Shown in pieces: positions 1 through 64,000 of a stretch of 64,000 nt of DNA (positions within the stretch are counted from its first letter, which is position 1; each line of letters begins with the position of its first letter). The stretch is from Pelagibius sp. GTDB taxonomy: Bacteria > Pseudomonadota > Alphaproteobacteria > Kiloniellales > Kiloniellaceae. The notes below the pieces were generated by a model. That model did no database searches. It was not told where the DNA came from and worked only from the letters and a program-made list of their open reading frames with translations. The translations under genes were made by a program, and so were the position numbers. The DNA lies in the NCBI RefSeq assembly GCF_028281305.1, contig NZ_JANQKD010000023.1, positions 139,598 through 203,597 on the forward strand. The letters run 5' to 3'.

Positions 1-506
1 ATCTGGCGCGCTACGACGGCGTGCGCTACGGCCTGCGCGAACCGGGCGAGAGCCTGGACGAGATGTACGAGGCGACCCGGGGCAAGGGCTTTGGCGCCGA
101 GGTCAAGCGCCGGGTGCTGATCGGCACCTATGTGCTCTCCGCCGGTTACTACGACGCCTACTACAACAAGGCGCGGCGGGTGCGCAGCCTGATCGCCCGG
201 GACTTCGCCCAGGCCTATGAAACGGTGGACGCGATCCTGACGCCGACCGCGCCCTCGGCGGCCTTCGGCGTCGGCGACAAGATGGACGATCCCATCGCGA
301 TGTACCTGAACGACGTTTTCACCGTGCCGGCCTCGCTGGCCGGGCTGCCGGGGATCTCGGTTCCGGCCGGCCTCTCGGCGGAAGGGCTGCCGCTCGGCCT
401 GCAGATCTTGGGCAAGGCCTTCGAAGAAGAGACGGTGTTCAAGGTGGCTGGAGTGCTGGAAGAGGCGGCGGGCTTCGAGGCCAAGCCGGCTTTCCGGGCG
501 GCGTGA
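1..506 (+). CDS. gatA: Asp/Glu-tRNA amidotransferase subunit A, C-terminal part (gene starts before the window)
   Basis: RYGLR...[26 protein letters not shown] and [21 protein letters not shown] amidase C-terminus; gatB downstream. Confidence 0.97.
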
Positions 507-976
507 CGGCCATGGCGGCGCAGGCAACAGCGATCGCCGTGCGCAAAGCCGGGCCCGATGACCACGGGCTCCTGCTGCCGTTGTTCGAGCGCTTCTATGA
601 AGAAGAGGGCTTCGAGGACGCGGTGGCCGGCGTGGCCGAGAACCTGCGCCAGATCCTGGTACGGGACGATACGGCGGCTTTCGTCGCCTTCGCCGGCGAA
701 GATGCCGTCGGGGCGGCGGCGGCCAGCACCTCCTTCGGCCTGGAGGTCGGGCTCTACGCAGAGCTGGAAGACCTCTCCGTTGATCCGGTCTGGCGCGGCA
801 AGGGTGTGGCCTCGGCCATCGTGGAAGCGGTCGCCGACTGGGCCCGGGCCAAGGGCTGCTCGGATATTGAGATCGTGCTGACCCCCCATGCGCAGGCCAA
901 GGCCGATCTGTTGCCTTGGTATGAGGCGCGGGGGTTCGTCGAAACCGGGCGGGTAATTTACGAGCGGGCGCTTTAG
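503..976 (+). CDS. GNAT family N-acetyltransferase
   Basis: [20 protein letters not shown] acetyl-CoA motif A; start overlaps the gatA stop. Confidence 0.88.
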
Positions 977-997
977 TCCGGCAAGCGGAGCAGAACG

Positions 998-2446
998 ATG
1001 GCACTGGTGAAAGGCAAGTCAGGCGATTGGGAGATGGTCATCGGGCTGGAGGTCCATGCCCAGGTGATCTCCAAGTCCAAGCTGTTCTCGGGGGCGTCGA
1101 CCGCCTTCGGGGCGGAGCCGAACAGCCAGGTTTCCCTGGTCGACGCGGCCATGCCGGGCATGCTGCCGGTGCTGAACATGGTGGCAGTGGAGCAGGCGGT
1201 GAGGACCGGCCTCGGCCTGAATGCCCAGATCAACCTGACCTCGGTCTTCGAGCGCAAGAACTACTTCTACGCCGACCTGCCGCAGGGCTATCAGATCTCC
1301 CAGTACCTGCACCCCATCGTTGGGGAGGGCACTATCATCCTGGATCTTGAGGACGGCGAGACGCGCGAGGTCGGTATCGAGCGCCTGCACCTGGAGCAGG
1401 ACGCCGGTAAGTCGATCCACGACCAGCATCCGACCCAGTCCTACATCGACCTGAACCGTTCCGGCGTCACCCTGATGGAGATCGTCTCCAAGCCGGACAT
1501 GCGCTCGGCGGAGGAGGCGGGGGCCTATCTGCGCAAGCTGCGTACCATCCTGCGCTACCTCGGCACCTGCGACGGCAATATGGACGAGGGCTCGATGCGT
1601 GCCGACGTGAATCTCTCGGTGCGCCGTCCCGGCGAGGCCTTCGGCACCCGCACGGAAACCAAGAACGTCAATTCCATCCGCTTCGTGCAGCAGGCCATCG
1701 AAGCGGAGACGAAGCGGCAGATCGAGATTCTGGAAGAGGGCGGGGAGATCGTGCAGGAGACCCGTCTCTTCGACGGCATGACCGGCAAGTCGCGTTCCAT
1801 GCGCTCCAAGGAAGAGGCCCACGACTACCGCTATTTCCCCGACCCGGACCTGCTGCCGCTGGAACTGGATCCGGCCTGGGTGGAGGAGATCAAAGCCTCC
1901 CTGCCGGAACTGCCGGACGCAAAGAAGACGCGGTTCGTCGGCGACTTCGGTCTGCCGGCCTATGATGCCGGTGTGCTGGTGGCCGACCGGGAGACGGCGG
2001 CTTTCTATGAGACGGTGGCAGAGGGGCGCGATCCGAAGCTGGCGGCCAACTGGGTCACCGGCGAGTTCTTCGGTGCGCTCAACAAGAGCGGCGTCGAACT
2101 GGCTGCGGCGCCGGTGGATGCCAAGAAGCTGGGCGGCCTGTTGGATCTCATTGCCGACAACACCATTTCCGGACGCATCGCCAAAGAGGTCTTCGAGGCG
2201 ATGTGGGAAAGCGGCGAGGACGCCGGCGCCATTGTCGAGGCCAAGGGGCTGAAGCAGATCTCTGACAGCTCCGCCATCGAAGGCCTGGTGGAGGAAATCA
2301 TCGCCAACAACCCAAAGCAGGTCGAGCAGTTCAAAGGCGGCAACGAGAAGATCCTGGGCTGGTTCGTCGGCCAGGTGATGAAGGCCACCCAGGGCAAGGC
2401 CAACCCGGGCATGGTGAACCAGGTCCTGCGCCAGAAGCTCGGCTGA
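998..2446 (+). CDS. gatB: Asp/Glu-tRNA amidotransferase subunit B
   Basis: [44 protein letters not shown]-terminal YqeY-like [13 protein letters not shown]. Confidence 0.99.
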
Positions 2447-2482
2447 CCGCGGCGGCGATCAGCCGCCCGTCGGCTGGAGCAC

Positions 2483-3589
2483 CTAGTCCTGCTCGGTCAG
2501 GCGGCCGATCTGAAACATGACGCTCTCCAAACCGTCGGGGCTGAGCCGGCGGTAAGCCCGCACGAGGTCGGCGACGATGCGCTGTTCCAGGGCCTCGGGA
2601 TCGAGAGTCGCGCCATCGTCGCGGCGCGCCTGCAGCACGATTTCAAGGACGACCTGGAACGCCTTTTGAAGGTGGCCCGGCAGGCCGGCCTTGCGGTAGA
2701 GGGACTGCAGCGCCGGCGTGCCGGTGTCGCGCAGGACCTTCTGCGCCTTGGGGGCGGAGATGCGGGCAAGCGTCGCGAGCCCGGTGCCGAGGAACTCCAG
2801 ATGGCCGGCGCAGAGCACCCTCAGCAGGAGGGTCGCCGTCAGGCTGCCGTTCAGGTGAAGCCGCATGGCTGCCGCCTCGATCTCCTGGGCGGTAACCAGG
2901 GTTGCCAGGGATTGGGCAAGCGCCCGTTCGCGGCCATGTTGGGCAAGCTGATCGGCGAGCGCCGCAGGGAAGCTGTGCTTGTCAACGAGACGCTCCCGCA
3001 GATCCTCGCAGACAAGCGCGACAAGCCGCTCCTGAACTGCGAACGGCAGCGCACTGCGCTCGACGAGAAGCTTGTGAACATCCGGCTCCTCGGCAAAGGC
3101 GTTGAGGAGCTTGCGGTAAGACGACTCCGAGATCTCTGCACCCTCGTTCGCCAGGAGCACTTCGACCACGCTCTGCTTGCCGGTGTCCACAAGGGCGCCG
3201 GACACGACTGCGCTGACCGTATCGCGCGCAGCAATGGCGCACTGCTTCTCGGTGCTGCCGGTCTCGATGATCGCAAGGAGATCCCGGTCGGAGAGCGCAA
3301 GCGACGTGTGGAGAATCGGGGTGGCGACAGATTCGATGTCCTGGGCGAGCGTGAGGGCGATGCTGTCCGGCAGCAGAGGGGAGGACTTGATGTGCTCGGC
3401 AAAGCTCTGGCGCACATCGACCTCGGTATGGCAGGCCAGCCAGCGGAAGACCTCCAACGCTGCCGAGCGTTCACTGTCGGATATGACGCCGCGGCTGAAG
3501 GCTTCGGCAGCCTGGATCGCAAGCTGCCCGGCGTTGAGCTGGGCCAGGCCCTCCATAGGCCCCTGTTCTTTACTTGCAAGCTCGACCAT
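2483..3589 (-). CDS. DUF2336 domain protein
   Basis: VRQSFAEHIK..., VATPILHTSLALSDRDLLAII, AIAARDTVSAVVSGALV pattern typical of alphaproteobacterial DUF2336. Confidence 0.8.
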   Translation of the reverse strand: MVELASKEQGPMEGLAQLNAGQLAIQAAEAFSRGVISDSERSAALEVFRWLACHTEVDVRQSFAEHIKSSPLLPDSIALTLAQDIESVATPILHTSLALSDRDLLAIIETGSTEKQCAIAARDTVSAVVSGALVDTGKQSVVEVLLANEGAEISESSYRKLLNAFAEEPDVHKLLVERSALPFAVQERLVALVCEDLRERLVDKHSFPAALADQLAQHGRERALAQSLATLVTAQEIEAAAMRLHLNGSLTATLLLRVLCAGHLEFLGTGLATLARISAPKAQKVLRDTGTPALQSLYRKAGLPGHLQKAFQVVLEIVLQARRDDGATLDPEALEQRIVADLVRAYRRLSPDGLESVMFQIGRLTEQD

Positions 3590-3846
3590 AGAACAACCTG
3601 TTTGATTATCTTATCGGACGAAAAATTTAGTCGTTCTGAAAATATCTGTCAATTTTTATTGATCTATATTTGATTTATATTTGTGAATATTTTTATTCGT
3701 ATTTGTCGCGAATTTTAGGCAAACCTTGAGGGCGCCAGCCGGCGCAGGGGAGGCTCCGCTGGTTGGTGGGCGATTCGCGGCCACGCTTCCAGGATGCGGT
3801 TGATCGTATCGCGTGCAAACCTGCTTCAGAGGCGAAGCAGCAACGA

Positions 3847-4542
3847 TCAGGTCCGCAGGTGATTGCGCTTCAGATAAAGGGTGGTTTCCGCCGAGGCGGT
3901 GAAGGCGGAGGAGAGGCCATACGGCTCCCGCAGCCAGGCGCCGGCGTTCAGGCGGCCTTCGCCGTTGCTCAGACGCCCTGAGACAATGAACATCTCCAGG
4001 CCGCCCCCGGCGGCTTCTCCGTCGATCAGGGCCGGCGGCAGCGCTGCGCCTGGGGCGAGGCGGAGCAAGCGGACATCCTCCGGATAGCCGGCATCCCGAT
4101 AGAGCAGAAGTTCTTCGGCACCCGGAGCCGCTGCACGCCAGCTGTCGGCGTTGTTGGTGTCGACGACGACATGCTCGCGGTTTGTTCCGGCGAACTGGCA
4201 CAGCTTCACGAAGATAATGCAGCCGTCCTTCGAAAAGGGCGCATGTCTGAACCCCTGGGGGTTCAGCAGGTAGGTGCCGGCCGGGTAGTCGCCATGCTCA
4301 TCGGAGAAGGTGCCTTCGAGCACCAGGATCTCCTCGCCTTGCGGATGATCGTGGGGGTGAAAGCGGGACTGGGGATCGTAGCGGACCACCGAGGTGACGC
4401 GGCTGAACTCCCCGTCCACAAGGTCCAGACGCTTGCGCCAGACGGTCGCGCTGGGGCTTGCCTGCCATTCCATCTTGGCTGTGTCCATCGCCGCCGGCCG
4501 CGTGAAATCGGCGTTCAGACTGTCGCTCATCGCCTTCTCCAT
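3847..4542 (-). CDS. ChrR-like cupin domain protein
   Basis: SVVRYDPQSRFHPHDHPQGEEILVLEGTFSDEHGDYPAGTYLLNP cupin_7 signature. Confidence 0.9.
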   Translation of the reverse strand: MEKAMSDSLNADFTRPAAMDTAKMEWQASPSATVWRKRLDLVDGEFSRVTSVVRYDPQSRFHPHDHPQGEEILVLEGTFSDEHGDYPAGTYLLNPQGFRHAPFSKDGCIIFVKLCQFAGTNREHVVVDTNNADSWRAAAPGAEELLLYRDAGYPEDVRLLRLAPGAALPPALIDGEAAGGGLEMFIVSGRLSNGEGRLNAGAWLREPYGLSSAFTASAETTLYLKRNHLRT

Positions 4543-4709
4543 GGTCTCCCTACCTCTAGGTAGGGGCGCTAGCCGGCGGCCTCAAGATCGATCTTCGGTC
4601 TTGCAAAGACTTTCCAGGCACCGCATGTGTTGGCTCATGGGCGGCAGGGGTGCCGCCGGATGGTCCCTGGAAAGGCGCGCCATCCTCTTATGGGGCAAGG
4701 GAAAAGGTC

Positions 4710-5405
4710 ATGGCAATCGAGCTCTATTCCTGGGCGACGCCCAACGGGCACAAGATACACATCATGTTGGAGGAACTGGGTGTTTCCTACAACGTTCACG
4801 CGATCAATATCGGCGCCGGCGATCAGTTCGACCCGGAATTCCTCAAGATAAGCCCGAACAACAAGATGCCGGCAATCGTCGATCCCGACGGGCCGGACGG
4901 GAAGCCCATCTCGGTGTTCGAGAGCGGGGCGATCCTGATCTATCTGGCGAACAAGTACGGCAAGTTCTTTCCGGAAGAGCCTCGTGCGCGCTACGCGACC
5001 CTGCAGTGGCTGATGTGGCAGATGGGCGGGCTGGGACCGATGCTGGGCCAGGCGCACCACTTCAGGAACTACGCCCCCGAGCGCATCGAGTACGCCTATC
5101 AGCGCTATACGAACGAAGCCAAGCGGCTTTACGGCGTGATGGACAAACGCCTTGCCGAGGCGCGCTATCTGGGCGGCGAGGAGTACAGCATCGCAGACAT
5201 CGCCGCCTGGCCATGGACCCGCACACCCGACCGTCAGGGCGTGAGCCGCGACGACTATCCCAACTACAAGCGATGGTTCGAGGAGATCGCCGAGCGCCCG
5301 GCGGTGCAGCGTGGGGTTGAGGTGCTGGCCAACCTGCGCAGCGAGGGCTTCGACGCCAAGGCAAAGGAAATCCTCTTCGGGGCGACGCAGTACGCGCGGA
5401 GATAG
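4710..5405 (+). CDS. Glutathione S-transferase, YfcG/YghU (Nu class)
   Basis: ATPNGHKI, ISPNNKMPAIVD, FESGAILIYLA, QMGGLGPMLGQAHHF; ATG at 4710 behind a GA-rich RBS. Confidence 0.93.
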   Translation: MAIELYSWATPNGHKIHIMLEELGVSYNVHAINIGAGDQFDPEFLKISPNNKMPAIVDPDGPDGKPISVFESGAILIYLANKYGKFFPEEPRARYATLQWLMWQMGGLGPMLGQAHHFRNYAPERIEYAYQRYTNEAKRLYGVMDKRLAEARYLGGEEYSIADIAAWPWTRTPDRQGVSRDDYPNYKRWFEEIAERPAVQRGVEVLANLRSEGFDAKAKEILFGATQYARR

Positions 5406-5469
5406 AGGCGGAAAGCGGATCGGCGCGTTACTCGTTCACGGGTGATGCGGAGCAGCGGAGCACTGACAC

Positions 5470-6090
5470 GTGACCATCGATTTCTATACCTGGACCACAC
5501 CGAACGGCAGAAAGGTCTCCATCGCCTTGGAGGAACTGAGGCTGGATTATGCCACTCACCCGGTTAACATCACTAAGGACGAGCAGTTCGCTCCTGATTT
5601 TCTGAAGATCAGTCCAAACAACAAGATCCCCGCCGTCGTCGATCCCCAAGGCCCTGACGGTGAGCCCATTTCGGTCTTCGAGACCGGGGCGATCCTGCTG
5701 TACCTAGCCGATAAGACAGGGCAACTGATGCCGGATGAGCCGCGCGCCCGCAACGCGGCGATGCAATGGCTGATGTGGCAGATGGGCGGCTTTGGACCGA
5801 TGCTGGGGCAGGCCCATCACTTCCGACGCTTTGCGCCCGAGAAGCTTCCCTATGCCGTCGATCGCTATTCAAACGAGGCGCGGCGGCTCTACGGCGTGCT
5901 GGACAAGCGCCTGGAGGAGGTTGAGTACCTGGCCGGGGACTACTCGGTGGCCGACATCGCGACCTTTCCCTGGGCAGCCCGTCATGAGTGGCAGGGAATC
6001 GCCCTGGAGGACTTCCCGAACGTCAAGCGTTGGTACGATGCCATCTGGGCCCGGCCGGCGGTCGAAAAGGGTATGGCTGTTCCGGGATAA
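5470..6090 (+). CDS. Glutathione S-transferase, YfcG-like (tandem paralog)
   Basis: TTPNGRKVSI, ISPNNKIPAVVD, FETGAILLYLA, QMGGFGPMLGQAHHF. Confidence 0.93.
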   Translation: MTIDFYTWTTPNGRKVSIALEELRLDYATHPVNITKDEQFAPDFLKISPNNKIPAVVDPQGPDGEPISVFETGAILLYLADKTGQLMPDEPRARNAAMQWLMWQMGGFGPMLGQAHHFRRFAPEKLPYAVDRYSNEARRLYGVLDKRLEEVEYLAGDYSVADIATFPWAARHEWQGIALEDFPNVKRWYDAIWARPAVEKGMAVPG

Positions 6091-6159
6091 GGCCGAGCAC
6101 GCAGCCCCCGCGGCGGCACGGCCAGCACTGCGTGGGGCCAGGTGGGGCAGGTGGGGCAG

Positions 6160-6381
6160 TCAGGCAGAGGGCCTGCGGCCCCGGCGGCGGCCCCTCGGCC
6201 GTAGAGCGACAATCTCGGAGGGCGCCGTCTGGGCGCGGCCGGCCAGGACGGACAGCTCGTCCTTGCAGCGCTGAAGGTTCAGCAGTTCCCGGGAATCGTC
6301 CCGATCATAGACCTCGACGCAGCTCAGCTTGATCTCCACCAGATCGATCAGCGTCTCGACGGAGGATTTCGACAGTCCCAT
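6160..6381 (-). CDS. Small hypothetical protein (73 aa)
   Basis: MGLSKSSVETLIDLVEIKLSCVEVYDRDDSREL..., helical with basic tail; AT-rich upstream region. Confidence 0.65.
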   Translation of the reverse strand: MGLSKSSVETLIDLVEIKLSCVEVYDRDDSRELLNLQRCKDELSVLAGRAQTAPSEIVALRPRGRRRGRRPSA

Positions 6382-6499
6382 AAGATGCCCCTGACTGTTT
6401 TGATTAGATCGAGAGCATTTTTTGTGTAAATCGGTTAAAGGCGCGTAAAGCCCGTGGCCCTGGCCCAACAATTTTTGACCGTCGCGCCAGTCCGCGGGC

Positions 6500-7483
6500 T
6501 TACGGGAGGTTGGGCGGCTCGGCCTGCTGCCGGTTGCCGCCGGGTCGCAGCCGCTGGAGGGCCGCGAAAACGCGGCCATCGATTACGGCCAAGCCCAGGA
6601 AGATAAGGAGCATTCCCGCCAACGCCGCAAGCGTGACCACCTCACCGAGCGCCAGGGCGCCAAGAAGAACGGCGGCGATGGGGATGAGAAAGGTGACCAA
6701 CAGCAGGTTGGTCGCGCCGGCGCTGGCGAGAATCCGGAAGTAGAGGATGTAGGCAAAGGCGGTGCTGATTACCGCCAGGGTTGCCAGCGCCGTCCAGGTC
6801 GCGAGATCGGGCCGCGCAGTCCAGGGGCTTTCGAGCAGCAACGCAGCCGGCAACAGCATCACCGCAGCGCAGGCCGTCATGCAGCCGGCAGAAACGATCG
6901 GGCTGAAGCGGCTGAGACGGCGCCCGAAGATGCCGGCCATGGCATAGGACATGGCGGCGGCCATGACGGCCATCTGACCCCAGGACTGAGCCCCAATACC
7001 GGTCAGGGCGCCCGGGCCGATCAGCACCACCGCCCCCAGAAAGCCGATGCCGACCCCGACTGCGCCGCGGCGGGTCATGCGCTCATCCTTCGTCAGGAAA
7101 TGAGCGAAGATAAATGTAAAGAGCGGAGTCGTGGCATTCAGGATCGAGGCCAGTCCACTGTCGATAGAGACCTGCCCCCACATAATGAGAGAAAAGGGCA
7201 GGGCGTTGTTGATCAGCCCCATGAAGGCGAGGGGGGCCCAGTCGGTCCAGGCTTTCGGCAGGTTCTCGCCCCGCATCGCGGCAAAGGCCAAGAGCACCAT
7301 GGCGGCAAGGCCGACGCGGGCCGTGGCCAGGGTGAGGGGCCCGAAATCGCGAAGACAGATTTCGGTGAGGAAGAAGGAGATGCCCCAGACCAGCGCCAGC
7401 AGAACGATCTGCAGCCAGTCGCCGTAGGCCATCTGTGGTGGGCGCATGCGCCGTCTCCCAACTGTGATCCCGCGGATCAGCAT
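6500..7483 (-). CDS. DMT/EamA family transporter
   Basis: About 10 hydrophobic segments; ALVWGISF, GLASILNATTPLFT, AYILYFRIL..AGAT motifs. Confidence 0.92.
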   Translation of the reverse strand: MLIRGITVGRRRMRPPQMAYGDWLQIVLLALVWGISFFLTEICLRDFGPLTLATARVGLAAMVLLAFAAMRGENLPKAWTDWAPLAFMGLINNALPFSLIMWGQVSIDSGLASILNATTPLFTFIFAHFLTKDERMTRRGAVGVGIGFLGAVVLIGPGALTGIGAQSWGQMAVMAAAMSYAMAGIFGRRLSRFSPIVSAGCMTACAAVMLLPAALLLESPWTARPDLATWTALATLAVISTAFAYILYFRILASAGATNLLLVTFLIPIAAVLLGALALGEVVTLAALAGMLLIFLGLAVIDGRVFAALQRLRPGGNRQQAEPPNLP

Positions 7484-7521
7484 AGGGACCGCGGGAAGCT
7501 TCTATATCCGCTTCTTGCGCC

Positions 7522-8529
7522 TTACCGCATGTCGGCGGAGATAAGGTCGGGAGCGCCGAGAAGCTGTCGTGCGGCGACGGTCAATCCGGCGAAGGCCGCA
7601 TCCGGCTGGGTTATAAGCCAGGTCGGAATCCGGGCAAGGTAGCCGCTGAGGCGACCCTTGTCCTCAAAGCGTCTGCGGAAGTCCGATTCCGCCAGGAACT
7701 CCGGGAAGCGCGGCAGGATGCCCCCGCCGAGGTAGACTCCACCCTGCGCGCCATAACACAGTGCCATGGACCCTGCGAAGGACCCGAGGAAGGCGCAGAA
7801 GACCTGGAGGCTGCGACGGCACCGATCGTCGGATCCTTCGAGGCCAAGCTGCGTGACCTCTGCCGGGTCCATCGCTTCAACCGCCGCTCCTTCGAGGTTG
7901 GAGAGTGCCTGGTGGATGTTGGTCAGACCCGGTCCAGACAACAGTCGCTCGGCGGAGACATGGCCATAGCGCGCCCTCAGGAAGGCCAGCACCTGCGCTT
8001 CGACGTCATTGGTGGCCGCCATGGTCGAATGGCCGCCTTCGCCGACCAGCACCTGAGGCTGCGCCTCCGCAGGCATCAAGGCGGCGACACCGAGGCCCGA
8101 ACCGGGCCCGATCACGGCGAGCGCACCGCCCGAGCTCGACAGGGGTGGGCCGACTGTCAGGCGATCGTCCTCCGTCAGGCGGTCAAGGCCGAGGGCGAGG
8201 GCAGCATAGTCGTTCATCAGGCGGACGGAGCGAAAGCCGAAACGCCTGCACAGTTCGTCGCTGCGTGCGTCCCAGCCCGAGTTGGTCATTTGAGCGCGCT
8301 CGTCGCTGACCGGGCCGGCGAAGGCGAGAACGGCGGCAGTGAGCGGCCTCTGCGCCCGGCCGGATAGAGTCTCGAGCGCTGCGCCCAGGGCATCATAGGA
8401 CTGCGCATGCTCGGCAACTTTCAGCCTGACCAGGGGGCTGGTGCCGTCCGCGCTCAGCAGGGCGAAACGGGCGTTGGTGCCGCCGATATCGGCGAGCAGT
8501 GCCGTGGCCTCGTTTCCGGATCCGCTCAC
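7522..8529 (-). CDS. glk: Glucokinase
   Basis: LLADIGGTNARFAL, NDYAALA, GPGSGLG, GEGGH, SAERLLSGPGL, GGVYLGGGI; GTG start overlaps the otsA stop. Confidence 0.95.
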   Translation of the reverse strand: MSGSGNEATALLADIGGTNARFALLSADGTSPLVRLKVAEHAQSYDALGAALETLSGRAQRPLTAAVLAFAGPVSDERAQMTNSGWDARSDELCRRFGFRSVRLMNDYAALALGLDRLTEDDRLTVGPPLSSSGGALAVIGPGSGLGVAALMPAEAQPQVLVGEGGHSTMAATNDVEAQVLAFLRARYGHVSAERLLSGPGLTNIHQALSNLEGAAVEAMDPAEVTQLGLEGSDDRCRRSLQVFCAFLGSFAGSMALCYGAQGGVYLGGGILPRFPEFLAESDFRRRFEDKGRLSGYLARIPTWLITQPDAAFAGLTVAARQLLGAPDLISADMR

Positions 8530-9911
8530 GGGATGCGTTTCCCGTGCTGCAGGGTTTCCAGGTAGTCGGCCCACCAGGCCGTGACGTCGTTCACGGCGAT
8601 AGCGCGATGCATTGAGCGCCAGCGCTCCCGCCTTTCTTTGAGCGGCATGGTGAGCGCTTCCTGGAGCCGCTCTGCGACGCCTTCGACGTCATAGGGGTTG
8701 ACGATCAGGGCCCCGTCCAGTTCGCGTGCCGCGCCGGCGAAACGCGACAGCACCAGAACCCCGGGATCTTTGGCAGGCTGGGCGGCCACGTATTCCTTCG
8801 CCACCAGGTTCATGCCGTCGCGCAAGGGAGTGACCAGCCCGATACGGCTGCTGCGGAAGAAGCCGGCAAGAACCCGCCGGCTGAAGCTTTTGTTGAGGTA
8901 GCGGATCGGTACCCAATCGTACTCGGCAAAGGCGCCGTTCACGCGCCCGGCTGTGGCCTCCATTTCGCGCCGGATGTCGACATAGTCCGCAACATCGGCA
9001 CGCGAAGGCGGATTGATCTGCAGGAAGACTACGTTGCCCCGGTTGTCCGGATAGGCGGTCAGGAGATGCTCGAAAGCTTCGACGCGGTTGATGAGACCCT
9101 TCGAGTAATCCAGCCGGTCGACGCCGATGATCAGATCCCGGCCGATAAGGCTTTTCTTCAGACGCGCAACCTGGTTCGAGGTTTCGCTTTCCTCAGCCAT
9201 CTTGGCGAAGGTCTCGGTATCGACGCCGATAGGGAAGGCGCCTGCGCGGAGGGTTCGGCCGAAGACACGGATCACCCCGTTCTCGCCGACCTCGCCGCCG
9301 ATCTCGCGGCGGATGTAGTCCTGGAAGCACTCCAGGTCCTCGTCCGTCTGAAAGCCGATCAGATCGTAGGCGCAGAGCGCCTTGACGATCTCGCGGTGCC
9401 AGGGCAGCGCGGTGAAGACCGGCAGGGCAGGCCAGGGGATGTGCAGGAAGAACCCCATCTTCTGCCGGCAGTTCGCGTTGCGTAGCTGCTCGGCCAGGAG
9501 GGTGAAGTGGTAGTCGTGCACCCAGATGACATCGGAGTCCTTCAGAAGAGGCTGCAGACGATGAGCGAAATGGGCGTTGACCCTTTCGTAGCCCTTCCAT
9601 GTCCGCTGAGAGAACTCCGCCAGATCAAGGCGATAATGAAAGAGCGGCCAGAGCGTCGAATTGGCGAAGCCCTTGTAGTAGTCGTCATAGTCGCGCTGGG
9701 TGAGATCAATGGTGGCGAAGGTTGTCTTCCCGACCTCGGCGACGCTCGGCTGGCCGTAGTCGCGTTCGAGGACCTTGCCGCTCCACCCGAACCAGATGCC
9801 GCCGTGCTGACGCAGCGCGGCGCGCAACGCCACGGAGAGGCCGCCTTCCGAGCCCGGACGGGAAAGCTTGCTGGCGGCGACGCGGTTGGAGACGACGACA
9901 AGCCGGCTCAA
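8526..9911 (-). CDS. otsA: Trehalose-6-phosphate synthase
   Basis: SRLVVVSNRV, LWPLFHY, WVHDYH, GFFLHIPWP, GVDRLDYSKG, DGMNLVAKEY; TTG start overlaps the GH15 stop. Confidence 0.97.
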   Translation of the reverse strand: MSRLVVVSNRVAASKLSRPGSEGGLSVALRAALRQHGGIWFGWSGKVLERDYGQPSVAEVGKTTFATIDLTQRDYDDYYKGFANSTLWPLFHYRLDLAEFSQRTWKGYERVNAHFAHRLQPLLKDSDVIWVHDYHFTLLAEQLRNANCRQKMGFFLHIPWPALPVFTALPWHREIVKALCAYDLIGFQTDEDLECFQDYIRREIGGEVGENGVIRVFGRTLRAGAFPIGVDTETFAKMAEESETSNQVARLKKSLIGRDLIIGVDRLDYSKGLINRVEAFEHLLTAYPDNRGNVVFLQINPPSRADVADYVDIRREMEATAGRVNGAFAEYDWVPIRYLNKSFSRRVLAGFFRSSRIGLVTPLRDGMNLVAKEYVAAQPAKDPGVLVLSRFAGAARELDGALIVNPYDVEGVAERLQEALTMPLKERRERWRSMHRAIAVNDVTAWWADYLETLQHGKRIP

Positions 9912-11704
9912 TAGGCTTCCTCCCAGGACTTCGAGAGGCGCATGGCGGAGCTGATGAGCCCGACCATGGAATAGGTCTGGGGGAAGTTGCCCCAAAGCTC
10001 CCCGCTTTGCGGCGCGAGGTCTTCCGAGAGGAGGCCCATGGCGTTGCGCGCGGCGAGCATGGTCTCAAAGAGCGCGCGCGCTTCCTCGGTCCGCCCGACC
10101 GCTGCAAGCGCGTCGATGTACCAGAAGGTGCAGACATTGAAAGCGACCTCCGGCGAGCCGAAGTCATCCGGGGCAGCGTAGCGCTGAATGAACTGGCCGT
10201 GCTTCAGGTGCCGCTCTATCTGTTCGAGAGTGCCGAGGAAGCGAGGGTCGGTGGCCGGCAGAAACCCGATCTCCTGCAGGCAGAGAAGACTGGCGTCGAG
10301 GTCGCGGCCGCCGAAGGTCGAGACCAGGCTGCCCAACTCGTCGTTCCAGGCGTGGTCGAGGATCCCCTCACGAATGCTTTCGGCGGCGGCGGCCCAGTGG
10401 CTCTGGCGCTGCGGCATCTCCAGCTGTGCCGCGATCTTTGCCAGCCGGTCGCAGGCCGCCCAGCACATGACACTTGAGTAGGTGTGCACCTGCTGGCGGG
10501 TCCTGAGTTCCCACAGACCGGCGTCGGGCGCGTCCCAGAGCTTGATGGCCTGTTCGCCCAGACGCTCCAGCTTCTCGAAAAGGCTGATATCGCCGGGATG
10601 GTCCAGGCGCCGGTCGAAGAAACTCTGTGTTGAGGCGAGTATGACGCTGCCGTAGCCGTCATTTTGAATCTGCGTGTAGGCACTGTTGCCGATGCGCACC
10701 GGCCCCATGTTCCGGTACCCGGGCAGCGAGCCGCAGACCGACTCGTCAAGCTCGGCCAACTGAGAGATGCCGAAGACCGGTTGCAGGTGGCCGTCGGCGG
10801 CATTGGCGCCGACGTTGGAGGCCACGATGTTGGAGATGTAGTTGAGAAAGCCTTCCATCGTCTTGGTCGCGCCGAGACGGTTGAGCGCATGGACGACGAA
10901 GTAGGCGTCTCGGAGCCAGCAATAGCGATAGTCCCAGTTGCGGCCCGAGTCCGGCGCCTCCGGGATCGACGTGGTCATGGCGGCAATGATTGCGCCGGTT
11001 TCCTCGTAGCTGCAAAGCTTCAGGGTGATGGAGGCGCGAATCACCGCATCCTGCCATTCGAAGGGGAGGGCGAGGTAGCGGCACCACTCGCGCCAGTACT
11101 CGTCCGTTTTCTTGAAGAACTCCCGGCTTGTCTCGTCCACGGGTGCCGTGAGGCTCTCGTCGGGCCCCAGGATCAGAGTGACCGGGCGTTCGAGAATGAA
11201 AGGAGTCTGCTCCATGACATACGTGATCGGGCCATCTGTGGTCAGCCGCAAGGTGAGATGTGGCATGACGAAGCGCAGATGATTGCTGCCCCGCGTGACC
11301 TCAGGATCGCGCTCGCCATAGTCGTAGGTGGGGCTGATGCGAATACGGATCCGCGGGCTGCCGGAGAGAGGCCTGGCATGGCGGATGATCGACGGCGGTC
11401 GGTGAATGCGATCGAAGTGCTTGAAGCGCGGCGCGAAGTCGGTGATCTCGATGACGCCGTCGGCTGAGTCGTAAAGTCTGGTGACCACGACTGCCGAGTT
11501 CTCACGATAGTGCTGCTCGGAGCGTGCGAAGTCGAGGAGCTCGATTTCATAAACGCCTCGTGCGCTGTCGTTGCCGGCAACAAGGTTGGAGAACACCGGG
11601 TCGCTGTCGAAGCGCGGCATGCAGGCCCAGACGATGCGGGCCTTCTGATCCAACAAAGCGCCGAAGGTACAGTTTCCGATTACAGCAAGATCAAGCGTAT
11701 TCAC
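9908..11704 (-). CDS. Glycoside hydrolase family 15 (trehalase/glucoamylase-like)
   Basis: GAIIAAMTTSIPE, RNWDYRYCWLRDA, PDAGLWELR, LWGNFPQTYS. Confidence 0.95.
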   Translation of the reverse strand: MNTLDLAVIGNCTFGALLDQKARIVWACMPRFDSDPVFSNLVAGNDSARGVYEIELLDFARSEQHYRENSAVVVTRLYDSADGVIEITDFAPRFKHFDRIHRPPSIIRHARPLSGSPRIRIRISPTYDYGERDPEVTRGSNHLRFVMPHLTLRLTTDGPITYVMEQTPFILERPVTLILGPDESLTAPVDETSREFFKKTDEYWREWCRYLALPFEWQDAVIRASITLKLCSYEETGAIIAAMTTSIPEAPDSGRNWDYRYCWLRDAYFVVHALNRLGATKTMEGFLNYISNIVASNVGANAADGHLQPVFGISQLAELDESVCGSLPGYRNMGPVRIGNSAYTQIQNDGYGSVILASTQSFFDRRLDHPGDISLFEKLERLGEQAIKLWDAPDAGLWELRTRQQVHTYSSVMCWAACDRLAKIAAQLEMPQRQSHWAAAAESIREGILDHAWNDELGSLVSTFGGRDLDASLLCLQEIGFLPATDPRFLGTLEQIERHLKHGQFIQRYAAPDDFGSPEVAFNVCTFWYIDALAAVGRTEEARALFETMLAARNAMGLLSEDLAPQSGELWGNFPQTYSMVGLISSAMRLSKSWEEAY

Positions 11705-11710
11705 TTTGCG

Positions 11711-12532
11711 TCAGACCCGGGTCCTGTCAGCAGAGAACTTGGTAAGCCAGGCATGGACTGCCGCCTCGTCCTGCAGGCGGTACGTCGCCTTGGTAGCCTC
11801 GCCTGCGGCTCCCACTTTAACCGAAAGCCCGCCGAGGCGGTTCACTGCCTCGAAGCCGTCTTCGTCGGTGACATCGTCGCCGACGAAGACCGGCACGCGG
11901 CCGCGAAAAGGCGGTTCCTTCATAAAGGCCGCAACGGCGGTTCCTTTGTTCGCGCCCTTGGGCTTCACTTCCAGGACCATCTTTCCGTGTTGCAGTTCGA
12001 GCGCTGCGCCGCTGTTGCGCAGCAAAGTCGCCACCATACGCTCGGCCTCGTCTTCAAGTTCCGGCGCCTGACGAAAGTGGAGCGCCATTGCGAGTCCCTT
12101 GTCTTCGAGCAGCAATCCCGGGTGAGACTCCGCGAAATCGGCGAGGGGTTGCCGCAGAGGCTTTAGCACATCCTCCTGGCCTCCGGTAGCTGTGTCGCCC
12201 GCTGACTTGCGGCGCTCCAACCCGTGAACGCCAGCGGCGCTGAGGCGCAGTGGCGAAAAGAGGGCGTCCAGCTCGCCGACGCACCGCCCGCTCACAAGAG
12301 CCAAGGCACCTTCCAGCCGGTTCTGTATGTCTGCCAACAAAGACAACAGAAACGGGGGAACGCGAACGTCCTGTGGGCGTGGTGCAATCGGCAGCAGAGT
12401 CCCGTCGACATCGAGAAACAGCGCGCAGGATTCGGCCGGCAAAGATTCACTCGGGTTCAATGCTTCGCCCGTGTTCGATTTCAGTGTGACTGATGCGGAA
12501 TCCATATCGGAATGCTTGTCTGTGGCCCCCAC
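11711..12532 (-). CDS. otsB: Trehalose-6-phosphate phosphatase
   Basis: LFLDVDGTL HAD motif I, LVSGR, GVHGLERR, PVFVGDDVTDEDGF. Confidence 0.95.
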   Translation of the reverse strand: MGATDKHSDMDSASVTLKSNTGEALNPSESLPAESCALFLDVDGTLLPIAPRPQDVRVPPFLLSLLADIQNRLEGALALVSGRCVGELDALFSPLRLSAAGVHGLERRKSAGDTATGGQEDVLKPLRQPLADFAESHPGLLLEDKGLAMALHFRQAPELEDEAERMVATLLRNSGAALELQHGKMVLEVKPKGANKGTAVAAFMKEPPFRGRVPVFVGDDVTDEDGFEAVNRLGGLSVKVGAAGEATKATYRLQDEAAVHAWLTKFSADRTRV

Positions 12533-12765
12533 TCCCTAGAGGTGCCGCATTGCCCGGCAACGTCAAGCGTCAATGGCGGTGCGGCATAAGGCGAATGGGT
12601 AGGCCTATGCAGCCTGCGGCCTCGCGCCAGCCGATGCCCGGGGTTTGTGCGGAATTCGCAACAGTCGTTTCTCGCGCTACCAAAATGACGAAGAGCAGAA
12701 CGGGGAGGATCGCGCTCCGGTTGGATTCAATGCCGGGAAAAAGGCGGTTACCGCAACACTGCAGG

Positions 12766-13383
12766 CTAAGGGCGCGGCCTGAGCTTTACCCAGGTCACGG
12801 GTGCGATCCACTCGACAGGCACGTTGTGCTCGATCGGGGTGGCGGCATTGACGGAGACGAGGGTCACCTCGCCCTTCTTGCTGCCCGGCTCGACAATCTT
12901 GACGAGCTGGCGGCCGTCCTTGGTCTGGACAACGCATTCGCGCCCATAGCAGTTTGCGAGATCCAGCCCTTCTTCGCGGGTGTAGCCCAGATGTTCACCG
13001 TCCTTGAAGCGCGGGGCCATGGAGTTGCCGCGCACGACCACGCAAACTCCGCCGCCTTCGCCGTGAGGCGCGTCGATCTTATAGAGGCCGCTGCCTTTGG
13101 CGTGATCGTCGATCGACATGACCGTCTCTCCGGCGCCGACGTAGCCGACCACCAGGCTCGAAGCCTTGATGCTGCCGGCAATGGGGGCACCGAGTTTGAT
13201 CATCAGGTCGTCCAGGGGGGTCTCAAGGTAGTCGGCAATCTCGACCGCCTCCTCGATCTTGATGCTGCGGCTTTGATTGAGGATCTCGGTGATTCGGGAG
13301 GGGTCTAAGCCCATGTGCCTTGCCAGGCCTCGCTGGGTCTTCCCGAGCTGGCGCAGGCGTTGCTGGAACCATTGCTTCTGCAT
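12766..13383 (-). CDS. XRE HTH + S24 peptidase (LexA/CI-like) repressor
   Basis: N-terminal HTH (TQRGLARHMGLDPSRITEIL), A-G site VGAG, catalytic VRGNSMAP (Ser) and LVKIV (Lys). Confidence 0.9.
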   Translation of the reverse strand: MQKQWFQQRLRQLGKTQRGLARHMGLDPSRITEILNQSRSIKIEEAVEIADYLETPLDDLMIKLGAPIAGSIKASSLVVGYVGAGETVMSIDDHAKGSGLYKIDAPHGEGGGVCVVVRGNSMAPRFKDGEHLGYTREEGLDLANCYGRECVVQTKDGRQLVKIVEPGSKKGEVTLVSVNAATPIEHNVPVEWIAPVTWVKLRPRP

Positions 13384-13392
13384 CTGGATAAA

Positions 13393-13465
13393 TTGCGAAA
13401 TTTGCTACGATCTGTCTATTGCAATTTTCGCAACACTCACCTACATTGAGTTGCGAATTACGGAA
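13393..13465. promoter_or_regulatory. Three imperfect TTGC-N7-GCAA palindromes, putative operators of the S24 repressor
   Basis: TTGCGAAATTTGCTA (13393), TTGCAATTTTCGCAA (13419) and TTGCGAATTACGGAA (13451) in the 81-bp divergent intergenic gap. Confidence 0.6.
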
Positions 13466-14061
13466 TGTATTCTAGGGAGAAAGCAGTGGCGGAAGCAACA
13501 GGGTCCTTGTCGGAGAGAGCCGGAAAGACACGTCGCGCTGCGCAGCCCGGGTCGCCGCGGGAGGGGCGGAGAGTGCAGGCCGCGACCGTGCGCCGGGCGA
13601 TCAAAGACCTCTTGCGGCGGTGTGCACCCAACGACTGGACCGTCCGAATGCTGCCGGCACCGGCATCCGGCGACGTGGCCGGCCAAGGGGTCGACCAGGC
13701 GTTCGACCAGGGAACGGGTCGGGGGCGACAGCCCGACATCGTGCTCATTTCTCCCGCGGGGCGATGCTACTTCCTGTTCGTGAAGGCGCCGCATGACCGC
13801 TGGTGGGACGGTGACCTCAGGCGCGTGGATGCGGAGAAGGTGACCGAAGACGAACGCAGTCTGATGATAACCCTGAAGCGGGCGGGAAACGGGGCCCGCG
13901 CGGTGTGGAGTACGGAAGACGCCAAGCGCGCATTGGCGGCCTGGGGCTGCAGGCTGACTCCGGACCGCCAGCCCGCGCAACCGTCGGCCGGCGGTCGGCA
14001 GGCAGCCGGGCCAGCCCAGTCCGCAAAGCGGCCGACGCTTCGTTTCTGGCGGGGCGCCTGA
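13465..14061 (+). CDS. VRR-NUC-like (PD-(D/E)xK fold) protein, catalytic Glu apparently replaced
   Basis: QPDIVLISPAGRCYFLFVK and C-terminal LKRAGNGARAVWSTEDAKRALAAWG resemble VRR-NUC; F sits where E of ExK is expected. Confidence 0.55.
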   Translation: MYSREKAVAEATGSLSERAGKTRRAAQPGSPREGRRVQAATVRRAIKDLLRRCAPNDWTVRMLPAPASGDVAGQGVDQAFDQGTGRGRQPDIVLISPAGRCYFLFVKAPHDRWWDGDLRRVDAEKVTEDERSLMITLKRAGNGARAVWSTEDAKRALAAWGCRLTPDRQPAQPSAGGRQAAGPAQSAKRPTLRFWRGA

Positions 14062-14062
14062 G

Positions 14063-14617
14063 ATGGCCGTTCGCGAGTCAGCAAAGCGTTCCCAAGGTGT
14101 TTCTCCAAAGGTTCTGGCGCGGACCAGGTCGGTCCTGGCACACGGGCGCGCGCTCGCCAGATCCGCCGGGCGCGAGACCCCAGATCTTCGGGACGCGATC
14201 TGGGAACTGCTGATGGAGGCGGCGGACACGCTTTCGCGCCTGCCGAACCGCGAGCGCGGCTGGCTGACGGCGGCGAGCCGTGCACATTGGCCAGATGTCG
14301 TTCGGCAATACGAGGAGAGCTTTCAGGACGGGCGCTCGCCGTCGTCGGCAACGACGCTTCGGCGCAGCCCGGCCAGTGCCGAGGCTATCGACCGCATGGA
14401 CACCGTGCTTGCGTGGCTGCCTCTGGCCGGCGGCAGCAATCCGCGGCGGGATCTCGCGGTTCTCTTCGGTCTCGCCTGCGGAGCGAAGGTCGCCGCGTTA
14501 CGCCGGCGCTTCGGATGCGGCCGACGCACGATCTACGACATCCGCGACCGGGCTTTGAAGCGTCTTTGCGCGCATGTGTCTTCGGACCTGAGGCTGGAAG
14601 CGGATGCCGAAGGCTAG
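14063..14617 (+). CDS. DUF6362-like protein with C-terminal HTH (phage-type transcription regulator)
   Basis: LMEAADTLSRLP...HWPDVVR...AIDRMDTVLAWL and C-terminal RFGCGRRTIYDIRDRAL HTH. Confidence 0.6.
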   Translation: MAVRESAKRSQGVSPKVLARTRSVLAHGRALARSAGRETPDLRDAIWELLMEAADTLSRLPNRERGWLTAASRAHWPDVVRQYEESFQDGRSPSSATTLRRSPASAEAIDRMDTVLAWLPLAGGSNPRRDLAVLFGLACGAKVAALRRRFGCGRRTIYDIRDRALKRLCAHVSSDLRLEADAEG

Positions 14618-14680
14618 TCGCTTCCCTTCCATAAGCGGCACTGCCAAGCAGGCGACCGTGCATTCAACCGATGAAGGGAC

Positions 14681-15004
14681 TCAGTTGGTGAGGGATTGGC
14701 GCGGCACGTAGTGGCCGTCTTCAAAGCCAGTAAAGAGGTCATCGACCTGCGGATGGGATACCGCATCGCCGCTTTCGTCGATCACGAGGTTCTGTTCCGA
14801 TACATAGGCGATGTAGGACGTTTCCGAGTTCTCGGCGAGCAGGTGATAGAAGGGCTGATCCTTGCGCGGCCGGATGTCCTCGGGGATCGCCTCCCACCAC
14901 TCCTCAGTGTTGGAAAACGTCGGGTCGACGTCGAAGATCACGCCGCGGAAGGGAAAGAAGCGATGCTTCACGATTTGACCGATTTGAAACTTCGCCGTTC
15001 TCAT
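14681..15004 (-). CDS. hspQ: Heat shock protein HspQ
   Basis: AKFQIGQIVKHRFFPFRGVIFDVDP, PRKDQPFYHLLAEN, YVSEQNL. Confidence 0.96.
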   Translation of the reverse strand: MRTAKFQIGQIVKHRFFPFRGVIFDVDPTFSNTEEWWEAIPEDIRPRKDQPFYHLLAENSETSYIAYVSEQNLVIDESGDAVSHPQVDDLFTGFEDGHYVPRQSLTN

Positions 15005-15305
15005 CGTCTGCCTGCCGCCGGAGCGGCCCTGTAGGTTTTTAATGTCCCTTAGTCATATGCGGTCTTGAACGGACGAGACAAGGGAACAGTGGTGCGCAGG
15101 CGGATCAGAGGTTGGACGCCAGATCGATGAATCGCTTCGAATTTAGCACAGTTCCGATCTTGTCTTTTTCTTAGATCGAACTGGAAGAAAGCATTGTAAT
15201 TTATTGTAATTACTAAATAAACAATTCGAGCCAAATTGGCTGAATCATGACAGACTCTCTGGCTGGCTGCGGCGGCGCCAAGGTGCCTCGGGGAGCCTTT
15301 TTCAC

Positions 15306-15320
15306 TTAAGGGTTTGTTAA
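15306..15320. promoter_or_regulatory. CtrA-binding site (TTAA-N7-TTAA)
   Basis: Exact TTAAGGGTTTGTTAA upstream of the TadE-like genes; Tad pilus genes are known CtrA targets in Alphaproteobacteria. Confidence 0.7.
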
Positions 15321-15404
15321 GCGGATCACGGTCGAATCCTTATTCAGGAGGATCAGGACTCGCGGGCGCCAAGGCGTCGGCGTGCCTCCCTTGAGAGGAT
15401 TGCG

Positions 15405-16004
15405 ATGCGTGCGAAAGCAAAGAATGGTCAAGGGGAGTGGCCGGGAGATGGCTGTCGAAGCCGTGCTTCCAGGCGGTCCCTGTTGAAGCGTGCGGCGAGC
15501 GCCGTGGGGCTGCTGCGCGATGAACGCGGCAGTGCGGTGATCGAGTTCGCCTTTGTCGCGCCGCCCTTCGTGTTTCTTCTGACCGGGATGCTGGAAGTCT
15601 CCGTCATGTTCTTCACCAGCAGCGTGATGGAGGGGGCGACCACGGAAGCAGCGCGAGCGATCCGCACCGGTCAGGTCCAAAGCGAGGCGGACCCGGTCAC
15701 GGCATTCCGCGAAAGGCTTTGCGACTCGCTGTATCACGTCATCGACTGCAACGAGGTGATGTTCAACGTCCGTACCTTCTCCGACTTCGGAGCCGTGTCC
15801 ATGCCGATCGAAGTCGACGACGACGGTGAGATCGTCAACAACGGTTTCGCCCCCGGCGGCAGCGGAGCGGTGACCGTTGTCCGTGCCATTTACCGCTGGG
15901 ATTTCATGACGCCGCTGATCGAGCAGGTGTTGCCGGGCGGGGACGCAGGCAACCTGCTCATCTCGACCGTTGCTTTCCAGAACGAACCCTATGATGTGAA
16001 CTGA
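15405..16004 (+). CDS. TadE/TadG family pseudopilin
   Basis: RDERGSAVIEFAFVAPPF prepilin cleavage motif followed by a hydrophobic helix; AARAIRTG. Confidence 0.88.
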   Translation: MRAKAKNGQGEWPGDGCRSRASRRSLLKRAASAVGLLRDERGSAVIEFAFVAPPFVFLLTGMLEVSVMFFTSSVMEGATTEAARAIRTGQVQSEADPVTAFRERLCDSLYHVIDCNEVMFNVRTFSDFGAVSMPIEVDDDGEIVNNGFAPGGSGAVTVVRAIYRWDFMTPLIEQVLPGGDAGNLLISTVAFQNEPYDVN

Positions 16005-16540
16005 TGCTGAGCCTGGCGCGCAGATTCGCCGCCGATCGACGCGGCAACGCAACAATAGACTTCGCGGTTCTGTTGCCGGTGATGCTGATGCTGCTGATCG
16101 GCGTGGTCGAGTTCACCAACATGCTGCGGCTCGACAGGAAGGTGGTCTCCGCGGCGCAGACCACGGCCGACCTCATTACGCAGAAGCGCATTGTGACAGA
16201 CGGCGAGATCACCGACATTCTTCGGGCTGCCGAACTGGTCGTAGAGCCTTTCCCGTCAGCGCCCCTGGCCCTCGGCATTACTGCGATCCGGTTCGACGAA
16301 GACACCGGCGCGCCGGAAATGGACTGGCAGGAAAGCCGCAACGGCGGTTCGGTGCCCAATGCGCTCACGCTGGCGCAAAACATGGGTCCGCCGGGGGAAG
16401 GCGTGGTGATCGTCCGGGCGACCTATGATTACACCCCTATCTTTCTCGGGTTCGTTGTCGGGCAGACCGAAATCGAGGAGGTCTCGATCATGCGCCCCCG
16501 GCGCAGCGCCTTCGTCGAAGGGCCGACTCCGCCCTCCTAA
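16004..16540 (+). CDS. TadE/TadG family pseudopilin
   Basis: ADRRGNATIDFAVLLPVMLMLLIG prepilin-like motif; translationally coupled to the upstream gene. Confidence 0.85.
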   Translation: MLSLARRFAADRRGNATIDFAVLLPVMLMLLIGVVEFTNMLRLDRKVVSAAQTTADLITQKRIVTDGEITDILRAAELVVEPFPSAPLALGITAIRFDEDTGAPEMDWQESRNGGSVPNALTLAQNMGPPGEGVVIVRATYDYTPIFLGFVVGQTEIEEVSIMRPRRSAFVEGPTPPS

Positions 16541-16675
16541 CCCCGGCATCCCGGAAAGGATCGTCCTCGCCGCCACGCGCCGCCGGCGAAGCTGCTGATC
16601 CGGCAGGCGGTCTGCGGCGGCTGTGTGCCGGCCCGGCAGGACATCCAGCTCCGGTTTCGCAAGCGGTCAAAAAAA

Positions 16676-16690
16676 TTGCGAATTCAGCAA
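16676..16690. promoter_or_regulatory. Fourth TTGC-N7-GCAA palindrome matching the 13.4 kb operators
   Basis: TTGCGAATTCAGCAA in an A/T-tract-flanked intergenic region. Confidence 0.4.
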
Positions 16691-16778
16691 TTTTTTCGTT
16701 GCACAGTCCTGCTAAGGGCGCGTCGATGTCTGGCTAGGAGACTGATGTTGTTACGGTTTCCGCACCACGCCAGACCCC

Positions 16779-16800
16779 ACTGTGTCAGCTTTGTGCCAGC
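16779..16800 (+). repeat. 22-bp direct repeat, left copy (candidate attL or integrase arm site)
   Basis: ACTGTGTCAGCTTTGTGCCAGC; 21/22 identical to 58971-58992. Confidence 0.7.
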
Positions 16801-16889
16801 AAGCGCTCTCTCGGGCCCGGCCTGCCGGGTCCGACCAACCTCAAGGCCCCCGTCGCGCCGCGCCGTGAGGGCGCAGGAGAGGGGGGCAC

Positions 16890-16991
16890 CTAGGCCGCGG
16901 CCTTCTCGGGGACGAACCGCGCCCGCCCGTCGCGCTTGGTCGAGAGAAACAAGATCAGACCCAGGACCAACAGTGCTCTTACGTCTCTCAT
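16890..16991 (-). CDS. Candidate 33-aa hydrophobic peptide (type I toxin-like)
   Basis: MRDVRALLVLGLILFLSTKRDGRARFVPEKAAA*; GGAGG 8 nt upstream of ATG; flanked by GC hairpins; not in the ORF track. Confidence 0.45.
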   Translation of the reverse strand: MRDVRALLVLGLILFLSTKRDGRARFVPEKAAA

Positions 16992-17125
16992 AGTGTTTGC
17001 CTCCGTTTTGAAGCATTACGGCGGACCGGTGGGTCTGGTTCACCGCCGCCTTACTTCTGACACGGATCAAACCAAGTTCGGATCCACGCCGTATAAGAGG
17101 CATTGGAGACGATCGGGTCGATACG

Positions 17126-17779
17126 ATGCGAAAGGCGATGAAGGTGCTGGGCTTCGTGGTTCTGGGCGGTGTGGGTCTGGCGGCTGTCGCCGCTGGCGCC
17201 TGGTGGTACTACACCAACAACGTCGAGCAGCCGAAGTACGCGGTCGTAACACAGGACGGCGCCATCGAAGTGCGCGACTACCCGGCGCTCGTCGTGGCCG
17301 AAGTGCTGCGCCGCGGAGACCGCGGGGCCGCCGTACGCGCCGGCTTTTCTCCCCTGGCCAATTACATCTTCGCCAAGGAACGGGAGGGCCAGTCGATCGC
17401 CATGACCGCGCCGGTGACCCAATCCCGCGAAAAGATTGCCATGACGGCCCCGGTTACGCAGGCGCGCACCGGTGAGGGAGATACCTGGGTCGTGCGCTTC
17501 ATCATGCCCTCCGAGTACGCCCTGGAGGATCTGCCACTGCCGGCCTCTGCGGATGTCAGTCTGAAGCCGCTCCCGCCGGCCCGCCGGGCCGCGATCCGCT
17601 TTTCCGGCGTCGCGACCGATGCGCTGATTGCCGAGCAGGAGGCCAGGCTTCTGGCCTGGCTGGAGCAACAAGGCCTGACTCCCCAGGGCAGCCCGACCTA
17701 CGCCTATTACAACGATCCCTTCACGCCCGGCCCCTTGCGCCGCAATGAGGTGATGGTGGAACTCAGCACCGAAGGCTAA
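17126..17779 (+). CDS. SOUL heme-binding protein
   Basis: VEQPKYAVV, IEVRDYP, GFSPLANYIF, IAMTAPVTQ twice, FIMPSEY, YNDPFTPGPLRRNEV. Confidence 0.93.
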   Translation: MRKAMKVLGFVVLGGVGLAAVAAGAWWYYTNNVEQPKYAVVTQDGAIEVRDYPALVVAEVLRRGDRGAAVRAGFSPLANYIFAKEREGQSIAMTAPVTQSREKIAMTAPVTQARTGEGDTWVVRFIMPSEYALEDLPLPASADVSLKPLPPARRAAIRFSGVATDALIAEQEARLLAWLEQQGLTPQGSPTYAYYNDPFTPGPLRRNEVMVELSTEG

Positions 17780-17783
17780 AGCT

Positions 17784-18284
17784 TCAGGGCTCCGCGCGCT
17801 CGCGGGCGAATCGTGCCTTGGCCTTCAGGTAACGGGCAAACAGGACAATCAGGGCCACGGGCAGCAGGGCCATGAGGGCGATGACCGCCAGCACCCAGAA
17901 CAGGAACCACAACGGTGGGAACTCGGCGACCGCGGAACTGGTGAGCGCCTCGGTTCCCGTGAATACCCAGGCAGCGCTGAAGAAGCCCAAGACGGCCAGC
18001 AGTCCCAGGCCGGCATAGAAGCCCGTGCCGGGCTCCGCCGGGCAGAGGGTCAAATCCAGCCCGATCAGCCCATAGGCCAAGACCATGCCCACGCCGAGGA
18101 CGGCAATCTTCCGCAATAGGGCGCTATGTTCCTGCACGAACTCGGTCCAGTGTTTTGCAGCGAGAGCTAGCGGTACGTCGAATTGGATCCGCTGCCCGTT
18201 CAATTCGGCCCGCTGCTGCTTATCTCTCGCAGTATCGTAGCTCTTTTTTCGCTCAAAAGTTGACATGAGCCTGTGACCGGACAA
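17784..18284 (-). CDS. Hypothetical membrane protein (3 TM)
   Basis: Three long hydrophobic segments; fills the gap between two convergent genes. Confidence 0.6.
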   Translation of the reverse strand: MSGHRLMSTFERKKSYDTARDKQQRAELNGQRIQFDVPLALAAKHWTEFVQEHSALLRKIAVLGVGMVLAYGLIGLDLTLCPAEPGTGFYAGLGLLAVLGFFSAAWVFTGTEALTSSAVAEFPPLWFLFWVLAVIALMALLPVALIVLFARYLKAKARFARERAEP

Positions 18285-18308
18285 CCATGCGGCTCAAGGC
18301 TAGAGTGA

Positions 18309-19079
18309 GTGCAAGAGTTGGTTGGTCCGACACCCGAATACGCTTCCGCAGCTCCAATCTACGACAGTCGCGTACCCTACCTTCCGGGGTTCTTCGCCGG
18401 ATTGGGGACTCAGATGTTTGAAGGCGAGCCTTTGCGCCTCGCTGATCTAGCCTCTGGACCGGGCGCTCTGGCGCAGGGTTTTTCCCCTTACGTCTCTGCC
18501 TGTTTGCTGGTGGATGCAGAACCGGAGATGCTAGCCGTTGCCCGGAGGGGTAACTACAAGGAGCCCTGTGAGGCGGACTTCCTCTGTGCATCCGTCGAAG
18601 ACCTGCCTTTAGAGGTCGGTGTCTTTGATATTGTGACGATCGGCAGAGCGCTCCACTGGTTGCCACACCAGGCGACGCGCGCCACGTTGCAACAAATCAC
18701 CAAGCCTGGGGGTCATGTGCTGATCTGTGAAGCGGGCACGTTCCGCTATGAGTACAATCCCTGGCACAAAGACTTCAACGCAGTGCGCCAGCGATACACG
18801 AAGGAGGATCCTTTCGTCGGGAGCCAGGGGAACGCGATGTTCTTCAGCGGAAGCAGCTTTCGATGGCGCGGGAACACAACGATCATTGATACGCAGATGG
18901 TCTCGATCGACAAACTGATTGAACGGGCCTTCTCGTACAGTTCGACCGCCCGCGATGTGCTTGGTGATCAAGCCGCTGCCATGGAAGCGGACTTACAGGC
19001 GGCCCTTCGGCCGCACGCTCGCGATGGTCTCGTCCAGGAAGTGATCTATAGCGCCGCGCAAGTGTTTGTCCGCGACTAA
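18309..19079 (+). CDS. Class I SAM-dependent methyltransferase
   Basis: LADLASGPGALA motif I, VDAEPEML, FDIVTIGRALHW, ITKPGGHVLI. Confidence 0.88.
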   Translation: MQELVGPTPEYASAAPIYDSRVPYLPGFFAGLGTQMFEGEPLRLADLASGPGALAQGFSPYVSACLLVDAEPEMLAVARRGNYKEPCEADFLCASVEDLPLEVGVFDIVTIGRALHWLPHQATRATLQQITKPGGHVLICEAGTFRYEYNPWHKDFNAVRQRYTKEDPFVGSQGNAMFFSGSSFRWRGNTTIIDTQMVSIDKLIERAFSYSSTARDVLGDQAAAMEADLQAALRPHARDGLVQEVIYSAAQVFVRD

Positions 19080-20347
19080 CGCGAATCTGTCCAAAGCTCC
19101 TTTTCCGGGCGTACTTCCAAAAGTCCACTTTCCCCGCGGCAGAGCCGGCCGTTGATAGCGGTTCGTGGCAGATGTTGGGTCTTGGTACTGGGCGCCGGCA
19201 GGCTGCCCAGGCGCTGCCCGAGGGGCAGGGCCGTCACAACGGCCTCCAGATCTATCGGGACGTCGGAGATATAGAAGCGCTCCACCACGGCCGGATTGCG
19301 CCACATGCCGGCCAGCGCGATGGCCTTGGCGTCGAGCCCCAGGTCTTGGCGCAGCGTGTTGGCAAAGTTGTGCCTGAACCAATGGGGCGTAGCCTCCTGA
19401 ATCACCATGGCGCGCTCATGATAGCCGAGGGCTTTCATCTGCCGAACGCAGCGTCGCTTGGCGCGGGCAAAGGCATGGCGGATGTGGCCCCCACGGCCTT
19501 CGATGTGGGGATAGGGCCGGCCCCGCTCCGTCAGGAAGGCTTCGGGGTGGATGTCGCGCCGGCGGCGGAACCAGTCCTGCATCATGCCGGCGGCGTAGGG
19601 GTGCAGCGGCCTAAGATAGCAGTGGCCGTTCTTGGTCTTTGGAAAGAAGACGCGTCCGAAATCCCCGCTGAACGTGAAGTGAGTGCGCTTGAGGTGCACG
19701 ACCTGGCCGACGCGGGCGCCGGTGGCGTAGAGGACGGCCAGCATCGGCTTCAGTTGGTCCGCTGCGCAGTCGATGAGGAGCTCCACTTCGCCAGGGTAGA
19801 ACCTTTTCATGGCGGCGCTGCGCTCTTGGTTGCGGACTTGGATCCGTGGCCAATAGGGTGATGCGTAGAGGTAGCCAGCCTTGGCAGCGTAGTTAAGCAC
19901 GGCCGCCATGAGACCCTCTAGACGACGCCTGGTCGTCGGCTGGACGTGGCGGCAACGGCGGATGAAGTAGCCTTCGAGCTCGGTGCGATCGAGATCGGCT
20001 ATGGGCACGCGCCCAAAAGCGGCGATGAACTCTCGGACCATGCGAACGGAAGTGTGTACAGGCTGGCGGACGCGCAGGAATTCTTCCGCGACATCCGCGA
20101 AGGGCGCGTCAGGCAGGCGCTTGTAGACAAAGCGGTCCAGGACCTCCGCCTCCCGCTTGATGCGCAGCACCTCGGCTGCCGCCCAGGCTCCAGGCTGCCT
20201 TGCTTCTAGACCGGTGCTTTCTCTTATGCGGATGGACTTCTTGCCGATGCGGACCGTGCCGCTGAGATAGAGCTTTGTGCTGGAACTGCGCTGGACGACT
20301 CTCAGGCCGCCAGCCTGTGTGGGCGAGGCATATGGGTCTCGGGGCAT
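19076..20347 (-). CDS. int: Tyrosine recombinase/integrase (copy 1)
   Basis: TGAR (R), PKTKNG (K), HWFRH (HxxR), GMW, FY; N-terminal arm-binding-like beta region; about 40-aa non-homologous C-terminal tail. Confidence 0.92.
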   Translation of the reverse strand: MPRDPYASPTQAGGLRVVQRSSSTKLYLSGTVRIGKKSIRIRESTGLEARQPGAWAAAEVLRIKREAEVLDRFVYKRLPDAPFADVAEEFLRVRQPVHTSVRMVREFIAAFGRVPIADLDRTELEGYFIRRCRHVQPTTRRRLEGLMAAVLNYAAKAGYLYASPYWPRIQVRNQERSAAMKRFYPGEVELLIDCAADQLKPMLAVLYATGARVGQVVHLKRTHFTFSGDFGRVFFPKTKNGHCYLRPLHPYAAGMMQDWFRRRRDIHPEAFLTERGRPYPHIEGRGGHIRHAFARAKRRCVRQMKALGYHERAMVIQEATPHWFRHNFANTLRQDLGLDAKAIALAGMWRNPAVVERFYISDVPIDLEAVVTALPLGQRLGSLPAPSTKTQHLPRTAINGRLCRGESGLLEVRPEKELWTDSR

Positions 20348-20491
20348 TGTCTTCTATCCTCATGTTGGGCCAAACCAATGGGTAGGTCGGCCACTCCATA
20401 AGGACAGGGAGTGCGTGGCAGGTGTGTGGAAACACTGTACAAGAGCCTTGTAAACTCACGGCACTGTTAAAGGACCGTAGGGTGGTCGACA

Positions 20492-20827
20492 TCACTCAAA
20501 CAGCGGCGCCACTCTCCTTCCACGCATCTTAATGCTGACATTTGGGATACTCTGACTGCTGCCCTGAAGATCAAAGCCGCTGTCATCAGATGTACCAGAC
20601 AAGTTCAGTGTGAATCTGGAGATTGGACCCATAACCGAGTTGGGGGTACCGCGGTAGTGCGTTACTTCGATAGTCGCTCGGACTTTGCCACCGTAGTTAT
20701 CGAACCGGCCCTGATAGAAGTATGATCCATCCCCGCCATTAACTCTACCATTGTCGATTACAACAATTCCTGAACCGAAATCTCGGTTGCTGGCTTGAAA
20801 GTCAACGCCGAACAATCCGGATAGCAT
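20492..20827 (-). CDS. GrlR-like beta-barrel protein
   Basis: GSGIVVIDNGRVNGGDGSYFYQG pattern resembles the GrlR family; all-beta; low GC. Confidence 0.65.
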   Translation of the reverse strand: MLSGLFGVDFQASNRDFGSGIVVIDNGRVNGGDGSYFYQGRFDNYGGKVRATIEVTHYRGTPNSVMGPISRFTLNLSGTSDDSGFDLQGSSQSIPNVSIKMRGRRVAPLFE

Positions 20828-20829
20828 AA

Positions 20830-21480
20830 CTAACCTCCGTCCTTAAGAATACTGGCGAGCTTCTCGAAGTCGCTTTGCGTTTGAGGGAAGTTCTCGACTA
20901 CACTTTTCAGCCGCTCAGCTTTCCAAGAGTCTCCAAGACGACGTTCAAGTCGAGTTGGGAGATCGAGCGCATTTTCACTTGATCGTAAGAGTTCAAGAAC
21001 CTCCTGCTCCTCTAGAACAAGTTCATCAATCAAGAATGTGTAGAGGCTGTTCCCTCGCAAGCTGCCGAGGGTCTGAAGCCTCTCCCGGCGCTTTGCGATC
21101 CAGTCGCCGATTTCTTTGCCATCGGGTGTTCGGTTGGCAAGCTTCTCCAAACCTTCCTGCAAGCCATTCACAGTTTCTTCCAGTTGTGAAACCTGCGCCT
21201 TGATCTTCGAGTTAGTGTTGGTCCCAGCAATCGAGTCCAAATAGTGCTTTGGGTCGTCATAGTCTTGCGGAGAGAACCAGACGGCTGGCCTTACAAACAA
21301 GATAAAAAAGAAACCAATCACCAGCACCACAGGAAACAGCATAACAAACCAGACAAAGGTAGATTGTAGCTCGGGCGATAGCTTGATTAGGACGTAGGCC
21401 ATTGACACTTCTGACAGCCCGGCAAACCCTCCAAGAACTGTTAGTGGGCTGCGAAGGATAGTGGAGTGCTGCGAATTCAT
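20830..21480 (-). CDS. 2-TM membrane protein with C-terminal coiled-coil/helical domain
   Basis: PLTVLGGFAGLSEVS and FVWFVMLFPVVLVIGFFFIL...FSPQDY; heptad region KAQVSQLEETVNGLQEGLEKL; low GC. Confidence 0.75.
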   Translation of the reverse strand: MNSQHSTILRSPLTVLGGFAGLSEVSMAYVLIKLSPELQSTFVWFVMLFPVVLVIGFFFILFVRPAVWFSPQDYDDPKHYLDSIAGTNTNSKIKAQVSQLEETVNGLQEGLEKLANRTPDGKEIGDWIAKRRERLQTLGSLRGNSLYTFLIDELVLEEQEVLELLRSSENALDLPTRLERRLGDSWKAERLKSVVENFPQTQSDFEKLASILKDGG

Positions 21481-21496
21481 GCGGACTATCCAGTAT

Positions 21497-22693
21497 CTAA
21501 TTTTGGTTCTTTATGCGGCCAAGTCTGACGTGCGGCGAATTGATCTTGCCAAACGCCATCCCCTTGATCGCCTCTTCCACATGCGCGGGCGCGTCAGCGA
21601 TGTAGGTTTCGTTGACCAGTGAAACGCTCTCCCACATCCCGGCCTCAGCGATGGTGCGCGGGTCGAGTCCGTGGTCCTGCCGAAGCGTGTTCGCAAAGTT
21701 GTGGCGAAACCAGTGTGGTGTTGCCTGGCTGATTACCCGCGCTCTGTCATGGAGGGCCTTCGCCTTCAAAGTCCGCACGCATGCGCGGCGGGCGCGCAGG
21801 AATCCCTGGCGGATCTGGCCGCCTGTGCCGCGCTGGACCGTATAGGGCGCACGGTAGTAGGTGAGGAACATGTCGGGGTGCGGATCCCTGCGGCTGTTCA
21901 CCCATTCGATCAGAATCTGAACGGCGTAATCGTGTAGGGGCCGCGAATAGGCGTTGCCGTTCTTGGTCTTGGGGAAGGTGACGCGCCCATTTCCCGGCAC
22001 CAAGACGAAGTGCTCGCGCTGCAGATAGAGTGTCTGTGCGACGCGCGCGCCCGTGACCAGGAGCGTGGCCAGCAGAGGCTGCAGGTGCGGCCGGGCACAG
22101 TCGATCAGAAGTTCTGCTTCACCCGGCAGGAAGCGCTTGACCACGCCTGTGCCCTTCTTGCGCGGAATCTTGGTGCGCTCCCAGTAGGTCATTGCCGGAA
22201 GGTAGCCCTTCTTCACAGCGAAGGTCAGGAGTGCGTGAAGCGTATTCTCGTGCCGCCGCTGGGTCTGCGGCTTGGCATGGGCAAAGCGGTGGCGATAGAA
22301 GCTTTCTATGTCCTTGCGGCTGATGTCGATGATCGGGCGCTTGCCGAAGGCGTCAATCAGTTCGCGCAGATTGCGCAGATCGGCCGGGCCAGGATCTACG
22401 GCTTTGATGTAATGAGCCGCAAGGGTGGCGATGAGGTCTGGTGGCGGGCGTCCGTAGACTGCTTGGTCCAGGATTTCCGCTTCGACCTTGATCCGGATGG
22501 CCTCGGCGGCTTCCCAGGCTTTAGGCGCGCTGATATCAAGGCCTGTGCTTCGGCGCACTCGGACGCTGGTTCCTGCAACGCGCAAAGTTCCCGTGATGTG
22601 GAGCTTTGTCGTGCCGGGCCGAACGACGACCTTAAGGCCGTATCCGCCGACAGGATGGCGGCCTTGAGGGCGTGAAACTGACTTTCGGTCCAT
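21497..22693 (-). CDS. int: Tyrosine recombinase/integrase (copy 2, likely the prophage integrase)
   Basis: TGAR, PKTKNG, HWFRH, GMW, TY catalytic residues; overlaps the xis-like gene. Confidence 0.93.
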   Translation of the reverse strand: MDRKSVSRPQGRHPVGGYGLKVVVRPGTTKLHITGTLRVAGTSVRVRRSTGLDISAPKAWEAAEAIRIKVEAEILDQAVYGRPPPDLIATLAAHYIKAVDPGPADLRNLRELIDAFGKRPIIDISRKDIESFYRHRFAHAKPQTQRRHENTLHALLTFAVKKGYLPAMTYWERTKIPRKKGTGVVKRFLPGEAELLIDCARPHLQPLLATLLVTGARVAQTLYLQREHFVLVPGNGRVTFPKTKNGNAYSRPLHDYAVQILIEWVNSRRDPHPDMFLTYYRAPYTVQRGTGGQIRQGFLRARRACVRTLKAKALHDRARVISQATPHWFRHNFANTLRQDHGLDPRTIAEAGMWESVSLVNETYIADAPAHVEEAIKGMAFGKINSPHVRLGRIKNQN

Positions 22694-22878
22694 ACCTTCG
22701 ACCTTCCTATGTAGCCGTGCAACTGCAGGCGGCGGTCGGCTGGCGGCTGACGGAGATCTTCAGCAAGACGAGTTTGCAGCCAACGCGCGCTTTTGCCAAG
22801 GCGCTCTGCAACCTCACCGAGGGTCAGATGATCCGGACTTTGTCGTTTTGGGCCCAGGTGAGTTTTGCGAGGCCTCAT
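22396..22878 (-). CDS. Excisionase-like HTH protein (HTH in the first ~80 aa; ORF overlaps the int start)
   Basis: LTLGEVAERLGKSARWLQ winged-HTH with a GRSKVWT wing; start coupled to the upstream stop. Confidence 0.6.
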   Translation of the reverse strand: MRPRKTHLGPKRQSPDHLTLGEVAERLGKSARWLQTRLAEDLRQPPADRRLQLHGYIGRSKVWTESQFHALKAAILSADTALRSSFGPARQSSTSRELCALQEPASECAEAQALISARLKPGKPPRPSGSRSKRKSWTKQSTDARHQTSSPPLRLITSKP

Positions 22879-23186
22879 CGGCCAACGCGTCCTTCAACCT
22901 GCTCGCGGATGGCCGCGTGTTCGCGGCGACGTTTGCGCTCGCCGTCGGCAACCTCGTCGGCGAAGCGGGTGAGGGCGCCCAGGGCACCGGGCTTGCGCTC
23001 CAGCCTCCAGGCCAGGATGAGGGGCAGGGCCGTGCGGCCCTGGCTGCGCTCCCGGTCGTTGCGCTTGCGCCGGCAGGCGTCGACGCAGAAAGCCTGATCA
23101 TGCCGGCGCGGATAGAAGGGCTGGCCGCACTCGCGGCAATAGGCCAAGCGCGGCGGTCGCGGAAGGCGGGCGAGCGGAGCGGTCAT
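22875..23186 (-). CDS. Hypothetical Zn-finger protein
   Basis: CRECGQPFYPRRHDQAFCVDAC; ATGA coupling with the upstream gene. Confidence 0.7.
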   Translation of the reverse strand: MTAPLARLPRPPRLAYCRECGQPFYPRRHDQAFCVDACRRKRNDRERSQGRTALPLILAWRLERKPGALGALTRFADEVADGERKRRREHAAIREQVEGRVGR

Positions 23187-23539
23187 AGCGGCTTGTCCTC
23201 GCTGTTGGCCGGGCGCGTGTTCGCGAGCCGGACTTTGGCGACATGCTGGGGAAAGTCGTCGGCGAAGCCCCGGAGCCAGTCGGCAAAGGCAGCGGGGTCC
23301 TGCTGCGTGCGGGCGACCAGCATGATCACCGCGCTCAGACAGCACTCGACCATCCGGAGGCCCCCGTGCGGACCGGCCATGGCCCGGACCCGTTCGACGA
23401 ACTGAAGGACGAAGGCGTCGGCTTCGGTCTGCGGGGACCCTGACGGGATCAGGATCAGATCCGTCTCCAAGTCTTCGTTGCCGGTCAAGACGGACACTCC
23501 GGCACGAAACGCTCGACGGGACCACCGCAGTCGGGGCAC
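23183..23539 (-). CDS. Hypothetical phage protein
   Basis: Coupled member of the leftward early operon; start uncertain. Confidence 0.55.
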   Translation of the reverse strand: MPRLRWSRRAFRAGVSVLTGNEDLETDLILIPSGSPQTEADAFVLQFVERVRAMAGPHGGLRMVECCLSAVIMLVARTQQDPAAFADWLRGFADDFPQHVAKVRLANTRPANSEDKPL

Positions 23540-23712
23540 TCCGTTGGGTATGCGTCCGGGTCGTTCGTGGCCGGCATAGATCCCACGGCATCGGGACAGC
23601 CACTGGCGCAGCGATAAAAGAAGCGCCAGCCATCGAGGGGTGCCGGGTTATAGCTACTGCGCCACATCGGGTCGAAGACCGCCTCCGGGTGCGGAGGTTG
23701 CTGTTCGGACAT
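23485..23712 (-). CDS. Small Zn-ribbon protein
   Basis: YRCASGC and CPDCGG motifs. Confidence 0.5.
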   Translation of the reverse strand: MSEQQPPHPEAVFDPMWRSSYNPAPLDGWRFFYRCASGCPDAVGSMPATNDPDAYPTECPDCGGPVERFVPECPS

Positions 23713-23717
23713 GGCCG

Positions 23718-24314
23718 CTAATCCCTCGACTGTGTTGCGGGGCAGAACTCCTGCAACCGCTGGAGCCAGACTTCGGCGGCGCGCGGCCAGGGCCAGGGCT
23801 TGATGACGACCCGGTCGGGTGGTGGGTAGCCGCAGAGGTCGGCAGCCACGAAGCTTGGCTTAAGGTCGCGCACCTCGGTGGCGAACATCACGTCGTCGGC
23901 GTGCTTCACCTGCTGCTTGGTCTCGGCGGGGAGAGGCCAGGAGAGCCCGGCAGCGGGGTAGATGATGCGGTCGTGCCGCTCCTCCAGGATGTCAAGCAGC
24001 ATCGGGGTTCCGTACTCCTCGCGCAGCAGGTCCTTCAGCGGGCCGGGCGTGTCGTTCAGGTAAGCCTCGTGTGCATCGTGCAGCAGCCCGTAGGCCCGGA
24101 GATCCGGCGGGAGGATGTCGGCGACGCGGACGCAGTGTTCGGCGACCGAGATCGGCAGCGCTGTCGCGCCGATGTGCCGGTTGATCTTGGCGAGATGCTC
24201 GGCGATGTCGGGCCAGTGCAACTGCGCACCCTGGGGCGCGGCCAGATGCCATTGGCGTCCTGATACGGTCTTGATGGTGGCGGCCCGGCGGGTGGGTCTG
24301 GAGGCTGTGGGCAT
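23718..24314 (-). CDS. YfdR-like HD-domain phosphohydrolase (5'-deoxynucleotidase family)
   Basis: DIAEHLAKINR, SVAEHCVRV, LLHDAHEAYLND, VKHAD...TEVRDL; ATG at 24314. Confidence 0.88.
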   Translation of the reverse strand: MPTASRPTRRAATIKTVSGRQWHLAAPQGAQLHWPDIAEHLAKINRHIGATALPISVAEHCVRVADILPPDLRAYGLLHDAHEAYLNDTPGPLKDLLREEYGTPMLLDILEERHDRIIYPAAGLSWPLPAETKQQVKHADDVMFATEVRDLKPSFVAADLCGYPPPDRVVIKPWPWPRAAEVWLQRLQEFCPATQSRD

Positions 24315-24583
24315 CAAGGAAACCTCGTGACGGGATCGGTGTTGCGGGTGGGCACCCGGCCCAAATAGAAGCGAGCGTCCCGGCGAAGGCCCACGAGGGT
24401 GGAGGCGGCGCAGCGGGCGAGGCTGTCGCGCTTTGCGTAGCCACGGATCTGGTCGAGGGCGTGGAGGCACTCGGCGACCGTGGCGGGGTTGCCCTGACGC
24501 AGGCCGTGCCGGGCCAGAGCCGCCGTCTGCCAGAGCGAGTAGGCGCAGAGTTCGAGGCCGGAGGTCATGCGGCTGGAGATCAT
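24314..24583 (-). CDS. Hypothetical phage protein
   Basis: Coupled overlaps with both neighbours. Confidence 0.5.
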   Translation of the reverse strand: MISSRMTSGLELCAYSLWQTAALARHGLRQGNPATVAECLHALDQIRGYAKRDSLARCAASTLVGLRRDARFYLGRVPTRNTDPVTRFP

Positions 24584-24894
24584 CGCAGCGCCTGCTCGAT
24601 CCCTCTCGCCCGCTGCACGGCTGCAAGGCTGAACTTGTCGATGGCCTCCAGGCTGAAGCCCTGCGCAACCAAATCCATGCGGTCGCAGGTGCCGCGCTCC
24701 TGCTTCACGCGCACGAGGGTGCGGGCCATGGACTCAATCAATCCTGCGGGTTTGTAAGCCTTTAGGCGGCAGCGCACGCGCGCGATGCGGGGGCGGCGGA
24801 CCGGGATCATCCGGTCGAGGGTTCGTGCCCGACCGCGGTCCTGCGGGCCGATCGGCGCATCCGTGTTGCATTCGAGGAGGTCTTCGTGGGTCAT
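24580..24894 (-). CDS. Hypothetical protein, first gene of the leftward early operon
   Basis: ATG 24894 behind GGAGAGAG; directly downstream of the operator cluster. Confidence 0.55.
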   Translation of the reverse strand: MTHEDLLECNTDAPIGPQDRGRARTLDRMIPVRRPRIARVRCRLKAYKPAGLIESMARTLVRVKQERGTCDRMDLVAQGFSLEAIDKFSLAAVQRARGIEQALR

Positions 24895-24928
24895 AGGGGT
24901 CTCTCTCCAGGATTGATATGGAAAAGAT

Positions 24929-24968
24929 ATGCGCAAAAATGCGCATCAAGCAAGCATCAAAATGCGCA
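24929..24968. promoter_or_regulatory. OL-like operator(s): TGCGCA-N4-TGCGCA
   Basis: ATGCGCAAAAATGCGCAT at 24929-24946 plus a further ATGCGCA at 24962; same motif occurs at the cI-cro junction. Confidence 0.7.
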
Positions 24969-25088
24969 CGCAGGAAAACCCTACGGTTTGCGCGGGAGTC
25001 CCCAGGGCAGGTGCCGTTTCCTAAGGGCTCGTGCTATGGTGTAGTGAGGTTGTTGTCAGTCTATCGCGAGTAGGCGGGAGGGGCGCGC

Positions 25089-25688
25089 ATGGTGGACGGG
25101 CAGACAAGTCCGAGGGACGGATGGAGCAAAGCGCAGTCGGTGGCGACGATTTTCGCCACGGTCGCTGTGCCCATAATCGTCGCCTTTGCCGGCTATGTGG
25201 TGAACGCAAATCTTAAGGACCGGGACGTGAAACTGCGTACCACCGAATTGGCGATCGCGATTTTGCGGGAGGATCCGAAGAACAGCCCGGAGACGCCGCA
25301 GCTAAGGCAGTGGGCAGCCGAAGTTATAGATCAGTACTCTGGTGTCTCGTTCCCGGAGGGAGCTCTGGATGAACTGAGAGAGAACGCAATTCCCATCAGT
25401 TATGCCAATGGGTTTTTCGGTGTTGATCCCACTCTAGAGATCAAGGCTGCACAAGCGAATCTTCGGGCCTTGGGTTATACGGGTGACGTTAGTTGTAAGG
25501 CATTGATGAGACCGGCTTTCGGTGAGTTGGAGAACCTAGCTAAGCGCTTCGTCGAAGATAATCCTCCGCGCCGAAACCTAGTCGAAGGAGATGTCCTGAA
25601 TGCTATGAACCGAATTGCGAGCAACTGTGCACGCCTCCATTTTTTGGATGTGATGGGAGGAGTTGCTCAGCCGCCCGAACTTCAATGA
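25089..25688 (+). CDS. Membrane-anchored moron protein in the immunity region
   Basis: N-terminal TM (VATIFATVAVPIIVAFAGYVV); lower GC; convergent with cI. Confidence 0.7.
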   Translation: MVDGQTSPRDGWSKAQSVATIFATVAVPIIVAFAGYVVNANLKDRDVKLRTTELAIAILREDPKNSPETPQLRQWAAEVIDQYSGVSFPEGALDELRENAIPISYANGFFGVDPTLEIKAAQANLRALGYTGDVSCKALMRPAFGELENLAKRFVEDNPPRRNLVEGDVLNAMNRIASNCARLHFLDVMGGVAQPPELQ

Positions 25689-25695
25689 GGCGCGA

Positions 25696-26553
25696 TTAGG
25701 CTGTCGCCTCGGGCCGGATCGAGGCAATCACCAGGGCGGTCACTAGGATCGCGTCGTCGTGGATTTCGGCGGTTTCGCCGGGGGCCGGTAGGTCAACGAC
25801 GCCTGCGTAGCGGGGATTGTCGGATCGGGCATAGAGCCGCCCTCGACCCTGCTCGACAACGAACTCCTTCACGGTCGCCTCGACCAGATCTCCGCGGCGA
25901 TGCTCGACAATCACGCGCTCACCGGATTTGGGCTCACGGCCGAGATGGAGGAAGGAGACGCAGGCAAGGATCGAGCCCTCCGGATAGACGAGGTTCATTG
26001 AGGGGCCGCGCACGACAAGGCCGAACTGGGGCAGGGCGGTGTAGCGCTCGACCCCGGCGACACCGACCGGATACCAGTCTTCCTGCGGCCATTCCATCGC
26101 TTCGCGCCAGGCGCCGGCTTCTACGGTGCCACGCACGGGCATGAAGCTGAGGTTGGCCGATTTAGCCCGCGCGGTATACAGATCCCATGACTGCATCGCG
26201 GCGCCAAGGGCTTCGTGAGCGCGTATCTCAGCCAAACTGCGCAGCAGTTGTTCGCGTTCCCGGCCTTCCGGCAGATCGGCGATCTGCTGTTCCAATTGCG
26301 CGATCGCCTTTGAAGCACCCTGGTGCGCCTGCGCCTTTCCGGCGGCCTCTGCGATCTTGGCAATGCTGCGCCGCGAGAGGGTGTGCTTGACCTCCTGATT
26401 GAGGAAGCGGTTCAGGGTGGACGGCGCAAGTCCGGCCTTGCGGGCCAGCTCGGTCGGGCTCCACCCGGTCTCAGCGAGGATCTCACGCACATAGGTCCGC
26501 GCCCGCTCCTGCTCGGCATCGGCTGCGCTCGGACGGCGCTTTGCTTGCGGCAT
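25696..26553 (-). CDS. cI: CI-like repressor (HTH + S24 peptidase)
   Basis: WSPTELARKAGLAPSTLNRF HTH; VEAG cleavage site; VRGPSMN (Ser) and ATVKEF (Lys); divergent from cro. Confidence 0.92.
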   Translation of the reverse strand: MPQAKRRPSAADAEQERARTYVREILAETGWSPTELARKAGLAPSTLNRFLNQEVKHTLSRRSIAKIAEAAGKAQAHQGASKAIAQLEQQIADLPEGREREQLLRSLAEIRAHEALGAAMQSWDLYTARAKSANLSFMPVRGTVEAGAWREAMEWPQEDWYPVGVAGVERYTALPQFGLVVRGPSMNLVYPEGSILACVSFLHLGREPKSGERVIVEHRRGDLVEATVKEFVVEQGRGRLYARSDNPRYAGVVDLPAPGETAEIHDDAILVTALVIASIRPEATA

Positions 26554-26638
26554 CGGTTGCGACTCTGTCCTGATTGGCGTCGGCGCAAGACTGCACATCA
26601 TTGCGCTTCCAAGCGTAAGGTATTTTTGCGCTTGTTGT

Positions 26639-26656
26639 GTGCGCAATAATGCGCAT
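26639..26656. promoter_or_regulatory. OR-like operator TGCGCA-N4-TGCGCA
   Basis: GTGCGCAATAATGCGCAT between cI and cro. Confidence 0.7.
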
Positions 26657-26667
26657 ATTCTCTCGCC

Positions 26668-26925
26668 ATGGACTTCGTCTCCCGCATAGCCGCCATCGAG
26701 GCAGCCCTCGCCGAGCGGGAGATCCCCGTCGACCTCTTCTGTACCCGGGCTGGTGTCAGCCGGGCTTCCTGGCAGCGTTGGAAGGCCCGGCAGACCTTCC
26801 CCAACGGGCGTCTCTGGCTCCGGGTCGAACAGACCGTGAGGACGTTGGGCCTGCTGGGAAGCGATGCCGTCGAAGAAAGCATCGGCAACCTGGCAGGCGA
26901 AGTAACGGAGATCAGCCATGGCTAA
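26668..26925 (+). CDS. Cro-like HTH protein
   Basis: IPVDLFCTRAGVSRASWQRWK HTH; divergent from cI. Confidence 0.75.
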   Translation: MDFVSRIAAIEAALAEREIPVDLFCTRAGVSRASWQRWKARQTFPNGRLWLRVEQTVRTLGLLGSDAVEESIGNLAGEVTEISHG

Positions 26926-27409
26926 GTCTCGGTACAAGGATCGAAATCCCGCGAGCCTGAAGGCAGCGGTGTCGGATCTGATCGAATCCTGCGGCGGCGG
27001 GCCCCGTGCCGCCGACGTGGCCCGGGTCGGGAAGGCCTCGCTGTTTCGATACACGGACGAGAGCGAGGACAACGCCAACTACCACATGCCCGCAGACGTG
27101 ATCCGTGCCCTGGAGACACACTGCGGGCAGCCCATCGTGACCCGCTTCCTGGCCGCCGAGGCCGGCGCGGTTCTGCTGACCCTGCCGCGCGAGGGCGGTC
27201 TGGACGGGGATTGGTCAGTTCGGCTTGCCGCCCTGGCCAAAGATAGTTCCGACATCTTTGCCAAGTTCGGCGAGATCCTCGCCGACGGAATGATCACGCC
27301 GCGCGAAGCCGGGGAGGTGATCCAGGAAGTCGACAAGGCCATGGCCCATCTCGGCCAGATCCGGGCCGTCATGCGTTCGATTGCAGACCAGGAGGGCCGG
27401 GGCAGATGA
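26918..27409 (+). CDS. Phage regulatory CII-family protein
   Basis: N-terminal HTH, MPADVIRALETHCGQPIVTRFLA, C-terminal DGMITPREAGEVIQEV. Confidence 0.8.
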   Translation: MAKSRYKDRNPASLKAAVSDLIESCGGGPRAADVARVGKASLFRYTDESEDNANYHMPADVIRALETHCGQPIVTRFLAAEAGAVLLTLPREGGLDGDWSVRLAALAKDSSDIFAKFGEILADGMITPREAGEVIQEVDKAMAHLGQIRAVMRSIADQEGRGR

Positions 27410-27441
27410 GTGCCGCGGCGAAAGTACCACCGGCAAGCGCG

Positions 27442-27948
27442 TTAGCGCGTTGCTGGGACCAGCATCTCCATGTCCACTTCAAGCGCGTTCGCCAGTTCGC
27501 TGAGGACGGGAACGGACAGGTTCGCCTTGCCGGACTCGACCTCGGAGAGGTGGCTCTTGCTGATGCCGATGCCCTTCGCCAGTTCGGTCTGTTTCAGTCC
27601 GCGGTAGACGCGCCAGACCTTCACAGCGTTCTCGCCGTCGAGAATGGCGTTGACCACCTCGGCGGGGAAGGTCTCCTCGTCGCGCGTCGCCTCGTAGGCC
27701 CGGCGGGACTTGTTGTCTTCGGCTGCCTCGACCAGTGCGTCAAAGTCTGCACGGGGCAGGGTGACTGTTTCAATGACGCGCGTTCCCTGGCGTGCTTGTT
27801 TGGAAATGGGCACAAATGCCTCGGTGTTTCTCGAGCTCTTGCTGATGGTCATCGCAGAACCCGCGATGGTCTTGACGTCGCGCGCCTTCGTGCTGCCGCT
27901 GCGCGCGGTGGCTGGTTTGCTCGAACGTCCGCTGCGAGACTTCTTCAT
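27442..27948 (-). CDS. HigA-like XRE antitoxin
   Basis: ETFPAEVVNAILDGENAVKVWRVYRGLKQTELAKGIGISKSHLSEVESGK; downstream of a RelE-type toxin. Confidence 0.85.
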   Translation of the reverse strand: MKKSRSGRSSKPATARSGSTKARDVKTIAGSAMTISKSSRNTEAFVPISKQARQGTRVIETVTLPRADFDALVEAAEDNKSRRAYEATRDEETFPAEVVNAILDGENAVKVWRVYRGLKQTELAKGIGISKSHLSEVESGKANLSVPVLSELANALEVDMEMLVPATR

Positions 27949-28007
27949 CCTTCTTCCTCCTCCTTCACAGATCTTCCGTATCGCCTGTTATCTCTGCACC
28001 TCCGTAT

Positions 28008-28283
28008 TCATCGGTATGCGCTGCCGCGCGGCTCGATTTCAAATACTTCGACGGTTCCTGTGTCGCGGTCGATGGTCATGGAGACCCGTCGTTCCCCGAC
28101 CCGAAGCCTGAACCCGTTCTTCATACCCTGCAAGGGTTTGAGGTTCGGGTGGTGGCCGAAGGGGTCCTTCGCCACCGCTTCGATGGCCGCCCTGATGGCT
28201 TCCGCCCTATTTCTCGGCATGCGGATCAGACGCTTCGCCGGGGTCTTTTTGTACGTCAAGTCCATGTCGAAATGTTCGCTCAT
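28008..28283 (-). CDS. RelE/HigB family toxin
   Basis: NLKPLQGMKNGFRLRVGERRV...IEPRGSAYR; toxin-first order. Confidence 0.88.
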   Translation of the reverse strand: MSEHFDMDLTYKKTPAKRLIRMPRNRAEAIRAAIEAVAKDPFGHHPNLKPLQGMKNGFRLRVGERRVSMTIDRDTGTVEVFEIEPRGSAYR

Positions 28284-28285
28284 AT

Positions 28286-28327
28286 CGAACTTTTTTGCAA
28301 GAATAAAGTTCGGTCACGGCGAACTTT
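28286..28327. promoter_or_regulatory. Putative TA autoregulatory operator
   Basis: Palindrome AAAGTTCG-N7-CGAACTTT (28305-28327) plus an extra CGAACTTT half site at 28286, just upstream of the toxin. Confidence 0.5.
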
Positions 28328-28346
28328 TGCGGCTCGAGGAGTTCAC

Positions 28347-29333
28347 GTGACCCGGCGCGGCAGCCAGCAGTTCACCGACTTCTTTGTCCGCGAAGTGCGG
28401 GAGCGCACCCGGATCGTCCACCTGATCGGGCGGGACGTACCGCTGACGCGGCGGGGCGGGCGGCACTGGGGGCTTTGCCCCTTCCACCAGGAGAAGACGG
28501 CGTCCTTCACGGTCAGCGAAGAGCGCGGCTCCTACAAGTGCTACGGCTGCGGCGCGCGGGGTGACGCCATCGACTGGCTGAAGGACCACCACGGCTTGGC
28601 CTTTCGCGAGGCGGTCGCCGAGCTTGCGGTGCAGGCGGGCCTGATCGCCGACCGAGAGGGGCGGACGCTGCCGCGCAAGCCGCCGGTACCGCGCAAGAGC
28701 GAGGAGGAAGCCTCCCAGGACCGGGCGCGGTCCATCGCCTGGGCACGCAGCCGCTTCGCCGAAAGCCGACCCGCCGCCGGGACCTGGGTCGAGCGCTACC
28801 TGCGGCGGCGCGGGATCACCATTCCTATCCCGCCGACCATCCGCTTCCATCCCGGGCTGAAGCACAAGGGTACGGGGCTGATCTTTCCTGCCATGGTCGC
28901 AGCGGTCCAGGACGGCCAGGGCCGCATCACCGGCATCCACCGGACCTTCCTGCAGCCCGGCGGTCTCGACAAGGCCAATGTCTGCGACCCCAAACAGATG
29001 GCCGGTGCCTGCTGGGGCGGCTGCGTGCGCCTCGGCCCGGTAGAGCGCGAGTTGCCGATGGGCGAGGGGATCGAAACCTCTCTTTCCGTTCAGCAGGCCA
29101 TTAAGCGCAGCTGCTGGGCGGCGCTTTCGGTCGGCGGCATGGGCGCAGCCGTCCTGCCGCGGAAGGTCGAGGGCGTCATCCTCTGCGGCGAGCGGGACGT
29201 GAAGGATCAGGCTGCCTACGACGCACAGATCGAGGGCGCGGCCCGCTGGCACCACGACCACGGTCGCTGGGTGCGCATCGCTTGGCCCGGCGAGGGCCAG
29301 GACTTCAACGACATGCACCGGGAGCAGGCCTGA
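28347..29333 (+). CDS. DNA primase (CHC2 zinc finger + Toprim)
   Basis: GLCPFHQEKTASF, CYGCGARGDAIDW, GIHRTFL, GEGIETSLS, DFNDM; GTG behind GAGGAG. Confidence 0.88.
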   Translation: MTRRGSQQFTDFFVREVRERTRIVHLIGRDVPLTRRGGRHWGLCPFHQEKTASFTVSEERGSYKCYGCGARGDAIDWLKDHHGLAFREAVAELAVQAGLIADREGRTLPRKPPVPRKSEEEASQDRARSIAWARSRFAESRPAAGTWVERYLRRRGITIPIPPTIRFHPGLKHKGTGLIFPAMVAAVQDGQGRITGIHRTFLQPGGLDKANVCDPKQMAGACWGGCVRLGPVERELPMGEGIETSLSVQQAIKRSCWAALSVGGMGAAVLPRKVEGVILCGERDVKDQAAYDAQIEGAARWHHDHGRWVRIAWPGEGQDFNDMHREQA

Positions 29334-29923
29334 TGCAGAAGCTGCTCCGACTCGTCGTCATCTCGGTCTGCCTGAGCTTCTCCACGGCGGCTTCCGCCTG
29401 GACCTGCATGGAGGACCCGGAGAATTTCAAACTCGACCACTGCCGCGCGCCCAGAGCCTTCCGGCGTGCGGTCCGGCGGCGGCCCGAACTCTCGATGCGC
29501 AGGCACAAGGCCGCGCAGGTGGAGATGGGCCGGCTCGACGAGGCCAGGGCCGTCAACAGGCGCGTCAACCGTTCGATGATCTACACGCCCGAGGCGGTCG
29601 ACGACTGGCTTTCTGGCAGCGACTGCGACGACTATGCGCGGCAGAAGCTGCTCGATCTTCTCGACCGGGACTTCCCGCGCGGGGCGCTGCGGCTGGCCAT
29701 GGGGCGCACGCCCGAAGGCGTCTACCACCTCGTCCTTCTGGTGGATGCCGCCGACGGCCAAACCCTGGTCCTCGACAACCGCAACGACCACGCCCTGCCG
29801 ATTGAACACAGCAACGTGACGTTCCTGCTCTGGCAGAGCCCCGGGACCGATCTGTGGCAACGCGCCGAGGCCAAGCCGCTCGACTTCGGCGGCGTCTGGG
29901 CAGCCAGCACGGGGACGCGGTGA
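29333..29923 (+). CDS. Secreted transglutaminase-like cysteine protease (BTLCP/LapG-like, C93), copy 1
   Basis: Signal peptide ending ASA-W; VNRRVN, SDCDDYA (Cys), ALRLA, HLVLLV (His), VLDN (Asp). Confidence 0.82.
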   Translation: MQKLLRLVVISVCLSFSTAASAWTCMEDPENFKLDHCRAPRAFRRAVRRRPELSMRRHKAAQVEMGRLDEARAVNRRVNRSMIYTPEAVDDWLSGSDCDDYARQKLLDLLDRDFPRGALRLAMGRTPEGVYHLVLLVDAADGQTLVLDNRNDHALPIEHSNVTFLLWQSPGTDLWQRAEAKPLDFGGVWAASTGTR

Positions 29924-29961
29924 TGGGAGCGAGGCGGAGCGGGCCACAGAAAGGAGATTGC

Positions 29962-30318
29962 ATGACTCAGACACAGGAACTCTCCCCGCAGCCCAGACTG
30001 CGGTTTCCACAGGGCGTCCGGCGTCGGCGTCCTGTGATGATTACCGCGCACTGGGAACGCTACTGGTACGGCGGGGAGCGCTGCGCGCTGATGGTGCTGC
30101 CGCAGTCGTGGATCGCGGTGGTGCCACGCCGCGCGACCATCACGGGCAAGCGGATCTGGCTGATCGTGGTCGGCGAGACCTACCGCAATACGGCGCCCCT
30201 CCGCTTTCTGGCGGTCAGCCGTCGCGGGGTGCGGGACACGGTGCGCGAGGCGCAGCGCCGGCTCGGCTGGGACCTGGTCCTCTCCCCTTGGGGCGAGTTG
30301 CCGGGAGCGCTGCTGTGA
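29962..30318 (+). CDS. Hypothetical phage protein
   Basis: ATG behind AGGAG; in the early rightward operon. Confidence 0.55.
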   Translation: MTQTQELSPQPRLRFPQGVRRRRPVMITAHWERYWYGGERCALMVLPQSWIAVVPRRATITGKRIWLIVVGETYRNTAPLRFLAVSRRGVRDTVREAQRRLGWDLVLSPWGELPGALL

Positions 30319-30563
30319 ACCCCCGGGTGAAGCGTGCGCGGATCCCGGCGGCGGCCCTGGCGGCCCAGTCCTCCTCGGGCCGCTGCAATTCCCGGCGGGT
30401 CGATCCGCTGCCAACGCCAGGCGCGTACCGCTATTGCGACGACCGCGCGAGCGTGAAGACGCGACACTGTCTCTCCTGCCGCGAGCCCTTCCGTTCCGTG
30501 AATGCCGGCAACCGGATCTGCAGCGGTTGCATCGCCCGGGTGAGCAAGCAGGTCGAGGGCTGA
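30315..30563 (+). CDS. Small Zn-finger protein
   Basis: RHCLSCREPFRSVNAGNRICSGC. Confidence 0.65.
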   Translation: MNPRVKRARIPAAALAAQSSSGRCNSRRVDPLPTPGAYRYCDDRASVKTRHCLSCREPFRSVNAGNRICSGCIARVSKQVEG

Positions 30564-30565
30564 CG

Positions 30566-31963
30566 ATGGCGGTCAGGCTTCTCGTCGGCGATGCCCTGGA
30601 GCACCTTCGAACGCTGGCGGATGAAAGCGTCGACAGCTGCATTTGCTCGCCGCCCTACTGGGGCCTCCGCGATTACGGCGTCGAGGGACAGATGGGCCTG
30701 GAGGCGAGCCTTGGCGAACACCTGGAGGCCATGGTGGGGGTCTTCGCTGAGGTCCACCGGGTCCTCAAGCCGGGGGGCGTGCTGTGGCTGAACTACGGCG
30801 ACTGCTATGCGGCCGAGCCCAACGGACGCTCCGCAGCGGAGACCAAGGCCAAGGGGGGCGACGACCGCACGTTCCGCGACAAGCCGATGAAGACCACGGG
30901 GCCGATACATCCGCCGGTTGCCGGCAAGCCCTTCGAGACACCGAAGGGCGCAGGCCGCCGGGGCGGCGGCAAGAATGCTGCGGGGCCGGTCTTCGATGCC
31001 GACTACCGCCAGCGCACGACCGGGGGGTTGCATCTGGCTCGGCGGGAGGACGTCAAGGGGCGGGTGGTGGCCGGGGGATACCTTAAGCCCGGGGACCTCT
31101 GCATGGTCCCGAACCGGCTGGCCATTGCCCTGCAGGAATGGGGGTGGTGGGTCAAGGCGGAGTGCGTCTGGGCCAAGCCTAACGCCATGCCGGATTCTTC
31201 CGGGGTCAGCCGTCCGGCGACGGCACACGAGAAAATCTTCATGCTGACCAAGTCGGACCGGGTGAACCTTTGGCGGGCACGGGATACGGGCGAGATCTCC
31301 TACGATCCGGATCACAGCGAGATGGCGGTGATGAAGTCGACCAAGGATCAACGGCTCGGCAAGCGCTGGATCGCTATGCGCCATCACTACGATGCCGAGG
31401 CGGTGCGGGTCCCGGCAGACCCGGAGAGCCTGGCACGCTACGAGCGGGGCCGCTCCGACGACCACAAGTGGGCCGACGGCGGCCCGGGCGGACAGACCAT
31501 CGCGCGAAGTTTTCGCGGCATGCGGCAACCGAAAGACAAGCAACGGGGTCACGCGCGAGAGCATGCGGGCTTCAAGGAGCGCTGGGACCAGATGACCCGC
31601 GAGGAGCAGCAGGCCAACGGTCGCCTGCTGCGCAATTACGAGCCCGCCCCGCCCGTGGTCTGGGAGATGCCGACGGCGTCCTTCGCCGAGGCGCACTATG
31701 CGACCTTCCCGCCTGAGCTTGTGGAGCGCTGCATCCGGGCGGGCTGCCCGATGGGCGGGACGGTGCTGGACCCCTTCGGAGGGGCGGGCACAACAGGTTT
31801 GGTGGCGGAGGCCATGGGACGGAACGCGATCCTGATCGAACTGCATCCGGATTATGCCCGCATGGCCCGGCGGCGTATCCGGACCGGCCTGGGGCGGGTC
31901 GAGGCAGACCTGCCTGATGACGGACCCGAGGGGCTGCCCCTCTTCGGCGGGGCGTCGCGGTGA
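30566..31963 (+). CDS. Orphan DNA methyltransferase (N4-C/N6-A, beta class)
   Basis: SPPYWGLRDY motif IV precedes VLDPFGGAGTT motif I; HYATFPPELVERCI; no restriction endonuclease nearby. Confidence 0.92.
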   Translation: MAVRLLVGDALEHLRTLADESVDSCICSPPYWGLRDYGVEGQMGLEASLGEHLEAMVGVFAEVHRVLKPGGVLWLNYGDCYAAEPNGRSAAETKAKGGDDRTFRDKPMKTTGPIHPPVAGKPFETPKGAGRRGGGKNAAGPVFDADYRQRTTGGLHLARREDVKGRVVAGGYLKPGDLCMVPNRLAIALQEWGWWVKAECVWAKPNAMPDSSGVSRPATAHEKIFMLTKSDRVNLWRARDTGEISYDPDHSEMAVMKSTKDQRLGKRWIAMRHHYDAEAVRVPADPESLARYERGRSDDHKWADGGPGGQTIARSFRGMRQPKDKQRGHAREHAGFKERWDQMTREEQQANGRLLRNYEPAPPVVWEMPTASFAEAHYATFPPELVERCIRAGCPMGGTVLDPFGGAGTTGLVAEAMGRNAILIELHPDYARMARRRIRTGLGRVEADLPDDGPEGLPLFGGASR

Positions 31964-32042
31964 TGGGGGCGCAATCTTTGCGCCCTAATCCGCATTTCGG
32001 CGGCGGGCTATCCAGGGGCGACAGGGTGATGAAGGGACGGGC

Positions 32043-32339
32043 ATGAGCCGAGCAGCGCGAGACGGCGCCAGGGAACGCCAGCAAGCAGCGCACGCGAAGC
32101 GTGGCCACGCTTCAAATCCGCCGCGCGCCGCCGCCTCGCCGCCGCCTGAGCCGAAGGCCGAGCGCTGCGGGATCTGCGGCGGTCGCGGCACCTACGGCTA
32201 TTTCGGCAAGCCCTACTGCGGCGATCACCTGCCGGACGACTTCTGGAACGTGAAGCGCAGGGCGGAAGGCGAGCCGGTGCCGGAGCGCACAGTATCGCCA
32301 CCGCGGCGGCAAGGGCCGGACCAGGGGTGCCTGTTCTGA
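32043..32339 (+). CDS. Hypothetical protein with CxxC...CxxH motif
   Basis: RCGICGG...PYCGDH; stop overlaps the helicase start. Confidence 0.55.
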   Translation: MSRAARDGARERQQAAHAKRGHASNPPRAAASPPPEPKAERCGICGGRGTYGYFGKPYCGDHLPDDFWNVKRRAEGEPVPERTVSPPRRQGPDQGCLF

Positions 32340-33889
32340 TGCCCGGTCAGGCAAACCCATCCGGCGAGGCGGGTATCCGCGACGCCATCGACCAAGCGGA
32401 AGTCGTGGAGTTCCCGCAGGGCGGCGGCGACGGCGATTCGCTCAACCTTGCCTGCGCCTATCTGCCGAAGAACGACGTCGGCAACGCCAAGCGGCTGATC
32501 AAGCGCTACGGGCCGGACCTGACCTATGTGGAAGGGATCGGCTGGTTCTGCTGGGAAGGTACGCACTGGGATGGCGAGCGCGGCGACCTGGAAGCGCAAC
32601 TGCGGGCCCACTGGACGGCGGGCGATGTCAAAGAAGAAGCGGAGGCCATTGTCGATGATGGCCCGTTCGAGGATGAGGCCGACAAGGATTTTCAGGAGCG
32701 GGTCGCGAAGCATCGGTCCTGGGGTGTGGGCTCCGGCAACTCGAACCGCATTCACTCGATGCTGCGCGAGTCCGTGCCCTACCTCGCTCGGCGTCTGGAG
32801 GACATGGACGCGGACGCCTTCCTCTTCAACGTCCAGAACGGGACGCTGCACCTCGGGCCGGCGGGCGACGACACCGAGGGCGTGTGGCTGAAGCCCCACG
32901 ACCGCGCCGACCGCATCAGCAAGGTCGCGCCGGTTGCCTTTAAGGCGGCGGCGGACGCGCCGATTTTTCAGGCCTTCCTGCAGCGCATCCTGCCGGACCC
33001 GGAGATCCGTGGCTTCGTGCAGCGGTGGTTTGGCTACTGCCTGACAGCGGACACCTCGGAACAGGCGCTGGTGCTGTTCCACGGCCAGGGGGCCAACGGA
33101 AAGTCGACCCTTATCGAGGTGGTGTCCTGGATCATGGGCCGCTATGGGCTGGCGCTGCCCTTTGCCTCGCTGCTGCACGACGACAAGCGGCGCGGCTCCG
33201 AGGCGACGCCGGATATCGCCCGGCTGCCAGGCGCGCGGCTTGTGAGCGCGAGCGAGCCCGAGATCGGCCAGCGCTTCTCCGAGTCGCTGCTGAAGTCGCT
33301 GACCGGTGGCGAGACCATCACGGCGCGGCACCTGAACCGCGACTTCTTCGAGTTCCAGCCCACCTTCAAACTGGTGCTGTCGTTCAACCACAAGCCCTCG
33401 GTGCGGGGTCAGGACGAAGGGATCTGGCGGCGGCTCCTGATGGTGCCTTTCGATGTCACCATCCCGGAGCCGGAGCGCGACCGTGCGCTGCTGTCGAAAC
33501 TGAAGGACGAAGGCAGTGGCATCCTGAACTGGCTGCTCGACGGCTTCCGGCTCTGGGTCGAAGGCGGACTGGCGGTGCCGGACGGGGTGCGGGCGGCGAC
33601 CGATGCCTACCGCAGCGAAAGCGATCCCGTCGGCCAGTTTCTCGCCTCGGCGACCAGGCACGACCCCGGTGCGACTGTGCAGGCCTCCCGCCTCTACAAG
33701 GCCTATGAACTCTGGTGCAAGGACAGCGCGGTCACGCCGCTCAAACAGACCGCCTTCGGCAAGACGCTGGGCGACCGCGGCTACAAGCGCTCGAAAATCG
33801 GGACCTACTACTACAGCGATCTGGCCTTGGAGCCGGGATACGATCCCGACCTCCAACAGCCGGGGGATCAACCTTATGGCGACGACTGA
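32339..33889 (+). CDS. P4/D5-family primase-helicase (D5_N + SF3 helicase)
   Basis: FNVQNGTL, Walker A GQGANGKST, LVSASE Walker B, LTGGETITAR, FNHKP, IWRRL. Confidence 0.93.
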   Translation: MPGQANPSGEAGIRDAIDQAEVVEFPQGGGDGDSLNLACAYLPKNDVGNAKRLIKRYGPDLTYVEGIGWFCWEGTHWDGERGDLEAQLRAHWTAGDVKEEAEAIVDDGPFEDEADKDFQERVAKHRSWGVGSGNSNRIHSMLRESVPYLARRLEDMDADAFLFNVQNGTLHLGPAGDDTEGVWLKPHDRADRISKVAPVAFKAAADAPIFQAFLQRILPDPEIRGFVQRWFGYCLTADTSEQALVLFHGQGANGKSTLIEVVSWIMGRYGLALPFASLLHDDKRRGSEATPDIARLPGARLVSASEPEIGQRFSESLLKSLTGGETITARHLNRDFFEFQPTFKLVLSFNHKPSVRGQDEGIWRRLLMVPFDVTIPEPERDRALLSKLKDEGSGILNWLLDGFRLWVEGGLAVPDGVRAATDAYRSESDPVGQFLASATRHDPGATVQASRLYKAYELWCKDSAVTPLKQTAFGKTLGDRGYKRSKIGTYYYSDLALEPGYDPDLQQPGDQPYGDD

Positions 33890-33895
33890 GGGCAT

Positions 33896-34147
33896 GGGAC
33901 GGATGTCCCCAACCGTCCCTACCGTCCCTAACCGTCCAGAAAAAAGGCGAGGGATATCATAGGGTTTGGACAGTTGGACGGTTTGGACGGTTTTCCACAC
34001 CGCATGAGGCGGGCGCGCGCGCTATGCGTAGGCCCTGAAAACGGTCCAACCGTCCAAGAACCATTGGAAGTCATTGAAACGCCAACTATCTGCCGAGCAG
34101 CAACCGTCCAGAAAACCGTCCATGGGAAGTCGCCTCCTTGGACAGCT
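33896..34147. repeat. Iteron cluster, probable replication origin
   Basis: About 11 copies of AACCGTCC(A/C) or its reverse TGGAC(G/A)GTT in direct and inverted blocks just after the helicase. Confidence 0.75.
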
Positions 34148-34181
34148 GTCCGGGTGAAACGAATGAGAACTTTGGCCTAGG

Positions 34182-34796
34182 GTGAAGATCATGCACAGGG
34201 AAGAAATCGATATCGAAAGGCTGCTGATCTGGACTTATCAGACCAAGGCGGCCGACAAGGTGGCCTCCCGCCTCAGCGGCATCGGGCCGGGGCCGGTCAC
34301 GACGAACGCACAGGGCTTGATGCACATGGCCGCGCTCGGCTGCCGCATCGATCGGTCTGGACCGGGTGTCCCGACAGCGGGTGCCCAGGATCTCGACCCA
34401 GATGCGGAGGCCGTGCATGAGGCGGTACTCGCCTTGCCCCAGTCGGATGGCGCACTGGTGTGGCGGCATGCGAAGACGGCCACGCGCCCGGACTTCATGC
34501 CGGGCGCTTCGACAAGGATGTGTCCCGTGCTCCGCGGCAATGGAAAACCGAAGATGGTTTACCGCGATAGGGCTTGTACCAAACCGTCTTACTGTCTCAT
34601 TGAGGCCGACCCACCGCAGGCGCGCATAGACTTCGTGCGCAGGACTTACAAGCAGTGGTGGGACGCGATGGCGGCGCTCGTCGAGACGCTGGTCATGCGG
34701 GCGTTCACGGTGACCGGCCCTTCGGCGCCGCGCGCGCCCTGGAAAGGAGAGCCCTTGACGAAGCAGAAAAAAGTTGACTACCTTTCGGCACAGTGA
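34182..34796 (+). CDS. Hypothetical protein at the Q (late regulator) position
   Basis: IDIERLLIWTY...DAEAVHEAV; last early gene before a promoter-terminator pair and the packaging genes. Confidence 0.6.
   Translation: MKIMHREEIDIERLLIWTYQTKAADKVASRLSGIGPGPVTTNAQGLMHMAALGCRIDRSGPGVPTAGAQDLDPDAEAVHEAVLALPQSDGALVWRHAKTATRPDFMPGASTRMCPVLRGNGKPKMVYRDRACTKPSYCLIEADPPQARIDFVRRTYKQWWDAMAALVETLVMRAFTVTGPSAPRAPWKGEPLTKQKKVDYLSAQ
34755..34784 (+). promoter_or_regulatory. Putative late promoter (pR'-like)
   Basis: TTGACG-N18-TACCTT overlapping the 3' end of the upstream gene. Confidence 0.4.
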
Positions 34797-34813
34797 AGTA
34801 GGTTCATCGACCG

Positions 34814-34850
34814 AAGCCCGCCCGACACCCGTCGCGGCGGGCTTTCTCTT
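34814..34850 (+). terminator. Intrinsic terminator (tR'-like)
   Basis: AAGCCCGCC-CGAC[ACCC]GTCG-C-GGCGGGCTT followed by TCTCTT. Confidence 0.6.
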
Positions 34851-34866
34851 GCGCGGAGCCAGCCAT

Positions 34867-35472
34867 GTGATTGACCTCTCGGTGCGCTCGAACATCAAAG
34901 AGCTCGAGCGCTACCTCACCCGTGTTCAACGCAGGCAACTACCCTTCGCGACGTCGCAGGCTTTGAATGGGACCATCTTCGCTGTGCGACGGCGCATCGT
35001 TGGGCGCACCTTCGGGGAGGCCTTCAAGATCCGCAACAAGCGGTTTCCCTCCGCAGCCATGCGGGTGAAGAAGGCGACCAAGAAGCGCTTGGAGGCGACG
35101 CTCTTTGATCGCCTGGGGCGGGACTATCTCCAGCGCCACACGACAGGGGGGACCAAGCGTCCCTTCACGGGGCGGCGATTGGCGGTCCCGACACGGAAGG
35201 TCAAGCGAACGGGGACGGGCAAGGTGCCACGGTCGCTGCAGCCGACGACGCTGCGGAACAAGCCGAACGTCTTCGTTGGCCGGTTCAAACGTCCGGAGGC
35301 TGGCCTCTGGCGGCGGACCAAGGCGGGGGTGCAACTGCTCTACACGATGCCGCAGACCGCGCGCATCGACCGAAGCTTCCGCTTCTATGAGGACGCCACC
35401 GGGGTGGTGAACCGACAGTTCAACCGCCGCTTCTTCGTGGCTCTGAAGCGGGCGCTGCGCACCGCAAGGTGA
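34867..35472 (+). CDS. Phage neck/tail completion protein (gpZ/HK97 gp10-like)
   Basis: QLPFATSQALN motif; very basic; first late gene. Confidence 0.6.
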   Translation: MIDLSVRSNIKELERYLTRVQRRQLPFATSQALNGTIFAVRRRIVGRTFGEAFKIRNKRFPSAAMRVKKATKKRLEATLFDRLGRDYLQRHTTGGTKRPFTGRRLAVPTRKVKRTGTGKVPRSLQPTTLRNKPNVFVGRFKRPEAGLWRRTKAGVQLLYTMPQTARIDRSFRFYEDATGVVNRQFNRRFFVALKRALRTAR

Positions 35473-35485
35473 CCGAGGGGCCGAT

Positions 35486-35531
35486 GGGTCCTTCCGGCGC
35501 GCAAACGGACACGGGGAACGCGCCACCGCGG
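35486..35531 (+). other. Putative lambda-like cosQ-cosN
   Basis: GGGTCCT (identical to lambda cosQ), then 21 nt, then ACG^GGGAACGCGCCA^CCGCGG resembling lambda ACG^GGGCGGCGACCT^CGCGG; directly upstream of terS. Confidence 0.6.
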
Positions 35532-35582
35532 AAGTGTTGAAACTGTCAGCGAAATCAGACCGTTAACTTTCCATTGGTGTTG

Positions 35583-36182
35583 ATGTTGTCGGAGCAAGAC
35601 ACAACGACGGCGGATCTGCCCGAGGGGCCGGTGCTGCTGAACAAGGGCCAACTGGCGATGGCCTTTCGTGTGTCCTTGCCGACCATCGACCGCTGGAAGC
35701 ACGCCGGCATGCCGATCGAGGAGCCCGGCAGCAACGGCAAGCCTTACCGCTGCGACCCGGACAAGGTCTTGGCGTGGCGGCGGGAGGAGGAAGGGCGCGA
35801 GCAGGCGCAGCGCGCAGCGGAGGCGGAGAGGATCGCCGAACTGCACGGGCAACTCGACCTGCAGGGCGGCTCCGTCGATGGCCTGGACTCCCTGACGCCG
35901 AAGCAGCGCCAGGCGTACTACGAAGCCGAAGCGGTGCGCATGAAGGTTGACCGCGAGAGAGGTCTGCTCTGCGAGACCGAGGCGGTCAAGGCGCAGTTCG
36001 TCGAGGTGTTCTCGTTCTTGAGCGGACGCCTTCAGGACTTGCCCGATTTCCTTGAGCGCCGCTGCAACCTCTCGCCCGAGGCGGTGGAAGAACTGGCGGC
36101 GGCTGTGACCGAGTGGCAGCGGCGGCTTGCCGATGACCTGAGGACGGAGGCCCTGGACGATGGCCGCAACACCGCCGCTTGA
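35583..36182 (+). CDS. Terminase small subunit (Nu1/DUF1441-like)
   Basis: LNKGQLAMAFRVSLPTIDRWKHAGMP winged HTH; coiled coil; overlaps terL. Confidence 0.88.
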   Translation: MLSEQDTTTADLPEGPVLLNKGQLAMAFRVSLPTIDRWKHAGMPIEEPGSNGKPYRCDPDKVLAWRREEEGREQAQRAAEAERIAELHGQLDLQGGSVDGLDSLTPKQRQAYYEAEAVRMKVDRERGLLCETEAVKAQFVEVFSFLSGRLQDLPDFLERRCNLSPEAVEELAAAVTEWQRRLADDLRTEALDDGRNTAA

Positions 36183-38265
36183 GCCGCCGCCGCTGCAGGC
36201 TTTCCAGGACCCGAGCGTCTTGCGCGCCGAGGCCTCCGAGTTTATGGCACCGCCGATTGGGATGTCCGTCAGCGAAGCCGCGGAGCGGTATCACTTCGTC
36301 CATAAGCCGGGCGGGTACAGCGGCTTCTGGAGCAACGAGGACACGCCCTATCTCGTCGAGCCGATGAACTCGTCGCTGCGGCGGCGCTTGTCGGGGACCG
36401 TATTCGTCGGGCCGGCGCAGTGCGGCAAGACGGCGGGCCTGGTCATCAACCCTATCGTCTACGCCGTCACCTGCGATCAGGCAGACATGCTGGTGATCCA
36501 GACGACGTCGGCCATGGCGCGCGATTTCTCGAAGCGCCAACTCTCGCGTCTGAACCGCTTCAGCCGCGAGGTCGGCAACCGCCTTGACCCGACGAAGGGC
36601 AGCGACAACGTCTTCGACAAGCACTATCGCGGCATGATCCTGTCGCTGGGGTCGCCGACCATCAACGATCTATCGGGGCGGCCGATCCCGCGCGGGATCA
36701 TCACCGACTATGACCGCACGCCGCCGGACGTGGACGGCGAGGGCGAGCCCTTCGATCTGCTGCGCAACCGCGCGAAGACCTACGGGTCTCGCGCCTGGAC
36801 GGGGGCCGAGTCCTCGCCAGGACGCCCGGTGCTGAACGCCAAGTGGAAGCGGACGACGCCCCACGAGGCACCACCGACCACCGGGATCCTCGCGCTCTAC
36901 AACCGCGGGCACCGCGCACGCTGGCAATGGGAGTGCCGGCACTGCCGGGACTTCTTCGAGGGGCACTTCGGCCTGTTGAAGTGGGCCGACAGCGCGGACA
37001 TCGAGGAATGCGCGGAGTCGGTCGAGATGATCTGCCCGCTCTGCGGGGGCTTCTTGCGACCGGAGTGGAAGCGCGAATTGAACGCCGAAGGGATCTGGGT
37101 CGGCGATGGGCAGGCGGTGGTCGATGGCCGGTTGGTCGGCGATGCCCGGAGAAGCGACATCGCGTCCTATTGGCTGAAGGGGCCGGCGGCGGCTTTCCAA
37201 TCGTGGCAGAGCCTCGTGCGCAACTGGCTGACCGCGAAGGCGGAGTGCGACCGCACCGGCTCCGAGGAATCGCTGAAGGTCACGGTTAACACGGATCAGG
37301 CGGAACCCTACCTGCCGAAGGCGGCGCAGGTGGAGTCGTCGCTGGAGGCCGAAGAACTGATCGAGCGGGCGGAAGCATACCCGCTCGGTGTCGTGCCGGA
37401 GGGAGCGGTGTTCCTGACCGCTGCGGTCGACGTCCAGGCGAACCGCTTCGAGATCCTGGTTCGGGCCTGGGGGCCTGGGATGGAGTCCTGGGTCGTCGAC
37501 TTCTTTTCTGTCTATGAGACGGAAAACCGCGACGGCAAAAAGCGCTTGATCAATCCCGCGCTCTACAACGAAGACTGGGATCTGCTGCGCGAGATGATCA
37601 TCGAGAAGCGCTATCAGCTTGCGAGCAGCGAGGGCCTGGAGATGGCGATCCTGCGCACGGTCATTGATTCCGGCGGCGCGAAGGGTGTCACCCCACGCGC
37701 CTACGACTTCTGGCGACGCTGCCGCAAGGACGGCCTTGGCCGACGGGTTCTGCTCTCGAAGGGCGCGAGCAAGCTGACGGCTCCGCGCGTCATGCGGCAT
37801 CTGCCGGACTCACAGCGCAAGGACCGCAAGGCAGCGGCCCGCGGTGAAGTGCCGGTCTTCTTCTTCAACGCGGACATCCTGAAGGACGAACTGGACAGCC
37901 AGTTGCGCAAGGAAGAGGGCGGCGATCTGGCCGTCCATCTGTCGCGGGGGCTGCTGGAAGAGAAGCCACCGCACCCGTTCTTCGAGCAGATCACGGCGGA
38001 AACGCGGGGGCCGGACGGGAAGTGGCAGAAGGAGAAGGACCGAAACGAGGCGGTCGACCTGATGGTCATGGCCCACGTCGGCGCTCTCCAGGCCAAGGCT
38101 GAAAGGATCGATTGGAAGGCCCCGCCGGTCTGGGCCCAGGCGGCGACGGTCAATCCCTATGTCACGCCGGTCTTGCCCGTAGCCGAGGACCCGGAGGACG
38201 ACGCGCCGCCAACGACCGCCCAGAAGGGCCGCCGCATCGTCCGCACCGGGCGGCGATTGAACTAG
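36160..38265 (+). CDS. Terminase large subunit (lambda GpA family)
   Basis: PYLVEPM, GPAQCGKT Walker A, DYDR, GEPFDLLRNRAKTY, CRHC/CPLC, AAVDVQ, DSGG, RNEAVDL. Confidence 0.96.
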   Translation: MAATPPLEPPPLQAFQDPSVLRAEASEFMAPPIGMSVSEAAERYHFVHKPGGYSGFWSNEDTPYLVEPMNSSLRRRLSGTVFVGPAQCGKTAGLVINPIVYAVTCDQADMLVIQTTSAMARDFSKRQLSRLNRFSREVGNRLDPTKGSDNVFDKHYRGMILSLGSPTINDLSGRPIPRGIITDYDRTPPDVDGEGEPFDLLRNRAKTYGSRAWTGAESSPGRPVLNAKWKRTTPHEAPPTTGILALYNRGHRARWQWECRHCRDFFEGHFGLLKWADSADIEECAESVEMICPLCGGFLRPEWKRELNAEGIWVGDGQAVVDGRLVGDARRSDIASYWLKGPAAAFQSWQSLVRNWLTAKAECDRTGSEESLKVTVNTDQAEPYLPKAAQVESSLEAEELIERAEAYPLGVVPEGAVFLTAAVDVQANRFEILVRAWGPGMESWVVDFFSVYETENRDGKKRLINPALYNEDWDLLREMIIEKRYQLASSEGLEMAILRTVIDSGGAKGVTPRAYDFWRRCRKDGLGRRVLLSKGASKLTAPRVMRHLPDSQRKDRKAAARGEVPVFFFNADILKDELDSQLRKEEGGDLAVHLSRGLLEEKPPHPFFEQITAETRGPDGKWQKEKDRNEAVDLMVMAHVGALQAKAERIDWKAPPVWAQAATVNPYVTPVLPVAEDPEDDAPPTTAQKGRRIVRTGRRLN

Positions 38266-38273
38266 GAAGAACG

Positions 38274-38486
38274 ATGGCCAAGACCTACAGCGAACAACTG
38301 GACGAAGTGCAGACCGCCATCGCCAAGATCGAAGCGGGCGGCCAATCCTGGAGCATCGGCAACAGGAGCTTCACGCGAGCCGATCTCGGCGAACTGTACC
38401 AACGTGAAGAACGGCTGACGCGCCTGGTTCGCCGGGAGAGCCGTGGTGGCATCGGCGTCAAGCGCGCTGTGCCGGACGTGCGCTGA
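38274..38486 (+). CDS. gpW-like head completion protein
   Basis: QSWSIGNRSFTRADLGEL; lies between terL and portal. Confidence 0.8.
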   Translation: MAKTYSEQLDEVQTAIAKIEAGGQSWSIGNRSFTRADLGELYQREERLTRLVRRESRGGIGVKRAVPDVR

Positions 38487-38489
38487 GCC

Positions 38490-40136
38490 ATGGCCAAGAC
38501 GAAGAAGCTCCCGACCCGAAGCCTGCTCGACCGGGCCATCGCGGCGATCAGCCCCAGTGCTGGCGTGCGCCGCGTCAGGGCCAAGGCCGCCTTGCACCGC
38601 TACGATCAGGTTGCGAGCGGAGGTTGGGGCGGTTACGGCGGAGCGGACCGCCGCAAGCGCAGCCTCAAGCGGTGGAACGCGCCGGACGGATCGGCCGACT
38701 CGGTCATTGCACCGGATCTGGTCGAGTTGCGGCGCGCATCACTGGATCTGGACCGCAACATGCCTCTGGCGACCGGCGCGTTCCAGACCATCGCGTCTTC
38801 TGTGGTGGGCACGGGGCTGACCCTGCAGTCGCGGCTCGACCGTGACTTCCTCCGGTTGACCGAGGAAGAGGCGAGCGTCAAGCAGCGGGAGATCGAGCGG
38901 CTGTGGCGGCATCTCGCCAAGCGCGCCGATTGGCGGCGGCAGGTGCATCTGGGGGTGCTGGAGTACGTGGCCCTCTATTCCTGTCTGGCCTCGGGCGACT
39001 GCTTTGCTTTGCTGCCGATGGCCCGCCGCCCTGGCGATCTGTTCGGCTTGAAGGTGCAGCTGATTGAGGCGGGGCGCGTCTGCAACCGAGATCATGTCGC
39101 CGACGGCCCGACCCTGGTCCAGGGCATTGTCCTTAGCGACGACGGCCGCCCGCTCGCCGCGCACATCGCCAACAAGCATCCCTTCGACTTCGGGGCCGGG
39201 GTGCCGATCGAGGCGAAGTGGGAAACGGTGCCCTTCTATGGTTCGGGGTCTGGCCGGCGGAACCTGTTGCATATCTTCGATCCGACGAGACCGGATCAGA
39301 CACGGGGCGTGCCGATCCTGGCTCCTGTGATCGAGGAACTAAAGCAGCTGTCGGACTATAGCGGCGCGGAGCTTATGGCGGCGGTTGTGAACAGCTGCTT
39401 TTCCGTGATCGCCAAGACGGATGACGGGGAAGGTATGGCGGCAGATCCTGGGCAGATCCAGGACGCAAAGGGGCTGGAACGCTGGGAAGTGACCTTCGAG
39501 CCAGGCATGGTGCTTGAGGGACTGTCCCCCAACGAGACCATAGAGAGCTTTACCCCGGGCCGCCCCAATCCGCAGTTCGAGGCCTTCTTCACGGCGGTGG
39601 TCCGGCAGATCGCGGTGGCGATCGGGCTTTCCTTCGAGGTGCTGATCCGGCACTTCACAGCCTCATATTCGGCAAGCCGGGCGTCGCTCCTGGAGACCTG
39701 GAAGATGCTGCGGCGGCGGCGGGCTCTACTGGTCTCGATGCTCCATCAGCCGCTCTACGAGGAGATGCTGGCCGAAGCCGTCGACAGCGGACTGATCGGG
39801 CTGCCCGGCTGGGAGGACCCGCTGGTGCGCGATGCGTGGTGTTCGGCGGAGTGGACCGGTCCGTCGCCGGGCCAGATTGACCCGAAGAAGGAGGTCGACG
39901 CGGCCCGCGAGCGCGTGGACATGGGCGTATCGACCCTGCAGCGCGAGACGGCCGAGATGACCGGCGGAGACTGGGAATCGAACCATGCGCAGCGCAGCCG
40001 CGAGAGAGCGGCAAGGGTGCGCGACGGACTGGAAGGTGCCGCGGTCCAGGCGGGCGCGGCACCGGTGCCGGCGGCAGACGAGGAAGGCGACCGGGGGATG
40101 GACCGCCCCGAGGACGAAACCCAGGAGGAAAACTGA
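38490..40136 (+). CDS. Portal protein, lambda family
   Basis: ASLDLDRNMPLA, QLIEAGRV, QTRGVP, SYSASRASLLE, IDPKKEV. Confidence 0.95.
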   Translation: MAKTKKLPTRSLLDRAIAAISPSAGVRRVRAKAALHRYDQVASGGWGGYGGADRRKRSLKRWNAPDGSADSVIAPDLVELRRASLDLDRNMPLATGAFQTIASSVVGTGLTLQSRLDRDFLRLTEEEASVKQREIERLWRHLAKRADWRRQVHLGVLEYVALYSCLASGDCFALLPMARRPGDLFGLKVQLIEAGRVCNRDHVADGPTLVQGIVLSDDGRPLAAHIANKHPFDFGAGVPIEAKWETVPFYGSGSGRRNLLHIFDPTRPDQTRGVPILAPVIEELKQLSDYSGAELMAAVVNSCFSVIAKTDDGEGMAADPGQIQDAKGLERWEVTFEPGMVLEGLSPNETIESFTPGRPNPQFEAFFTAVVRQIAVAIGLSFEVLIRHFTASYSASRASLLETWKMLRRRRALLVSMLHQPLYEEMLAEAVDSGLIGLPGWEDPLVRDAWCSAEWTGPSPGQIDPKKEVDAARERVDMGVSTLQRETAEMTGGDWESNHAQRSRERAARVRDGLEGAAVQAGAAPVPAADEEGDRGMDRPEDETQEEN

Positions 40137-41722
40137 TGCGCGCGCACGATCTGCCGCTCCTGGCCCGGAGCCGGGTCTTCAATCGGCCCCTTGTCATCAC
40201 AGCGGACAAGGCAATGGAGATCGTGGCGGTTCTTCGCGAACGGCTGAATGTCTCGGAGGTGCAGGTCCCGGCTTTGGAGGCGGTCTACTCGGCAGACGAC
40301 CTCGACGGCATGGCCGTGCAGGCGGCCGCACGGACCCAAGGCGAGCGGCGGCGGACCTTCGACATGATCGACGGCGGGATCGCCGTGATCCCGATTATCG
40401 GCACCCTGGTCAACAAGCTCGGCTCGATCGATCCCTACAGCGGCATGACCGGGTATGACGGCATATCGGTCAAGCTTCAGGACGCGCTAATCGACCCTGA
40501 GGTGCAGGGGATTGCGTTCGACATCGAGAGCGGGGGCGGCGAGGTGGCGGGCTGCTTCGATCTGGTAGACGAGATCCACGCCGCGCGCAGCGAAAAGCCG
40601 ATCTGGTCGATCCTGACCGAGTACGCCGCGTCGGCGGCCTATGCGATTGCCAGTGCCACTGACCGGATCATCATGCCGCGCACAGGCATGGTGGGCTCCG
40701 TCGGCGTGGTCTGCATGCACGTCGACTGGTCGGAGTTCCTGTCGAAGGAAGGCGTCAAGGTCACCTTCATCCACGCGGGCAAACACAAGGTCGACGGCAA
40801 TCCCTACGAGCAGCTCCCCGACGACGTGCGGGAGAAGATCCAGGAAGAGGTCGACGCCGTCAGGCGGATCTTCGTTGCCTCGGTGGCGCGTGGCCGGGAC
40901 ATGCCGGAAGCCGCCGTCTTTGAAACCGAAGCACAGATGTATCAGGGAGAGACCGGTCTCGCCGCCGGTCTCGCCGATGCAATCATGGCACCGCGGGAGG
41001 CAATGGAGGCCTTCCGGGCGCACATCGAGGGCCGCGACGAAGTCGTGGCCGCAACCGCGCTGGCAGGGTCCACGCGCAGCAATGAGGAGCAAACCATGGA
41101 GCGCAGTCGCGTCTATGCCACGGCTGCCGAGGGCGGCACCAGCAAGCCGTCCAAGGCCGCCGAGGGCGAGCAAACGTCTGAGGAACAGGAAACCCAGGCT
41201 AACGACGACGAGGAGCGGGAGGACGAAAAGGAGATGGAGGAGTCGGACGCCGACGCTGGCGAAGATACCGCCGCGGCATCGGCGGCAGCGGCGTTCGCCG
41301 CGACCAATCCAGCCGCCGCAGAGTTCCTCCGCCGTCAGGGCAGCGACGCGGAGCATACGCGCCTGATGCAGATGGACCAGTTGGCCGAGCCGGGCGAAGG
41401 CGAACTCCTGGCGCAGTTCAAGGCCGACCGCTCCATGGGCGTCGCCGCCGCGGCGCTGGCCTTCGCAGAGCAGCGCAAGCAGCGCCGCGCGGGGCGCCAG
41501 GCGGCGCGGCAGGACGATGCACCCCAGGCGCAGCCGACCGCAGCGCCCGATGCCGACGGCAAGGTTGCCAGTGGGAAGGGGACGCCCCGGCAGAAGGCGG
41601 AAGACGGCATCGATCGTGAAGCCAAGAAGATCCAGGCGGCAGAGCGCATCACCTACGAGCAGGCCTACGTGAAGGCCTGCGAGCAAAACCCGGAACTTTA
41701 CAAGGTCCTGCGCGCGGCGTAG
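40136..41722 (+). CDS. S49 (SppA/ClpP-like) head maturation protease with C-terminal scaffold
   Basis: FDIESGGGE, AASAAYAIAS, VGSVGV, GNPYEQL; acidic linker and helical C-terminus like lambda C/Nu3. Confidence 0.92.
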   Translation: MRAHDLPLLARSRVFNRPLVITADKAMEIVAVLRERLNVSEVQVPALEAVYSADDLDGMAVQAAARTQGERRRTFDMIDGGIAVIPIIGTLVNKLGSIDPYSGMTGYDGISVKLQDALIDPEVQGIAFDIESGGGEVAGCFDLVDEIHAARSEKPIWSILTEYAASAAYAIASATDRIIMPRTGMVGSVGVVCMHVDWSEFLSKEGVKVTFIHAGKHKVDGNPYEQLPDDVREKIQEEVDAVRRIFVASVARGRDMPEAAVFETEAQMYQGETGLAAGLADAIMAPREAMEAFRAHIEGRDEVVAATALAGSTRSNEEQTMERSRVYATAAEGGTSKPSKAAEGEQTSEEQETQANDDEEREDEKEMEESDADAGEDTAAASAAAAFAATNPAAAEFLRRQGSDAEHTRLMQMDQLAEPGEGELLAQFKADRSMGVAAAALAFAEQRKQRRAGRQAARQDDAPQAQPTAAPDADGKVASGKGTPRQKAEDGIDREAKKIQAAERITYEQAYVKACEQNPELYKVLRAA

Positions 41723-41779
41723 CGCCGGCGACCGCACGCTTCGCCCGCACAAGCGAACCATCAAGACGAGGAACAGAAG

Positions 41780-42154
41780 ATGGCAACCTATCAAAGCCTG
41801 CACAACATCACCCTGGTGGCTGGCGCGGACCTCTCTGCCAGCCAGTACCGCTTCATGACCGTCGCGGCGGACGGACAGATCGACCCAACCGGCGATGGGG
41901 CGAACGCACACGGGGTGCTTCAGAACAAGCCGAGCGCTGCCGGCGAGGCAGCCACTGTCGCCATTGCCGGGGTCAGCAAGGTCGTGGCCGGCGCGGCGGT
42001 GGCGGCTGGTGCCTCGGTCGCCTCCGACGCCAATGGCGGTGCCGTACCACCGACGGTCGGCGAGGAGAAGCTCGGTACCGCGCTGGAAGCCGCCGGGGCG
42101 GCAGGCGAGATCATCGAAGTCCTGCTACAGCTGGGGCCCGGTCAGCCGAACTGA
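41780..42154 (+). CDS. Capsid decoration/cement protein (DUF2190-like)
   Basis: Ala/Gly-rich beta protein (GVLQNKP, ALEAAGAAGEIIEVLL) between the protease and the MCP. Confidence 0.78.
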   Translation: MATYQSLHNITLVAGADLSASQYRFMTVAADGQIDPTGDGANAHGVLQNKPSAAGEAATVAIAGVSKVVAGAAVAAGASVASDANGGAVPPTVGEEKLGTALEAAGAAGEIIEVLLQLGPGQPN

Positions 42155-42202
42155 TCGATCCTGATCGCCCAGGCTGCCGGGGCGTCCTGCGGCAGCATCA
42201 TG

Positions 42203-42232
42203 AACCGCGGCCCGCCGGGTGCGCGGTTTTTT
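42203..42232 (+). terminator. Intrinsic terminator-like hairpin inside the late operon
   Basis: AACCGCG-GCCCGCCGGGTG-CGCGGTT followed by TTTT. Confidence 0.5.
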
Positions 42233-42259
42233 CATGCGAGAAGAAAGGAAGGATCATCC

Positions 42260-43246
42260 ATGAATCCGACATCCGGCGACGTCCATGTCAACAGGCCGCT
42301 GACGAACATGTCAGTTGCGAACTGGCAGTCGGACGACAACTTTGTGGCCGACCGGGTATTCCCGATCTTGCCAGTCGAGCACAAGAGCGACGTCTATTAC
42401 ATCTTCAACCGGGGAGACCTGGCGCGCGACGAGATGAAGATTCGGGCTCCGCGTTCCGAGTCCGCCGGGAGCGGCTATCGCGTGCAAGCCGACGATCCTT
42501 ATCTGTGCCGGGTGCGTGCCTTGCACACGGATATCGACGACGAAACGCGCGGGAACACAGACTCGCCCCTCAACAATGATCGGGCGGCGGTCAACTTTCT
42601 GAACCAGAAGGCCCGCATCAATCGGGAGAACCGCTTCATCACCAGCTACATGGCCTTGACGGTGTGGTCGGGTGAAGTGACCGGCGTGGCCGCTGCGCCC
42701 GGAGCGGGGCAGGTGTTGAAGTGGAGCGACCCGAACTCGACGCCGATCCAGGACATTCGGACGGCCAAGACGGCGGTCCATGTCCAAAGCGGCGGCTTCA
42801 TGCCGAACACCCTGGTGATTGCTCAGGATGTGGAAGACCAACTCGTCGATCACCCCGACATCGTTGACCGGGTGAAGTACGGGACCCAGGACGGGGTCTC
42901 GACGGTAGACCTTTCCGAACTGGCAGCCCTCCTGAAGCTCGACCGCATCATGACGATGCGGGGCGTGGTCAACGCCGCCAAAGAAGGGGCCGCCGATCCA
43001 AGCATGGCCCTGCTCGGCAGCGGTAAGGCCCTGCTGGCATATGTGCCGCCGAACCCTGCAATTGAGACACCGGCTGCGGGGTACACCTTCGTGTGGCGGA
43101 ACTATCCGGGATCGGGCGCGCAGGGCCAGAGGATCAAGACCTTCCGAGTCGATACCAAGAACTCGGACCGCTACGAGATCGAAACGGCAGACGATCAGAA
43201 GCGGGTCTCTGCCGACTGCGGTCACTACTTCCACGACATCATCTAG
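42260..43246 (+). CDS. Major capsid protein (lambda gpE-like)
   Basis: DVHVNRPLTNMSVA, FVADRVFP, WSDPNSTPIQDI, PNTLVI, PAAGYTF; ATG behind AGGAAGGA. Confidence 0.9.
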   Translation: MNPTSGDVHVNRPLTNMSVANWQSDDNFVADRVFPILPVEHKSDVYYIFNRGDLARDEMKIRAPRSESAGSGYRVQADDPYLCRVRALHTDIDDETRGNTDSPLNNDRAAVNFLNQKARINRENRFITSYMALTVWSGEVTGVAAAPGAGQVLKWSDPNSTPIQDIRTAKTAVHVQSGGFMPNTLVIAQDVEDQLVDHPDIVDRVKYGTQDGVSTVDLSELAALLKLDRIMTMRGVVNAAKEGAADPSMALLGSGKALLAYVPPNPAIETPAAGYTFVWRNYPGSGAQGQRIKTFRVDTKNSDRYEIETADDQKRVSADCGHYFHDII

Positions 43247-43323
43247 ACCCCGCGTCTCAAGAGGCGGGGCGCAGACGGGCCGGCTCACGCCGGCCCGCTT
43301 CTCACATGGCATCGGAGGGCGGG

Positions 43324-43806
43324 ATGTACCGCAGGAATCTTGGCCGCTTCAACATCGATCGGCCTTATGTCTGGACCCGGGACATGGTCTTCAACGGCAA
43401 GCGGGTGAAGAAGGGCCAAACCGTCTCGAAGAAATGGGTCGCTAGGCACAAGCTGAAGCAGCTTTACGAAACCCGGCGGATTGCCTTGGCGGACGGGCAG
43501 CCGCCGGAAACCCCGGGGAACCGCAGCCGGGCGAAAGCCCTGAATGCGACTGTCGCCGCCGTAGGGCTTATGAATCAGGAGGGGCTTACCCAGGCTGACG
43601 TCAAGGGCACCGGGAAAGACGGACGTGTCGTGATCAACGACGTTCGCAGAGCGGTCAAGGCCCTCCACGCCAGCCTGCTCAAGAAAGCGGAGAAAGCGGG
43701 CATCGACGTGGTCACCATCCCGGGCAGCGGTCCCAAGGGCGCGGTCACGGTCGCGGACCTCCGCAAGGCTCTGAAGGCGGCCGAAGACCGGAAGGCGAAA
43801 GCCTGA
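43324..43806 (+). CDS. Protein with two E3-binding (PSBD) domains
   Basis: EGLTQADVKGTGKDGRVVINDV and AEKAGIDVVTIPGSGPKGAVTVADL match the peripheral subunit-binding domain of 2-oxoacid dehydrogenase E2. Confidence 0.78.
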   Translation: MYRRNLGRFNIDRPYVWTRDMVFNGKRVKKGQTVSKKWVARHKLKQLYETRRIALADGQPPETPGNRSRAKALNATVAAVGLMNQEGLTQADVKGTGKDGRVVINDVRRAVKALHASLLKKAEKAGIDVVTIPGSGPKGAVTVADLRKALKAAEDRKAKA

Positions 43807-44120
43807 TGGCTGTCGAGGGACCCGAGGAGCGCGCCGCCTTCTTCGATCCGGAGGTCTTCGGGGTGGCTGCGACGTGGTCGCCTGCCGGCGGGGGCGGGCC
43901 AATCACGGTCAACGGGATCTTCGACAACGAGTTCGCCAGCGGGCTGCAGGAGGACGACGTAGCCGTGGAGACCAGCCAGCCCCGGTTCACCTGCGCGTCC
44001 GAGGATGTACCGAACATCGCCCAGGGTGACAGCCTGACGGTCAACGCGACCATCTACGCCGTCGTCGGCGTGCAACCCGACGGCACGGGCATCACGGAAC
44101 TGCTGCTGGAGCCTTCCTGA
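43806..44120 (+). CDS. Head-tail joining protein (gpFII-like)
   Basis: FFDPEVFGV, GIFDNE, GDSLTV, VQPDGTG.TELLL. Confidence 0.78.
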   Translation: MAVEGPEERAAFFDPEVFGVAATWSPAGGGGPITVNGIFDNEFASGLQEDDVAVETSQPRFTCASEDVPNIAQGDSLTVNATIYAVVGVQPDGTGITELLLEPS

Positions 44121-44121
44121 C

Positions 44122-44571
44122 ATGGCCGATCACATGCGCAAGCAGATCCGCGACGCGGCGGTCGCGGCCCTGACGGGCCTGCCGACGACCGGGTCCAACG
44201 TCTTCCCCTCGCGGGTCCGCGAGATCCCCGTAGAACGATTGCCTGCCCTGGCAGTCTACACCCTCAATGAGGAGTCGGAACGCGACGCCATGGGACCGCC
44301 CGGAACGGCACCGCTCGCCCGTGTCGTTGAACTGGCGGTCGCGGCGGTTGCCGAGGAGGCCGCGGGCCTGGACGACCGGCTGGATCAGATCTGCGCTGAG
44401 GTCGAGGGCGTTCTCGGCGGGACCACCTTCAGCGGACTGGTCAAAGGCACAGTGCTGGAAGGCACCGAGGTCACCATTGAGGGCGACAAGCGCCAGCCCC
44501 TGGGCGTGGCCCGCATGACGCTCTCGGTCCTGTACCGCACGCCGGAAGGCGATCCCACAACCGCGGCATAG
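44122..44571 (+). CDS. Tail terminator protein (gpU-like)
   Basis: HMRKQIRDAAVAAL, LPALAVYT, LDQICAEVE. Confidence 0.75.
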   Translation: MADHMRKQIRDAAVAALTGLPTTGSNVFPSRVREIPVERLPALAVYTLNEESERDAMGPPGTAPLARVVELAVAAVAEEAAGLDDRLDQICAEVEGVLGGTTFSGLVKGTVLEGTEVTIEGDKRQPLGVARMTLSVLYRTPEGDPTTAA

Positions 44572-44594
44572 CCGCTGATGAGAGAGGACGAGAC

Positions 44595-44750
44595 GTGGCA
44601 AACAAAACGATGGTGACCATGAGTAATCCCAAGGCCAAGGGGCCCGTCGAGGTGCTGGCGAGCGAGGTCCCGACCATGGAGAACCGAGGCTGGTCCAAAG
44701 TCGGAAACGACGGCCCGCCACAGAAGAAACCCGCAAGGAAGGAGGGCTAG
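44595..44750 (+). CDS. Small hypothetical protein (51 aa)
   Basis: GTG behind GAGGA; fills the gap before the tail tube gene. Confidence 0.5.
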   Translation: MANKTMVTMSNPKAKGPVEVLASEVPTMENRGWSKVGNDGPPQKKPARKEG

Positions 44751-44753
44751 GCC

Positions 44754-45146
44754 ATGGCCAATCACGTAGGCAACGAGGGCATCGTCCAGATCGGGGCAGC
44801 TGTCGTGGCGGAGGTTCGCTCCTGGTCGATCGAGGAAACGGCGGAAACGGCCGACACCTCTGTCATGGGGCCGGTCGCGCGAACCCACAAGGTGACCAAA
44901 ACAACTTGGTCGGGATCGCTGGAGTGCTTCTGGGACGAAACCGACTCGACCGGACAGGGCGCCCTGACAAAAGGGGCATCGGTCCAGCTTGACGTGTATC
45001 CGGAGGGCAATACGTCCGGCGACGTTCACTATGTCGGAACCGCCACGGTGACGCAGGTAACCAAACAGGCGGCGCACGACGGCATCGTCGAGGCGGCCTT
45101 TACCTTCCAGGGCAACGGCGACCTTGCCGAACAGACGGTCGTTTGA
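44754..45146 (+). CDS. Major tail tube protein
   Basis: VRSWSIEET...DTSVMG...WSGSLECFWD...FTFQGNGDL. Confidence 0.82.
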   Translation: MANHVGNEGIVQIGAAVVAEVRSWSIEETAETADTSVMGPVARTHKVTKTTWSGSLECFWDETDSTGQGALTKGASVQLDVYPEGNTSGDVHYVGTATVTQVTKQAAHDGIVEAAFTFQGNGDLAEQTVV

Positions 45147-45157
45147 GGAGCTTCAAC

Positions 45158-45532
45158 ATGGCGCAGCGACGAAAGAGCGAAGACTCCAAGCACCACCCGA
45201 TCTTCCATCAGGCGGTCGAGCAGTTCAAAGGCCAGGAAATCACGGTTATCGAGGTCGAGGAATGGGGCATCGATGGGAAGCCCGCCATCATCCACGCGAC
45301 TCCGATGAACCTGGACGAGAAGAATCGGGTCAACCGCTACGGTTCCAAGGAGGATCTCTCGGCTCTCTGCGAGGTCCTGATCCTGAAGGCCCGCGACGAG
45401 AACGGCGACCCGATCTTCACGCGCGACCTCAAGCCGCGGATGATGCGCGAGCTTGACCCGGATGTGATCGCATCCGTCGTCAAGCAGATCGTCGGCGAAG
45501 AAGAGGACCCGGATCAAGCGGCGGGAAACTGA
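45158..45532 (+). CDS. Tail assembly chaperone (gpG-like)
   Basis: Between the tube and tape measure genes; ends in slippery G GGA AAC before TGA. Confidence 0.8.
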   Translation: MAQRRKSEDSKHHPIFHQAVEQFKGQEITVIEVEEWGIDGKPAIIHATPMNLDEKNRVNRYGSKEDLSALCEVLILKARDENGDPIFTRDLKPRMMRELDPDVIASVVKQIVGEEEDPDQAAGN

Positions 45533-45669
45533 GGGCCGACCCGGACCTCCTGATGGTCTTTCATCTCGCCGCGATGCTCGGACGCACGGTCGGGGAGCTG
45601 GTGCAGACCCTGACCGTCGCGGAGTTCAACTACTGGGTCGGCTATTTCAAAGTGAAGAACGGCAAATAG
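45523..45669 (+). other. -1 programmed frameshift and gpT-like extension
   Basis: GGGAAAC at 45523-45529; the -1 frame reads GKLRADPDLLMVFHLAAMLGRTVGELVQTLTVAEFNYWVGYFKVKNGK* and ends 3 nt before the TMP start. Confidence 0.85.
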
Positions 45670-45672
45670 GCT

Positions 45673-47556
45673 ATGGCAATTTCGCTCGGCAAATCGCTGA
45701 AGTTCTCGATCCTCGGCAAGGACAAGTCCGCCGCGGCGATGAATTCGGTGAAGCGTGGACTCTCGGGCCTGAAGTCCGCGATGGGCGCGGTGATGACTGC
45801 GACCAGGGCGGTTGCGACAGCCGGCGCGGCCCTGGTGGCCGGTTTTGTGGCCCTGATTGCCAAGACAGAGGCGGCAACGGATCGGATCGGCAAACTATCG
45901 ACCCGCCTCGGGGCCAGTACCGAGGCGCTGTCCCAGTACGAGTTCGTCGCCAAGCGCAGCAACGTTGCTTTCGAGGCCCTGACCCAGGGCTGGCAGCGCA
46001 TGACGCGGCGGATCTCCGAGGCGGCGAACGGCACCGGCGAGGCCAAGGACGCGCTGCGGGAACTCGGTCTGTCCGCTACGGATCTGGAGCGCCTGCGTCC
46101 GGAGGAGCAGTTCGAGGTTCTGGCCGATGCCTTGGCCGGCGTTGAAGGGCAGGCGGACCGCGTGCGCCTGGCTATGAAGCTCTTTGACAGTGAGGGCGTC
46201 GCGCTCCTGCAGACCATGAAAGGCGGGTCGGCAGCGATCCGCGAGATGCGGGCTGAGGCAGATGCGCTGGGCGTGACCATCACCCAGGAGATGGCTGAAG
46301 CAGCGGCCCGGTCGCGCGACCAGATGGTCCGCCTGGAAGCGGCCTTCAGGGGACTCACCATCGCGGTCGTGAATGCGCTGGGTCCGGCCCTGACGCAACT
46401 GACGATCTGGCTGTCAGAGATGGTGCCCCGGGCGGTTCAGTTTCTGCACGAAACCCTGTTGAACATGCGGATCAACATCCTGGCCGACGCACAGGCCATC
46501 GTCGATGGCATCGCCTCGATGTTGGACGCCCTGGCCGCGCTGCCGGAGTTCGCCGGGGGTCACTTCTTCGAGGAGCAGGCCCTGGCGCTGAAGCTGTTCT
46601 CTATCGAACTGGGGTCCATGCGCTACGAGGCGGAACTCGCGCTGCAGACCTTCAAGGAGGGCGTGCCGGCGGTCAGCGAGTTCGGGCAGGGCTTCGAGGA
46701 TCTGGCGGGCAGCGTCGGGAAGGTGGGGATCGAGGCCAAGGACCTGAAGCGCGACTTCGACGCCATGCTGAAGACCCGCGATCAGTATCTCCGGGGGCTG
46801 GAAAACGAAGCCGAAGCCGTCCGGCGCGCCGTAGAGACGCCGATCGAGGCCTACAACCGCCAGATCGAAAAGCTCAAGCAACTGCGCGACGAGGGACTGA
46901 TCACGCAGGAGACCTTCGGCCGCGCTACCAAGCAGGCGGAGGAGACGCTCAAGAAGGAGCAGGAGGCACTGGAGGGAGTGCGCAAAGAAATGGACCTGCT
47001 GACGGAGGCCGTGCGCACCGGAGACCGGGCGCTTTCCGGGTCCATGAACACGCTCCGCGACTGGGGCCGGCTGGCACTGGACATCATCCATAAGATCATC
47101 CAGGCCATGGTCTCCGTCCCAAAGCAGGGCGGCGGCGGGTTTAAGCTCGGCGACATTGGCGGCATCATTCTCAATCTGGGGTCTTCAGTCTTCAGCGGCG
47201 GGTCTCTTGGGCCGCAGTTCACGGGGTCGAACATCCAGGCGCAGGGGAGCTTCGCCACGGGCGGGTCCTTCACGGTCGGCGGCTCCGGTGGAACCGACAG
47301 CCAGACCGTCGCCTTCAAGGCAACACCCGGCGAGCGTGTGGACGTCCTCACGCCCGGTCAGCAGCGCGCGCAGGCGGGTATGGGCGGGACAACGGTCTAC
47401 ATCGACGCCCGGGGCAGCAACGGCGATGCGGCCGTCGAGGAAGCGGTGCGCCGCGGGATCGCCAGGGCGGCCCCGGGCCTGATCAATGCCTCGGTCGAGA
47501 CAGTCCGGGGAGAGCGGCAGCGCGACCCGCGGTTCTTCGGCTCGCAGGTGGCCTAA
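45673..47556 (+). CDS. Tape measure protein (627 aa)
   Basis: Ala/Leu-rich helical sequence, IGKLSTRLG, FATGGSFTVGG...PGE C-terminal motif; follows the chaperone. Confidence 0.92.
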   Translation: MAISLGKSLKFSILGKDKSAAAMNSVKRGLSGLKSAMGAVMTATRAVATAGAALVAGFVALIAKTEAATDRIGKLSTRLGASTEALSQYEFVAKRSNVAFEALTQGWQRMTRRISEAANGTGEAKDALRELGLSATDLERLRPEEQFEVLADALAGVEGQADRVRLAMKLFDSEGVALLQTMKGGSAAIREMRAEADALGVTITQEMAEAAARSRDQMVRLEAAFRGLTIAVVNALGPALTQLTIWLSEMVPRAVQFLHETLLNMRINILADAQAIVDGIASMLDALAALPEFAGGHFFEEQALALKLFSIELGSMRYEAELALQTFKEGVPAVSEFGQGFEDLAGSVGKVGIEAKDLKRDFDAMLKTRDQYLRGLENEAEAVRRAVETPIEAYNRQIEKLKQLRDEGLITQETFGRATKQAEETLKKEQEALEGVRKEMDLLTEAVRTGDRALSGSMNTLRDWGRLALDIIHKIIQAMVSVPKQGGGGFKLGDIGGIILNLGSSVFSGGSLGPQFTGSNIQAQGSFATGGSFTVGGSGGTDSQTVAFKATPGERVDVLTPGQQRAQAGMGGTTVYIDARGSNGDAAVEEAVRRGIARAAPGLINASVETVRGERQRDPRFFGSQVA

Positions 47557-47562
47557 GCGACC

Positions 47563-48174
47563 GTGGCTGTCTTTCCGATTGAACTTCCGGTCGCACCGCA
47601 GCGGGTGCGCTGGACAGCGCGAGCGACGGTGGCGCGCACAGAATCGCCCTTTACGCTGCAGCAACAGGTCCAGGTCCACCAGGGCCAGCGCTGGGAGGTG
47701 GAACTGACCTATCCGCCGCTTGACCGCGCCGAGGCGGATGAACTGGCCTCGGCGCTACTGCTCCTGAACGGCGGAGCAGAGACCTTTCTCTTCGGCGACG
47801 TTCTCGGGGCCGCGCCGCGGGGCGTGGCTACGGGTATCCCGGTGGTGAGCGGGGCGGGGCAGATCGGGGATCTGCTGACCACCGCCGGCTGGACCGGCAG
47901 CACGGTTGAGATCATGGCTCCCGGCGATTTCTTCAGCCTCGGTGCCGGGGCGACAACGCGGTTGCACCGCGTGATCGAGACGGCGGACAGCGACGTGGCG
48001 GGCGTTGCGAACCTGCGCATCTGGCCGTCGCTTCGGGAAAGCCCGCTCGATACGGCACCGCTGGCCGTTAACAACGCGAAAGGCGTGTTCCGTCTGGCGG
48101 GCACCCTGGCGAGTTGGGAGATCGCGGAGACGAACCTCTACGGGATCCGCTTCTCGGCGGTGGAATCCCTCTAG
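47563..48174 (+). CDS. Distal tail protein
   Basis: TESPFTLQQQVQVHQGQRWEVELTYPPL, LRIWPSLR; directly after TMP. Confidence 0.75.
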   Translation: MAVFPIELPVAPQRVRWTARATVARTESPFTLQQQVQVHQGQRWEVELTYPPLDRAEADELASALLLLNGGAETFLFGDVLGAAPRGVATGIPVVSGAGQIGDLLTTAGWTGSTVEIMAPGDFFSLGAGATTRLHRVIETADSDVAGVANLRIWPSLRESPLDTAPLAVNNAKGVFRLAGTLASWEIAETNLYGIRFSAVESL

Positions 48175-48186
48175 AAAGGAGAACGC

Positions 48187-48333
48187 ATGGAAGGGCAGAA
48201 GGTGCCACCGCTCGAACAGCAGGTGGCGAAACTGGAACGCTATCTGGCGACCAACCCGAAAGGGCCAAAGACCAAGATGTATCGCGCGAAACTGAAGGCG
48301 CTGCGCCAGGAGATGGGAGGCGGGCATGCCTGA
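48187..48333 (+). CDS. Small hypothetical protein (48 aa)
   Basis: ATG behind AAGGAG; helical and basic. Confidence 0.5.
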   Translation: MEGQKVPPLEQQVAKLERYLATNPKGPKTKMYRAKLKALRQEMGGGHA

Positions 48334-48757
48334 CGTCCGGATCGCGAATGCTGCCGCGATTGCCATGTGCAACGCGGCTGTGGACCTGATCGACGGGGGT
48401 GCCGGTGCGGGCCTATTGAGGATCTATGATGGCGCGCGACCGGCGGACCCGGATGTCGCAGTTGGTGCGCAGGTTCTGCTTGCCGAACTCACAATGTCGG
48501 ATCCGGCATTCGGCAATGCCGTCGACGCGAACCCCGGAGGGCAGGCGACGGCCAACGCGATCACTGCAGACGGCAGCGCGAACGCCTCCGGGACGGCGAC
48601 GTGGTGCCGCATCGTCGACAGCAACGGCGTGGCGATCCTGGATGGGGACGTCGGGGCGACGGCCTCGGGAGCGTTTCTGGAACTGAACACGACTGCGATT
48701 ACCGCCGGGCAGAATGTCTCGGTGTCATCCATGACCTTGACGCAGCCGGAGAGCTAA
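48326..48757 (+). CDS. Putative tail-associated structural protein
   Basis: LRIYDGARPADPD...LLAELTMSDPAFG...GTATWCRI..S.G..ILDG family recurrent in tail modules. Confidence 0.65.
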   Translation: MPDVRIANAAAIAMCNAAVDLIDGGAGAGLLRIYDGARPADPDVAVGAQVLLAELTMSDPAFGNAVDANPGGQATANAITADGSANASGTATWCRIVDSNGVAILDGDVGATASGAFLELNTTAITAGQNVSVSSMTLTQPES

Positions 48758-48777
48758 CGCGCCGACCCGCCATCAGT

Positions 48778-49548
48778 TCAAGAGCGCACGGCGATAGCGT
48801 CGATGACGGATGGGTCGGGGAAAGCGTCGAGGCGAATGTGTATGGTCTCGCCAACGTGGGGGCGCGAGGCCCTGGAAGCATAAAGGATGTAGTCGCCGGA
48901 GAGCATCTGGTCCAGGCGCAGCCTGTCGGCTTCGTTGTGGTACTCCATGTAGATCGCTTTCGGGGCGTACGTCCCAAGGATGCTGCTGAGGATCGGGACC
49001 TCGCAGCCTTCGGTGTCGATCTTAAGGATATCGATGTGGTGCACGCCAAGGGCGGCGATTGCCGAGGCAGCATCGCGCAGGTCAATTCTCTCCGAAACGC
49101 TGGAGTTCAGGCGGGCGCGATGCACGGAGTTCGTGGTGTTCGTGTGCTTCCCGATGAAGAGTTCAGCTTCATGGTCGTGGTCGCTGAGTCCGAAGTTGGA
49201 GATGTGAATGCGACCGAAGGACTTGGTGTTGCTGCAGGCGTAATCATAGCTCTGTCGATGGGGCTCGAAGCCATAAATCTCGGCGCGGGGATAAACTTCT
49301 GCAAACCAGATGGCGGCTGCTCCCACGTTTGCGCCGACATCGACGACGACCGTTGCAGAGGACAGAAAGTCGATGGCCGGATAGGTGCGGCCACGCAAGG
49401 TTGCCTCAATCTCTGAACGGCTGGCTTGGTCGTAGCTGAAGGGTATCCGATTCCCACGAAACCGAATGTGGCTCGTTTCAATCTGAATTGGAAGTGATCT
49501 GGCGGTAATCATGCATGGATTGTGCGTTCCCGTTGAAGTTAGCGGCAA
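48778..49548 (-). CDS. FkbM family methyltransferase (antisense moron)
   Basis: VVDVGANVG, YGFEP, IDILKIDTEGCE; start uncertain. Confidence 0.9.
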   Translation of the reverse strand: MPLTSTGTHNPCMITARSLPIQIETSHIRFRGNRIPFSYDQASRSEIEATLRGRTYPAIDFLSSATVVVDVGANVGAAAIWFAEVYPRAEIYGFEPHRQSYDYACSNTKSFGRIHISNFGLSDHDHEAELFIGKHTNTTNSVHRARLNSSVSERIDLRDAASAIAALGVHHIDILKIDTEGCEVPILSSILGTYAPKAIYMEYHNEADRLRLDQMLSGDYILYASRASRPHVGETIHIRLDAFPDPSVIDAIAVRS

Positions 49549-49585
49549 TAGGAAAATGGCCCTAGGTCAAAAGGGGGTATAAAAG

Positions 49586-51106
49586 GTGGCTTTCGATCCG
49601 ATCGTCGATGTCTCCGGGTGTGTCCTCTGGTATGACGCCGATGACCTTGCGACCATCACCAAGGACGGCAGCGACATTGTCCAGCAATGGGACGATAAGT
49701 CGGGAGACAACAACCATGCCTCTCAGTCGTCCGCCAGCCAAAGACCGCTGTATGTGGCGTCTGGGATTGGCGGGCTGCCGTCAATCCAATTTGACGGATC
49801 GAACGACGAGTTGGATTACGACGCACCAACTGGTATCTCCGGTAGCCAAAATAGAACCGTCTTTGTCGTCTTTCAGAACGATGATGTCCTGGCCGATCAT
49901 GGCGTGTTGTCATTCGGGGACAACGCGACGCGGCAATCCTTTCACCTCGTATCTCGGTCCACTGACCGCTGGGGTGTGGGGCTTTGGGACGACGACTACG
50001 ATAGTACGACCCTGGTGCCTGGCACCTCGGCACGGGTTGGCGCCGCGAAGCTCGACGGCACGACTTTAGGCGACATCACGCTCTATCTCGACGGCACGGC
50101 AGAGAGCGCAAGCGGTGCAGCTGTCGTCAACACAGACAGCGGCTTCGGAGCCATACCCCGTGTGGGCTCGACGCACGGTGTCTCAAATCACGACGGCCTG
50201 ATTTCGGAAGTGCTGATCTACAACACAGCGCTCTCGGACGCCGACCGCCAATCGGTCGAAGGCTATCTGGCGCACAAGTGGGGTCTTGAGGGCAACCTGC
50301 CCAATGGCCACCCTTACAAGCTCGCACCGCCGGGCGCAGATCCCATCGGCCTGGCAACCGGTGGGCTTCCTGTCCTCGGCGGATCTGCTACTGGTTCTAC
50401 CGGGCTTGGAGGAGCTGCTGTTGCAGATCTGACCGCGCTGACCGGCACTGCTGATGGCCTTGTTCAAACGACTGCGACTGGTGCGGGTTCGATTGCACCG
50501 ATTGCGGGACGCGCCAACGGCGTCATCCTGGACTCGACGCGCCGAATCATGACGGATGCGATGGCGAGCGAGACGGCGCAGGCGGTCCTGGCACCGGTTC
50601 TCCTGGCGAAATTTTCTTTCGACGGCGGCGACCTCAGGCTCTGGACCGGTGTCGGCCCGACGGATTTCGATGCGGAGACGTACACGGGAGCAGGCACCTT
50701 CGGCGGAGTCGGTCCGGTTCGCGAAACGGAGTCGGTGCGTGCGACAGGGGCGTCGTTCTCGCTCTCGGGTGTGCCGACCGAGGTCGTCTCGCTGGCCTTG
50801 AACGAGGAATACCAGAATCGCACCGCGCGGCTCTGGCTGGGTTTGATGGACAGCACCAAGCCGGGCGCCGCGTTGATTCCGGATCCGGTTCTGCTGTTCA
50901 AGGGGCGCATGGATGTGATGCGCCACCGCAACCGCGCCGAGGACGCAGACGTGTCGCTGACGGCTGAGAACAGCCTGATCGACCTGGAGCGTCCAAGAGA
51001 GCGGCGCTATACCAGCCAGGACCAGGCCATCGACTATCCGGACGACAAGGGGCTGGAGTTCGTGCAGAGCCTCCAGGACAAGGAACTGTTGTGGGGGCGC
51101 GGATGA
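49586..51106 (+). CDS. LamG/ConA-like lectin domain fused to the baseplate hub (gpL-like) protein
   Basis: N-terminus LWYDADD...WDDKSG..NHA...FDG..D.L...GLISEVLIYNTALS..RQSVEGYLAHKWG; C-terminus LRLWTG...FKGRMD...SLTAEN.LIDLERPRERRYT.QDQ...YPDDKGLEFV. Confidence 0.75.
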   Translation: MAFDPIVDVSGCVLWYDADDLATITKDGSDIVQQWDDKSGDNNHASQSSASQRPLYVASGIGGLPSIQFDGSNDELDYDAPTGISGSQNRTVFVVFQNDDVLADHGVLSFGDNATRQSFHLVSRSTDRWGVGLWDDDYDSTTLVPGTSARVGAAKLDGTTLGDITLYLDGTAESASGAAVVNTDSGFGAIPRVGSTHGVSNHDGLISEVLIYNTALSDADRQSVEGYLAHKWGLEGNLPNGHPYKLAPPGADPIGLATGGLPVLGGSATGSTGLGGAAVADLTALTGTADGLVQTTATGAGSIAPIAGRANGVILDSTRRIMTDAMASETAQAVLAPVLLAKFSFDGGDLRLWTGVGPTDFDAETYTGAGTFGGVGPVRETESVRATGASFSLSGVPTEVVSLALNEEYQNRTARLWLGLMDSTKPGAALIPDPVLLFKGRMDVMRHRNRAEDADVSLTAENSLIDLERPRERRYTSQDQAIDYPDDKGLEFVQSLQDKELLWGRG

Positions 51107-51525
51107 ACCGCCTACCGGACTGGCAAAGCCGACTGGCAGACGCGATCAGGGCCGCTTCCGAGCGGCCCTTTTCTTATGGCGGCCATGACTGCTGTCTGGC
51201 GGTCTGCGATTGCGTCCTGGCCGAAACCGGGATCGACCTTGCCGACGACATCCGCGGCTATTGCGGCAAGTCCGAGGCAGTCGCCGTCCTCAAGCGCTAC
51301 GGTGGAGTGGCTGGGCTCTGTGAGACCAAGGCGAAGATTCACCGCTTGGCGGAGGTGCCGCCGCTTCAGGCGCAGCGCGGCGACGTCGTGATCACGTTGG
51401 AGCGCGGGCGCGACACCCTGGGGATCGTCGATCTTGGCGGCCGGGTGACGCTGTCGGCTGCAGCGCCGAAGGGCTGGGGCGAGCGGCCGTTGCGGGAAGC
51501 CTCACGCGCCTGGAGGATCGGCTGA
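51103..51525 (+). CDS. NlpC/P60-like tail tip protein (gpK-like/DUF6950)
   Basis: RLPDWQSRL...PFSYGGHDCCL...AQRGDVV. Confidence 0.8.
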   Translation: MNRLPDWQSRLADAIRAASERPFSYGGHDCCLAVCDCVLAETGIDLADDIRGYCGKSEAVAVLKRYGGVAGLCETKAKIHRLAEVPPLQAQRGDVVITLERGRDTLGIVDLGGRVTLSAAAPKGWGERPLREASRAWRIG

Positions 51526-53762
51526 TGCCGCCCGCCGCAGCTGTGGTGGCCGGTGCCGTCCTTGCCGGGGTCGGGTCCTTTGCGGCGGGCGCAACGATCT
51601 TCGGGCTTTCCGCCGGCCTGACGGCGGTGATCATCGGTGCCACAAACCTTGTCCTTGGCTTGGGTGCATCGTTCCTTGCAGAGAAGCCGAGTGTCGACCT
51701 CCCGAACCTGAGCAGCTTTACCGCGAGGGCGCAGAACCGGACCCAGACGCTGCGGCAGCCGATCACACCCAGGCGGCTGGTCTACGGCGAAGCCCGGGTT
51801 GCGGGGCCTATGATCTTCGCGGAGTCGACTGGGAACAACCGCTTCCTGCATCTGGTTGTGGCTCTTGGCCAAGGACCCTTCGAGGCCATCGACGAGGTCT
51901 GGCTGAATGCAGACCCGATCTTTTCCGACGACCTCGACAGCGACGGTCTGGTCACGGCGGGCAAGTACAAGAACAAGGTCCGCATCAAGAAGTACCTTGG
52001 GGAAGCCGATCAGGTTGCGGATCCGGATCTGGTCGACGAGGTCGCATCCTGGACGGCGGCACACCGCCTGCGCGGCATGGCCTACATCTACCTGCGACTG
52101 GAGTTCGACAGAGATCTTTTTCCGACCTCGATCCCGAACCCCTCTGCCTGGGTAAAGGGCAGGAAGGTGGCTGATGTTCGGCAGGGCGGGTCGCCTGTGG
52201 TGTGGACGCCAAATGCGGTGCTTTGCACCCGCGACTACATGCTGGATCAAACGCTGGGTCTTGGGGCCGGGCCCGACGAGTTCGACGACGATCAGGCGGC
52301 GGCCGGTGCGAACGTCTGCGACGAGTTCGTGACCGTGCTGGATGCGGACTTCACAGCGTCCGCTGTGTCCGAGGCGGACGATGCTATCGACCTGGACCTA
52401 CCACGGCTGTCGCTGCAGACGGGCGACGTTGTCCAGGTCTCCAGCACGGATGCTTTGCCGGCGGGACTGCAGGCCGGGATCAACTACTTCGCCATCCCGG
52501 TGCGCCGCCGGCAGACCGATCACAAGGACCCGAGGATCCGGCTGGCGGCTTCCTATGCCGATGCGCTGACCGGCACAGCGGTGGATCTGACGGATGCCGG
52601 TAGCGGCACCCTGACCGTGACCAAGAAGGGCGAACCGCGCTACGCCCTGTCGGGTGTGGTGGAAACCGACCGTCCACCCTCGTCGATCATCGAAGAGATG
52701 CTGACGGCGATGGGCGCGCGCGCCGTCTATGGCTCCGGGCAGTGGCGGGTACTCCCGGCGGCCTGGGCGTTGCCCTCGCTGTCCCTGGACGAGAACGATC
52801 TGCGAGGGCCGATCGAGGTCCAGACCAAGATCACGGGCCGGGACCGGTTCAACGCGGTCAAGGGGATCTTCGTTTCGCCGGAGCGCGACGGGCAGCCGGA
52901 CGACTATCCGCCCGCTGTCAATGCGCTCTACCAGGCGGCGGACGGTGGGCGGCGGAAGTTTCGGGAACTCAGTCTCCCCTTCACGACGCGCGCCAACCAG
53001 GCGCAGCGGCTGGCGAAGATCGCTCTGGAGCGTCACCGGCAGGAGATCAGCGTTACCGCCCGCTGGTCCTTGCGTTGCCTGCAGGTTCAGGCGGGGGACA
53101 GGGTGGAGTTGACCAACCAGACCTACGGCTGGGACCGCAAAGTCTTCGAGGTCGAAGCCTGGGCACTGATCTTCGAAGAGAGCGACAGCGACGCCCCGGC
53201 GCTTCTGGTCGAAATGGGGCTGCGGGAAACTGCGGCGGGCATCTTCGAGTTTGATTCCGGTTTGGAAGAAACGCGGGTGGATCTGGCGCCCGATACCAAC
53301 CTGCCGAACCCCTTCGACGTGGCGCAGCCGACCGGCATCGGCGTCTTTACCCAGATCACGCTGACGGCCGCAGGCGACATCGTCCGCAACATCCTGGTCA
53401 CCTGGATGCTGGCGGATGACTTCTACGTCGTCAACGGCGGTCACTACCAACTGCGGTTCAAGAAGTCGAGCGCGACCTTCTGGCAGCAGTCATGGACCAT
53501 CGACGGGGCCGACAACTCGGCACAGACGCCGCCGGTCAATCTGGACGAAAGCTACGACCTTGAGATCCGGTCGGTGAACCATCTGGGCATCACATCGCCC
53601 TATGCACGGGTCTTCGGCTACGTGGTCGGCTCCAGCGGGGCCGGCGTGACGTCGAAGGTGGATGAGGGTCTGGTGTCGGAGTCCGTGACCAACTTCGTGG
53701 ACGAGGGTCTGGTGTCGCAGGCGGTCACGGTGACGAACGACGAGGGAGCGATCGGCAGTTGA
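51525..53762 (+). CDS. Central tail fibre / host specificity protein (J-like)
   Basis: PRRLVYGEARVAGP, HRLRGMAYIYLR, NAVLCTRDYM, RFNAVKG, AQRLAKIALER, FN3-like C-terminus. Confidence 0.88.
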   Translation: MPPAAAVVAGAVLAGVGSFAAGATIFGLSAGLTAVIIGATNLVLGLGASFLAEKPSVDLPNLSSFTARAQNRTQTLRQPITPRRLVYGEARVAGPMIFAESTGNNRFLHLVVALGQGPFEAIDEVWLNADPIFSDDLDSDGLVTAGKYKNKVRIKKYLGEADQVADPDLVDEVASWTAAHRLRGMAYIYLRLEFDRDLFPTSIPNPSAWVKGRKVADVRQGGSPVVWTPNAVLCTRDYMLDQTLGLGAGPDEFDDDQAAAGANVCDEFVTVLDADFTASAVSEADDAIDLDLPRLSLQTGDVVQVSSTDALPAGLQAGINYFAIPVRRRQTDHKDPRIRLAASYADALTGTAVDLTDAGSGTLTVTKKGEPRYALSGVVETDRPPSSIIEEMLTAMGARAVYGSGQWRVLPAAWALPSLSLDENDLRGPIEVQTKITGRDRFNAVKGIFVSPERDGQPDDYPPAVNALYQAADGGRRKFRELSLPFTTRANQAQRLAKIALERHRQEISVTARWSLRCLQVQAGDRVELTNQTYGWDRKVFEVEAWALIFEESDSDAPALLVEMGLRETAAGIFEFDSGLEETRVDLAPDTNLPNPFDVAQPTGIGVFTQITLTAAGDIVRNILVTWMLADDFYVVNGGHYQLRFKKSSATFWQQSWTIDGADNSAQTPPVNLDESYDLEIRSVNHLGITSPYARVFGYVVGSSGAGVTSKVDEGLVSESVTNFVDEGLVSQAVTVTNDEGAIGS

Positions 53763-54439
53763 GCGAACAACGGCAAAAGCGGCGCGATGTCTGGGCGGTG
53801 GTCTCTAACTCGACGCCGACAGAAGGCGAGTTCTGGTACATCACCGACACACACAGCTGGGTCTTCGGTGACGGCTCGACGGTGGGCGGGATTCCGTTCG
53901 GGCCGGGAACCGGTGATTTCAAGAGCACAGCCAAGGCGACCGTCGATCCGGGCTGGCTGCTGGCGGATGGCCGGACCATCGGTTCGCCGACATCGGGCGC
54001 AAACCTGACCGGAGATCAATATCGCGCGCTCTTTACCTGCCTGTGGAACGATTGGTCCGAGACTACAGCGCCCGTGACTCCTGGCGGTCGTGGGGTCTCC
54101 GCTGATCAGGATTGGGCAGACAACAAGGCGATCAGGATCCCGAACCGCCGGGGGTACGCGGAGGTCGGGGCAGATGCGTCGCCGCCGCTGACGGCGCGGG
54201 CCGTCGGCGCGATCTGGGGTGAGGAAGAGGTCACCATTGAGCGCACCCATCTGCCCGCCGAAGGGCTGGACCTGACCCTGCCCCGCAAGTTCGGGAGCAA
54301 CGAAGGCAGCGGCGTTGGCTTCTCCAAGGACAACGGCACCACCAGCGACGGCACGGGCACAACCGAGAACATGGGCGACGGCACCACCCTCCCGATCCAG
54401 CCGCCGTCCATGGCGGCCTATATCTGGATCAAGCTTTGA
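53759..54439 (+). CDS. Tail fibre with Mtd_N-like N-terminus and tail collar domain
   Basis: RRD...TPTEGEFWYITDTHSWVFGDGSTVGG (Mtd N-terminal pattern); GWLLADGRTIG...YRALF...RIPNRRG collar; GEEEVTI...HLP. Confidence 0.78.
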   Translation: MSEQRQKRRDVWAVVSNSTPTEGEFWYITDTHSWVFGDGSTVGGIPFGPGTGDFKSTAKATVDPGWLLADGRTIGSPTSGANLTGDQYRALFTCLWNDWSETTAPVTPGGRGVSADQDWADNKAIRIPNRRGYAEVGADASPPLTARAVGAIWGEEEVTIERTHLPAEGLDLTLPRKFGSNEGSGVGFSKDNGTTSDGTGTTENMGDGTTLPIQPPSMAAYIWIKL

Positions 54440-54472
54440 CGGCGATCCACCGCCGTCGACCGGGTGACACGG

Positions 54473-54495
54473 GCCGCCTCCGGGGCGGCTTTTTT
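54473..54495 (+). terminator. Intrinsic terminator after the tail genes
   Basis: GCCGCC-TCCGG-GGCGGC followed by TTTTTT. Confidence 0.75.
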
Positions 54496-54527
54496 CTTGC
54501 GATGCCAGAGGGTGAGGAGGTCTCCGA

Positions 54528-54791
54528 ATGGAGTGGGGCATAGACGGCGGCGACATCCTGCAGGTCGCCGCCTTTCTTGTGGCGGCTGTGATTTTCGTTC
54601 TGCGGATCGATAAGCAGCTGGGGATCATGAAGGCGGAGATGAAGGCCTTGGAAGGCCGGGTGAACACACTGGAGGAAGGTCTTCGTGATGACGTGCGCGA
54701 GATCAAGGACACGATCAACGCAAACGCCCGCGACAGCAAAGACAATTTCAAGGCGGTCTTCGAACGCCTCGACCACAAGGCCGACAAGTGA
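54528..54791 (+). CDS. Holin-like 1-TM coiled-coil protein
   Basis: N-terminal TM and heptad repeats; immediately upstream of the endolysin. Confidence 0.55.
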   Translation: MEWGIDGGDILQVAAFLVAAVIFVLRIDKQLGIMKAEMKALEGRVNTLEEGLRDDVREIKDTINANARDSKDNFKAVFERLDHKADK

Positions 54792-54825
54792 CGGTCGTTT
54801 CTCAAAAACAGAAGGATGATTTGCG

Positions 54826-55251
54826 ATGATCACGATCACACAGCAAGACGTTGATGTCCTGGCGCGCACGGTCTACGGCGAGGCGCGCGGGGAGCAGATG
54901 CAGGGCAAGCTCGCCGTTGCCTACGTCATCATGAACCGTGTCCGCGCGGATCTCCACGGCGACGAAAAGCCGGATTGGTGGGGCGAGGGGATTGTCGGTG
55001 TCTGCCTGCGTGATCGCCAGTTCTCCTGCTGGAACCACAACGACCCGAACCGCACGAAACTGATGACGGTCGGACCTGACGACAAGGCTTTCGCCGAGTG
55101 CATCGGTGCGGCGTTGATGGCGATCCACCGGTTGCAGCCGGATCCGACCGATGGAGCCGACCATTACTTGGCTTCGCACGCCTGGGCGGATTGGGCTAAG
55201 GGCAGGCCTTTCGTCTCCATCGGCCGTCATCGCTTCTTCCACCTGAACTGA
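54826..55251 (+). CDS. Endolysin, cell wall hydrolase (SleB/Hydrolase_2)
   Basis: LARTVYGEARGE (catalytic Glu), AVAYVIMNRV, QFSCWN..DPN, GADHY. Confidence 0.92.
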   Translation: MITITQQDVDVLARTVYGEARGEQMQGKLAVAYVIMNRVRADLHGDEKPDWWGEGIVGVCLRDRQFSCWNHNDPNRTKLMTVGPDDKAFAECIGAALMAIHRLQPDPTDGADHYLASHAWADWAKGRPFVSIGRHRFFHLN

Positions 55252-55868
55252 TGCCGGCACAGAGAGGCCGCCACCTGCGGCCGAGCGTGCGGACGGTCGC
55301 GACGCCGTCCGAGGCCAAGCGGCTCTATAAGCATCCACGCTGGCGGCGGCTGGATCTCGACCGTGCGCGGCGGTCGCAGCTGATCGGCTCGTGCGAGGAT
55401 CTGCGGGTCGTCGACGAGTGGTTCGCATGGCTGCAGGAACGCTGGCGTCACCGCGACGAGGGCCAGAACATCTGGGCCAACATGATCCGCCGCTGGCGCA
55501 AGGTCGCCGGGCAGTGGGTCCTCCTTTGGTTCGGCGACTGCGAGGACTGGTGCCTGCTGCTGATCCTGCATCTGGTCACGCGCGCCGGCTTCCCTCGCGG
55601 GGCGCTGCGGCTCTGCGCCTGTGAGATCCCGCGCCCGGGCAGAAAGCCGGAGGGCCACATGGTCGTGGCCGTCGCAACCGACCGCGGGACCCTGGTCTGC
55701 GATCCGCTGCAGGACCGTCCGCGATGGGCCGACGATCCGGTTTTCGCGGGCCATGACTGGCATTCGATCGAGGACCCGCCGGAGATCCCTGGCCCGGGCC
55801 GGGGTGTCTGGCGGTCCCTGCGCGTCGTCACCCTGGAGGACGCGCTGCGTTTTCATCCGCAAAGCTGA
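55251..55868 (+). CDS. Transglutaminase-like cysteine protease (BTLCP/C93-like), copy 2
   Basis: GDCEDW (Cys), FPRGALRL, GHMVVAV (His), LVCD (Asp); no signal peptide seen; coupled to the endolysin stop. Confidence 0.78.
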   Translation: MPAQRGRHLRPSVRTVATPSEAKRLYKHPRWRRLDLDRARRSQLIGSCEDLRVVDEWFAWLQERWRHRDEGQNIWANMIRRWRKVAGQWVLLWFGDCEDWCLLLILHLVTRAGFPRGALRLCACEIPRPGRKPEGHMVVAVATDRGTLVCDPLQDRPRWADDPVFAGHDWHSIEDPPEIPGPGRGVWRSLRVVTLEDALRFHPQS

Positions 55869-55879
55869 AAGGAAAGACG

Positions 55880-56803
55880 ATGGATGAGTTTTTGACACCG
55901 GAACTGATCGGGGGCCTGACCGGCGGCCTGATCGTAGCAATTGGCTTGTTCATCTTCCGAGGTGTGGCCTGGATCAAAGACTTTGTCACAGGGACACCGA
56001 CGAAGCTTGACGACAAGGTCTACAACAAGGTGGTCGAGGCATTTCGGGAGGCAGGCGAGATCTCGCTGCCCGAGAGCATCGACCAAGGGAAGGGTGTGAG
56101 AATCGACAATCTGGTGCTGGCCAAGCGCGATTCCGGAAACAAGGACTCCAGCCCACGCTCGCCGGCAATGGTCGCGGCGGCAGCACTGCTGATGGCTTTG
56201 ACCCTGACCGCGTGCGATCCGTTCAAAGCCTTCATTCCGAGCGGCTCGGTGATCCAGAGCGGCGAGGCGGCCGAAGACGAAAGCGCCCAAAAGCGGCTGG
56301 CGGACCAGATCTTCGGTGCGGTCTCAGGCCAGGAGGGGCGAACGGCACGCCTGACGCTGGTCATGGCGACCTACAGCGAACTGGCCGCCGACCGCGTGAC
56401 CCGCTTCGATCAGGACCAGGCGCCCACGGTGCTGGGCCGCTTCGCGGAGTTGCGGGGCATGCTGGCCCGCTTCCAGACCACGCCGGACGCTGTGTTCGTC
56501 GAGACCAACCTCCGCTACGCGAGCTTGGCGATAGCCTCGATTGTCATCGATACGGGCCTGGACCGGGCCGGAGCGCTCGCGGGCAACGTGATCGGAGGCC
56601 TGAGTGTCAGCGGCCTGGGCGACCGGGCCAAGGTCGTGGCCCGTCAAGCGGCCCTGACAGAGGCGCTCCTCGCCGACGTGCGGGCGGCGACGGCCAGGAT
56701 GCGCGACGATCCATCCTCGATTGCCGGCATCCAGCAGGCCGCCCTGGCCCGCTTCACGGCCAACGAGAACCGCATCAAAGCGATCCTGGGCCTGATCGCC
56801 TAG
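55880..56803 (+). CDS. N-terminal TM/holin-like module joined to an internal-lipobox helical domain (spanin-like?)
   Basis: TM at residues 9-27, TPTKLDDK motif, internal MVAAAALLMALTLTAC lipobox at about residues 97-112. Confidence 0.55.
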   Translation: MDEFLTPELIGGLTGGLIVAIGLFIFRGVAWIKDFVTGTPTKLDDKVYNKVVEAFREAGEISLPESIDQGKGVRIDNLVLAKRDSGNKDSSPRSPAMVAAAALLMALTLTACDPFKAFIPSGSVIQSGEAAEDESAQKRLADQIFGAVSGQEGRTARLTLVMATYSELAADRVTRFDQDQAPTVLGRFAELRGMLARFQTTPDAVFVETNLRYASLAIASIVIDTGLDRAGALAGNVIGGLSVSGLGDRAKVVARQAALTEALLADVRAATARMRDDPSSIAGIQQAALARFTANENRIKAILGLIA

Positions 56804-56955
56804 CCGCCACACATCACAGTCCCATGACGTGCCCCCGCCATGGAGGCTGGGGCAGGGCCGTGCGAACAGCCCGAGCGGCGAGACTGAATTCTTGCCCATC
56901 CATCTTAGCACCGCGGCAACATCGATCGTTTAGTGCCGCGCATGTGGGCAAGTGG

Positions 56956-57312
56956 CTATCTCACTTCTTGTGCTGCTTTCAGGTGTTCTCCTGTGCCGCA
57001 TGAAATCCCGGTGTTCCATGGCTGCTTGCCGCCCTTCAGGACGACGAGATCCGCCAAGGGCACGTTGACGACGTCCCCTAGGACCTTGGGGGCATTATGT
57101 GACTGACACTTTAGGTACCATTCTTGAACTGACGGCCCATCCCCGCGGTCGATGGATTCAAGAATCTGGTACTTGAACTTCCCGCCCTTTTCGATTGGGT
57201 CGTGAATGCACCAACGCATGTTGTTTTTGAGGTCGACGAAATCGCAAGCGAGAACACTGGCTGGCGCCAGCAGTCCAACAGCAAGTGCACAAATACAAAA
57301 GGCTCTTCGCAT
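56956..57312 (-). CDS. Small secreted Cys-containing protein
   Basis: MRRAFCICALAVGLLAPASVLA-C signal peptide; ATG behind GGAGG; low GC; same strand as and just downstream of the TIR gene. Confidence 0.65.
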   Translation of the reverse strand: MRRAFCICALAVGLLAPASVLACDFVDLKNNMRWCIHDPIEKGGKFKYQILESIDRGDGPSVQEWYLKCQSHNAPKVLGDVVNVPLADLVVLKGGKQPWNTGISCGTGEHLKAAQEVR

Positions 57313-57350
57313 CGCATCCTCCTTTGATCTGCATCTTCGGTTGGATAACG

Positions 57351-57848
57351 CTAATTGGCCTTGCGGATTCTGATCGCCTCTTCGACTGCATTGCTGAGAT
57401 GCTTGGAGATCCAGTCGTAGCGTTCTTTGCTGGTGGAGCCTCCTGGGGTGTAGCACTTCACGATCGCAGACAGCTTCTTTCCTGTGTTTCCATACCCAAT
57501 GAAGTCGAATGGGTTCTTACCCACCGATGCAGTGTCCCCAGCCAAGTCGGTCAATCCGTGGATCCGGATGCCCACGACGCCCATGTTGCTGTCCCACGAT
57601 CGGATAATTTCGTGATTGATCCACTTCCGGTTAGCCGTATTGGCCCCGACCAAAACGACCGTGCAGCTTCGACCTGACATCTGCCTGCCGATCCAGTTCC
57701 GGATCGCTTGGTCTCCACCTTTGGTGACGCTCTCCCAATCGTTGTCAGAGACAGGTGCATTGCCTTCAATAACACCGATGTTTCGAACCTTTGCCGCCCG
57801 GGTGCTGTCAGGTTTGTAGTGGAAACTGTAGAAGCACTTCCTCTTCAT
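57351..57848 (-). CDS. ThsB-like TIR domain protein (DUF1863)
   Basis: CFYSFHY..D, DNDWE.V, IRNWI..QM.GRSCTVVLVG..TA.RKWI.HEI with the catalytic Glu retained, VVGIRIHGL, GKNPF. Confidence 0.9.
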   Translation of the reverse strand: MKRKCFYSFHYKPDSTRAAKVRNIGVIEGNAPVSDNDWESVTKGGDQAIRNWIGRQMSGRSCTVVLVGANTANRKWINHEIIRSWDSNMGVVGIRIHGLTDLAGDTASVGKNPFDFIGYGNTGKKLSAIVKCYTPGGSTSKERYDWISKHLSNAVEEAIRIRKAN

Positions 57849-57859
57849 TCACCAACCCC

Positions 57860-58261
57860 CTAAAGCAGCGCAAGCATTACAACGACAACAGCGAAGAGCA
57901 GTCCGCCGTGAAATGCGACAAGTGTTGCAGAGAAGATGACACGGGCTAGGGCGGGGACCTCTCGATCGACTGACTTTGTGCTCATCGAAAAGTCGATTGC
58001 GTCATCTTCCATCTTCCGCACCCTGTCGTATAGCGCTCGAAACATCTTCTCTTGCCGCAAGAAGTATCCATCGAGACCCCAGAATACTATTACGGGAATA
58101 TAAGCCAAGAATATAAAACTTCGGTTTGAATTCTCTGCCGCTAGTGCGGAGAGTGCCGCGACCAACACCACGCTCCATCCCTTAAGCAAGAAGGAGCTCT
58201 GTGCAAGGCGATTGATTACACCTTGGACAAACTCCATGTGCTTGATTTTACGATGTTCCAT
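57860..58261 (-). CDS. Small multi-TM membrane protein (putative TIR-associated effector)
   Basis: KHMEFVQGVINRLAQSSFLLKGWSV, FWGLDGYFLRQEKMFRALYD; three hydrophobic segments; 11 nt upstream of the TIR gene. Confidence 0.8.
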   Translation of the reverse strand: MEHRKIKHMEFVQGVINRLAQSSFLLKGWSVVLVAALSALAAENSNRSFIFLAYIPVIVFWGLDGYFLRQEKMFRALYDRVRKMEDDAIDFSMSTKSVDREVPALARVIFSATLVAFHGGLLFAVVVVMLALL

Positions 58262-58357
58262 CGCGCCCTCCCACTTGACACGGCAGTGTAGCAGTCCAGT
58301 CAGATCCCAGAAAACTAGCCTCTTGTACATGGTTTGTTCTGGTGCGAAGATATCTCA

Positions 58358-58591
58358 ATGCACGAGACCTACCAGCCCGCTGATCCTAAAGACGTGGTGC
58401 AGTCGATCGCCATGGCGTTGCAGCTCAGAGTGCCGCAGGTTTTAAAGGTGAAGGATGCCAGCGACCGCGAGCGCATGGCCCGGGCGATTGCCGTTCATCT
58501 GGAACTGTGCGGCTACAAGATTTGCAAAAGGCCGTGGGATCTGCCCAGTCAGAGTGTCCTGGCGGGGCCAAAGGGCGAGACGCAGCGATGA
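58358..58591 (+). CDS. Hypothetical protein
   Basis: 77-aa ORF divergent from the TIR cassette; RERMARAIAVHLELCGY. Confidence 0.5.
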   Translation: MHETYQPADPKDVVQSIAMALQLRVPQVLKVKDASDRERMARAIAVHLELCGYKICKRPWDLPSQSVLAGPKGETQR

Positions 58592-58970
58592 CGGTCTTGC
58601 AGGCCTGGCGCTCATCTTTGGCATCGAGGCGCAGCTTTGCCATTTGTCCAGATGTCAGTTGCGGCGGCGGTATACCCGGCTTTCAGTGCTATCTCACTAA
58701 TGCTGAAAGAGAGCCGCTTTTTTTCGACCTGATTGTCCAGTTGGCGGTGGCTAACAGTGCGAACCTGAAGCGCTGTGGCTACTGTGGCCTCGTATACGAG
58801 CGAGCGATCCCTGACCGACTGCTTGGCCATCTACTTGACGGTGTCGAGGGCAGAGTATGGCGACCATTGAAGCTGCGCTACTAACCGTCTTACCCGATGC
58901 GGGTACGGTCCAAGTCTTGGCTGTTCGTGTGGAATGAACTCGACGCCAATGCGGAACCTAGCGAAAACAG

Positions 58971-58992
58971 ACTGTGTCAGCTATGTGCCAGC
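58971..58992 (+). repeat. 22-bp direct repeat, right copy (candidate attR or arm site)
   Basis: ACTGTGTCAGCTATGTGCCAGC; matches 16779-16800 with one mismatch. Confidence 0.7.
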
Positions 58993-59039
58993 GTTCCTTC
59001 GCCGTTCTGCACTTTTCTGCGCGGACCTGCACTTTGGGC

Positions 59040-59068
59040 TTGCGCGACCCCTCGGCAAGACGCTAGGA
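59040..59068 (+). promoter_or_regulatory. Putative sigma70 promoter of tRNA-Ser
   Basis: TTGCGC-N17-CTAGGA about 20 nt upstream of the tRNA. Confidence 0.5.
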
Positions 59069-59089
59069 AAACTGCGCTTTTCCCGGCGA

Positions 59090-59182
59090 GGACAGGTGGC
59101 CGAGTGGCTGAAGGCGCTCCCCTGCTAAGGGAGTATGTGGTTAAGAGCTGCATCGAGGGTTCGAATCCCTCCCTGTCCGCCA
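59090..59182 (+). tRNA. tRNA-Ser(GCT)
   Basis: GGACAGG/CCTGTCC acceptor stem, TGGCCGAGTGG D arm, CTCCC-CTGCTAA-GGGAG anticodon arm, long variable arm, GGTTCGAATCC, encoded CCA. Confidence 0.97.
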
Positions 59183-59407
59183 TATCCCTCCAAGTTAGTG
59201 AAATCCATACTGAAATCGCGTGACGACCGGTGCTTAGCGGTCAGACGCGAATAGCTTCCGTCCCCGATCCGGAACGTCCGCAAACGGCTCTGAGCCAGGC
59301 GCCTCGCCCGCCAGATGTGGCCAAAGCGGCCCCGGCTCGCAGTTTCCTGCCTGCTGCTGATGACCGAAGCCGCCCGCAGATGAAATCCCTGTGACACGAG
59401 AAGCGCG

Positions 59408-59422
59408 TTAACGCTTGCTTAA
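59408..59422. promoter_or_regulatory. CtrA-binding site
   Basis: Exact TTAACGCTTGCTTAA; second TTAACGCTTG half site at 59487; upstream of the M23-bactofilin operon. Confidence 0.65.
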
Positions 59423-59715
59423 GTTTGATCCGGCTTGATGAACAGGCGTTTTGGGGGACATCCCATGATCGGAAGGGGCGTTGCCCTTAACGCTTGGTGC
59501 CGTGGTAGCCGACGGCGCGGCTTGAGCCGATGACCGCCGATGGCCGGTCGGGCCGAGGTTTCAGGTCACAAAGTTACATGTTGAATTCAATACTTCTCTT
59601 CAGGACGGTAAATTAGTCATCTGATTTTGCTTTATTTTTTGATGTCGGCAGAGCTCTCGGCGAGCAGAAGCGCGGGCCGAGAGTTGGGTAAGAGTTCGGG
59701 AGGGTTGCAGAGCAT

Positions 59716-61320
59716 ATGCTGCAGGGCCTGAGAAGCAGGGTAGATGCAAAGCTCAGCGCGTTTTTCGTGCCGCGGGAGCTGATTCTCCGTGCCCATGACC
59801 GCGTCACAGTCCTGCGGCTCTCGGTTCGCACCCAACAAGCCGGCTTGTGTGCCGTCTTTCTTTTTCTCGTTTGGACGCTCGCGGCGAGTGGCGGTTTCGT
59901 TCTGCAGGAATACACCATCGCAGGCAAGGACGACGAAATCGAACAACAGAAGTTCGATTACTTTTCTCTCCTCAGCGAAGTGGCAGAGTACCACCAGCAG
60001 TTCGCGCGCATTGCCGGCTCTCTTGAGGACAACCAGGCTTACCTGCTCTCAGCGCTGCGGGACGGTGTGCAGGGCGAGGAAGCGCTTGCCCGCATCGAGG
60101 AGAACCTCAGAAAGACCGAGTCCGAAGAGACCAGAGTTGTGGCGGCCCGGGCCGGACTGGGATCCAAGGCTGAACGTTTCGGTTCCGAACTCGAGGCCAT
60201 TCTGGAGCGCGACCAAGCTCTTCGTGCGCGGGTTCAGTCCATGCGCTCCATTCTGGTGGAAGACAGTCCAGACGGCGGACAGGCGGCCGAGGCAGACCGC
60301 AGGCTGGGTCAGCGACTGCAGGATCTTGAAAGCGAACTGACGCAGTCCGATACGGCGAGACGCCAGCTTGAAGCCACGGTCGCGGACCTCCGTTCGCAGG
60401 TAATGACAGCGCAGCAGGAGCGGGAAGCAGCGGAAACGACTGGGGAACAGTTCCGAGACGAGATCCGGATCCTGGAATCTCAATTGACGCTCGCAGCCAA
60501 CCGCGAAGACGGACTGGATCGACAGATCTCAGCGCTGGAGCAGTCGCTGGAGACGGCCATTCATCGGGGCGACGGCTTGGCAGACGACAAATCCGGTCTG
60601 CAGGGTGAGCTTGTGGACGCCCGTCAAAGGATGTCGGATCTGCGCGCTGCACAACACAGCATTGTGGAACGGCTGCGCGACCGCACGGAGCTCGGCGTCG
60701 ACAGCATCGAACGTACGGTTGCAATGACTGGCCTGAAAGTTGAAGACTTGTTGGCACGGGTGGAGGGCAGCGGAGCCTCTCAGGGCGGTCCTTTCATCGC
60801 CGGTGACTATTCCGGCGATTTCAATGGCGATGCAGAGCTCGAGATTGCCCTCTCGCTTCTAGATCTACGTCTAAATCGTTGGAATGCTTTACAGAAGATA
60901 ATGCGTACACTGCCGCTGACGGTTCCGCTGGACAGCTATTCCATCAGCAGCGGCTACGGCAAGCGCAAAGATCCGCTGAATGGACGCATGGCGTACCATC
61001 GCGGATTGGATTTCCGGGCGCGCACGAAGGCGCCCATCTACTCGACAGCACCAGGAACGGTCACCTATGCCGGCTGGAGTGGGCCCTTCGGTCGCATGAT
61101 CGAGATCGATCACGGCCACGGCATTCGAACGCGGTACGCCCACCTTAAAAAGATTCTTGTCAAATCAGGACAGTCGGTAGCTAATCGCGAGAAGATCGGT
61201 CTTGTCGGCTCTTCCGGCCGCAGCACCGGTCCACACTTGCACTACGAAGTGCGCTATAACGGCGCTCCGCTCAACCCCATGAAGTTCTTGACGGCAGGCA
61301 AGCATGTTTTCAAAGACTAA
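59716..61320 (+). CDS. M23 family peptidase with N-terminal TM and coiled coil
   Basis: HRGLDF (HxxxD), IDHGHGIRTRYAHL, STGPHLHYEV. Confidence 0.93.
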   Translation: MLQGLRSRVDAKLSAFFVPRELILRAHDRVTVLRLSVRTQQAGLCAVFLFLVWTLAASGGFVLQEYTIAGKDDEIEQQKFDYFSLLSEVAEYHQQFARIAGSLEDNQAYLLSALRDGVQGEEALARIEENLRKTESEETRVVAARAGLGSKAERFGSELEAILERDQALRARVQSMRSILVEDSPDGGQAAEADRRLGQRLQDLESELTQSDTARRQLEATVADLRSQVMTAQQEREAAETTGEQFRDEIRILESQLTLAANREDGLDRQISALEQSLETAIHRGDGLADDKSGLQGELVDARQRMSDLRAAQHSIVERLRDRTELGVDSIERTVAMTGLKVEDLLARVEGSGASQGGPFIAGDYSGDFNGDAELEIALSLLDLRLNRWNALQKIMRTLPLTVPLDSYSISSGYGKRKDPLNGRMAYHRGLDFRARTKAPIYSTAPGTVTYAGWSGPFGRMIEIDHGHGIRTRYAHLKKILVKSGQSVANREKIGLVGSSGRSTGPHLHYEVRYNGAPLNPMKFLTAGKHVFKD

Positions 61321-61798
61321 AGAGACCAGTGGTAGCCCCGAACCCGTAACGCCCACCAGCACGGAGCCTAAGCGAAGCCCCGCAAACAGTGGTGTGCCTT
61401 CGATCATCAGCGCCGATCTGAAGATAACCGGCAACCTGAGAAGCGATGGCGATATCCAGGTTGATGGCTTTGTCGAGGGCGACATCGACAGCGCAACCCT
61501 CACCGTCGGAGAGGGGGCTCAGGTCAAAGGCCACATCAGCTGCGATGCCGTGCGGATCTGCGGAACCATCGATGGTGCCGTGAAGGCGAAGTCTGTCGTT
61601 ATGGCGAAGTCGGCCCGTGTGATCGGCGACATCATCCATGACAGCCTGGCCATTGAGGCGGGTGCCTTCATCGAGGGCAACATCAAGCGGCTGGAAGGTG
61701 CGAGCCGGTCCTCCGGGGGTACCAGCAACGTCACGCCGGCGCCGACAGCGTCGAGCAGCAGCGGCGGCTCCCAGACCAGCAAGCCCCTCGCGAGCTAA
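61304..61798 (+). CDS. Bactofilin (polymer-forming cytoskeletal protein)
   Basis: PSIISADLKITGNL.SDGDIQVDG.VEGDI...LTVGEGAQVKG beta-helix repeats; overlaps the M23 gene. Confidence 0.94.
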   Translation: MFSKTKETSGSPEPVTPTSTEPKRSPANSGVPSIISADLKITGNLRSDGDIQVDGFVEGDIDSATLTVGEGAQVKGHISCDAVRICGTIDGAVKAKSVVMAKSARVIGDIIHDSLAIEAGAFIEGNIKRLEGASRSSGGTSNVTPAPTASSSSGGSQTSKPLAS

Positions 61799-62835
61799 GG
61801 GCCGCAGTCGCCCTGTTCTTCGCAGTCGCCCTGTTCTTCTAGGACAGAGCGAAAGAGATCGGGATCAACGTTTCCGCCGGACAGGGTCAAAGCGACTGTC
61901 CGGCCGGCGCAGTCGATCTTGCCTGCAAGGACCGCGGCCAAGCAGACGGCCCCGCCTGGCTCCACGACCAGCTTGAGGACGCGGAAGGCGAAAGCCATCG
62001 CGGCCTTCACTTCCCGGTCGGTCACGGCTAATCCGCCCCTGACACGGCCCTCGTTGGCGGCAAAGGTGAGCGTGCCCGGTTGCGGCGCCAGGAGGGCATC
62101 GCAGATTGATCCCTGCATGCTCTGGTTAGGCAGGATCTCTCCTGCTTCGAGGGAACGCCGGGTGTCATCGTAGTGGGCCGGTTCGACGGTCATCACTTCA
62201 GCATCGGGCAGCAAGCGCTCGAAAGCGATTGCGCAACCGGCCGTCAGTCCCCCTCCACCGCAGCAAACCAACAGTGTGTCCGGTCTCGCGCCCAAGGTCT
62301 CCGCCTGGCGGACGATTTCCAGACCGCAGGTTCCTTGGCCGGCGATGATGCCGCCGTCGTCGTAAGGCCGTACAAGCGTGGCGCCTCGTTCCTCACAGAG
62401 GCGGCCGCCGATCTCTTCGCGGGAGTCCGTCAGGCGGTCATAAAGGCCGACTTCGGCCCCATAACCCTTTGTGTTCTCAATCTTGATCGTCGGGGCATCT
62501 CTCGGCATCACGATCACAGCCGGAAGCCCAAGTATGGCGGCGGCGGCGGCGACGCCCTGTGCGTGGTTTCCAGAGGAAAAAGCCACAACACCATTCTTGT
62601 GGAGGGCTTCCGGAATCTGGGCAATCCGATTAAAGGCGCCCCGGAATTTGAAAGACCCGGTTCGCTGAAGCGATTCAGCCTTGAGCAAAACCCTGCCGCC
62701 GGCAAGTTCGTTCAGGGCGGCGGACTCCAACAACGGCGTCACGGTCGCCCAGCCGCACAAGCGCTCGGCCGCGCGCAGAATGTCATCAAAGGCAGGGACG
62801 TCATCAAATCGCGTCGAAGTCGTTGTATCAGGCAA
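61795..62835 (-). CDS. Threonine/serine dehydratase (PLP)
   Basis: ESLQRTGSFKFRGA, SSGNHAQG, GQGT, CGGGGL, EPGGA, LSGGN. Confidence 0.93.
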   Translation of the reverse strand: MPDTTTSTRFDDVPAFDDILRAAERLCGWATVTPLLESAALNELAGGRVLLKAESLQRTGSFKFRGAFNRIAQIPEALHKNGVVAFSSGNHAQGVAAAAAILGLPAVIVMPRDAPTIKIENTKGYGAEVGLYDRLTDSREEIGGRLCEERGATLVRPYDDGGIIAGQGTCGLEIVRQAETLGARPDTLLVCCGGGGLTAGCAIAFERLLPDAEVMTVEPAHYDDTRRSLEAGEILPNQSMQGSICDALLAPQPGTLTFAANEGRVRGGLAVTDREVKAAMAFAFRVLKLVVEPGGAVCLAAVLAGKIDCAGRTVALTLSGGNVDPDLFRSVLEEQGDCEEQGDCGP

Positions 62836-62886
62836 AGGGCATCGTCTTTCTTGATCGAGGAAGTGTTTCAGAGACAGTTGGGTCGG

Positions 62887-63585
62887 CTAGTCGATACCCA
62901 GCAAAGGCGGGAGCTCGGCGAGCGTGCTGATTGTAGCGCCCAGTTTACCGGGCAGGCGATCCGGCTCTCTCTGGAAGCGGTTCACCCATGCGACGTGGAA
63001 GCCAAAGTGGGCTGCGCCGCGTGCGTCCCAGCCGTTGCTGGAGAGAAAGCAGATTCTCTCCTGCGGTGTGTCGAGGCGATCCACGGCAAGCTGGTAGACC
63101 CGCGAGTCGGGCTTGTAGATCCCGACGTCTTCGACGGAAAGTGCCAGATCGAGAACAGGCTGCAGCCCGGCAGATTGGACCGCTGCGTCCAGCATCGTCG
63201 GACTTCCGTTTGAGAGAATTGCAGTGGCCAAGCCGGCGTTCTTCAACGTCTCCAGCGTGGTCTTCACTTCCGGGTAGGCATCCAGCGTCAAGTAGAGCTC
63301 CATCAGCCTCTGATGAAGCTCCGCATTCTCGGTTCCCGTTGCGGAGAGAGCGAAATCCAGGCTCTCCGCGGTTACCTGCCAGAAGTCGACGTGAGCGCCC
63401 ATGAGACTGCGTAGCCAGGTGTACTCCAGTTGTTTCTGGCGCCAGAGTTCGGAGACCTCGGTCGCCTTGTCGCCAAGGTCCTCACCGCCATGGCGAATCG
63501 CAGAGTGCACATCGAAGAGCGTTCCATAGGCATCGAAGACACAAGCCGTTACCCCTTCGAAGCGGGTGTCGTTATCTGATGCCAC
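62887..63585 (-). CDS. Haloacid dehalogenase type II
   Basis: FDAYGTLFDV, WRQKQLEYTW, ILSNG, YKPD..VY, FLSSNGWD. Confidence 0.93.
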   Translation of the reverse strand: MASDNDTRFEGVTACVFDAYGTLFDVHSAIRHGGEDLGDKATEVSELWRQKQLEYTWLRSLMGAHVDFWQVTAESLDFALSATGTENAELHQRLMELYLTLDAYPEVKTTLETLKNAGLATAILSNGSPTMLDAAVQSAGLQPVLDLALSVEDVGIYKPDSRVYQLAVDRLDTPQERICFLSSNGWDARGAAHFGFHVAWVNRFQREPDRLPGKLGATISTLAELPPLLGID

Positions 63586-63651
63586 AGTGGTGCTCCTCTG
63601 TACGCGAGATGGGCGGCGTTCGGCTTCAGGCGCGAGCGTCTCTGGATTTTT

Positions 63652-64000
63652 CTAGGAACCGAGTGGGGGAACTCTCAGAGCCCAAGGTGTGTTCGCCGAG
63701 CCGTTCATCTGTCTGTAGATCGCCAGTGTCTCCAGGATCCGTTGCACATAGTTCCGGGTTTCCGCAAAAGGAATCCGCTCGACCCACAGGATCGGATCAA
63801 CAGAGGGCAAGCGCGGGTCGCCGAACTGGGAAATCCAGCGCTCCGCACGGCTGGGACCGGCATTGTACGCTGCCAAGGCCAAAATGTAGGAGCCGTCGAA
63901 CCGCTCCAGGAGTTCCGCCAGATAGGCACGTCCCAACGCGATGTTGTAGTCGGGATCATCCGTCAGGCGGCCTCTGTCGTAGGAAAGTCCGATGCCACGC
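63652..64000 (-). CDS. Lytic transglycosylase (SLT), C-terminal part
   Basis: LALAAYNAGPSRAERW, WVERIPFAETRNYVQRI; gene starts beyond the window. Confidence 0.92.
   Translation of the reverse strand, partial: RGIGLSYDRGRLTDDPDYNIALGRAYLAELLERFDGSYILALAAYNAGPSRAERWISQFGDPRLPSVDPILWVERIPFAETRNYVQRILETLAIYRQMNGSANTPWALRVPPLGS

Follow-up and report, generated by a model that had tools for sequence, protein, structure and literature searches.

A LapG-fold cysteine peptidase without a signal peptide in the lysis cassette of a Pelagibius prophage: a probable phage lysis enzyme of a type not yet described

Organization of the lysis cassette

The analysed DNA (the window) is a stretch of 64,000 nucleotides of contig NZ_JANQKD010000023.1 from Pelagibius sp., and the region around the cassette described here is, as a whole, a lambda-like prophage. 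The cassette closes the tail module. A terminator-like hairpin with a 9-bp stem followed by a T run was located by a consensus scan at 54471..54491 on the + strand, 3′ of the tail-fibre gene (53759..54439), and marks the start of the cassette. The 87-aa product of 54528..54791 (+) combines a membrane helix at its N-terminus with a coiled-coil tail and is a lysis membrane protein of the holin or i-spanin type. Its family matches were weak only; proteins of the same architecture (89-108 aa) are encoded near the C93 gene, mostly upstream, at the related loci L007, L010, L011, and L060. Homology of the 87-aa protein to the 108-aa protein of L010 was considered and rejected, the sequence similarity being not significant.

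A SleB-type (Hydrolase_2) endolysin of 141 aa without a signal peptide is encoded at 54826..55251 (+). It matched PF07486 Hydrolase_2 over the whole model (positions 1-100 of 100, E = 1.9e-14), TIGR02869 SleB (E = 1.3e-13), and the endolysin family phrog_938 (E = 1.3e-17). The gene under study, C93, was taken from the mechanical ORF listing and extends from an ATG start at 55251 to 55868 on the same strand (+), encoding a BTLCP/Peptidase_C93-fold cysteine peptidase of 205 aa with a pI of 9.7 and without a signal peptide. The first-pass annotation had placed this gene inside the lysis cassette, translationally coupled to the endolysin and ahead of a TM/lipoprotein gene, and this placement was borne out by the neighbouring genes and by the one-base overlap (cTGATGc) between the endolysin stop TGA (55249-55251) and the C93 ATG (55251-55253). 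GC3 was 0.85 for the C93 ORF, similar to the 0.78-0.82 of its neighbours.

The gene that C93 precedes (55880..56803, +) encodes 307 aa as an in-frame join of a single-helix membrane part (about aa 1-95) and a 211-aa helical lipoprotein, with an internal ATG at 56168 and a lipobox, LTLTAC, whose Cys codon lies at 56213-56215. No family match was obtained for this product in Pfam and PHROG searches. A separate 84-aa ORF of L010 shares 41% identity with its N-terminal part, lipoproteins homologous to its lipoprotein part are specified by genes that follow C93 in L022 (E = 6e-14) and L010 (E = 4e-6), and the same layout, with a Phage_holin_10 N-terminus, occurs in L001.

Family, fold and active site of the C93 protein

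The four motifs quoted in the first-pass annotation are all present in the translation, namely GDCED (residues 95-99), FPRGALRL (residues 114-121), GHMVVAV (residues 135-141), and VCD (residues 149-151); the codons of C97, H136, and D151 occupy 55539-55541, 55656-55658, and 55701-55703, respectively. A calcium-type motif, D96-C97-E98, lies at 55536-55544. The protein matched PF06035 with an E value of 1.4e-6 and 28.6 bits (gathering cut-off 27), the match being limited to profile positions 74-131 of 162. When a profile of 28 relatives was compared with PDB sequences, LapG chains 4FGO (E = 4e-9) and 4U65_E (E = 1e-8) were detected, and the alignment with LapG paired W75, GDCED, H136, and D151.

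An AlphaFold model was built on the alignment with the 28 relatives (pLDDT 92.6, pTM 0.88). In a Foldseek search of this model against the PDB, the best six matches were LapG (probability 1.0, TM 0.43-0.51; 13-18% identity over the structural alignment); further cysteine proteases of the transglutaminase-like type ranked next, as did PeiP, a pseudomurein endoisopeptidase of phage origin. Pfam, the profile match, and the AlphaFold/Foldseek comparison thus agree with the earlier assignment to a BTLCP/LapG-fold Cys-His-Asp protein, and the transglutaminase-like fold, on which the first-pass annotation had made its reading depend, was recovered with LapG as the closest structure.

C97 and H136 are invariant among the 28 divergent relatives, and position 151 is occupied by Asp, or by Asn one residue later. 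Asn at the third triad position, as in part of the phage subfamily, is tolerated in Caulobacter HvyA, in which D241N is functional (PMC4241560). D96 and E98 are the counterparts of the DvhG calcium ligands D316/E318 (PMC13090378); one clade of the subfamily (GNCN...CCN) is without the D-C-E calcium residues. From these sequence features, the product of the C93 gene is predicted to be an active cysteine peptidase with the LapG/BTLCP fold, taken over by phages for use in lysis.

Searches of Pfam, NCBIfam, PHROG, and PDB sequences gave no match of the C93 protein to CHAP, NlpC/P60, C71, or amidases, and no cell-wall-binding domain was found in it. No PHROG family matched the protein or its subfamily, and PADLOC gave no match. 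A literature search for transglutaminase-like proteins with holin and endolysin found no paper linking them. The earlier statement that C93 is not a standard lysis component agrees with the lack of a PHROG family and of such a paper.

The best structural and sequence relatives are LapG (P. fluorescens Pfl01_0130; L. pneumophila PDB 4FGO/4FGP/4FGQ and 4U65) and DvhG, which share with C93 a two-lobed fold of the transglutaminase-like type, the Cys-His-Asp triad, the D-C-E calcium motif around the nucleophile, and the conserved N-lobe Trp (W75). Unlike LapG, the C93 protein is made without a signal peptide, and its gene lies in a phage lysis cassette, where the neighbouring genes specify a tail fibre, a membrane protein, the SleB-type endolysin, and a lipoprotein, whereas the LapD/DvhD receptor, type 1 secretion system, and giant adhesin of the Lap system do not adjoin it. 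Because it has neither a signal peptide nor a LapD or adhesin partner beside it, the C93 of the window is not a LapG orthologue.

Subfamily members and their gene neighbourhoods

The C93 protein belongs to a rare, divergent BTLCP subfamily without signal peptides. Its N-terminus (MPAQRGRHLRPSVRTVATPSEAKR...) is basic and has no hydrophobic stretch, and 82 of the 125 family hits likewise have no N-terminal hydrophobic segment. In a rough tree, members without a signal peptide cluster apart from BTLCPs that have one. A signal-anchor-release segment was considered, residues 35-47 of P0002 being hydrophobic, and was rejected for the C93 protein of the window, which has no such segment. The word-indexed homologue search gave one and later four relatives, and the exhaustive HMM search gave 123 hits, just six of them below 1e-10; a homologue with 62% identity to the C93 protein was found in another phage contig. 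Viral contigs scanned for close relatives yielded none, and of two scans of GTDB species genomes the first was likewise without a match. By tblastn against 50,697 cultured phages, matches were obtained in only two kinds of Rhizobium phage, RHph_I4 and L338C, whose BTLCP genes are full-length and lie away from the lysis genes, and which carry no information on the present subfamily. Members of the subfamily were also present in a gammaproteobacterial prophage of Halopseudomonas (L027) and in a contig of 36% GC.

Subfamily members reside in lysis cassettes at about 15 loci, beside holin-like membrane proteins and lipoproteins, two of the loci carrying SleB fusions; linkage to lysis genes, which the first-pass annotation had proposed surveying, is thus conserved. 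Pfam holin families flank C93 in L001, where holin_3_3 is followed by C93 and a Phage_holin_10-lipoprotein gene, and in L003, where holin_3_3 precedes C93. In L010 and L011, a membrane coiled-coil protein gene precedes C93, and genes for a membrane protein and lipoproteins follow it. Further wall hydrolases vary: an M15_3 peptidase gene stands between a membrane protein gene and C93 in L007, and C93 is followed by GH108 with PG_binding_3 and then by a lipoprotein gene in L009 and L027. A Lipase_3 gene is also present in L022 and L008, and C93 is the last gene of the operon in L004, with no lipoprotein gene after it.

Pairing with a SleB-type enzyme occurs at four loci, as adjacent genes in two (the window and L006, in which SleB, C93, and a lipoprotein gene follow one another) and as C93-SleB fusion proteins of opposite order in two (P0026 and P0126, from L053 and L055). 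Since the order is SleB-C93 in the former and C93-SleB in the latter, the pairing probably arose more than once. Lone C93 genes whose products are 63% identical to the N-domain of the fusions, each followed by genes for a two-helix membrane protein and a lipoprotein, occur in L057, a prophage of Pelagibius litoralis, and in L060. C93 was present in none of 21 other SleB-type viral loci from IMG/VR, and therefore it is dispensable for SleB-type lysis.

No recognised wall-hydrolase domain was found beside C93 at seven loci (L001, L004, L010, L011, L022, L057, and L060), which are partial contigs or prophages; in L001, no further lysin domain except a tail NlpC/P60 was found within 20 kb. Near a lone C93 there could be a lysin whose family is not recognised as such, an example being phrog_3108 in L003. 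The product of the 171-aa gene after C93 in L003, which matched this family of unknown function, was considered as an SLT-like transglycosylase, and this was rejected (Phage_lysozyme2 E = 0.097; no PDB hit at E ≤ 0.1).

Proposed function and alternative readings

Because relatives recur in lysis clusters and are twice fused to a wall-cutting enzyme, C93 probably represents a type of phage lysis enzyme that has not been described before. As to its mode of action, we give about an even chance to a reading in which opening of the membrane by the holin releases the protein, which may be gated by calcium and cuts peptide bonds of the wall layer, most likely those of peptidoglycan. The protein would accumulate in the cytoplasm like a canonical endolysin and would reach the wall only once the inner membrane had been opened; up to that point it may be held inactive by the low calcium level of the cytoplasm, as suggested by two residues only. 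In the periplasm it would cut murein peptide or isopeptide bonds, most likely in stem or cross-link peptides, complementing the glycan-strand cleavage of the SleB-type enzyme as CHAP or NlpC/P60 domains do with muramidases, and in relatives without a second enzyme it would be the sole endolysin. The substrate leans to peptidoglycan since no recognisable wall hydrolase lies beside C93 at seven loci, and since, in the manner of two-domain endolysins, C93 forms one protein with a glycan-cleaving domain in the fusions. The presence of the subfamily in the Halopseudomonas prophage and in the contig of 36% GC points the same way.

Known enzymes offer parallels for this mode of action. CHAP and NlpC/P60 domains are cysteine peptidases/amidases of the papain superfamily that are found beside or fused to a glycan-cleaving domain (PMC10318531), which is the same pairing logic as in the C93-SleB pairs and fusions, although theirs is another branch of the papain-like superfamily and they have no detectable sequence similarity to C93. 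The methanogen phage lysins PeiW and PeiP (MEROPS C71) are transglutaminase-type C-H-D thiol peptidases that work in the way proposed for C93; they are Ca/Mg-activated and basic (pI about 9.4) and cut a cross-link peptide of the wall (PMC2989375, PMC4592898). Unlike C93, they carry pseudomurein-binding repeats, infect archaea through their phages, and are members of another family, and the similarity of PeiP to the C93 model is weak and at fold level only (E 0.03-0.06; rank 13), which counts against an endolysin function. So does the fact that the characterised BTLCPs (LapG, DvhG, and HvyA) all act on proteins or protein-linked processes and not on peptidoglycan; LapG, for example, cleaves the L-Ala-L-Ala bond within a [T/A/P]AAG motif (PMC13090378), the site lying in the retention module of an adhesin. 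Moreover, a second endolysin is not required, because the phage already has a complete one.

The suggestion of the first-pass annotation, that after the action of holin and endolysin the C93 protein severs tethers between outer membrane and peptidoglycan, or surface adhesins, and so eases rupture or the escape of progeny, is regarded as unlikely, although it survives better than the remaining alternatives. The proposed tethers are alphaproteobacterial beta-barrel proteins linked through N-terminal Ala-Asp, and elsewhere Lpp or OprI. The known BTLCPs are protein-specific periplasmic proteases (PMC13090378, PMC3032545), the host is a Pelagibius-like alphaproteobacterium, and covalent links between outer-membrane proteins and peptidoglycan are documented in Brucella and Agrobacterium (PMC10787603). 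A full endolysin, which may be of the SleB, M15, or GH108 type, is often found alongside C93, and the conserved lipoprotein of about 200 aa after it, together with Lipase_3 in L022 and L008, suggests an accessory set directed at the envelope. Against this stand the seven loci without a canonical endolysin beside C93 and the lack of any candidate substrate. The benefit is also unclear, since under established lysis models tethers without murein hold no outer membrane. Because the subfamily extends to the Halopseudomonas prophage and to low-GC contigs (one of 36% GC), a tether specific to alphaproteobacteria is not the general substrate.

In its most novel form, and with the same low probability, BTLCPs without signal peptides may constitute a fourth lysis function in phages of Gram-negative hosts, being holin-released and calcium-gated and cutting, instead of murein, the covalent protein links that join the outer membrane to peptidoglycan, or further envelope proteins. 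C93 would then be the diderm counterpart of mycobacteriophage LysB, with the lipoprotein of about 200 aa, and sometimes a lipase, as partners. LysB, whose gene adjoins that of the endolysin, is an accessory enzyme of lysis; as an esterase of mycolyl-arabinogalactan it severs the link of the outer layer to the wall and detaches the mycomembrane; it is a functional analogue with a fold unrelated to that of C93.

Cleavage of a phage lysis protein by C93 (the 55880..56803 product, a spanin, or a holin/antiholin), which would time or activate lysis, is considered improbable to a clearly greater degree. The joining of a holin-like segment and a lipoprotein in one frame (the window and L001) invites proteolytic separation, the pairing of C93 with a lipoprotein recurs, and specific protein motifs are recognised by LapG-type enzymes; but signal peptidase II or the internal ATG would already free the lipoprotein, the two parts are separate genes in L010, no lipoprotein gene follows the operon-terminal C93 of L004, and a regulator would have little evident reason to be fused to a SleB catalytic domain.

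The last alternative is a host-surface remodelling (auxiliary or lysogenic-conversion) gene that acts on capsule or adhesins like HvyA or LapG and lies in the cassette incidentally. HvyA (CCNA_00166), an alphaproteobacterial BTLCP with the C/H/D triad, as in C93, blocks capsulation and controls capsulation and phage sensitivity in Caulobacter (PMC4241560); it differs from C93 in being Sec-exported, cell-cycle regulated, and encoded within a capsule locus. BTLCP genes are the commonest "auxiliary metabolic genes" in river single-virus genomes and were interpreted in this way (PMC11283719). These genes and those of RHph_I4 and L338C, which are distant from lysis genes, belong to the same Pfam family as C93, but the cultured-phage BTLCPs match the full Pfam model strongly, with 110-133 bits, and their genes have early genes or genes of unknown type as neighbours, whereas the score of the lysis-cassette subfamily is only about 28-31 bits, and the river study did not treat it separately. 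A second BTLCP, with a signal peptide, is encoded in the early region of the same prophage (29333..29923). For C93 itself, this role is the least probable of all, since without an export signal periplasmic targets are out of reach in a living lysogen, a position in lysis cassettes kept at about 15 loci together with SleB fusion is not incidental, and the signal-peptide copy is the better candidate.

Lysis by phages of Gram-negative bacteria is taught as the joint work of three components (holin, endolysin, and spanin), and the catalogue of catalytic domains in endolysins is regarded as almost complete. A LapG-fold subfamily, its export signal lost, occurs repeatedly in lysis cassettes beside four different families of wall hydrolases. 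If C93 cuts murein peptides, it would represent a new enzymatically active endolysin domain, possibly with built-in calcium gating, and would be of interest for the engineering of enzybiotics against Gram-negatives; if it cuts envelope proteins instead, a new step of lysis would be defined. The prophage studied here, which carries both kinds of BTLCP, offers a clean natural comparison between them. In viromics, viral BTLCP genes are now scored as auxiliary metabolic genes, and at least the C93 subfamily among them is a lysis gene.

Prophage context and lysis cassette

A lambda-like prophage from a high-GC alphaproteobacterium makes up most of the window; it carries an integrase gene on the minus strand (19076..20347) and genes for a gpA-type large terminase, a lambda-family portal, an S49 prohead protease, a capsid-E-like protein and tail proteins; a tRNA-Ser(GCT) gene lies at 59090..59182. 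The right flank (58966-59182 and 60520-61945), comprising this tRNA gene and downstream chromosomal genes (M23 peptidase/DUF5930 and bactofilin), was 76-93% identical to a chromosomal locus of a Pelagibius sp. genome (L055), in which a different prophage, with a C93-SleB fusion, occupies the same site. The host of the window prophage is accordingly a Pelagibius-like bacterium of the Rhodospirillales.

Beyond the tail-fibre gene and the terminator-like hairpin on its 3′ side (54471-54491) lie four co-oriented genes. These are the genes for a protein of 87 aa that combines an N-terminal membrane helix with a coiled coil (54528..54791), a 141-aa SleB-type endolysin (54826..55251; PF07486, E 1.9e-14; phrog_938 'endolysin', 1.3e-17; TIGR02869, 1.3e-13), the 205-aa Peptidase_C93 (BTLCP) protein (55251..55868), and an ORF of 307 aa in which an N-terminal membrane helix is followed by an internal lipobox (55880..56803, plus strand). 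The TGA of the endolysin gene and the ATG of the C93 gene have one A in common. The first-pass annotation had described the C93 gene as a LapG-like protease within the lysis cassette, and this observation was borne out, every quoted motif being found in its place.

The lipoprotein part of the 307-aa ORF (211 aa, from the ATG at 56168) is homologous to lipoproteins encoded directly downstream of C93 at L022 (E 6e-14) and L010 (E 4e-6), and the part with the membrane helix shares 41% identity with an 84-aa gene that stands separately in L010. A holin-like segment and a roughly 200-aa lipoprotein, with internal ATG and lipobox, share one frame in the window and at L001 (10630-11289) and form two genes in L010. 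This lipoprotein family (window, L010 and L022) gave no Pfam or PHROG match, and its length exceeds that of typical o-spanins. In L022 the C93 and lipoprotein genes are succeeded by a class-3 lipase gene (7965-8699; PF01764, E 3e-14), and a putative ORF of similar kind lies downstream of C93 at L008 (1058-1438); both may be additional lysis accessories directed at the envelope.

Between the lysis cassette and tRNA-Ser, a lower-GC gene pair on the minus strand (57351-58330) encodes a ThsB-like TIR protein (PADLOC ThsB, 2.3e-64; also PDC-M50B) and a 156-aa membrane protein (PDC-M50A, 7.6e-50), a candidate prophage-borne anti-phage defence pair.

Family, fold and export signals

Three independent lines concur in identifying the 205-aa protein as a BTLCP. 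Pfam Peptidase_C93 matched the catalytic core only, with 28.6 bits against a curated cut-off of 27. When 1.84 billion representatives were searched exhaustively with an HMM, 123 relatives were obtained (only six below E 1e-10), and 28 of these formed the alignment for both the AlphaFold model and the profile search. The best six PDB matches of the model (pLDDT 92.6, pTM 0.88) were all LapG (probability 1.0, TM 0.43-0.51); next came other transglutaminase-like cysteine proteases and, with weak similarity, the phage pseudomurein endoisopeptidase PeiP. The profile matched LapG chains by sequence (E 4e-9), with the conserved Trp (W75), GDCED, His and Asp aligned. Among the 28 relatives C97 and H136 are invariant, and position 151 holds Asp, except in a clade that has Asn one residue further on, in agreement with the D241N variant of HvyA, which is reported to be functional (PMC4241560). 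D96 and E98 around the predicted nucleophile are placed exactly like D316 and E318, the calcium ligands flanking nucleophile C317 of DvhG (PMC13090378). The check on a transglutaminase-like fold, which the first-pass annotation had set for its own reading, therefore came out in favour of that reading.

In living cells, LapG, DvhG and HvyA are exported to the periplasm and do their work there (PMC4359373, PMC4241560), whereas the N-terminus of the window protein is basic and has no hydrophobic stretch. A signal-like segment was missing in 82 of 125 family hits, and these members separated from signal-peptide BTLCPs in a rough neighbour-joining tree; they score about 28-31 bits with Pfam, against 90-177 bits for signal-peptide and multidomain members, and no PHROG family covers them. 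Because LapD, a type 1 secretion system and an adhesin were not found near the window C93 gene, its product is not a LapG orthologue. The same prophage carries a second BTLCP gene (29333-29923, plus strand; 196 aa; PF06035, 54.6 bits) with a classical signal peptide (MQKLLRLVVISVCLSFSTAASA); the start of this gene overlaps the stop of the primase gene (28149..29333), and the gene lies upstream of an N6/N4 DNA methylase gene (30434..31963). The prophage thus has an exported BTLCP in its early region and a cytoplasmic one in its lysis cassette.

Synteny of the signal-peptide-less subfamily

Subfamily context was recovered at 15 loci (about 13 independent) from metagenomes, IMG/VR, GTDB genomes and exact-protein look-ups, and neighbours were assigned by direct reading and Pfam. 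Wherever the flank sufficed, the C93 gene lay where the tail module ends, amid small membrane proteins and lipoproteins. A SleB gene lies immediately upstream, overlapping the C93 gene, in the window and at L006, although the two C93 proteins share only 26% identity; an M15_3 peptidase gene is upstream at L007, and a GH108 gene with PG_binding_3 is downstream at L009 and L027 (a Halopseudomonas aestusnigri prophage). At L053 and in the Pelagibius prophage of L055, fusion proteins (P0026, P0126) join an N-terminal C93 to a C-terminal Hydrolase_2/SleB domain. At L001, C93 lies between Phage_holin_3_3 and Phage_holin_10, and precomputed annotation of 20 kb contained no lysin domain other than C93, save a tail NlpC/P60. 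No recognised wall hydrolase adjoins C93 at L004, L010, L011 and L022, nor at L057 and L060, where a stand-alone C93 (63% identical to the fusion N-domain) precedes a two-helix membrane protein and a lipoprotein; all seven loci of this kind are incomplete.

The linkage of the subfamily to lysis cassettes is conserved, so that the synteny check proposed in the first-pass annotation was likewise in its favour, and synteny and fusions together are strong evidence for a lysis association, in a subfamily that is rare. Separate genes run SleB to C93 and fusions C93 to SleB, so the association probably arose more than once. Conversely, a C93 gene was absent from all 21 further SleB-type viral loci, so C93 is an occasional partner of SleB, outside the SleB module proper.

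Directly upstream of the lysis genes, several related phages encode a conserved small secreted protein (...G[SN]WTI.VT.P.G..C.V..G.GW...; L003 7194-7508, L011 6006-6437, L053 3986-4225, L056 5433-5744 and L060 184-498), which is absent from the window and has no family assignment. Nuclease genes occur near the C93/lysis region, in most cases where the prophage ends (L053 8963-9526, SNase, and L055 9097-9561, Endonuclease_NS, by Pfam; L010 2606-3103 and L025 6592-6993, SNase-like by eye only). In L027, a second papain-like gene (8689-9267) after the C93, GH108 and lipoprotein genes weakly matched Peptidase_C92/YiiX (E 0.0018, under the cut-off).

Proposed action and substrate

The window protein is a predicted thiol peptidase with intact catalytic residues, no export signal and translational coupling to the endolysin; its subfamily has a conserved place in lysis cassettes, with relatives fused to a glycan-cleaving lysin domain. 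The enzyme would be held in the cytoplasm until the holin opens the membrane and only then reach the wall, low cytoplasmic calcium may keep the D-C-E site, and hence the enzyme, inactive, and the substrate would be located in the murein layer.

Peptidoglycan peptides, stem or cross-link, are given about an even chance of being the substrate; this reading is favoured because seven cassettes have no other recognisable lysin, because two-domain endolysins typically pair a glycosidase with a peptidase, and because the subfamily extends beyond alphaproteobacteria. Precedent is given by PeiW and PeiP, basic, metal-activated, transglutaminase-type phage lysins that cleave a wall cross-link (PMC2989375). 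Against it count the missing wall-binding domain and the incompleteness of the loci in which C93 stands alone. It also counts against it that the characterised BTLCPs, to our knowledge, all cleave proteins. Cutting of protein tethers between outer membrane and peptidoglycan, or of adhesins, as the first-pass annotation proposed, is a less likely possibility, and processing of lysis proteins is quite improbable. BTLCP genes are already known in phage genomes; among the 'auxiliary metabolic genes' of river single-virus genomes they were the commonest, and were read as host-surface modifiers (PMC11283719). Such remodelling by C93, its cassette position being incidental, is similarly improbable, and the rest of the probability goes to none of these readings.

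What is new, in comparison with the known phage BTLCPs, is a signal-peptide-less BTLCP subfamily within, and at times fused into, the lysis apparatus, since a literature search found no publication tying transglutaminase-like or BTLCP proteins to holins and endolysins. Either a known protein family has thus taken on a new role, or a known functional class has gained a new catalytic domain.

What the first reader, a model, noticed from the sequence alone, without database searches (positions are those of the whole stretch)
56956..58261. Candidate non-canonical Thoeris-like defence cassette: small TM effector + ThsB-like TIR + secreted protein, no ThsA
Seen: three tightly spaced minus-strand genes (gaps 11 and 38 nt), visibly lower in GC than the phage core, sit after the lysis cassette and oppose late transcription, the usual moron position. 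They encode a 133-aa protein with three hydrophobic segments, a TIR with the conserved WI.HEI glutamate, and a 118-aa signal-peptide protein with several Cys. Known: ThsB TIRs make NAD-derived signals that activate an effector (SIR2-SLOG, TM-Macro or caspase-like). None of these domains is present here. Inference: the tiny membrane protein is a minimal signal-gated or TIR-gated pore effector, and the secreted protein may be a periplasmic sensor or modulator. This would be a prophage-borne anti-phage system of non-standard architecture.
Basis: partly seen in the sequence, partly recalled or inferred. Interest (0 to 1): 0.82.

Follow-up and report, generated by a model that had tools for sequence, protein, structure and literature searches.

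The report
Prophage-borne type V Thoeris (ThsF–ThsB)
The small membrane protein and the TIR protein are an ordinary member of the recently described type V Thoeris anti-phage system, sitting at the end of a prophage. The third gene is an unrelated orphan lipoprotein-like gene.

Summary
The three minus-strand genes exist exactly as described: gaps of 11 and 38 nt, lower GC, and a position after the lysis genes of a roughly 40-kb prophage beside tRNA-Ser.

The pair is not a new architecture.
- The 133-aa membrane protein is 46% identical over its full length (E 3e-43) to the gene directly downstream of the experimentally validated type V Thoeris ThsB of Bacillus thuringiensis DAR 81934, that is, to ThsF.
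- Both proteins match PADLOC's candidate system PDC-M50.
- The 165-aa TIR is 64.5% identical to TIRs that Yirmiya et al. (bioRxiv, Dec 2025) list as "DUF2270 – Type V".

The pairing is conserved. A same-strand TIR gene lies next to ThsF in at least 57 of 80 genome loci from many phyla, and in all 5 complete viral contigs.

The third gene is an ORFan. It has one homolog anywhere, not next to a TIR, and is absent from all 86 related loci. It is not a system component.

The signal molecule for this TIR clade is unknown. It is probably 3'cADPR, but this is unproven.

Verdict: a new member of a known kind, of low interest.

The parts
57860..58261 (-). thsF: 133-aa, three-TM effector of type V Thoeris (PADLOC PDC-M50A; phrog_19896)
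   Evidence: 46% identity, E 3e-43, full length to the gene directly downstream of the validated B. thuringiensis DAR 81934 ThsB. PDLC04686 at 4.5e-50. phrog_19896 at 1.6e-36. Three hydrophobic segments. AF2 pLDDT 93. GAGGG RBS 4 nt before the ATG.
57351..57848 (-). thsB: 165-aa DUF1863-type TIR protein, the predicted phage sensor and signal synthase; catalytic Glu80 lies in WINHEI
   Evidence: Pfam ThsB_TIR 3.5e-25. PADLOC ThsB PDLC00433 at 2.3e-64 and PDC-M50B at 6.1e-62. 64.5% identical to Table S1 TIR 2595431376, labelled 'DUF2270 - Type V'. PDB 8wcf_A at 1e-34 and BcThsB 6lhy/9b7d at 2e-19, with the Glu aligned.
56956..57312 (-). Co-oriented 118-aa ORFan with a signal peptide and lipobox-like VLAC (Cys23). 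It is adjacent to the Thoeris pair but is not a conserved part of it.
   Evidence: AGGAGG RBS. N-terminal hydrophobic segment and 6 Cys. No Pfam, PADLOC or PHROG hit. One homolog only, with no TIR upstream. Absent from 86 related loci.
54826..55251 (+). Context: prophage endolysin (Hydrolase_2/SleB type), the last identifiable late gene before the cassette
   Evidence: PHROG endolysin families at 1e-17. PF07486 in the Logan gene calls.
59090..59182 (+). Context: tRNA-Ser(GCT) at the right edge of the strain-variable (prophage) segment
   Evidence: ARAGORN. Metagenome contigs break at 59093, and a second contig shares only 59027-59093 with the window.

Best explanation
The thsF (57860-58261) and thsB (57351-57848) pair is a type V Thoeris anti-phage system. 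It is carried as a moron at the right end of a roughly 40-kb temperate prophage in an uncultured bacterium from a coral metagenome.

Inferred mechanism, by homology to the validated B. thuringiensis system:
1. On infection by another phage, the TIR protein ThsB is triggered. It uses its catalytic Glu80 to convert NAD+ into a cyclic ADP-ribose-type signal, most likely 3'cADPR.
2. The signal binds positively charged pockets formed by the cytoplasmic N-terminal helix and the TM2-TM3 linker of the three-TM protein ThsF. ThsF is predicted to be a ring-shaped homo-oligomer.
3. ThsF then compromises the membrane. This stops growth or kills the cell before the invading phage completes replication, which protects the lysogen population and the resident prophage.

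Shown here: homology, conserved gene pairing, and intact catalytic and family-conserved residues.

Inferred, not shown: the identity of the signal, oligomerisation, membrane disruption and protection.

The downstream 118-aa gene is a separate, lineage-specific gene for a lipoprotein-like secreted protein. It may be co-transcribed. It could be a surface exclusion factor, but there is no evidence for that.
For: ThsF identity:
- The window protein is 46% identical (E 3e-43, residues 1-133) to L086:4773-5198. That is the 141-aa gene immediately after the 100%-identical copy of the validated B. thuringiensis DAR 81934 type V ThsB.
- IMG ids 2624526259 and 2624526260 are consecutive in Table S2.
- Both proteins hit the same PADLOC model, PDC-M50A PDLC04686.

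ThsB:
- Pfam ThsB_TIR and PADLOC ThsB/PDC-M50B matches.
- 64.5% identity to a Table S1 TIR labelled 'DUF2270 - Type V'. Another such TIR is 82% identical to the TIR beside ThsF in L075.
- The catalytic Glu is aligned with that of BcThsB.

Linkage:
- A TIR lies directly downstream on the same strand in 49 of 80 genome loci by phmmer.
- This rises to at least 57 with Pfam TIR_2 hits, and to 61 of 80 with iterated HMMs.
- The pair is present in all 5 complete IMG/VR loci and on Priestia, Klebsiella, Terribacillus and Desulforapulum plasmids.

Mechanism in the homolog (paper):
- ThsB alone makes 3'cADPR on infection.
- Added 3'cADPR is toxic only when the system is present.
- The Tad1 sponge abolishes defence.
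- AF3 predicts a heptameric channel with positive pockets.

Family conservation: conserved positions include R18, K27, R75, R82, D64 and E71, and the window protein keeps them.

Shared signal: ThsF sequence identity is the same within and between TIR partner classes (0.55-0.60). These classes include BcThsB-like TIRs, and BcThsB makes 3'cADPR. This argues for one shared signal.

Prophage context. Prophage depth equals host depth, 34 versus 35-40.
Against: - No experiment exists on this clade. The window's TIR belongs to the paper's cluster 2661146773, which also holds type XI TIRs that produced none of the known signals.
- One validated type V system (Bacillus sp. 1NLA3E) was not activated by added 3'cADPR. 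A Vibrio cholerae type V system gave no defence in E. coli.
- Neither the window ThsF nor the validated B.t. ThsF reaches the Pfam DUF2270 threshold by hmmscan.
- The window ThsF departs from its close subfamily at F38S and W105L.
- The prophage borders were not resolved. The cassette could be a small islet between the prophage and tRNA-Ser rather than phage DNA proper.
Confidence: 0.82

Rival explanations
1. Same type V architecture, but this ThsB clade (DUF1863-type, cluster 2661146773) makes a signal other than 3'cADPR, and this ThsF is tuned to that signal.
For: The same TIR cluster contains type XI (HIT hydrolase) TIRs, for which no known TIR product was detected. The Bacillus sp. 1NLA3E type V effector was not triggered by 3'cADPR. 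The window ThsF has two subfamily-atypical residues, F38S and W105L.
Against: ThsF sequences do not segregate by TIR partner class. Identity is 0.55-0.60 both within and between classes, and the classes include BcThsB-like partners, whose prototype makes 3'cADPR. The broadly conserved charged positions are retained.
Confidence: 0.3
2. A three-gene system in which the 118-aa secreted or lipoprotein-like protein is a periplasmic sensor or modulator of the TM-TIR pair.
For: Same strand, a 38-nt gap, a strong RBS, no terminator-like site between thsB and gene 3, and the same low-GC block.
Against: There is only one homolog in 5.8 billion clusters, and its upstream DNA encodes no TIR. Gene 3 is absent from 80 genome loci and 6 viral loci with ThsF. 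Validated type V systems work as two genes.
Confidence: 0.04
3. The TIR is the toxic effector, depleting NAD+, and the membrane protein is the sensor or anchor. This would not be a signalling Thoeris.
For: Many bacterial TIRs act as NADase effectors, and the paper itself raises this caveat for unverified configurations.
Against: In the homologous B.t. system, exogenous 3'cADPR alone triggers toxicity, and a 3'cADPR sponge blocks defence. SLOG-ThsF fusions exist (P0129), which fits ThsF being the signal-receiving output module. The TIR is a ThsB-type protein closely related to BcThsB.
Confidence: 0.06
4. An inert passenger: the cassette is a decaying or unexpressed remnant with no function in this lysogen.
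For: No promoter-like site was found by the sigma-70 consensus scan. There are two atypical substitutions in ThsF. No expression data were available: only DNA runs were returned by the single kind='any' search, and no RNA-specific search was made.
Against: All three ORFs are intact with good RBSs. The catalytic Glu and broadly conserved ThsF residues are present. The sigma-70 scan is not informative for a 60+% GC organism.
Confidence: 0.05

Closest known systems
Type V Thoeris (ThsB + ThsF), Yirmiya et al., bioRxiv 2025, doi 10.64898/2025.12.03.692087; validated in B. thuringiensis DAR 81934 and Bacillus sp. 1NLA3E
   Same: A two-gene, adjacent, co-oriented TIR plus a roughly 135-aa three-TM effector. 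The window ThsF is 46% identical to B.t. ThsF. The window TIR clade is listed in the paper's Table S1 as 'DUF2270 - Type V'.
   Different: - The ThsB here is a 165-aa DUF1863-type TIR. It is not the 252-aa TIR of B.t. or the 1NLA3E type.
- Gene order is thsF then thsB, whereas B.t. has thsB then thsF.
- The system is located on a prophage.
- An extra ORFan lies downstream.
- This clade has not been tested.
PADLOC-DB v2 candidate system PDC-M50, one of 145 untested 'phage defence candidates' (Payne et al., bioRxiv 2024, doi 10.1101/2024.01.29.577857)
   Same: Both genes match the A and B models at 4.5e-50 and 6.1e-62.
   Different: PDC-M50 was a prediction without a mechanism. No paper in the library mentions it by name.
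Type I Thoeris (ThsA SIR2-SLOG + ThsB)
   Same: The ThsB family is the same: PADLOC ThsB1 model at 2.3e-64 and BcThsB structure at 2e-19. The signal is probably the same, 3'cADPR.
   Different: No SIR2-SLOG ThsA is present. The effector is a membrane protein, not an NADase.
Type II Thoeris (ThsC, TM + Macro) and type VII Thoeris (ThsH, SLATT)
   Same: A TIR signal activates a membrane-spanning effector.
   Different: ThsF has no Macro or SLATT domain by Pfam. The signals differ: His-ADPR and canonical cADPR, respectively.
Small TM effectors of Pycsar (PycTM) and CBASS (from my own knowledge)
   Same: A minimal membrane protein with no recognisable ligand-binding domain, activated by a nucleotide second messenger, with an abortive-infection logic.
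   Different: They are unrelated in sequence and the signal synthases differ (cyclases or CD-NTases, not TIR).

Membership tests
Type V Thoeris | Effector homologous to the validated ThsF | tested here: met
   46% identity, E 3e-43, over 133/141 aa to the gene downstream of B.t. DAR 81934 ThsB. Both hit the same PADLOC model.
Type V Thoeris | ThsB-type TIR protein with the catalytic glutamate | tested here: met
   PF08937 at 3.5e-25. Glu80 in WINHEI aligns with WVRYEI of BcThsB. 64.5% identical to a Table S1 'Type V' TIR.
Type V Thoeris | TIR and effector adjacent in one operon, with the linkage conserved across taxa | tested here: met
   The gap is 11 nt. At least 57-61 of 80 genome loci and 5 of 5 complete viral loci have an adjacent same-strand TIR.
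Type V Thoeris | Effector with three membrane-spanning helices | tested here: met
   Hydropathy segments at about 22-44, 49-69 and 104-133. AF2 helices with pLDDT 93.
Type V Thoeris | Effector forms a ring homo-oligomer with positively charged inter-protomer pockets | not testable with these tools
   Only monomer prediction was available. Conserved R18, K27, R75 and R82 are compatible with such pockets.
Type V Thoeris | Infection-dependent 3'cADPR synthesis and signal-dependent effector toxicity | not testable with these tools
   This needs LC-MS and growth assays. The TIR cluster also contains producers of an unknown signal.
Type V Thoeris | Protection against phage | not testable with these tools
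   This needs plaque assays.
Pfam PF10028 (DUF2270), the label the paper gives ThsF | Score at or above the gathering threshold (25 bits) | tested here: not met
   The window ThsF scores 15.8 bits, E 0.011. Matches are also weak in relatives: 9 of 24 relatives at E up to 1 (best 0.0022), and 1 of 77 at E up to 0.01 (best 1.4e-5). The validated B.t. ThsF does not hit the model either. This criterion therefore does not discriminate ThsF membership.
PADLOC PDC-M50 | Both the A (TM) and B (TIR) models match adjacent genes | tested here: met
   PDC-M50A at 4.5e-50 and PDC-M50B at 6.1e-62.
Type I Thoeris | ThsA (SIR2-SLOG) next to ThsB | tested here: not met
   The neighbours are a phage gene, small ORFs and a tRNA. 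There is no tblastn hit to a SIR2 ThsA-like protein or a SLOG domain anywhere in the window (a limited test).
Type II / VII Thoeris | Macro or SLATT domain in the TM effector | tested here: not met
   There is no Macro or SLATT Pfam hit even at E up to 1.

The most novel reading that the evidence does not exclude
This widespread but untested ThsB clade (165-aa DUF1863-type) shares a TIR cluster with type XI Thoeris, whose signal is unknown. It might produce a not-yet-identified NAD-derived signal that this ThsF senses. The prophage might also have added a private lipoprotein as a second, surface-level exclusion layer co-expressed with it. That would make a two-layer defence moron.
Probability: 0.12. 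Interest if true: 0.55.

Novelty: new member of a known kind. Interest (0 to 1): 0.2.

Why it matters
The finding mainly validates the scan. A reader without tools correctly inferred a TIR-signal-gated minimal membrane effector, which is what was independently published as type V Thoeris.

The locus adds three small things:
- An example of type V Thoeris carried by a temperate phage at the classic moron position. ThsF relatives are rare in phages, found in 6 of 2.9 million IMG/VR contigs and 3 of 50,697 phage records.
- Evidence that ThsF is a modular effector. It pairs with at least five ThsB clades with no sign of co-segregation in sequence identity.
- A pointer to an untested ThsB clade whose signal is not known.

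None of this changes the current picture of Thoeris.

Tried and rejected
- **Pfam on ThsF.** Only sub-threshold DUF2270 and DUF3278 hits were found. I did not use them for the assignment.
- **Literature search for 'PDC-M50'.** No paper mentions it.
- **Foldseek of the ThsF AF2 monomer against the PDB.** There was no match below E 0.6, only generic helical hairpins.
- **AF2 of gene 3 from a single sequence.** The model had pLDDT 45 and was unusable, so I ran no fold search on it.
- **Search for att repeats.**
  - The tRNA 3' end is not duplicated in the window.
  - There are no convincing direct repeats between the integrase side and the right end.
  - The 23-nt repeat at 19222/56849 lies inside the integrase ORF, so I rejected it as att.
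- **Megablast of the phage half against 50,697 phage genomes.** No match.
- **Exact-protein look-up of the flanking M23 peptidase.** It is not on record.
- **Idea that gene 3 is part of the system.** I rejected it because of its absence elsewhere.
- **Idea that tRNA-Ser is a canonical 3'-end att site.** This is not supported, because the prophage lies on the 5' side of the tRNA.

Full report
**Observation**

- A 133-aa protein at 57860-58261.
- A 165-aa protein at 57351-57848.
- A 118-aa protein at 56956-57312.

The intergenic gaps are 11 and 38 nt. Each start codon is preceded by a Shine-Dalgarno-like motif. No terminator-like site separates the genes; the only one found lies inside the TIR ORF.

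GC is 0.50-0.55 over the cassette, against 0.63-0.70 in the upstream phage genes.

Hydropathy gives three hydrophobic segments in the first protein and an N-terminal one in the third. The third protein has six cysteines. Its VLAC motif at Cys23 fits a lipobox pattern; that reading rests on my own knowledge of the PROSITE rule.

The middle protein matches Pfam ThsB_TIR at 3.5e-25. Its WINHEI motif (Glu80) aligns with WVRYEI of B. cereus ThsB (6LHY/9B7D).

**Context**

PHROG and Pfam scans show a temperate prophage.
- Two tyrosine integrases at 19076-20347 and 21497-22693 (-).
- A CI-like S24/HTH repressor at 25696-27078 (-).
- On the + strand from 36160 to 55251: large terminase, portal, protease, major head, tape measure, tail, J-like and fibre genes, and an endolysin.

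The cassette is convergent with these late genes. About 830 nt to its right lies tRNA-Ser(GCT) at 59090-59182. A host M23 peptidase follows.

The window comes from a coral metagenome. In that sample:
- The prophage has the same depth as the host flank, 34 versus 35-40.
- The contig breaks at the tRNA, which has depth about 2200.
- A second contig shares only 59027-59093 with the window.

The strain-variable segment therefore probably ends near 59027, and the cassette lies inside it. I could not find att repeats. 'Prophage-borne' is likely but is not proven to the base.

**What the pair is**

PADLOC-DB v2 matches both genes to one candidate system. The TM protein matches PDC-M50A at 4.5e-50. 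The TIR matches PDC-M50B at 6.1e-62 and a ThsB model at 2.3e-64. PDCs are 145 untested 'guilt-by-embedding' predictions (doi 10.1101/2024.01.29.577857).

The decisive link came from Yirmiya et al. (doi 10.64898/2025.12.03.692087). They define type V Thoeris as ThsB plus ThsF. ThsF is an effector with three TM helices, labelled DUF2270.

They validated the system for B. thuringiensis DAR 81934.
- ThsB alone makes 3'cADPR on infection.
- Added 3'cADPR is toxic only to cells carrying the system.
- The 3'cADPR sponge Tad1 abolishes defence.
- AF3 predicts a heptameric channel with positively charged pockets between protomers.

I took that ThsB sequence from their Table S1 and found the identical protein (P0271). 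I then fetched its contig (L086). The 141-aa gene 14 nt downstream has the consecutive IMG id given for the effector in Table S2. It is 46% identical to the window's TM protein over the full length (E 3e-43), and it hits the same PADLOC model.

Independently, the window TIR is 64.5% identical to a Table S1 TIR labelled 'DUF2270 - Type V'. Another such TIR is 82% identical to the TIR that follows a ThsF homolog in locus L075.

Homologs of the B.t.-type ThsB on Priestia, Klebsiella and Terribacillus plasmids also sit next to members of this TM family, in either gene order.

**Linkage**

The TM family is large. There are 876 clusters at 90% identity. With the profile, 5182 representatives at 50% identity score E ≤ 0.001. 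The family spans many bacterial phyla and includes contigs labelled as archaeal MAGs.

Among 80 genome loci:
- A window-type TIR lies immediately downstream on the same strand in 49.
- One more was found with an HMM.
- At least 7 more downstream ORFs carry Pfam TIR_2.
- Iterated HMMs give 61 of 80 loci with an adjacent TIR.

Several of the remaining loci are truncated contigs or carry transposase, RM or SLOG genes next to ThsF.

All five complete IMG/VR loci have ThsF followed by a TIR.

**Gene 3**

- It has no Pfam, PADLOC or PHROG match.
- It has one homolog in the 5.8-billion-cluster database. That homolog is 71% identical, lies on a 756-nt contig, and is preceded by DNA that encodes no TIR.
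- No relative occurs in any of the 86 ThsF loci.
- A single-sequence AF2 model was unusable, at pLDDT 45.

I conclude that gene 3 is a lineage-specific passenger, not a component of the system. A role in surface exclusion is speculation.

**Mechanism**

By homology, ThsB senses infection and makes a cADPR-type signal, and ThsF receives it and damages the membrane.

The AF2 monomer is confident (pLDDT 93). It shows a long helical hairpin (2-44 and 48-83) and a C-terminal TM helix (112-132). It has no solved structural relative.

The distribution of positive charge suggests an N-in topology. The N-terminal helix and the 69-111 linker would then be cytoplasmic. Family-conserved R18, K27, R75 and R82 lie there, and they are candidates for the ligand pocket. 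This is inference.

Two observations bear on the identity of the signal.
1. ThsF identity is the same within and between TIR partner classes (0.55-0.60). These classes are the window type, type III TIR2-like, BcThsB-like and 1NLA3E-like. This suggests one common ligand, and BcThsB makes 3'cADPR.
2. Against this, the window's TIR cluster also contains type XI TIRs with an unidentified product. One validated type V effector was not triggered by 3'cADPR.

I put 3'cADPR at roughly 55-60%.

**Membership and novelty**

The locus meets every sequence-level criterion of type V Thoeris and of PDC-M50. The biochemical criteria cannot be tested here.

The locus fails the Pfam DUF2270 threshold, but so does the validated ThsF, so that label is not a usable test.

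The locus is not type I: no SIR2 or SLOG was found. It is not type II or VII: there is no Macro or SLATT domain.

This is a new member of a known kind. Its minor points of interest are phage carriage, an untested ThsB clade and an orphan neighbour gene.

Noticed in passing
P0129 (378 aa) and P0127 (362 aa): These proteins have an N-terminal extension of about 230-245 residues fused to a C-terminal ThsF module. In P0129 the extension is a SLOG domain (LD_cluster2 at 1.7e-15). P0127 gave no Pfam hit, but its N-terminus looks similar to that of P0129 by eye. In some lineages the ThsF membrane module therefore appears to be driven by a dedicated SLOG sensor. One genome locus also has a SLOG gene next to ThsF.
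   Followed up: partly
L001-L095: ThsF pairs with at least five different ThsB clades: window-type, type III TIR2-like, BcThsB-like, 1NLA3E-like and B.t.-like. ThsF sequence identity is the same within and between partner classes (0.55-0.60). The effector looks freely exchangeable. Gene order also varies (thsF-thsB or thsB-thsF).
   Followed up: partly
window 57860-58261 (ThsF residues 38 and 105): The window ThsF has Ser38 and Leu105. In the close subfamily alignment, 96-100% of the other sequences have Phe and Trp at these positions, and B.t. ThsF also has Phe and Trp. The two columns are less conserved in the broader 77-sequence set.
   Followed up: partly
window 19076-20347 (-) and 21497-22693 (-): Two tyrosine-integrase genes lie about 1 kb apart at the left side of the prophage. 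This could mean two stacked elements or an integrase duplication. The true left border was not determined.
   Followed up: no
window 59027-59182: In the source metagenome the tRNA-Ser has a depth of about 2200, against about 34 for its flanks. All contigs break there. A 2,284-nt contig at half depth shares only 59027-59093 with the window. This is probably a related genome without this prophage end.
   Followed up: partly
window 55251-55868 (+) and 55880-56803 (+): Two genes follow the endolysin. One is a 205-aa protein with a weak Peptidase_C93 hit in precomputed calls. The other is a 307-aa protein with a hydrophobic N-terminus and no Pfam or PHROG hit. Their role in lysis is unclear.
   Followed up: no
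window 58334-58591 (+) and 58612-58830 (-): Small ORFs lie between thsF and the tRNA. The 85-aa ORF, divergent from thsF, has only a weak Phage_gene29 hit (E 0.007). The 72-aa minus-strand ORF has no hit.
   Followed up: no
L086 (B. thuringiensis contig FNYB01000013.1): The validated type V Thoeris sits in a defence island next to an OLD/TOPRIM-AAA plus UvrD-helicase pair (Gabija-like) and a DAC-domain gene. B.t. ThsF has a weak hit to PF24838, 'octameric membrane protein family 8xMP' (E 0.012).
   Followed up: no
H26-H28, Vibrio phage 10N.286.55.*_PE00x (about 14.35 kb): The only hits to ThsF among 50,697 deposited phage genomes are partial matches (residues 6-82, 43% identity) in three small Vibrio cyclitrophicus 'PE' elements. 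These may be satellite-like elements carrying a truncated or divergent ThsF.
   Followed up: no
window 4796-5081 and 5556-5841: A 286-nt direct repeat at 74% identity, with copies 760 nt apart, lies in the host part of the window. This could be a duplicated gene segment. It was not examined.
   Followed up: no
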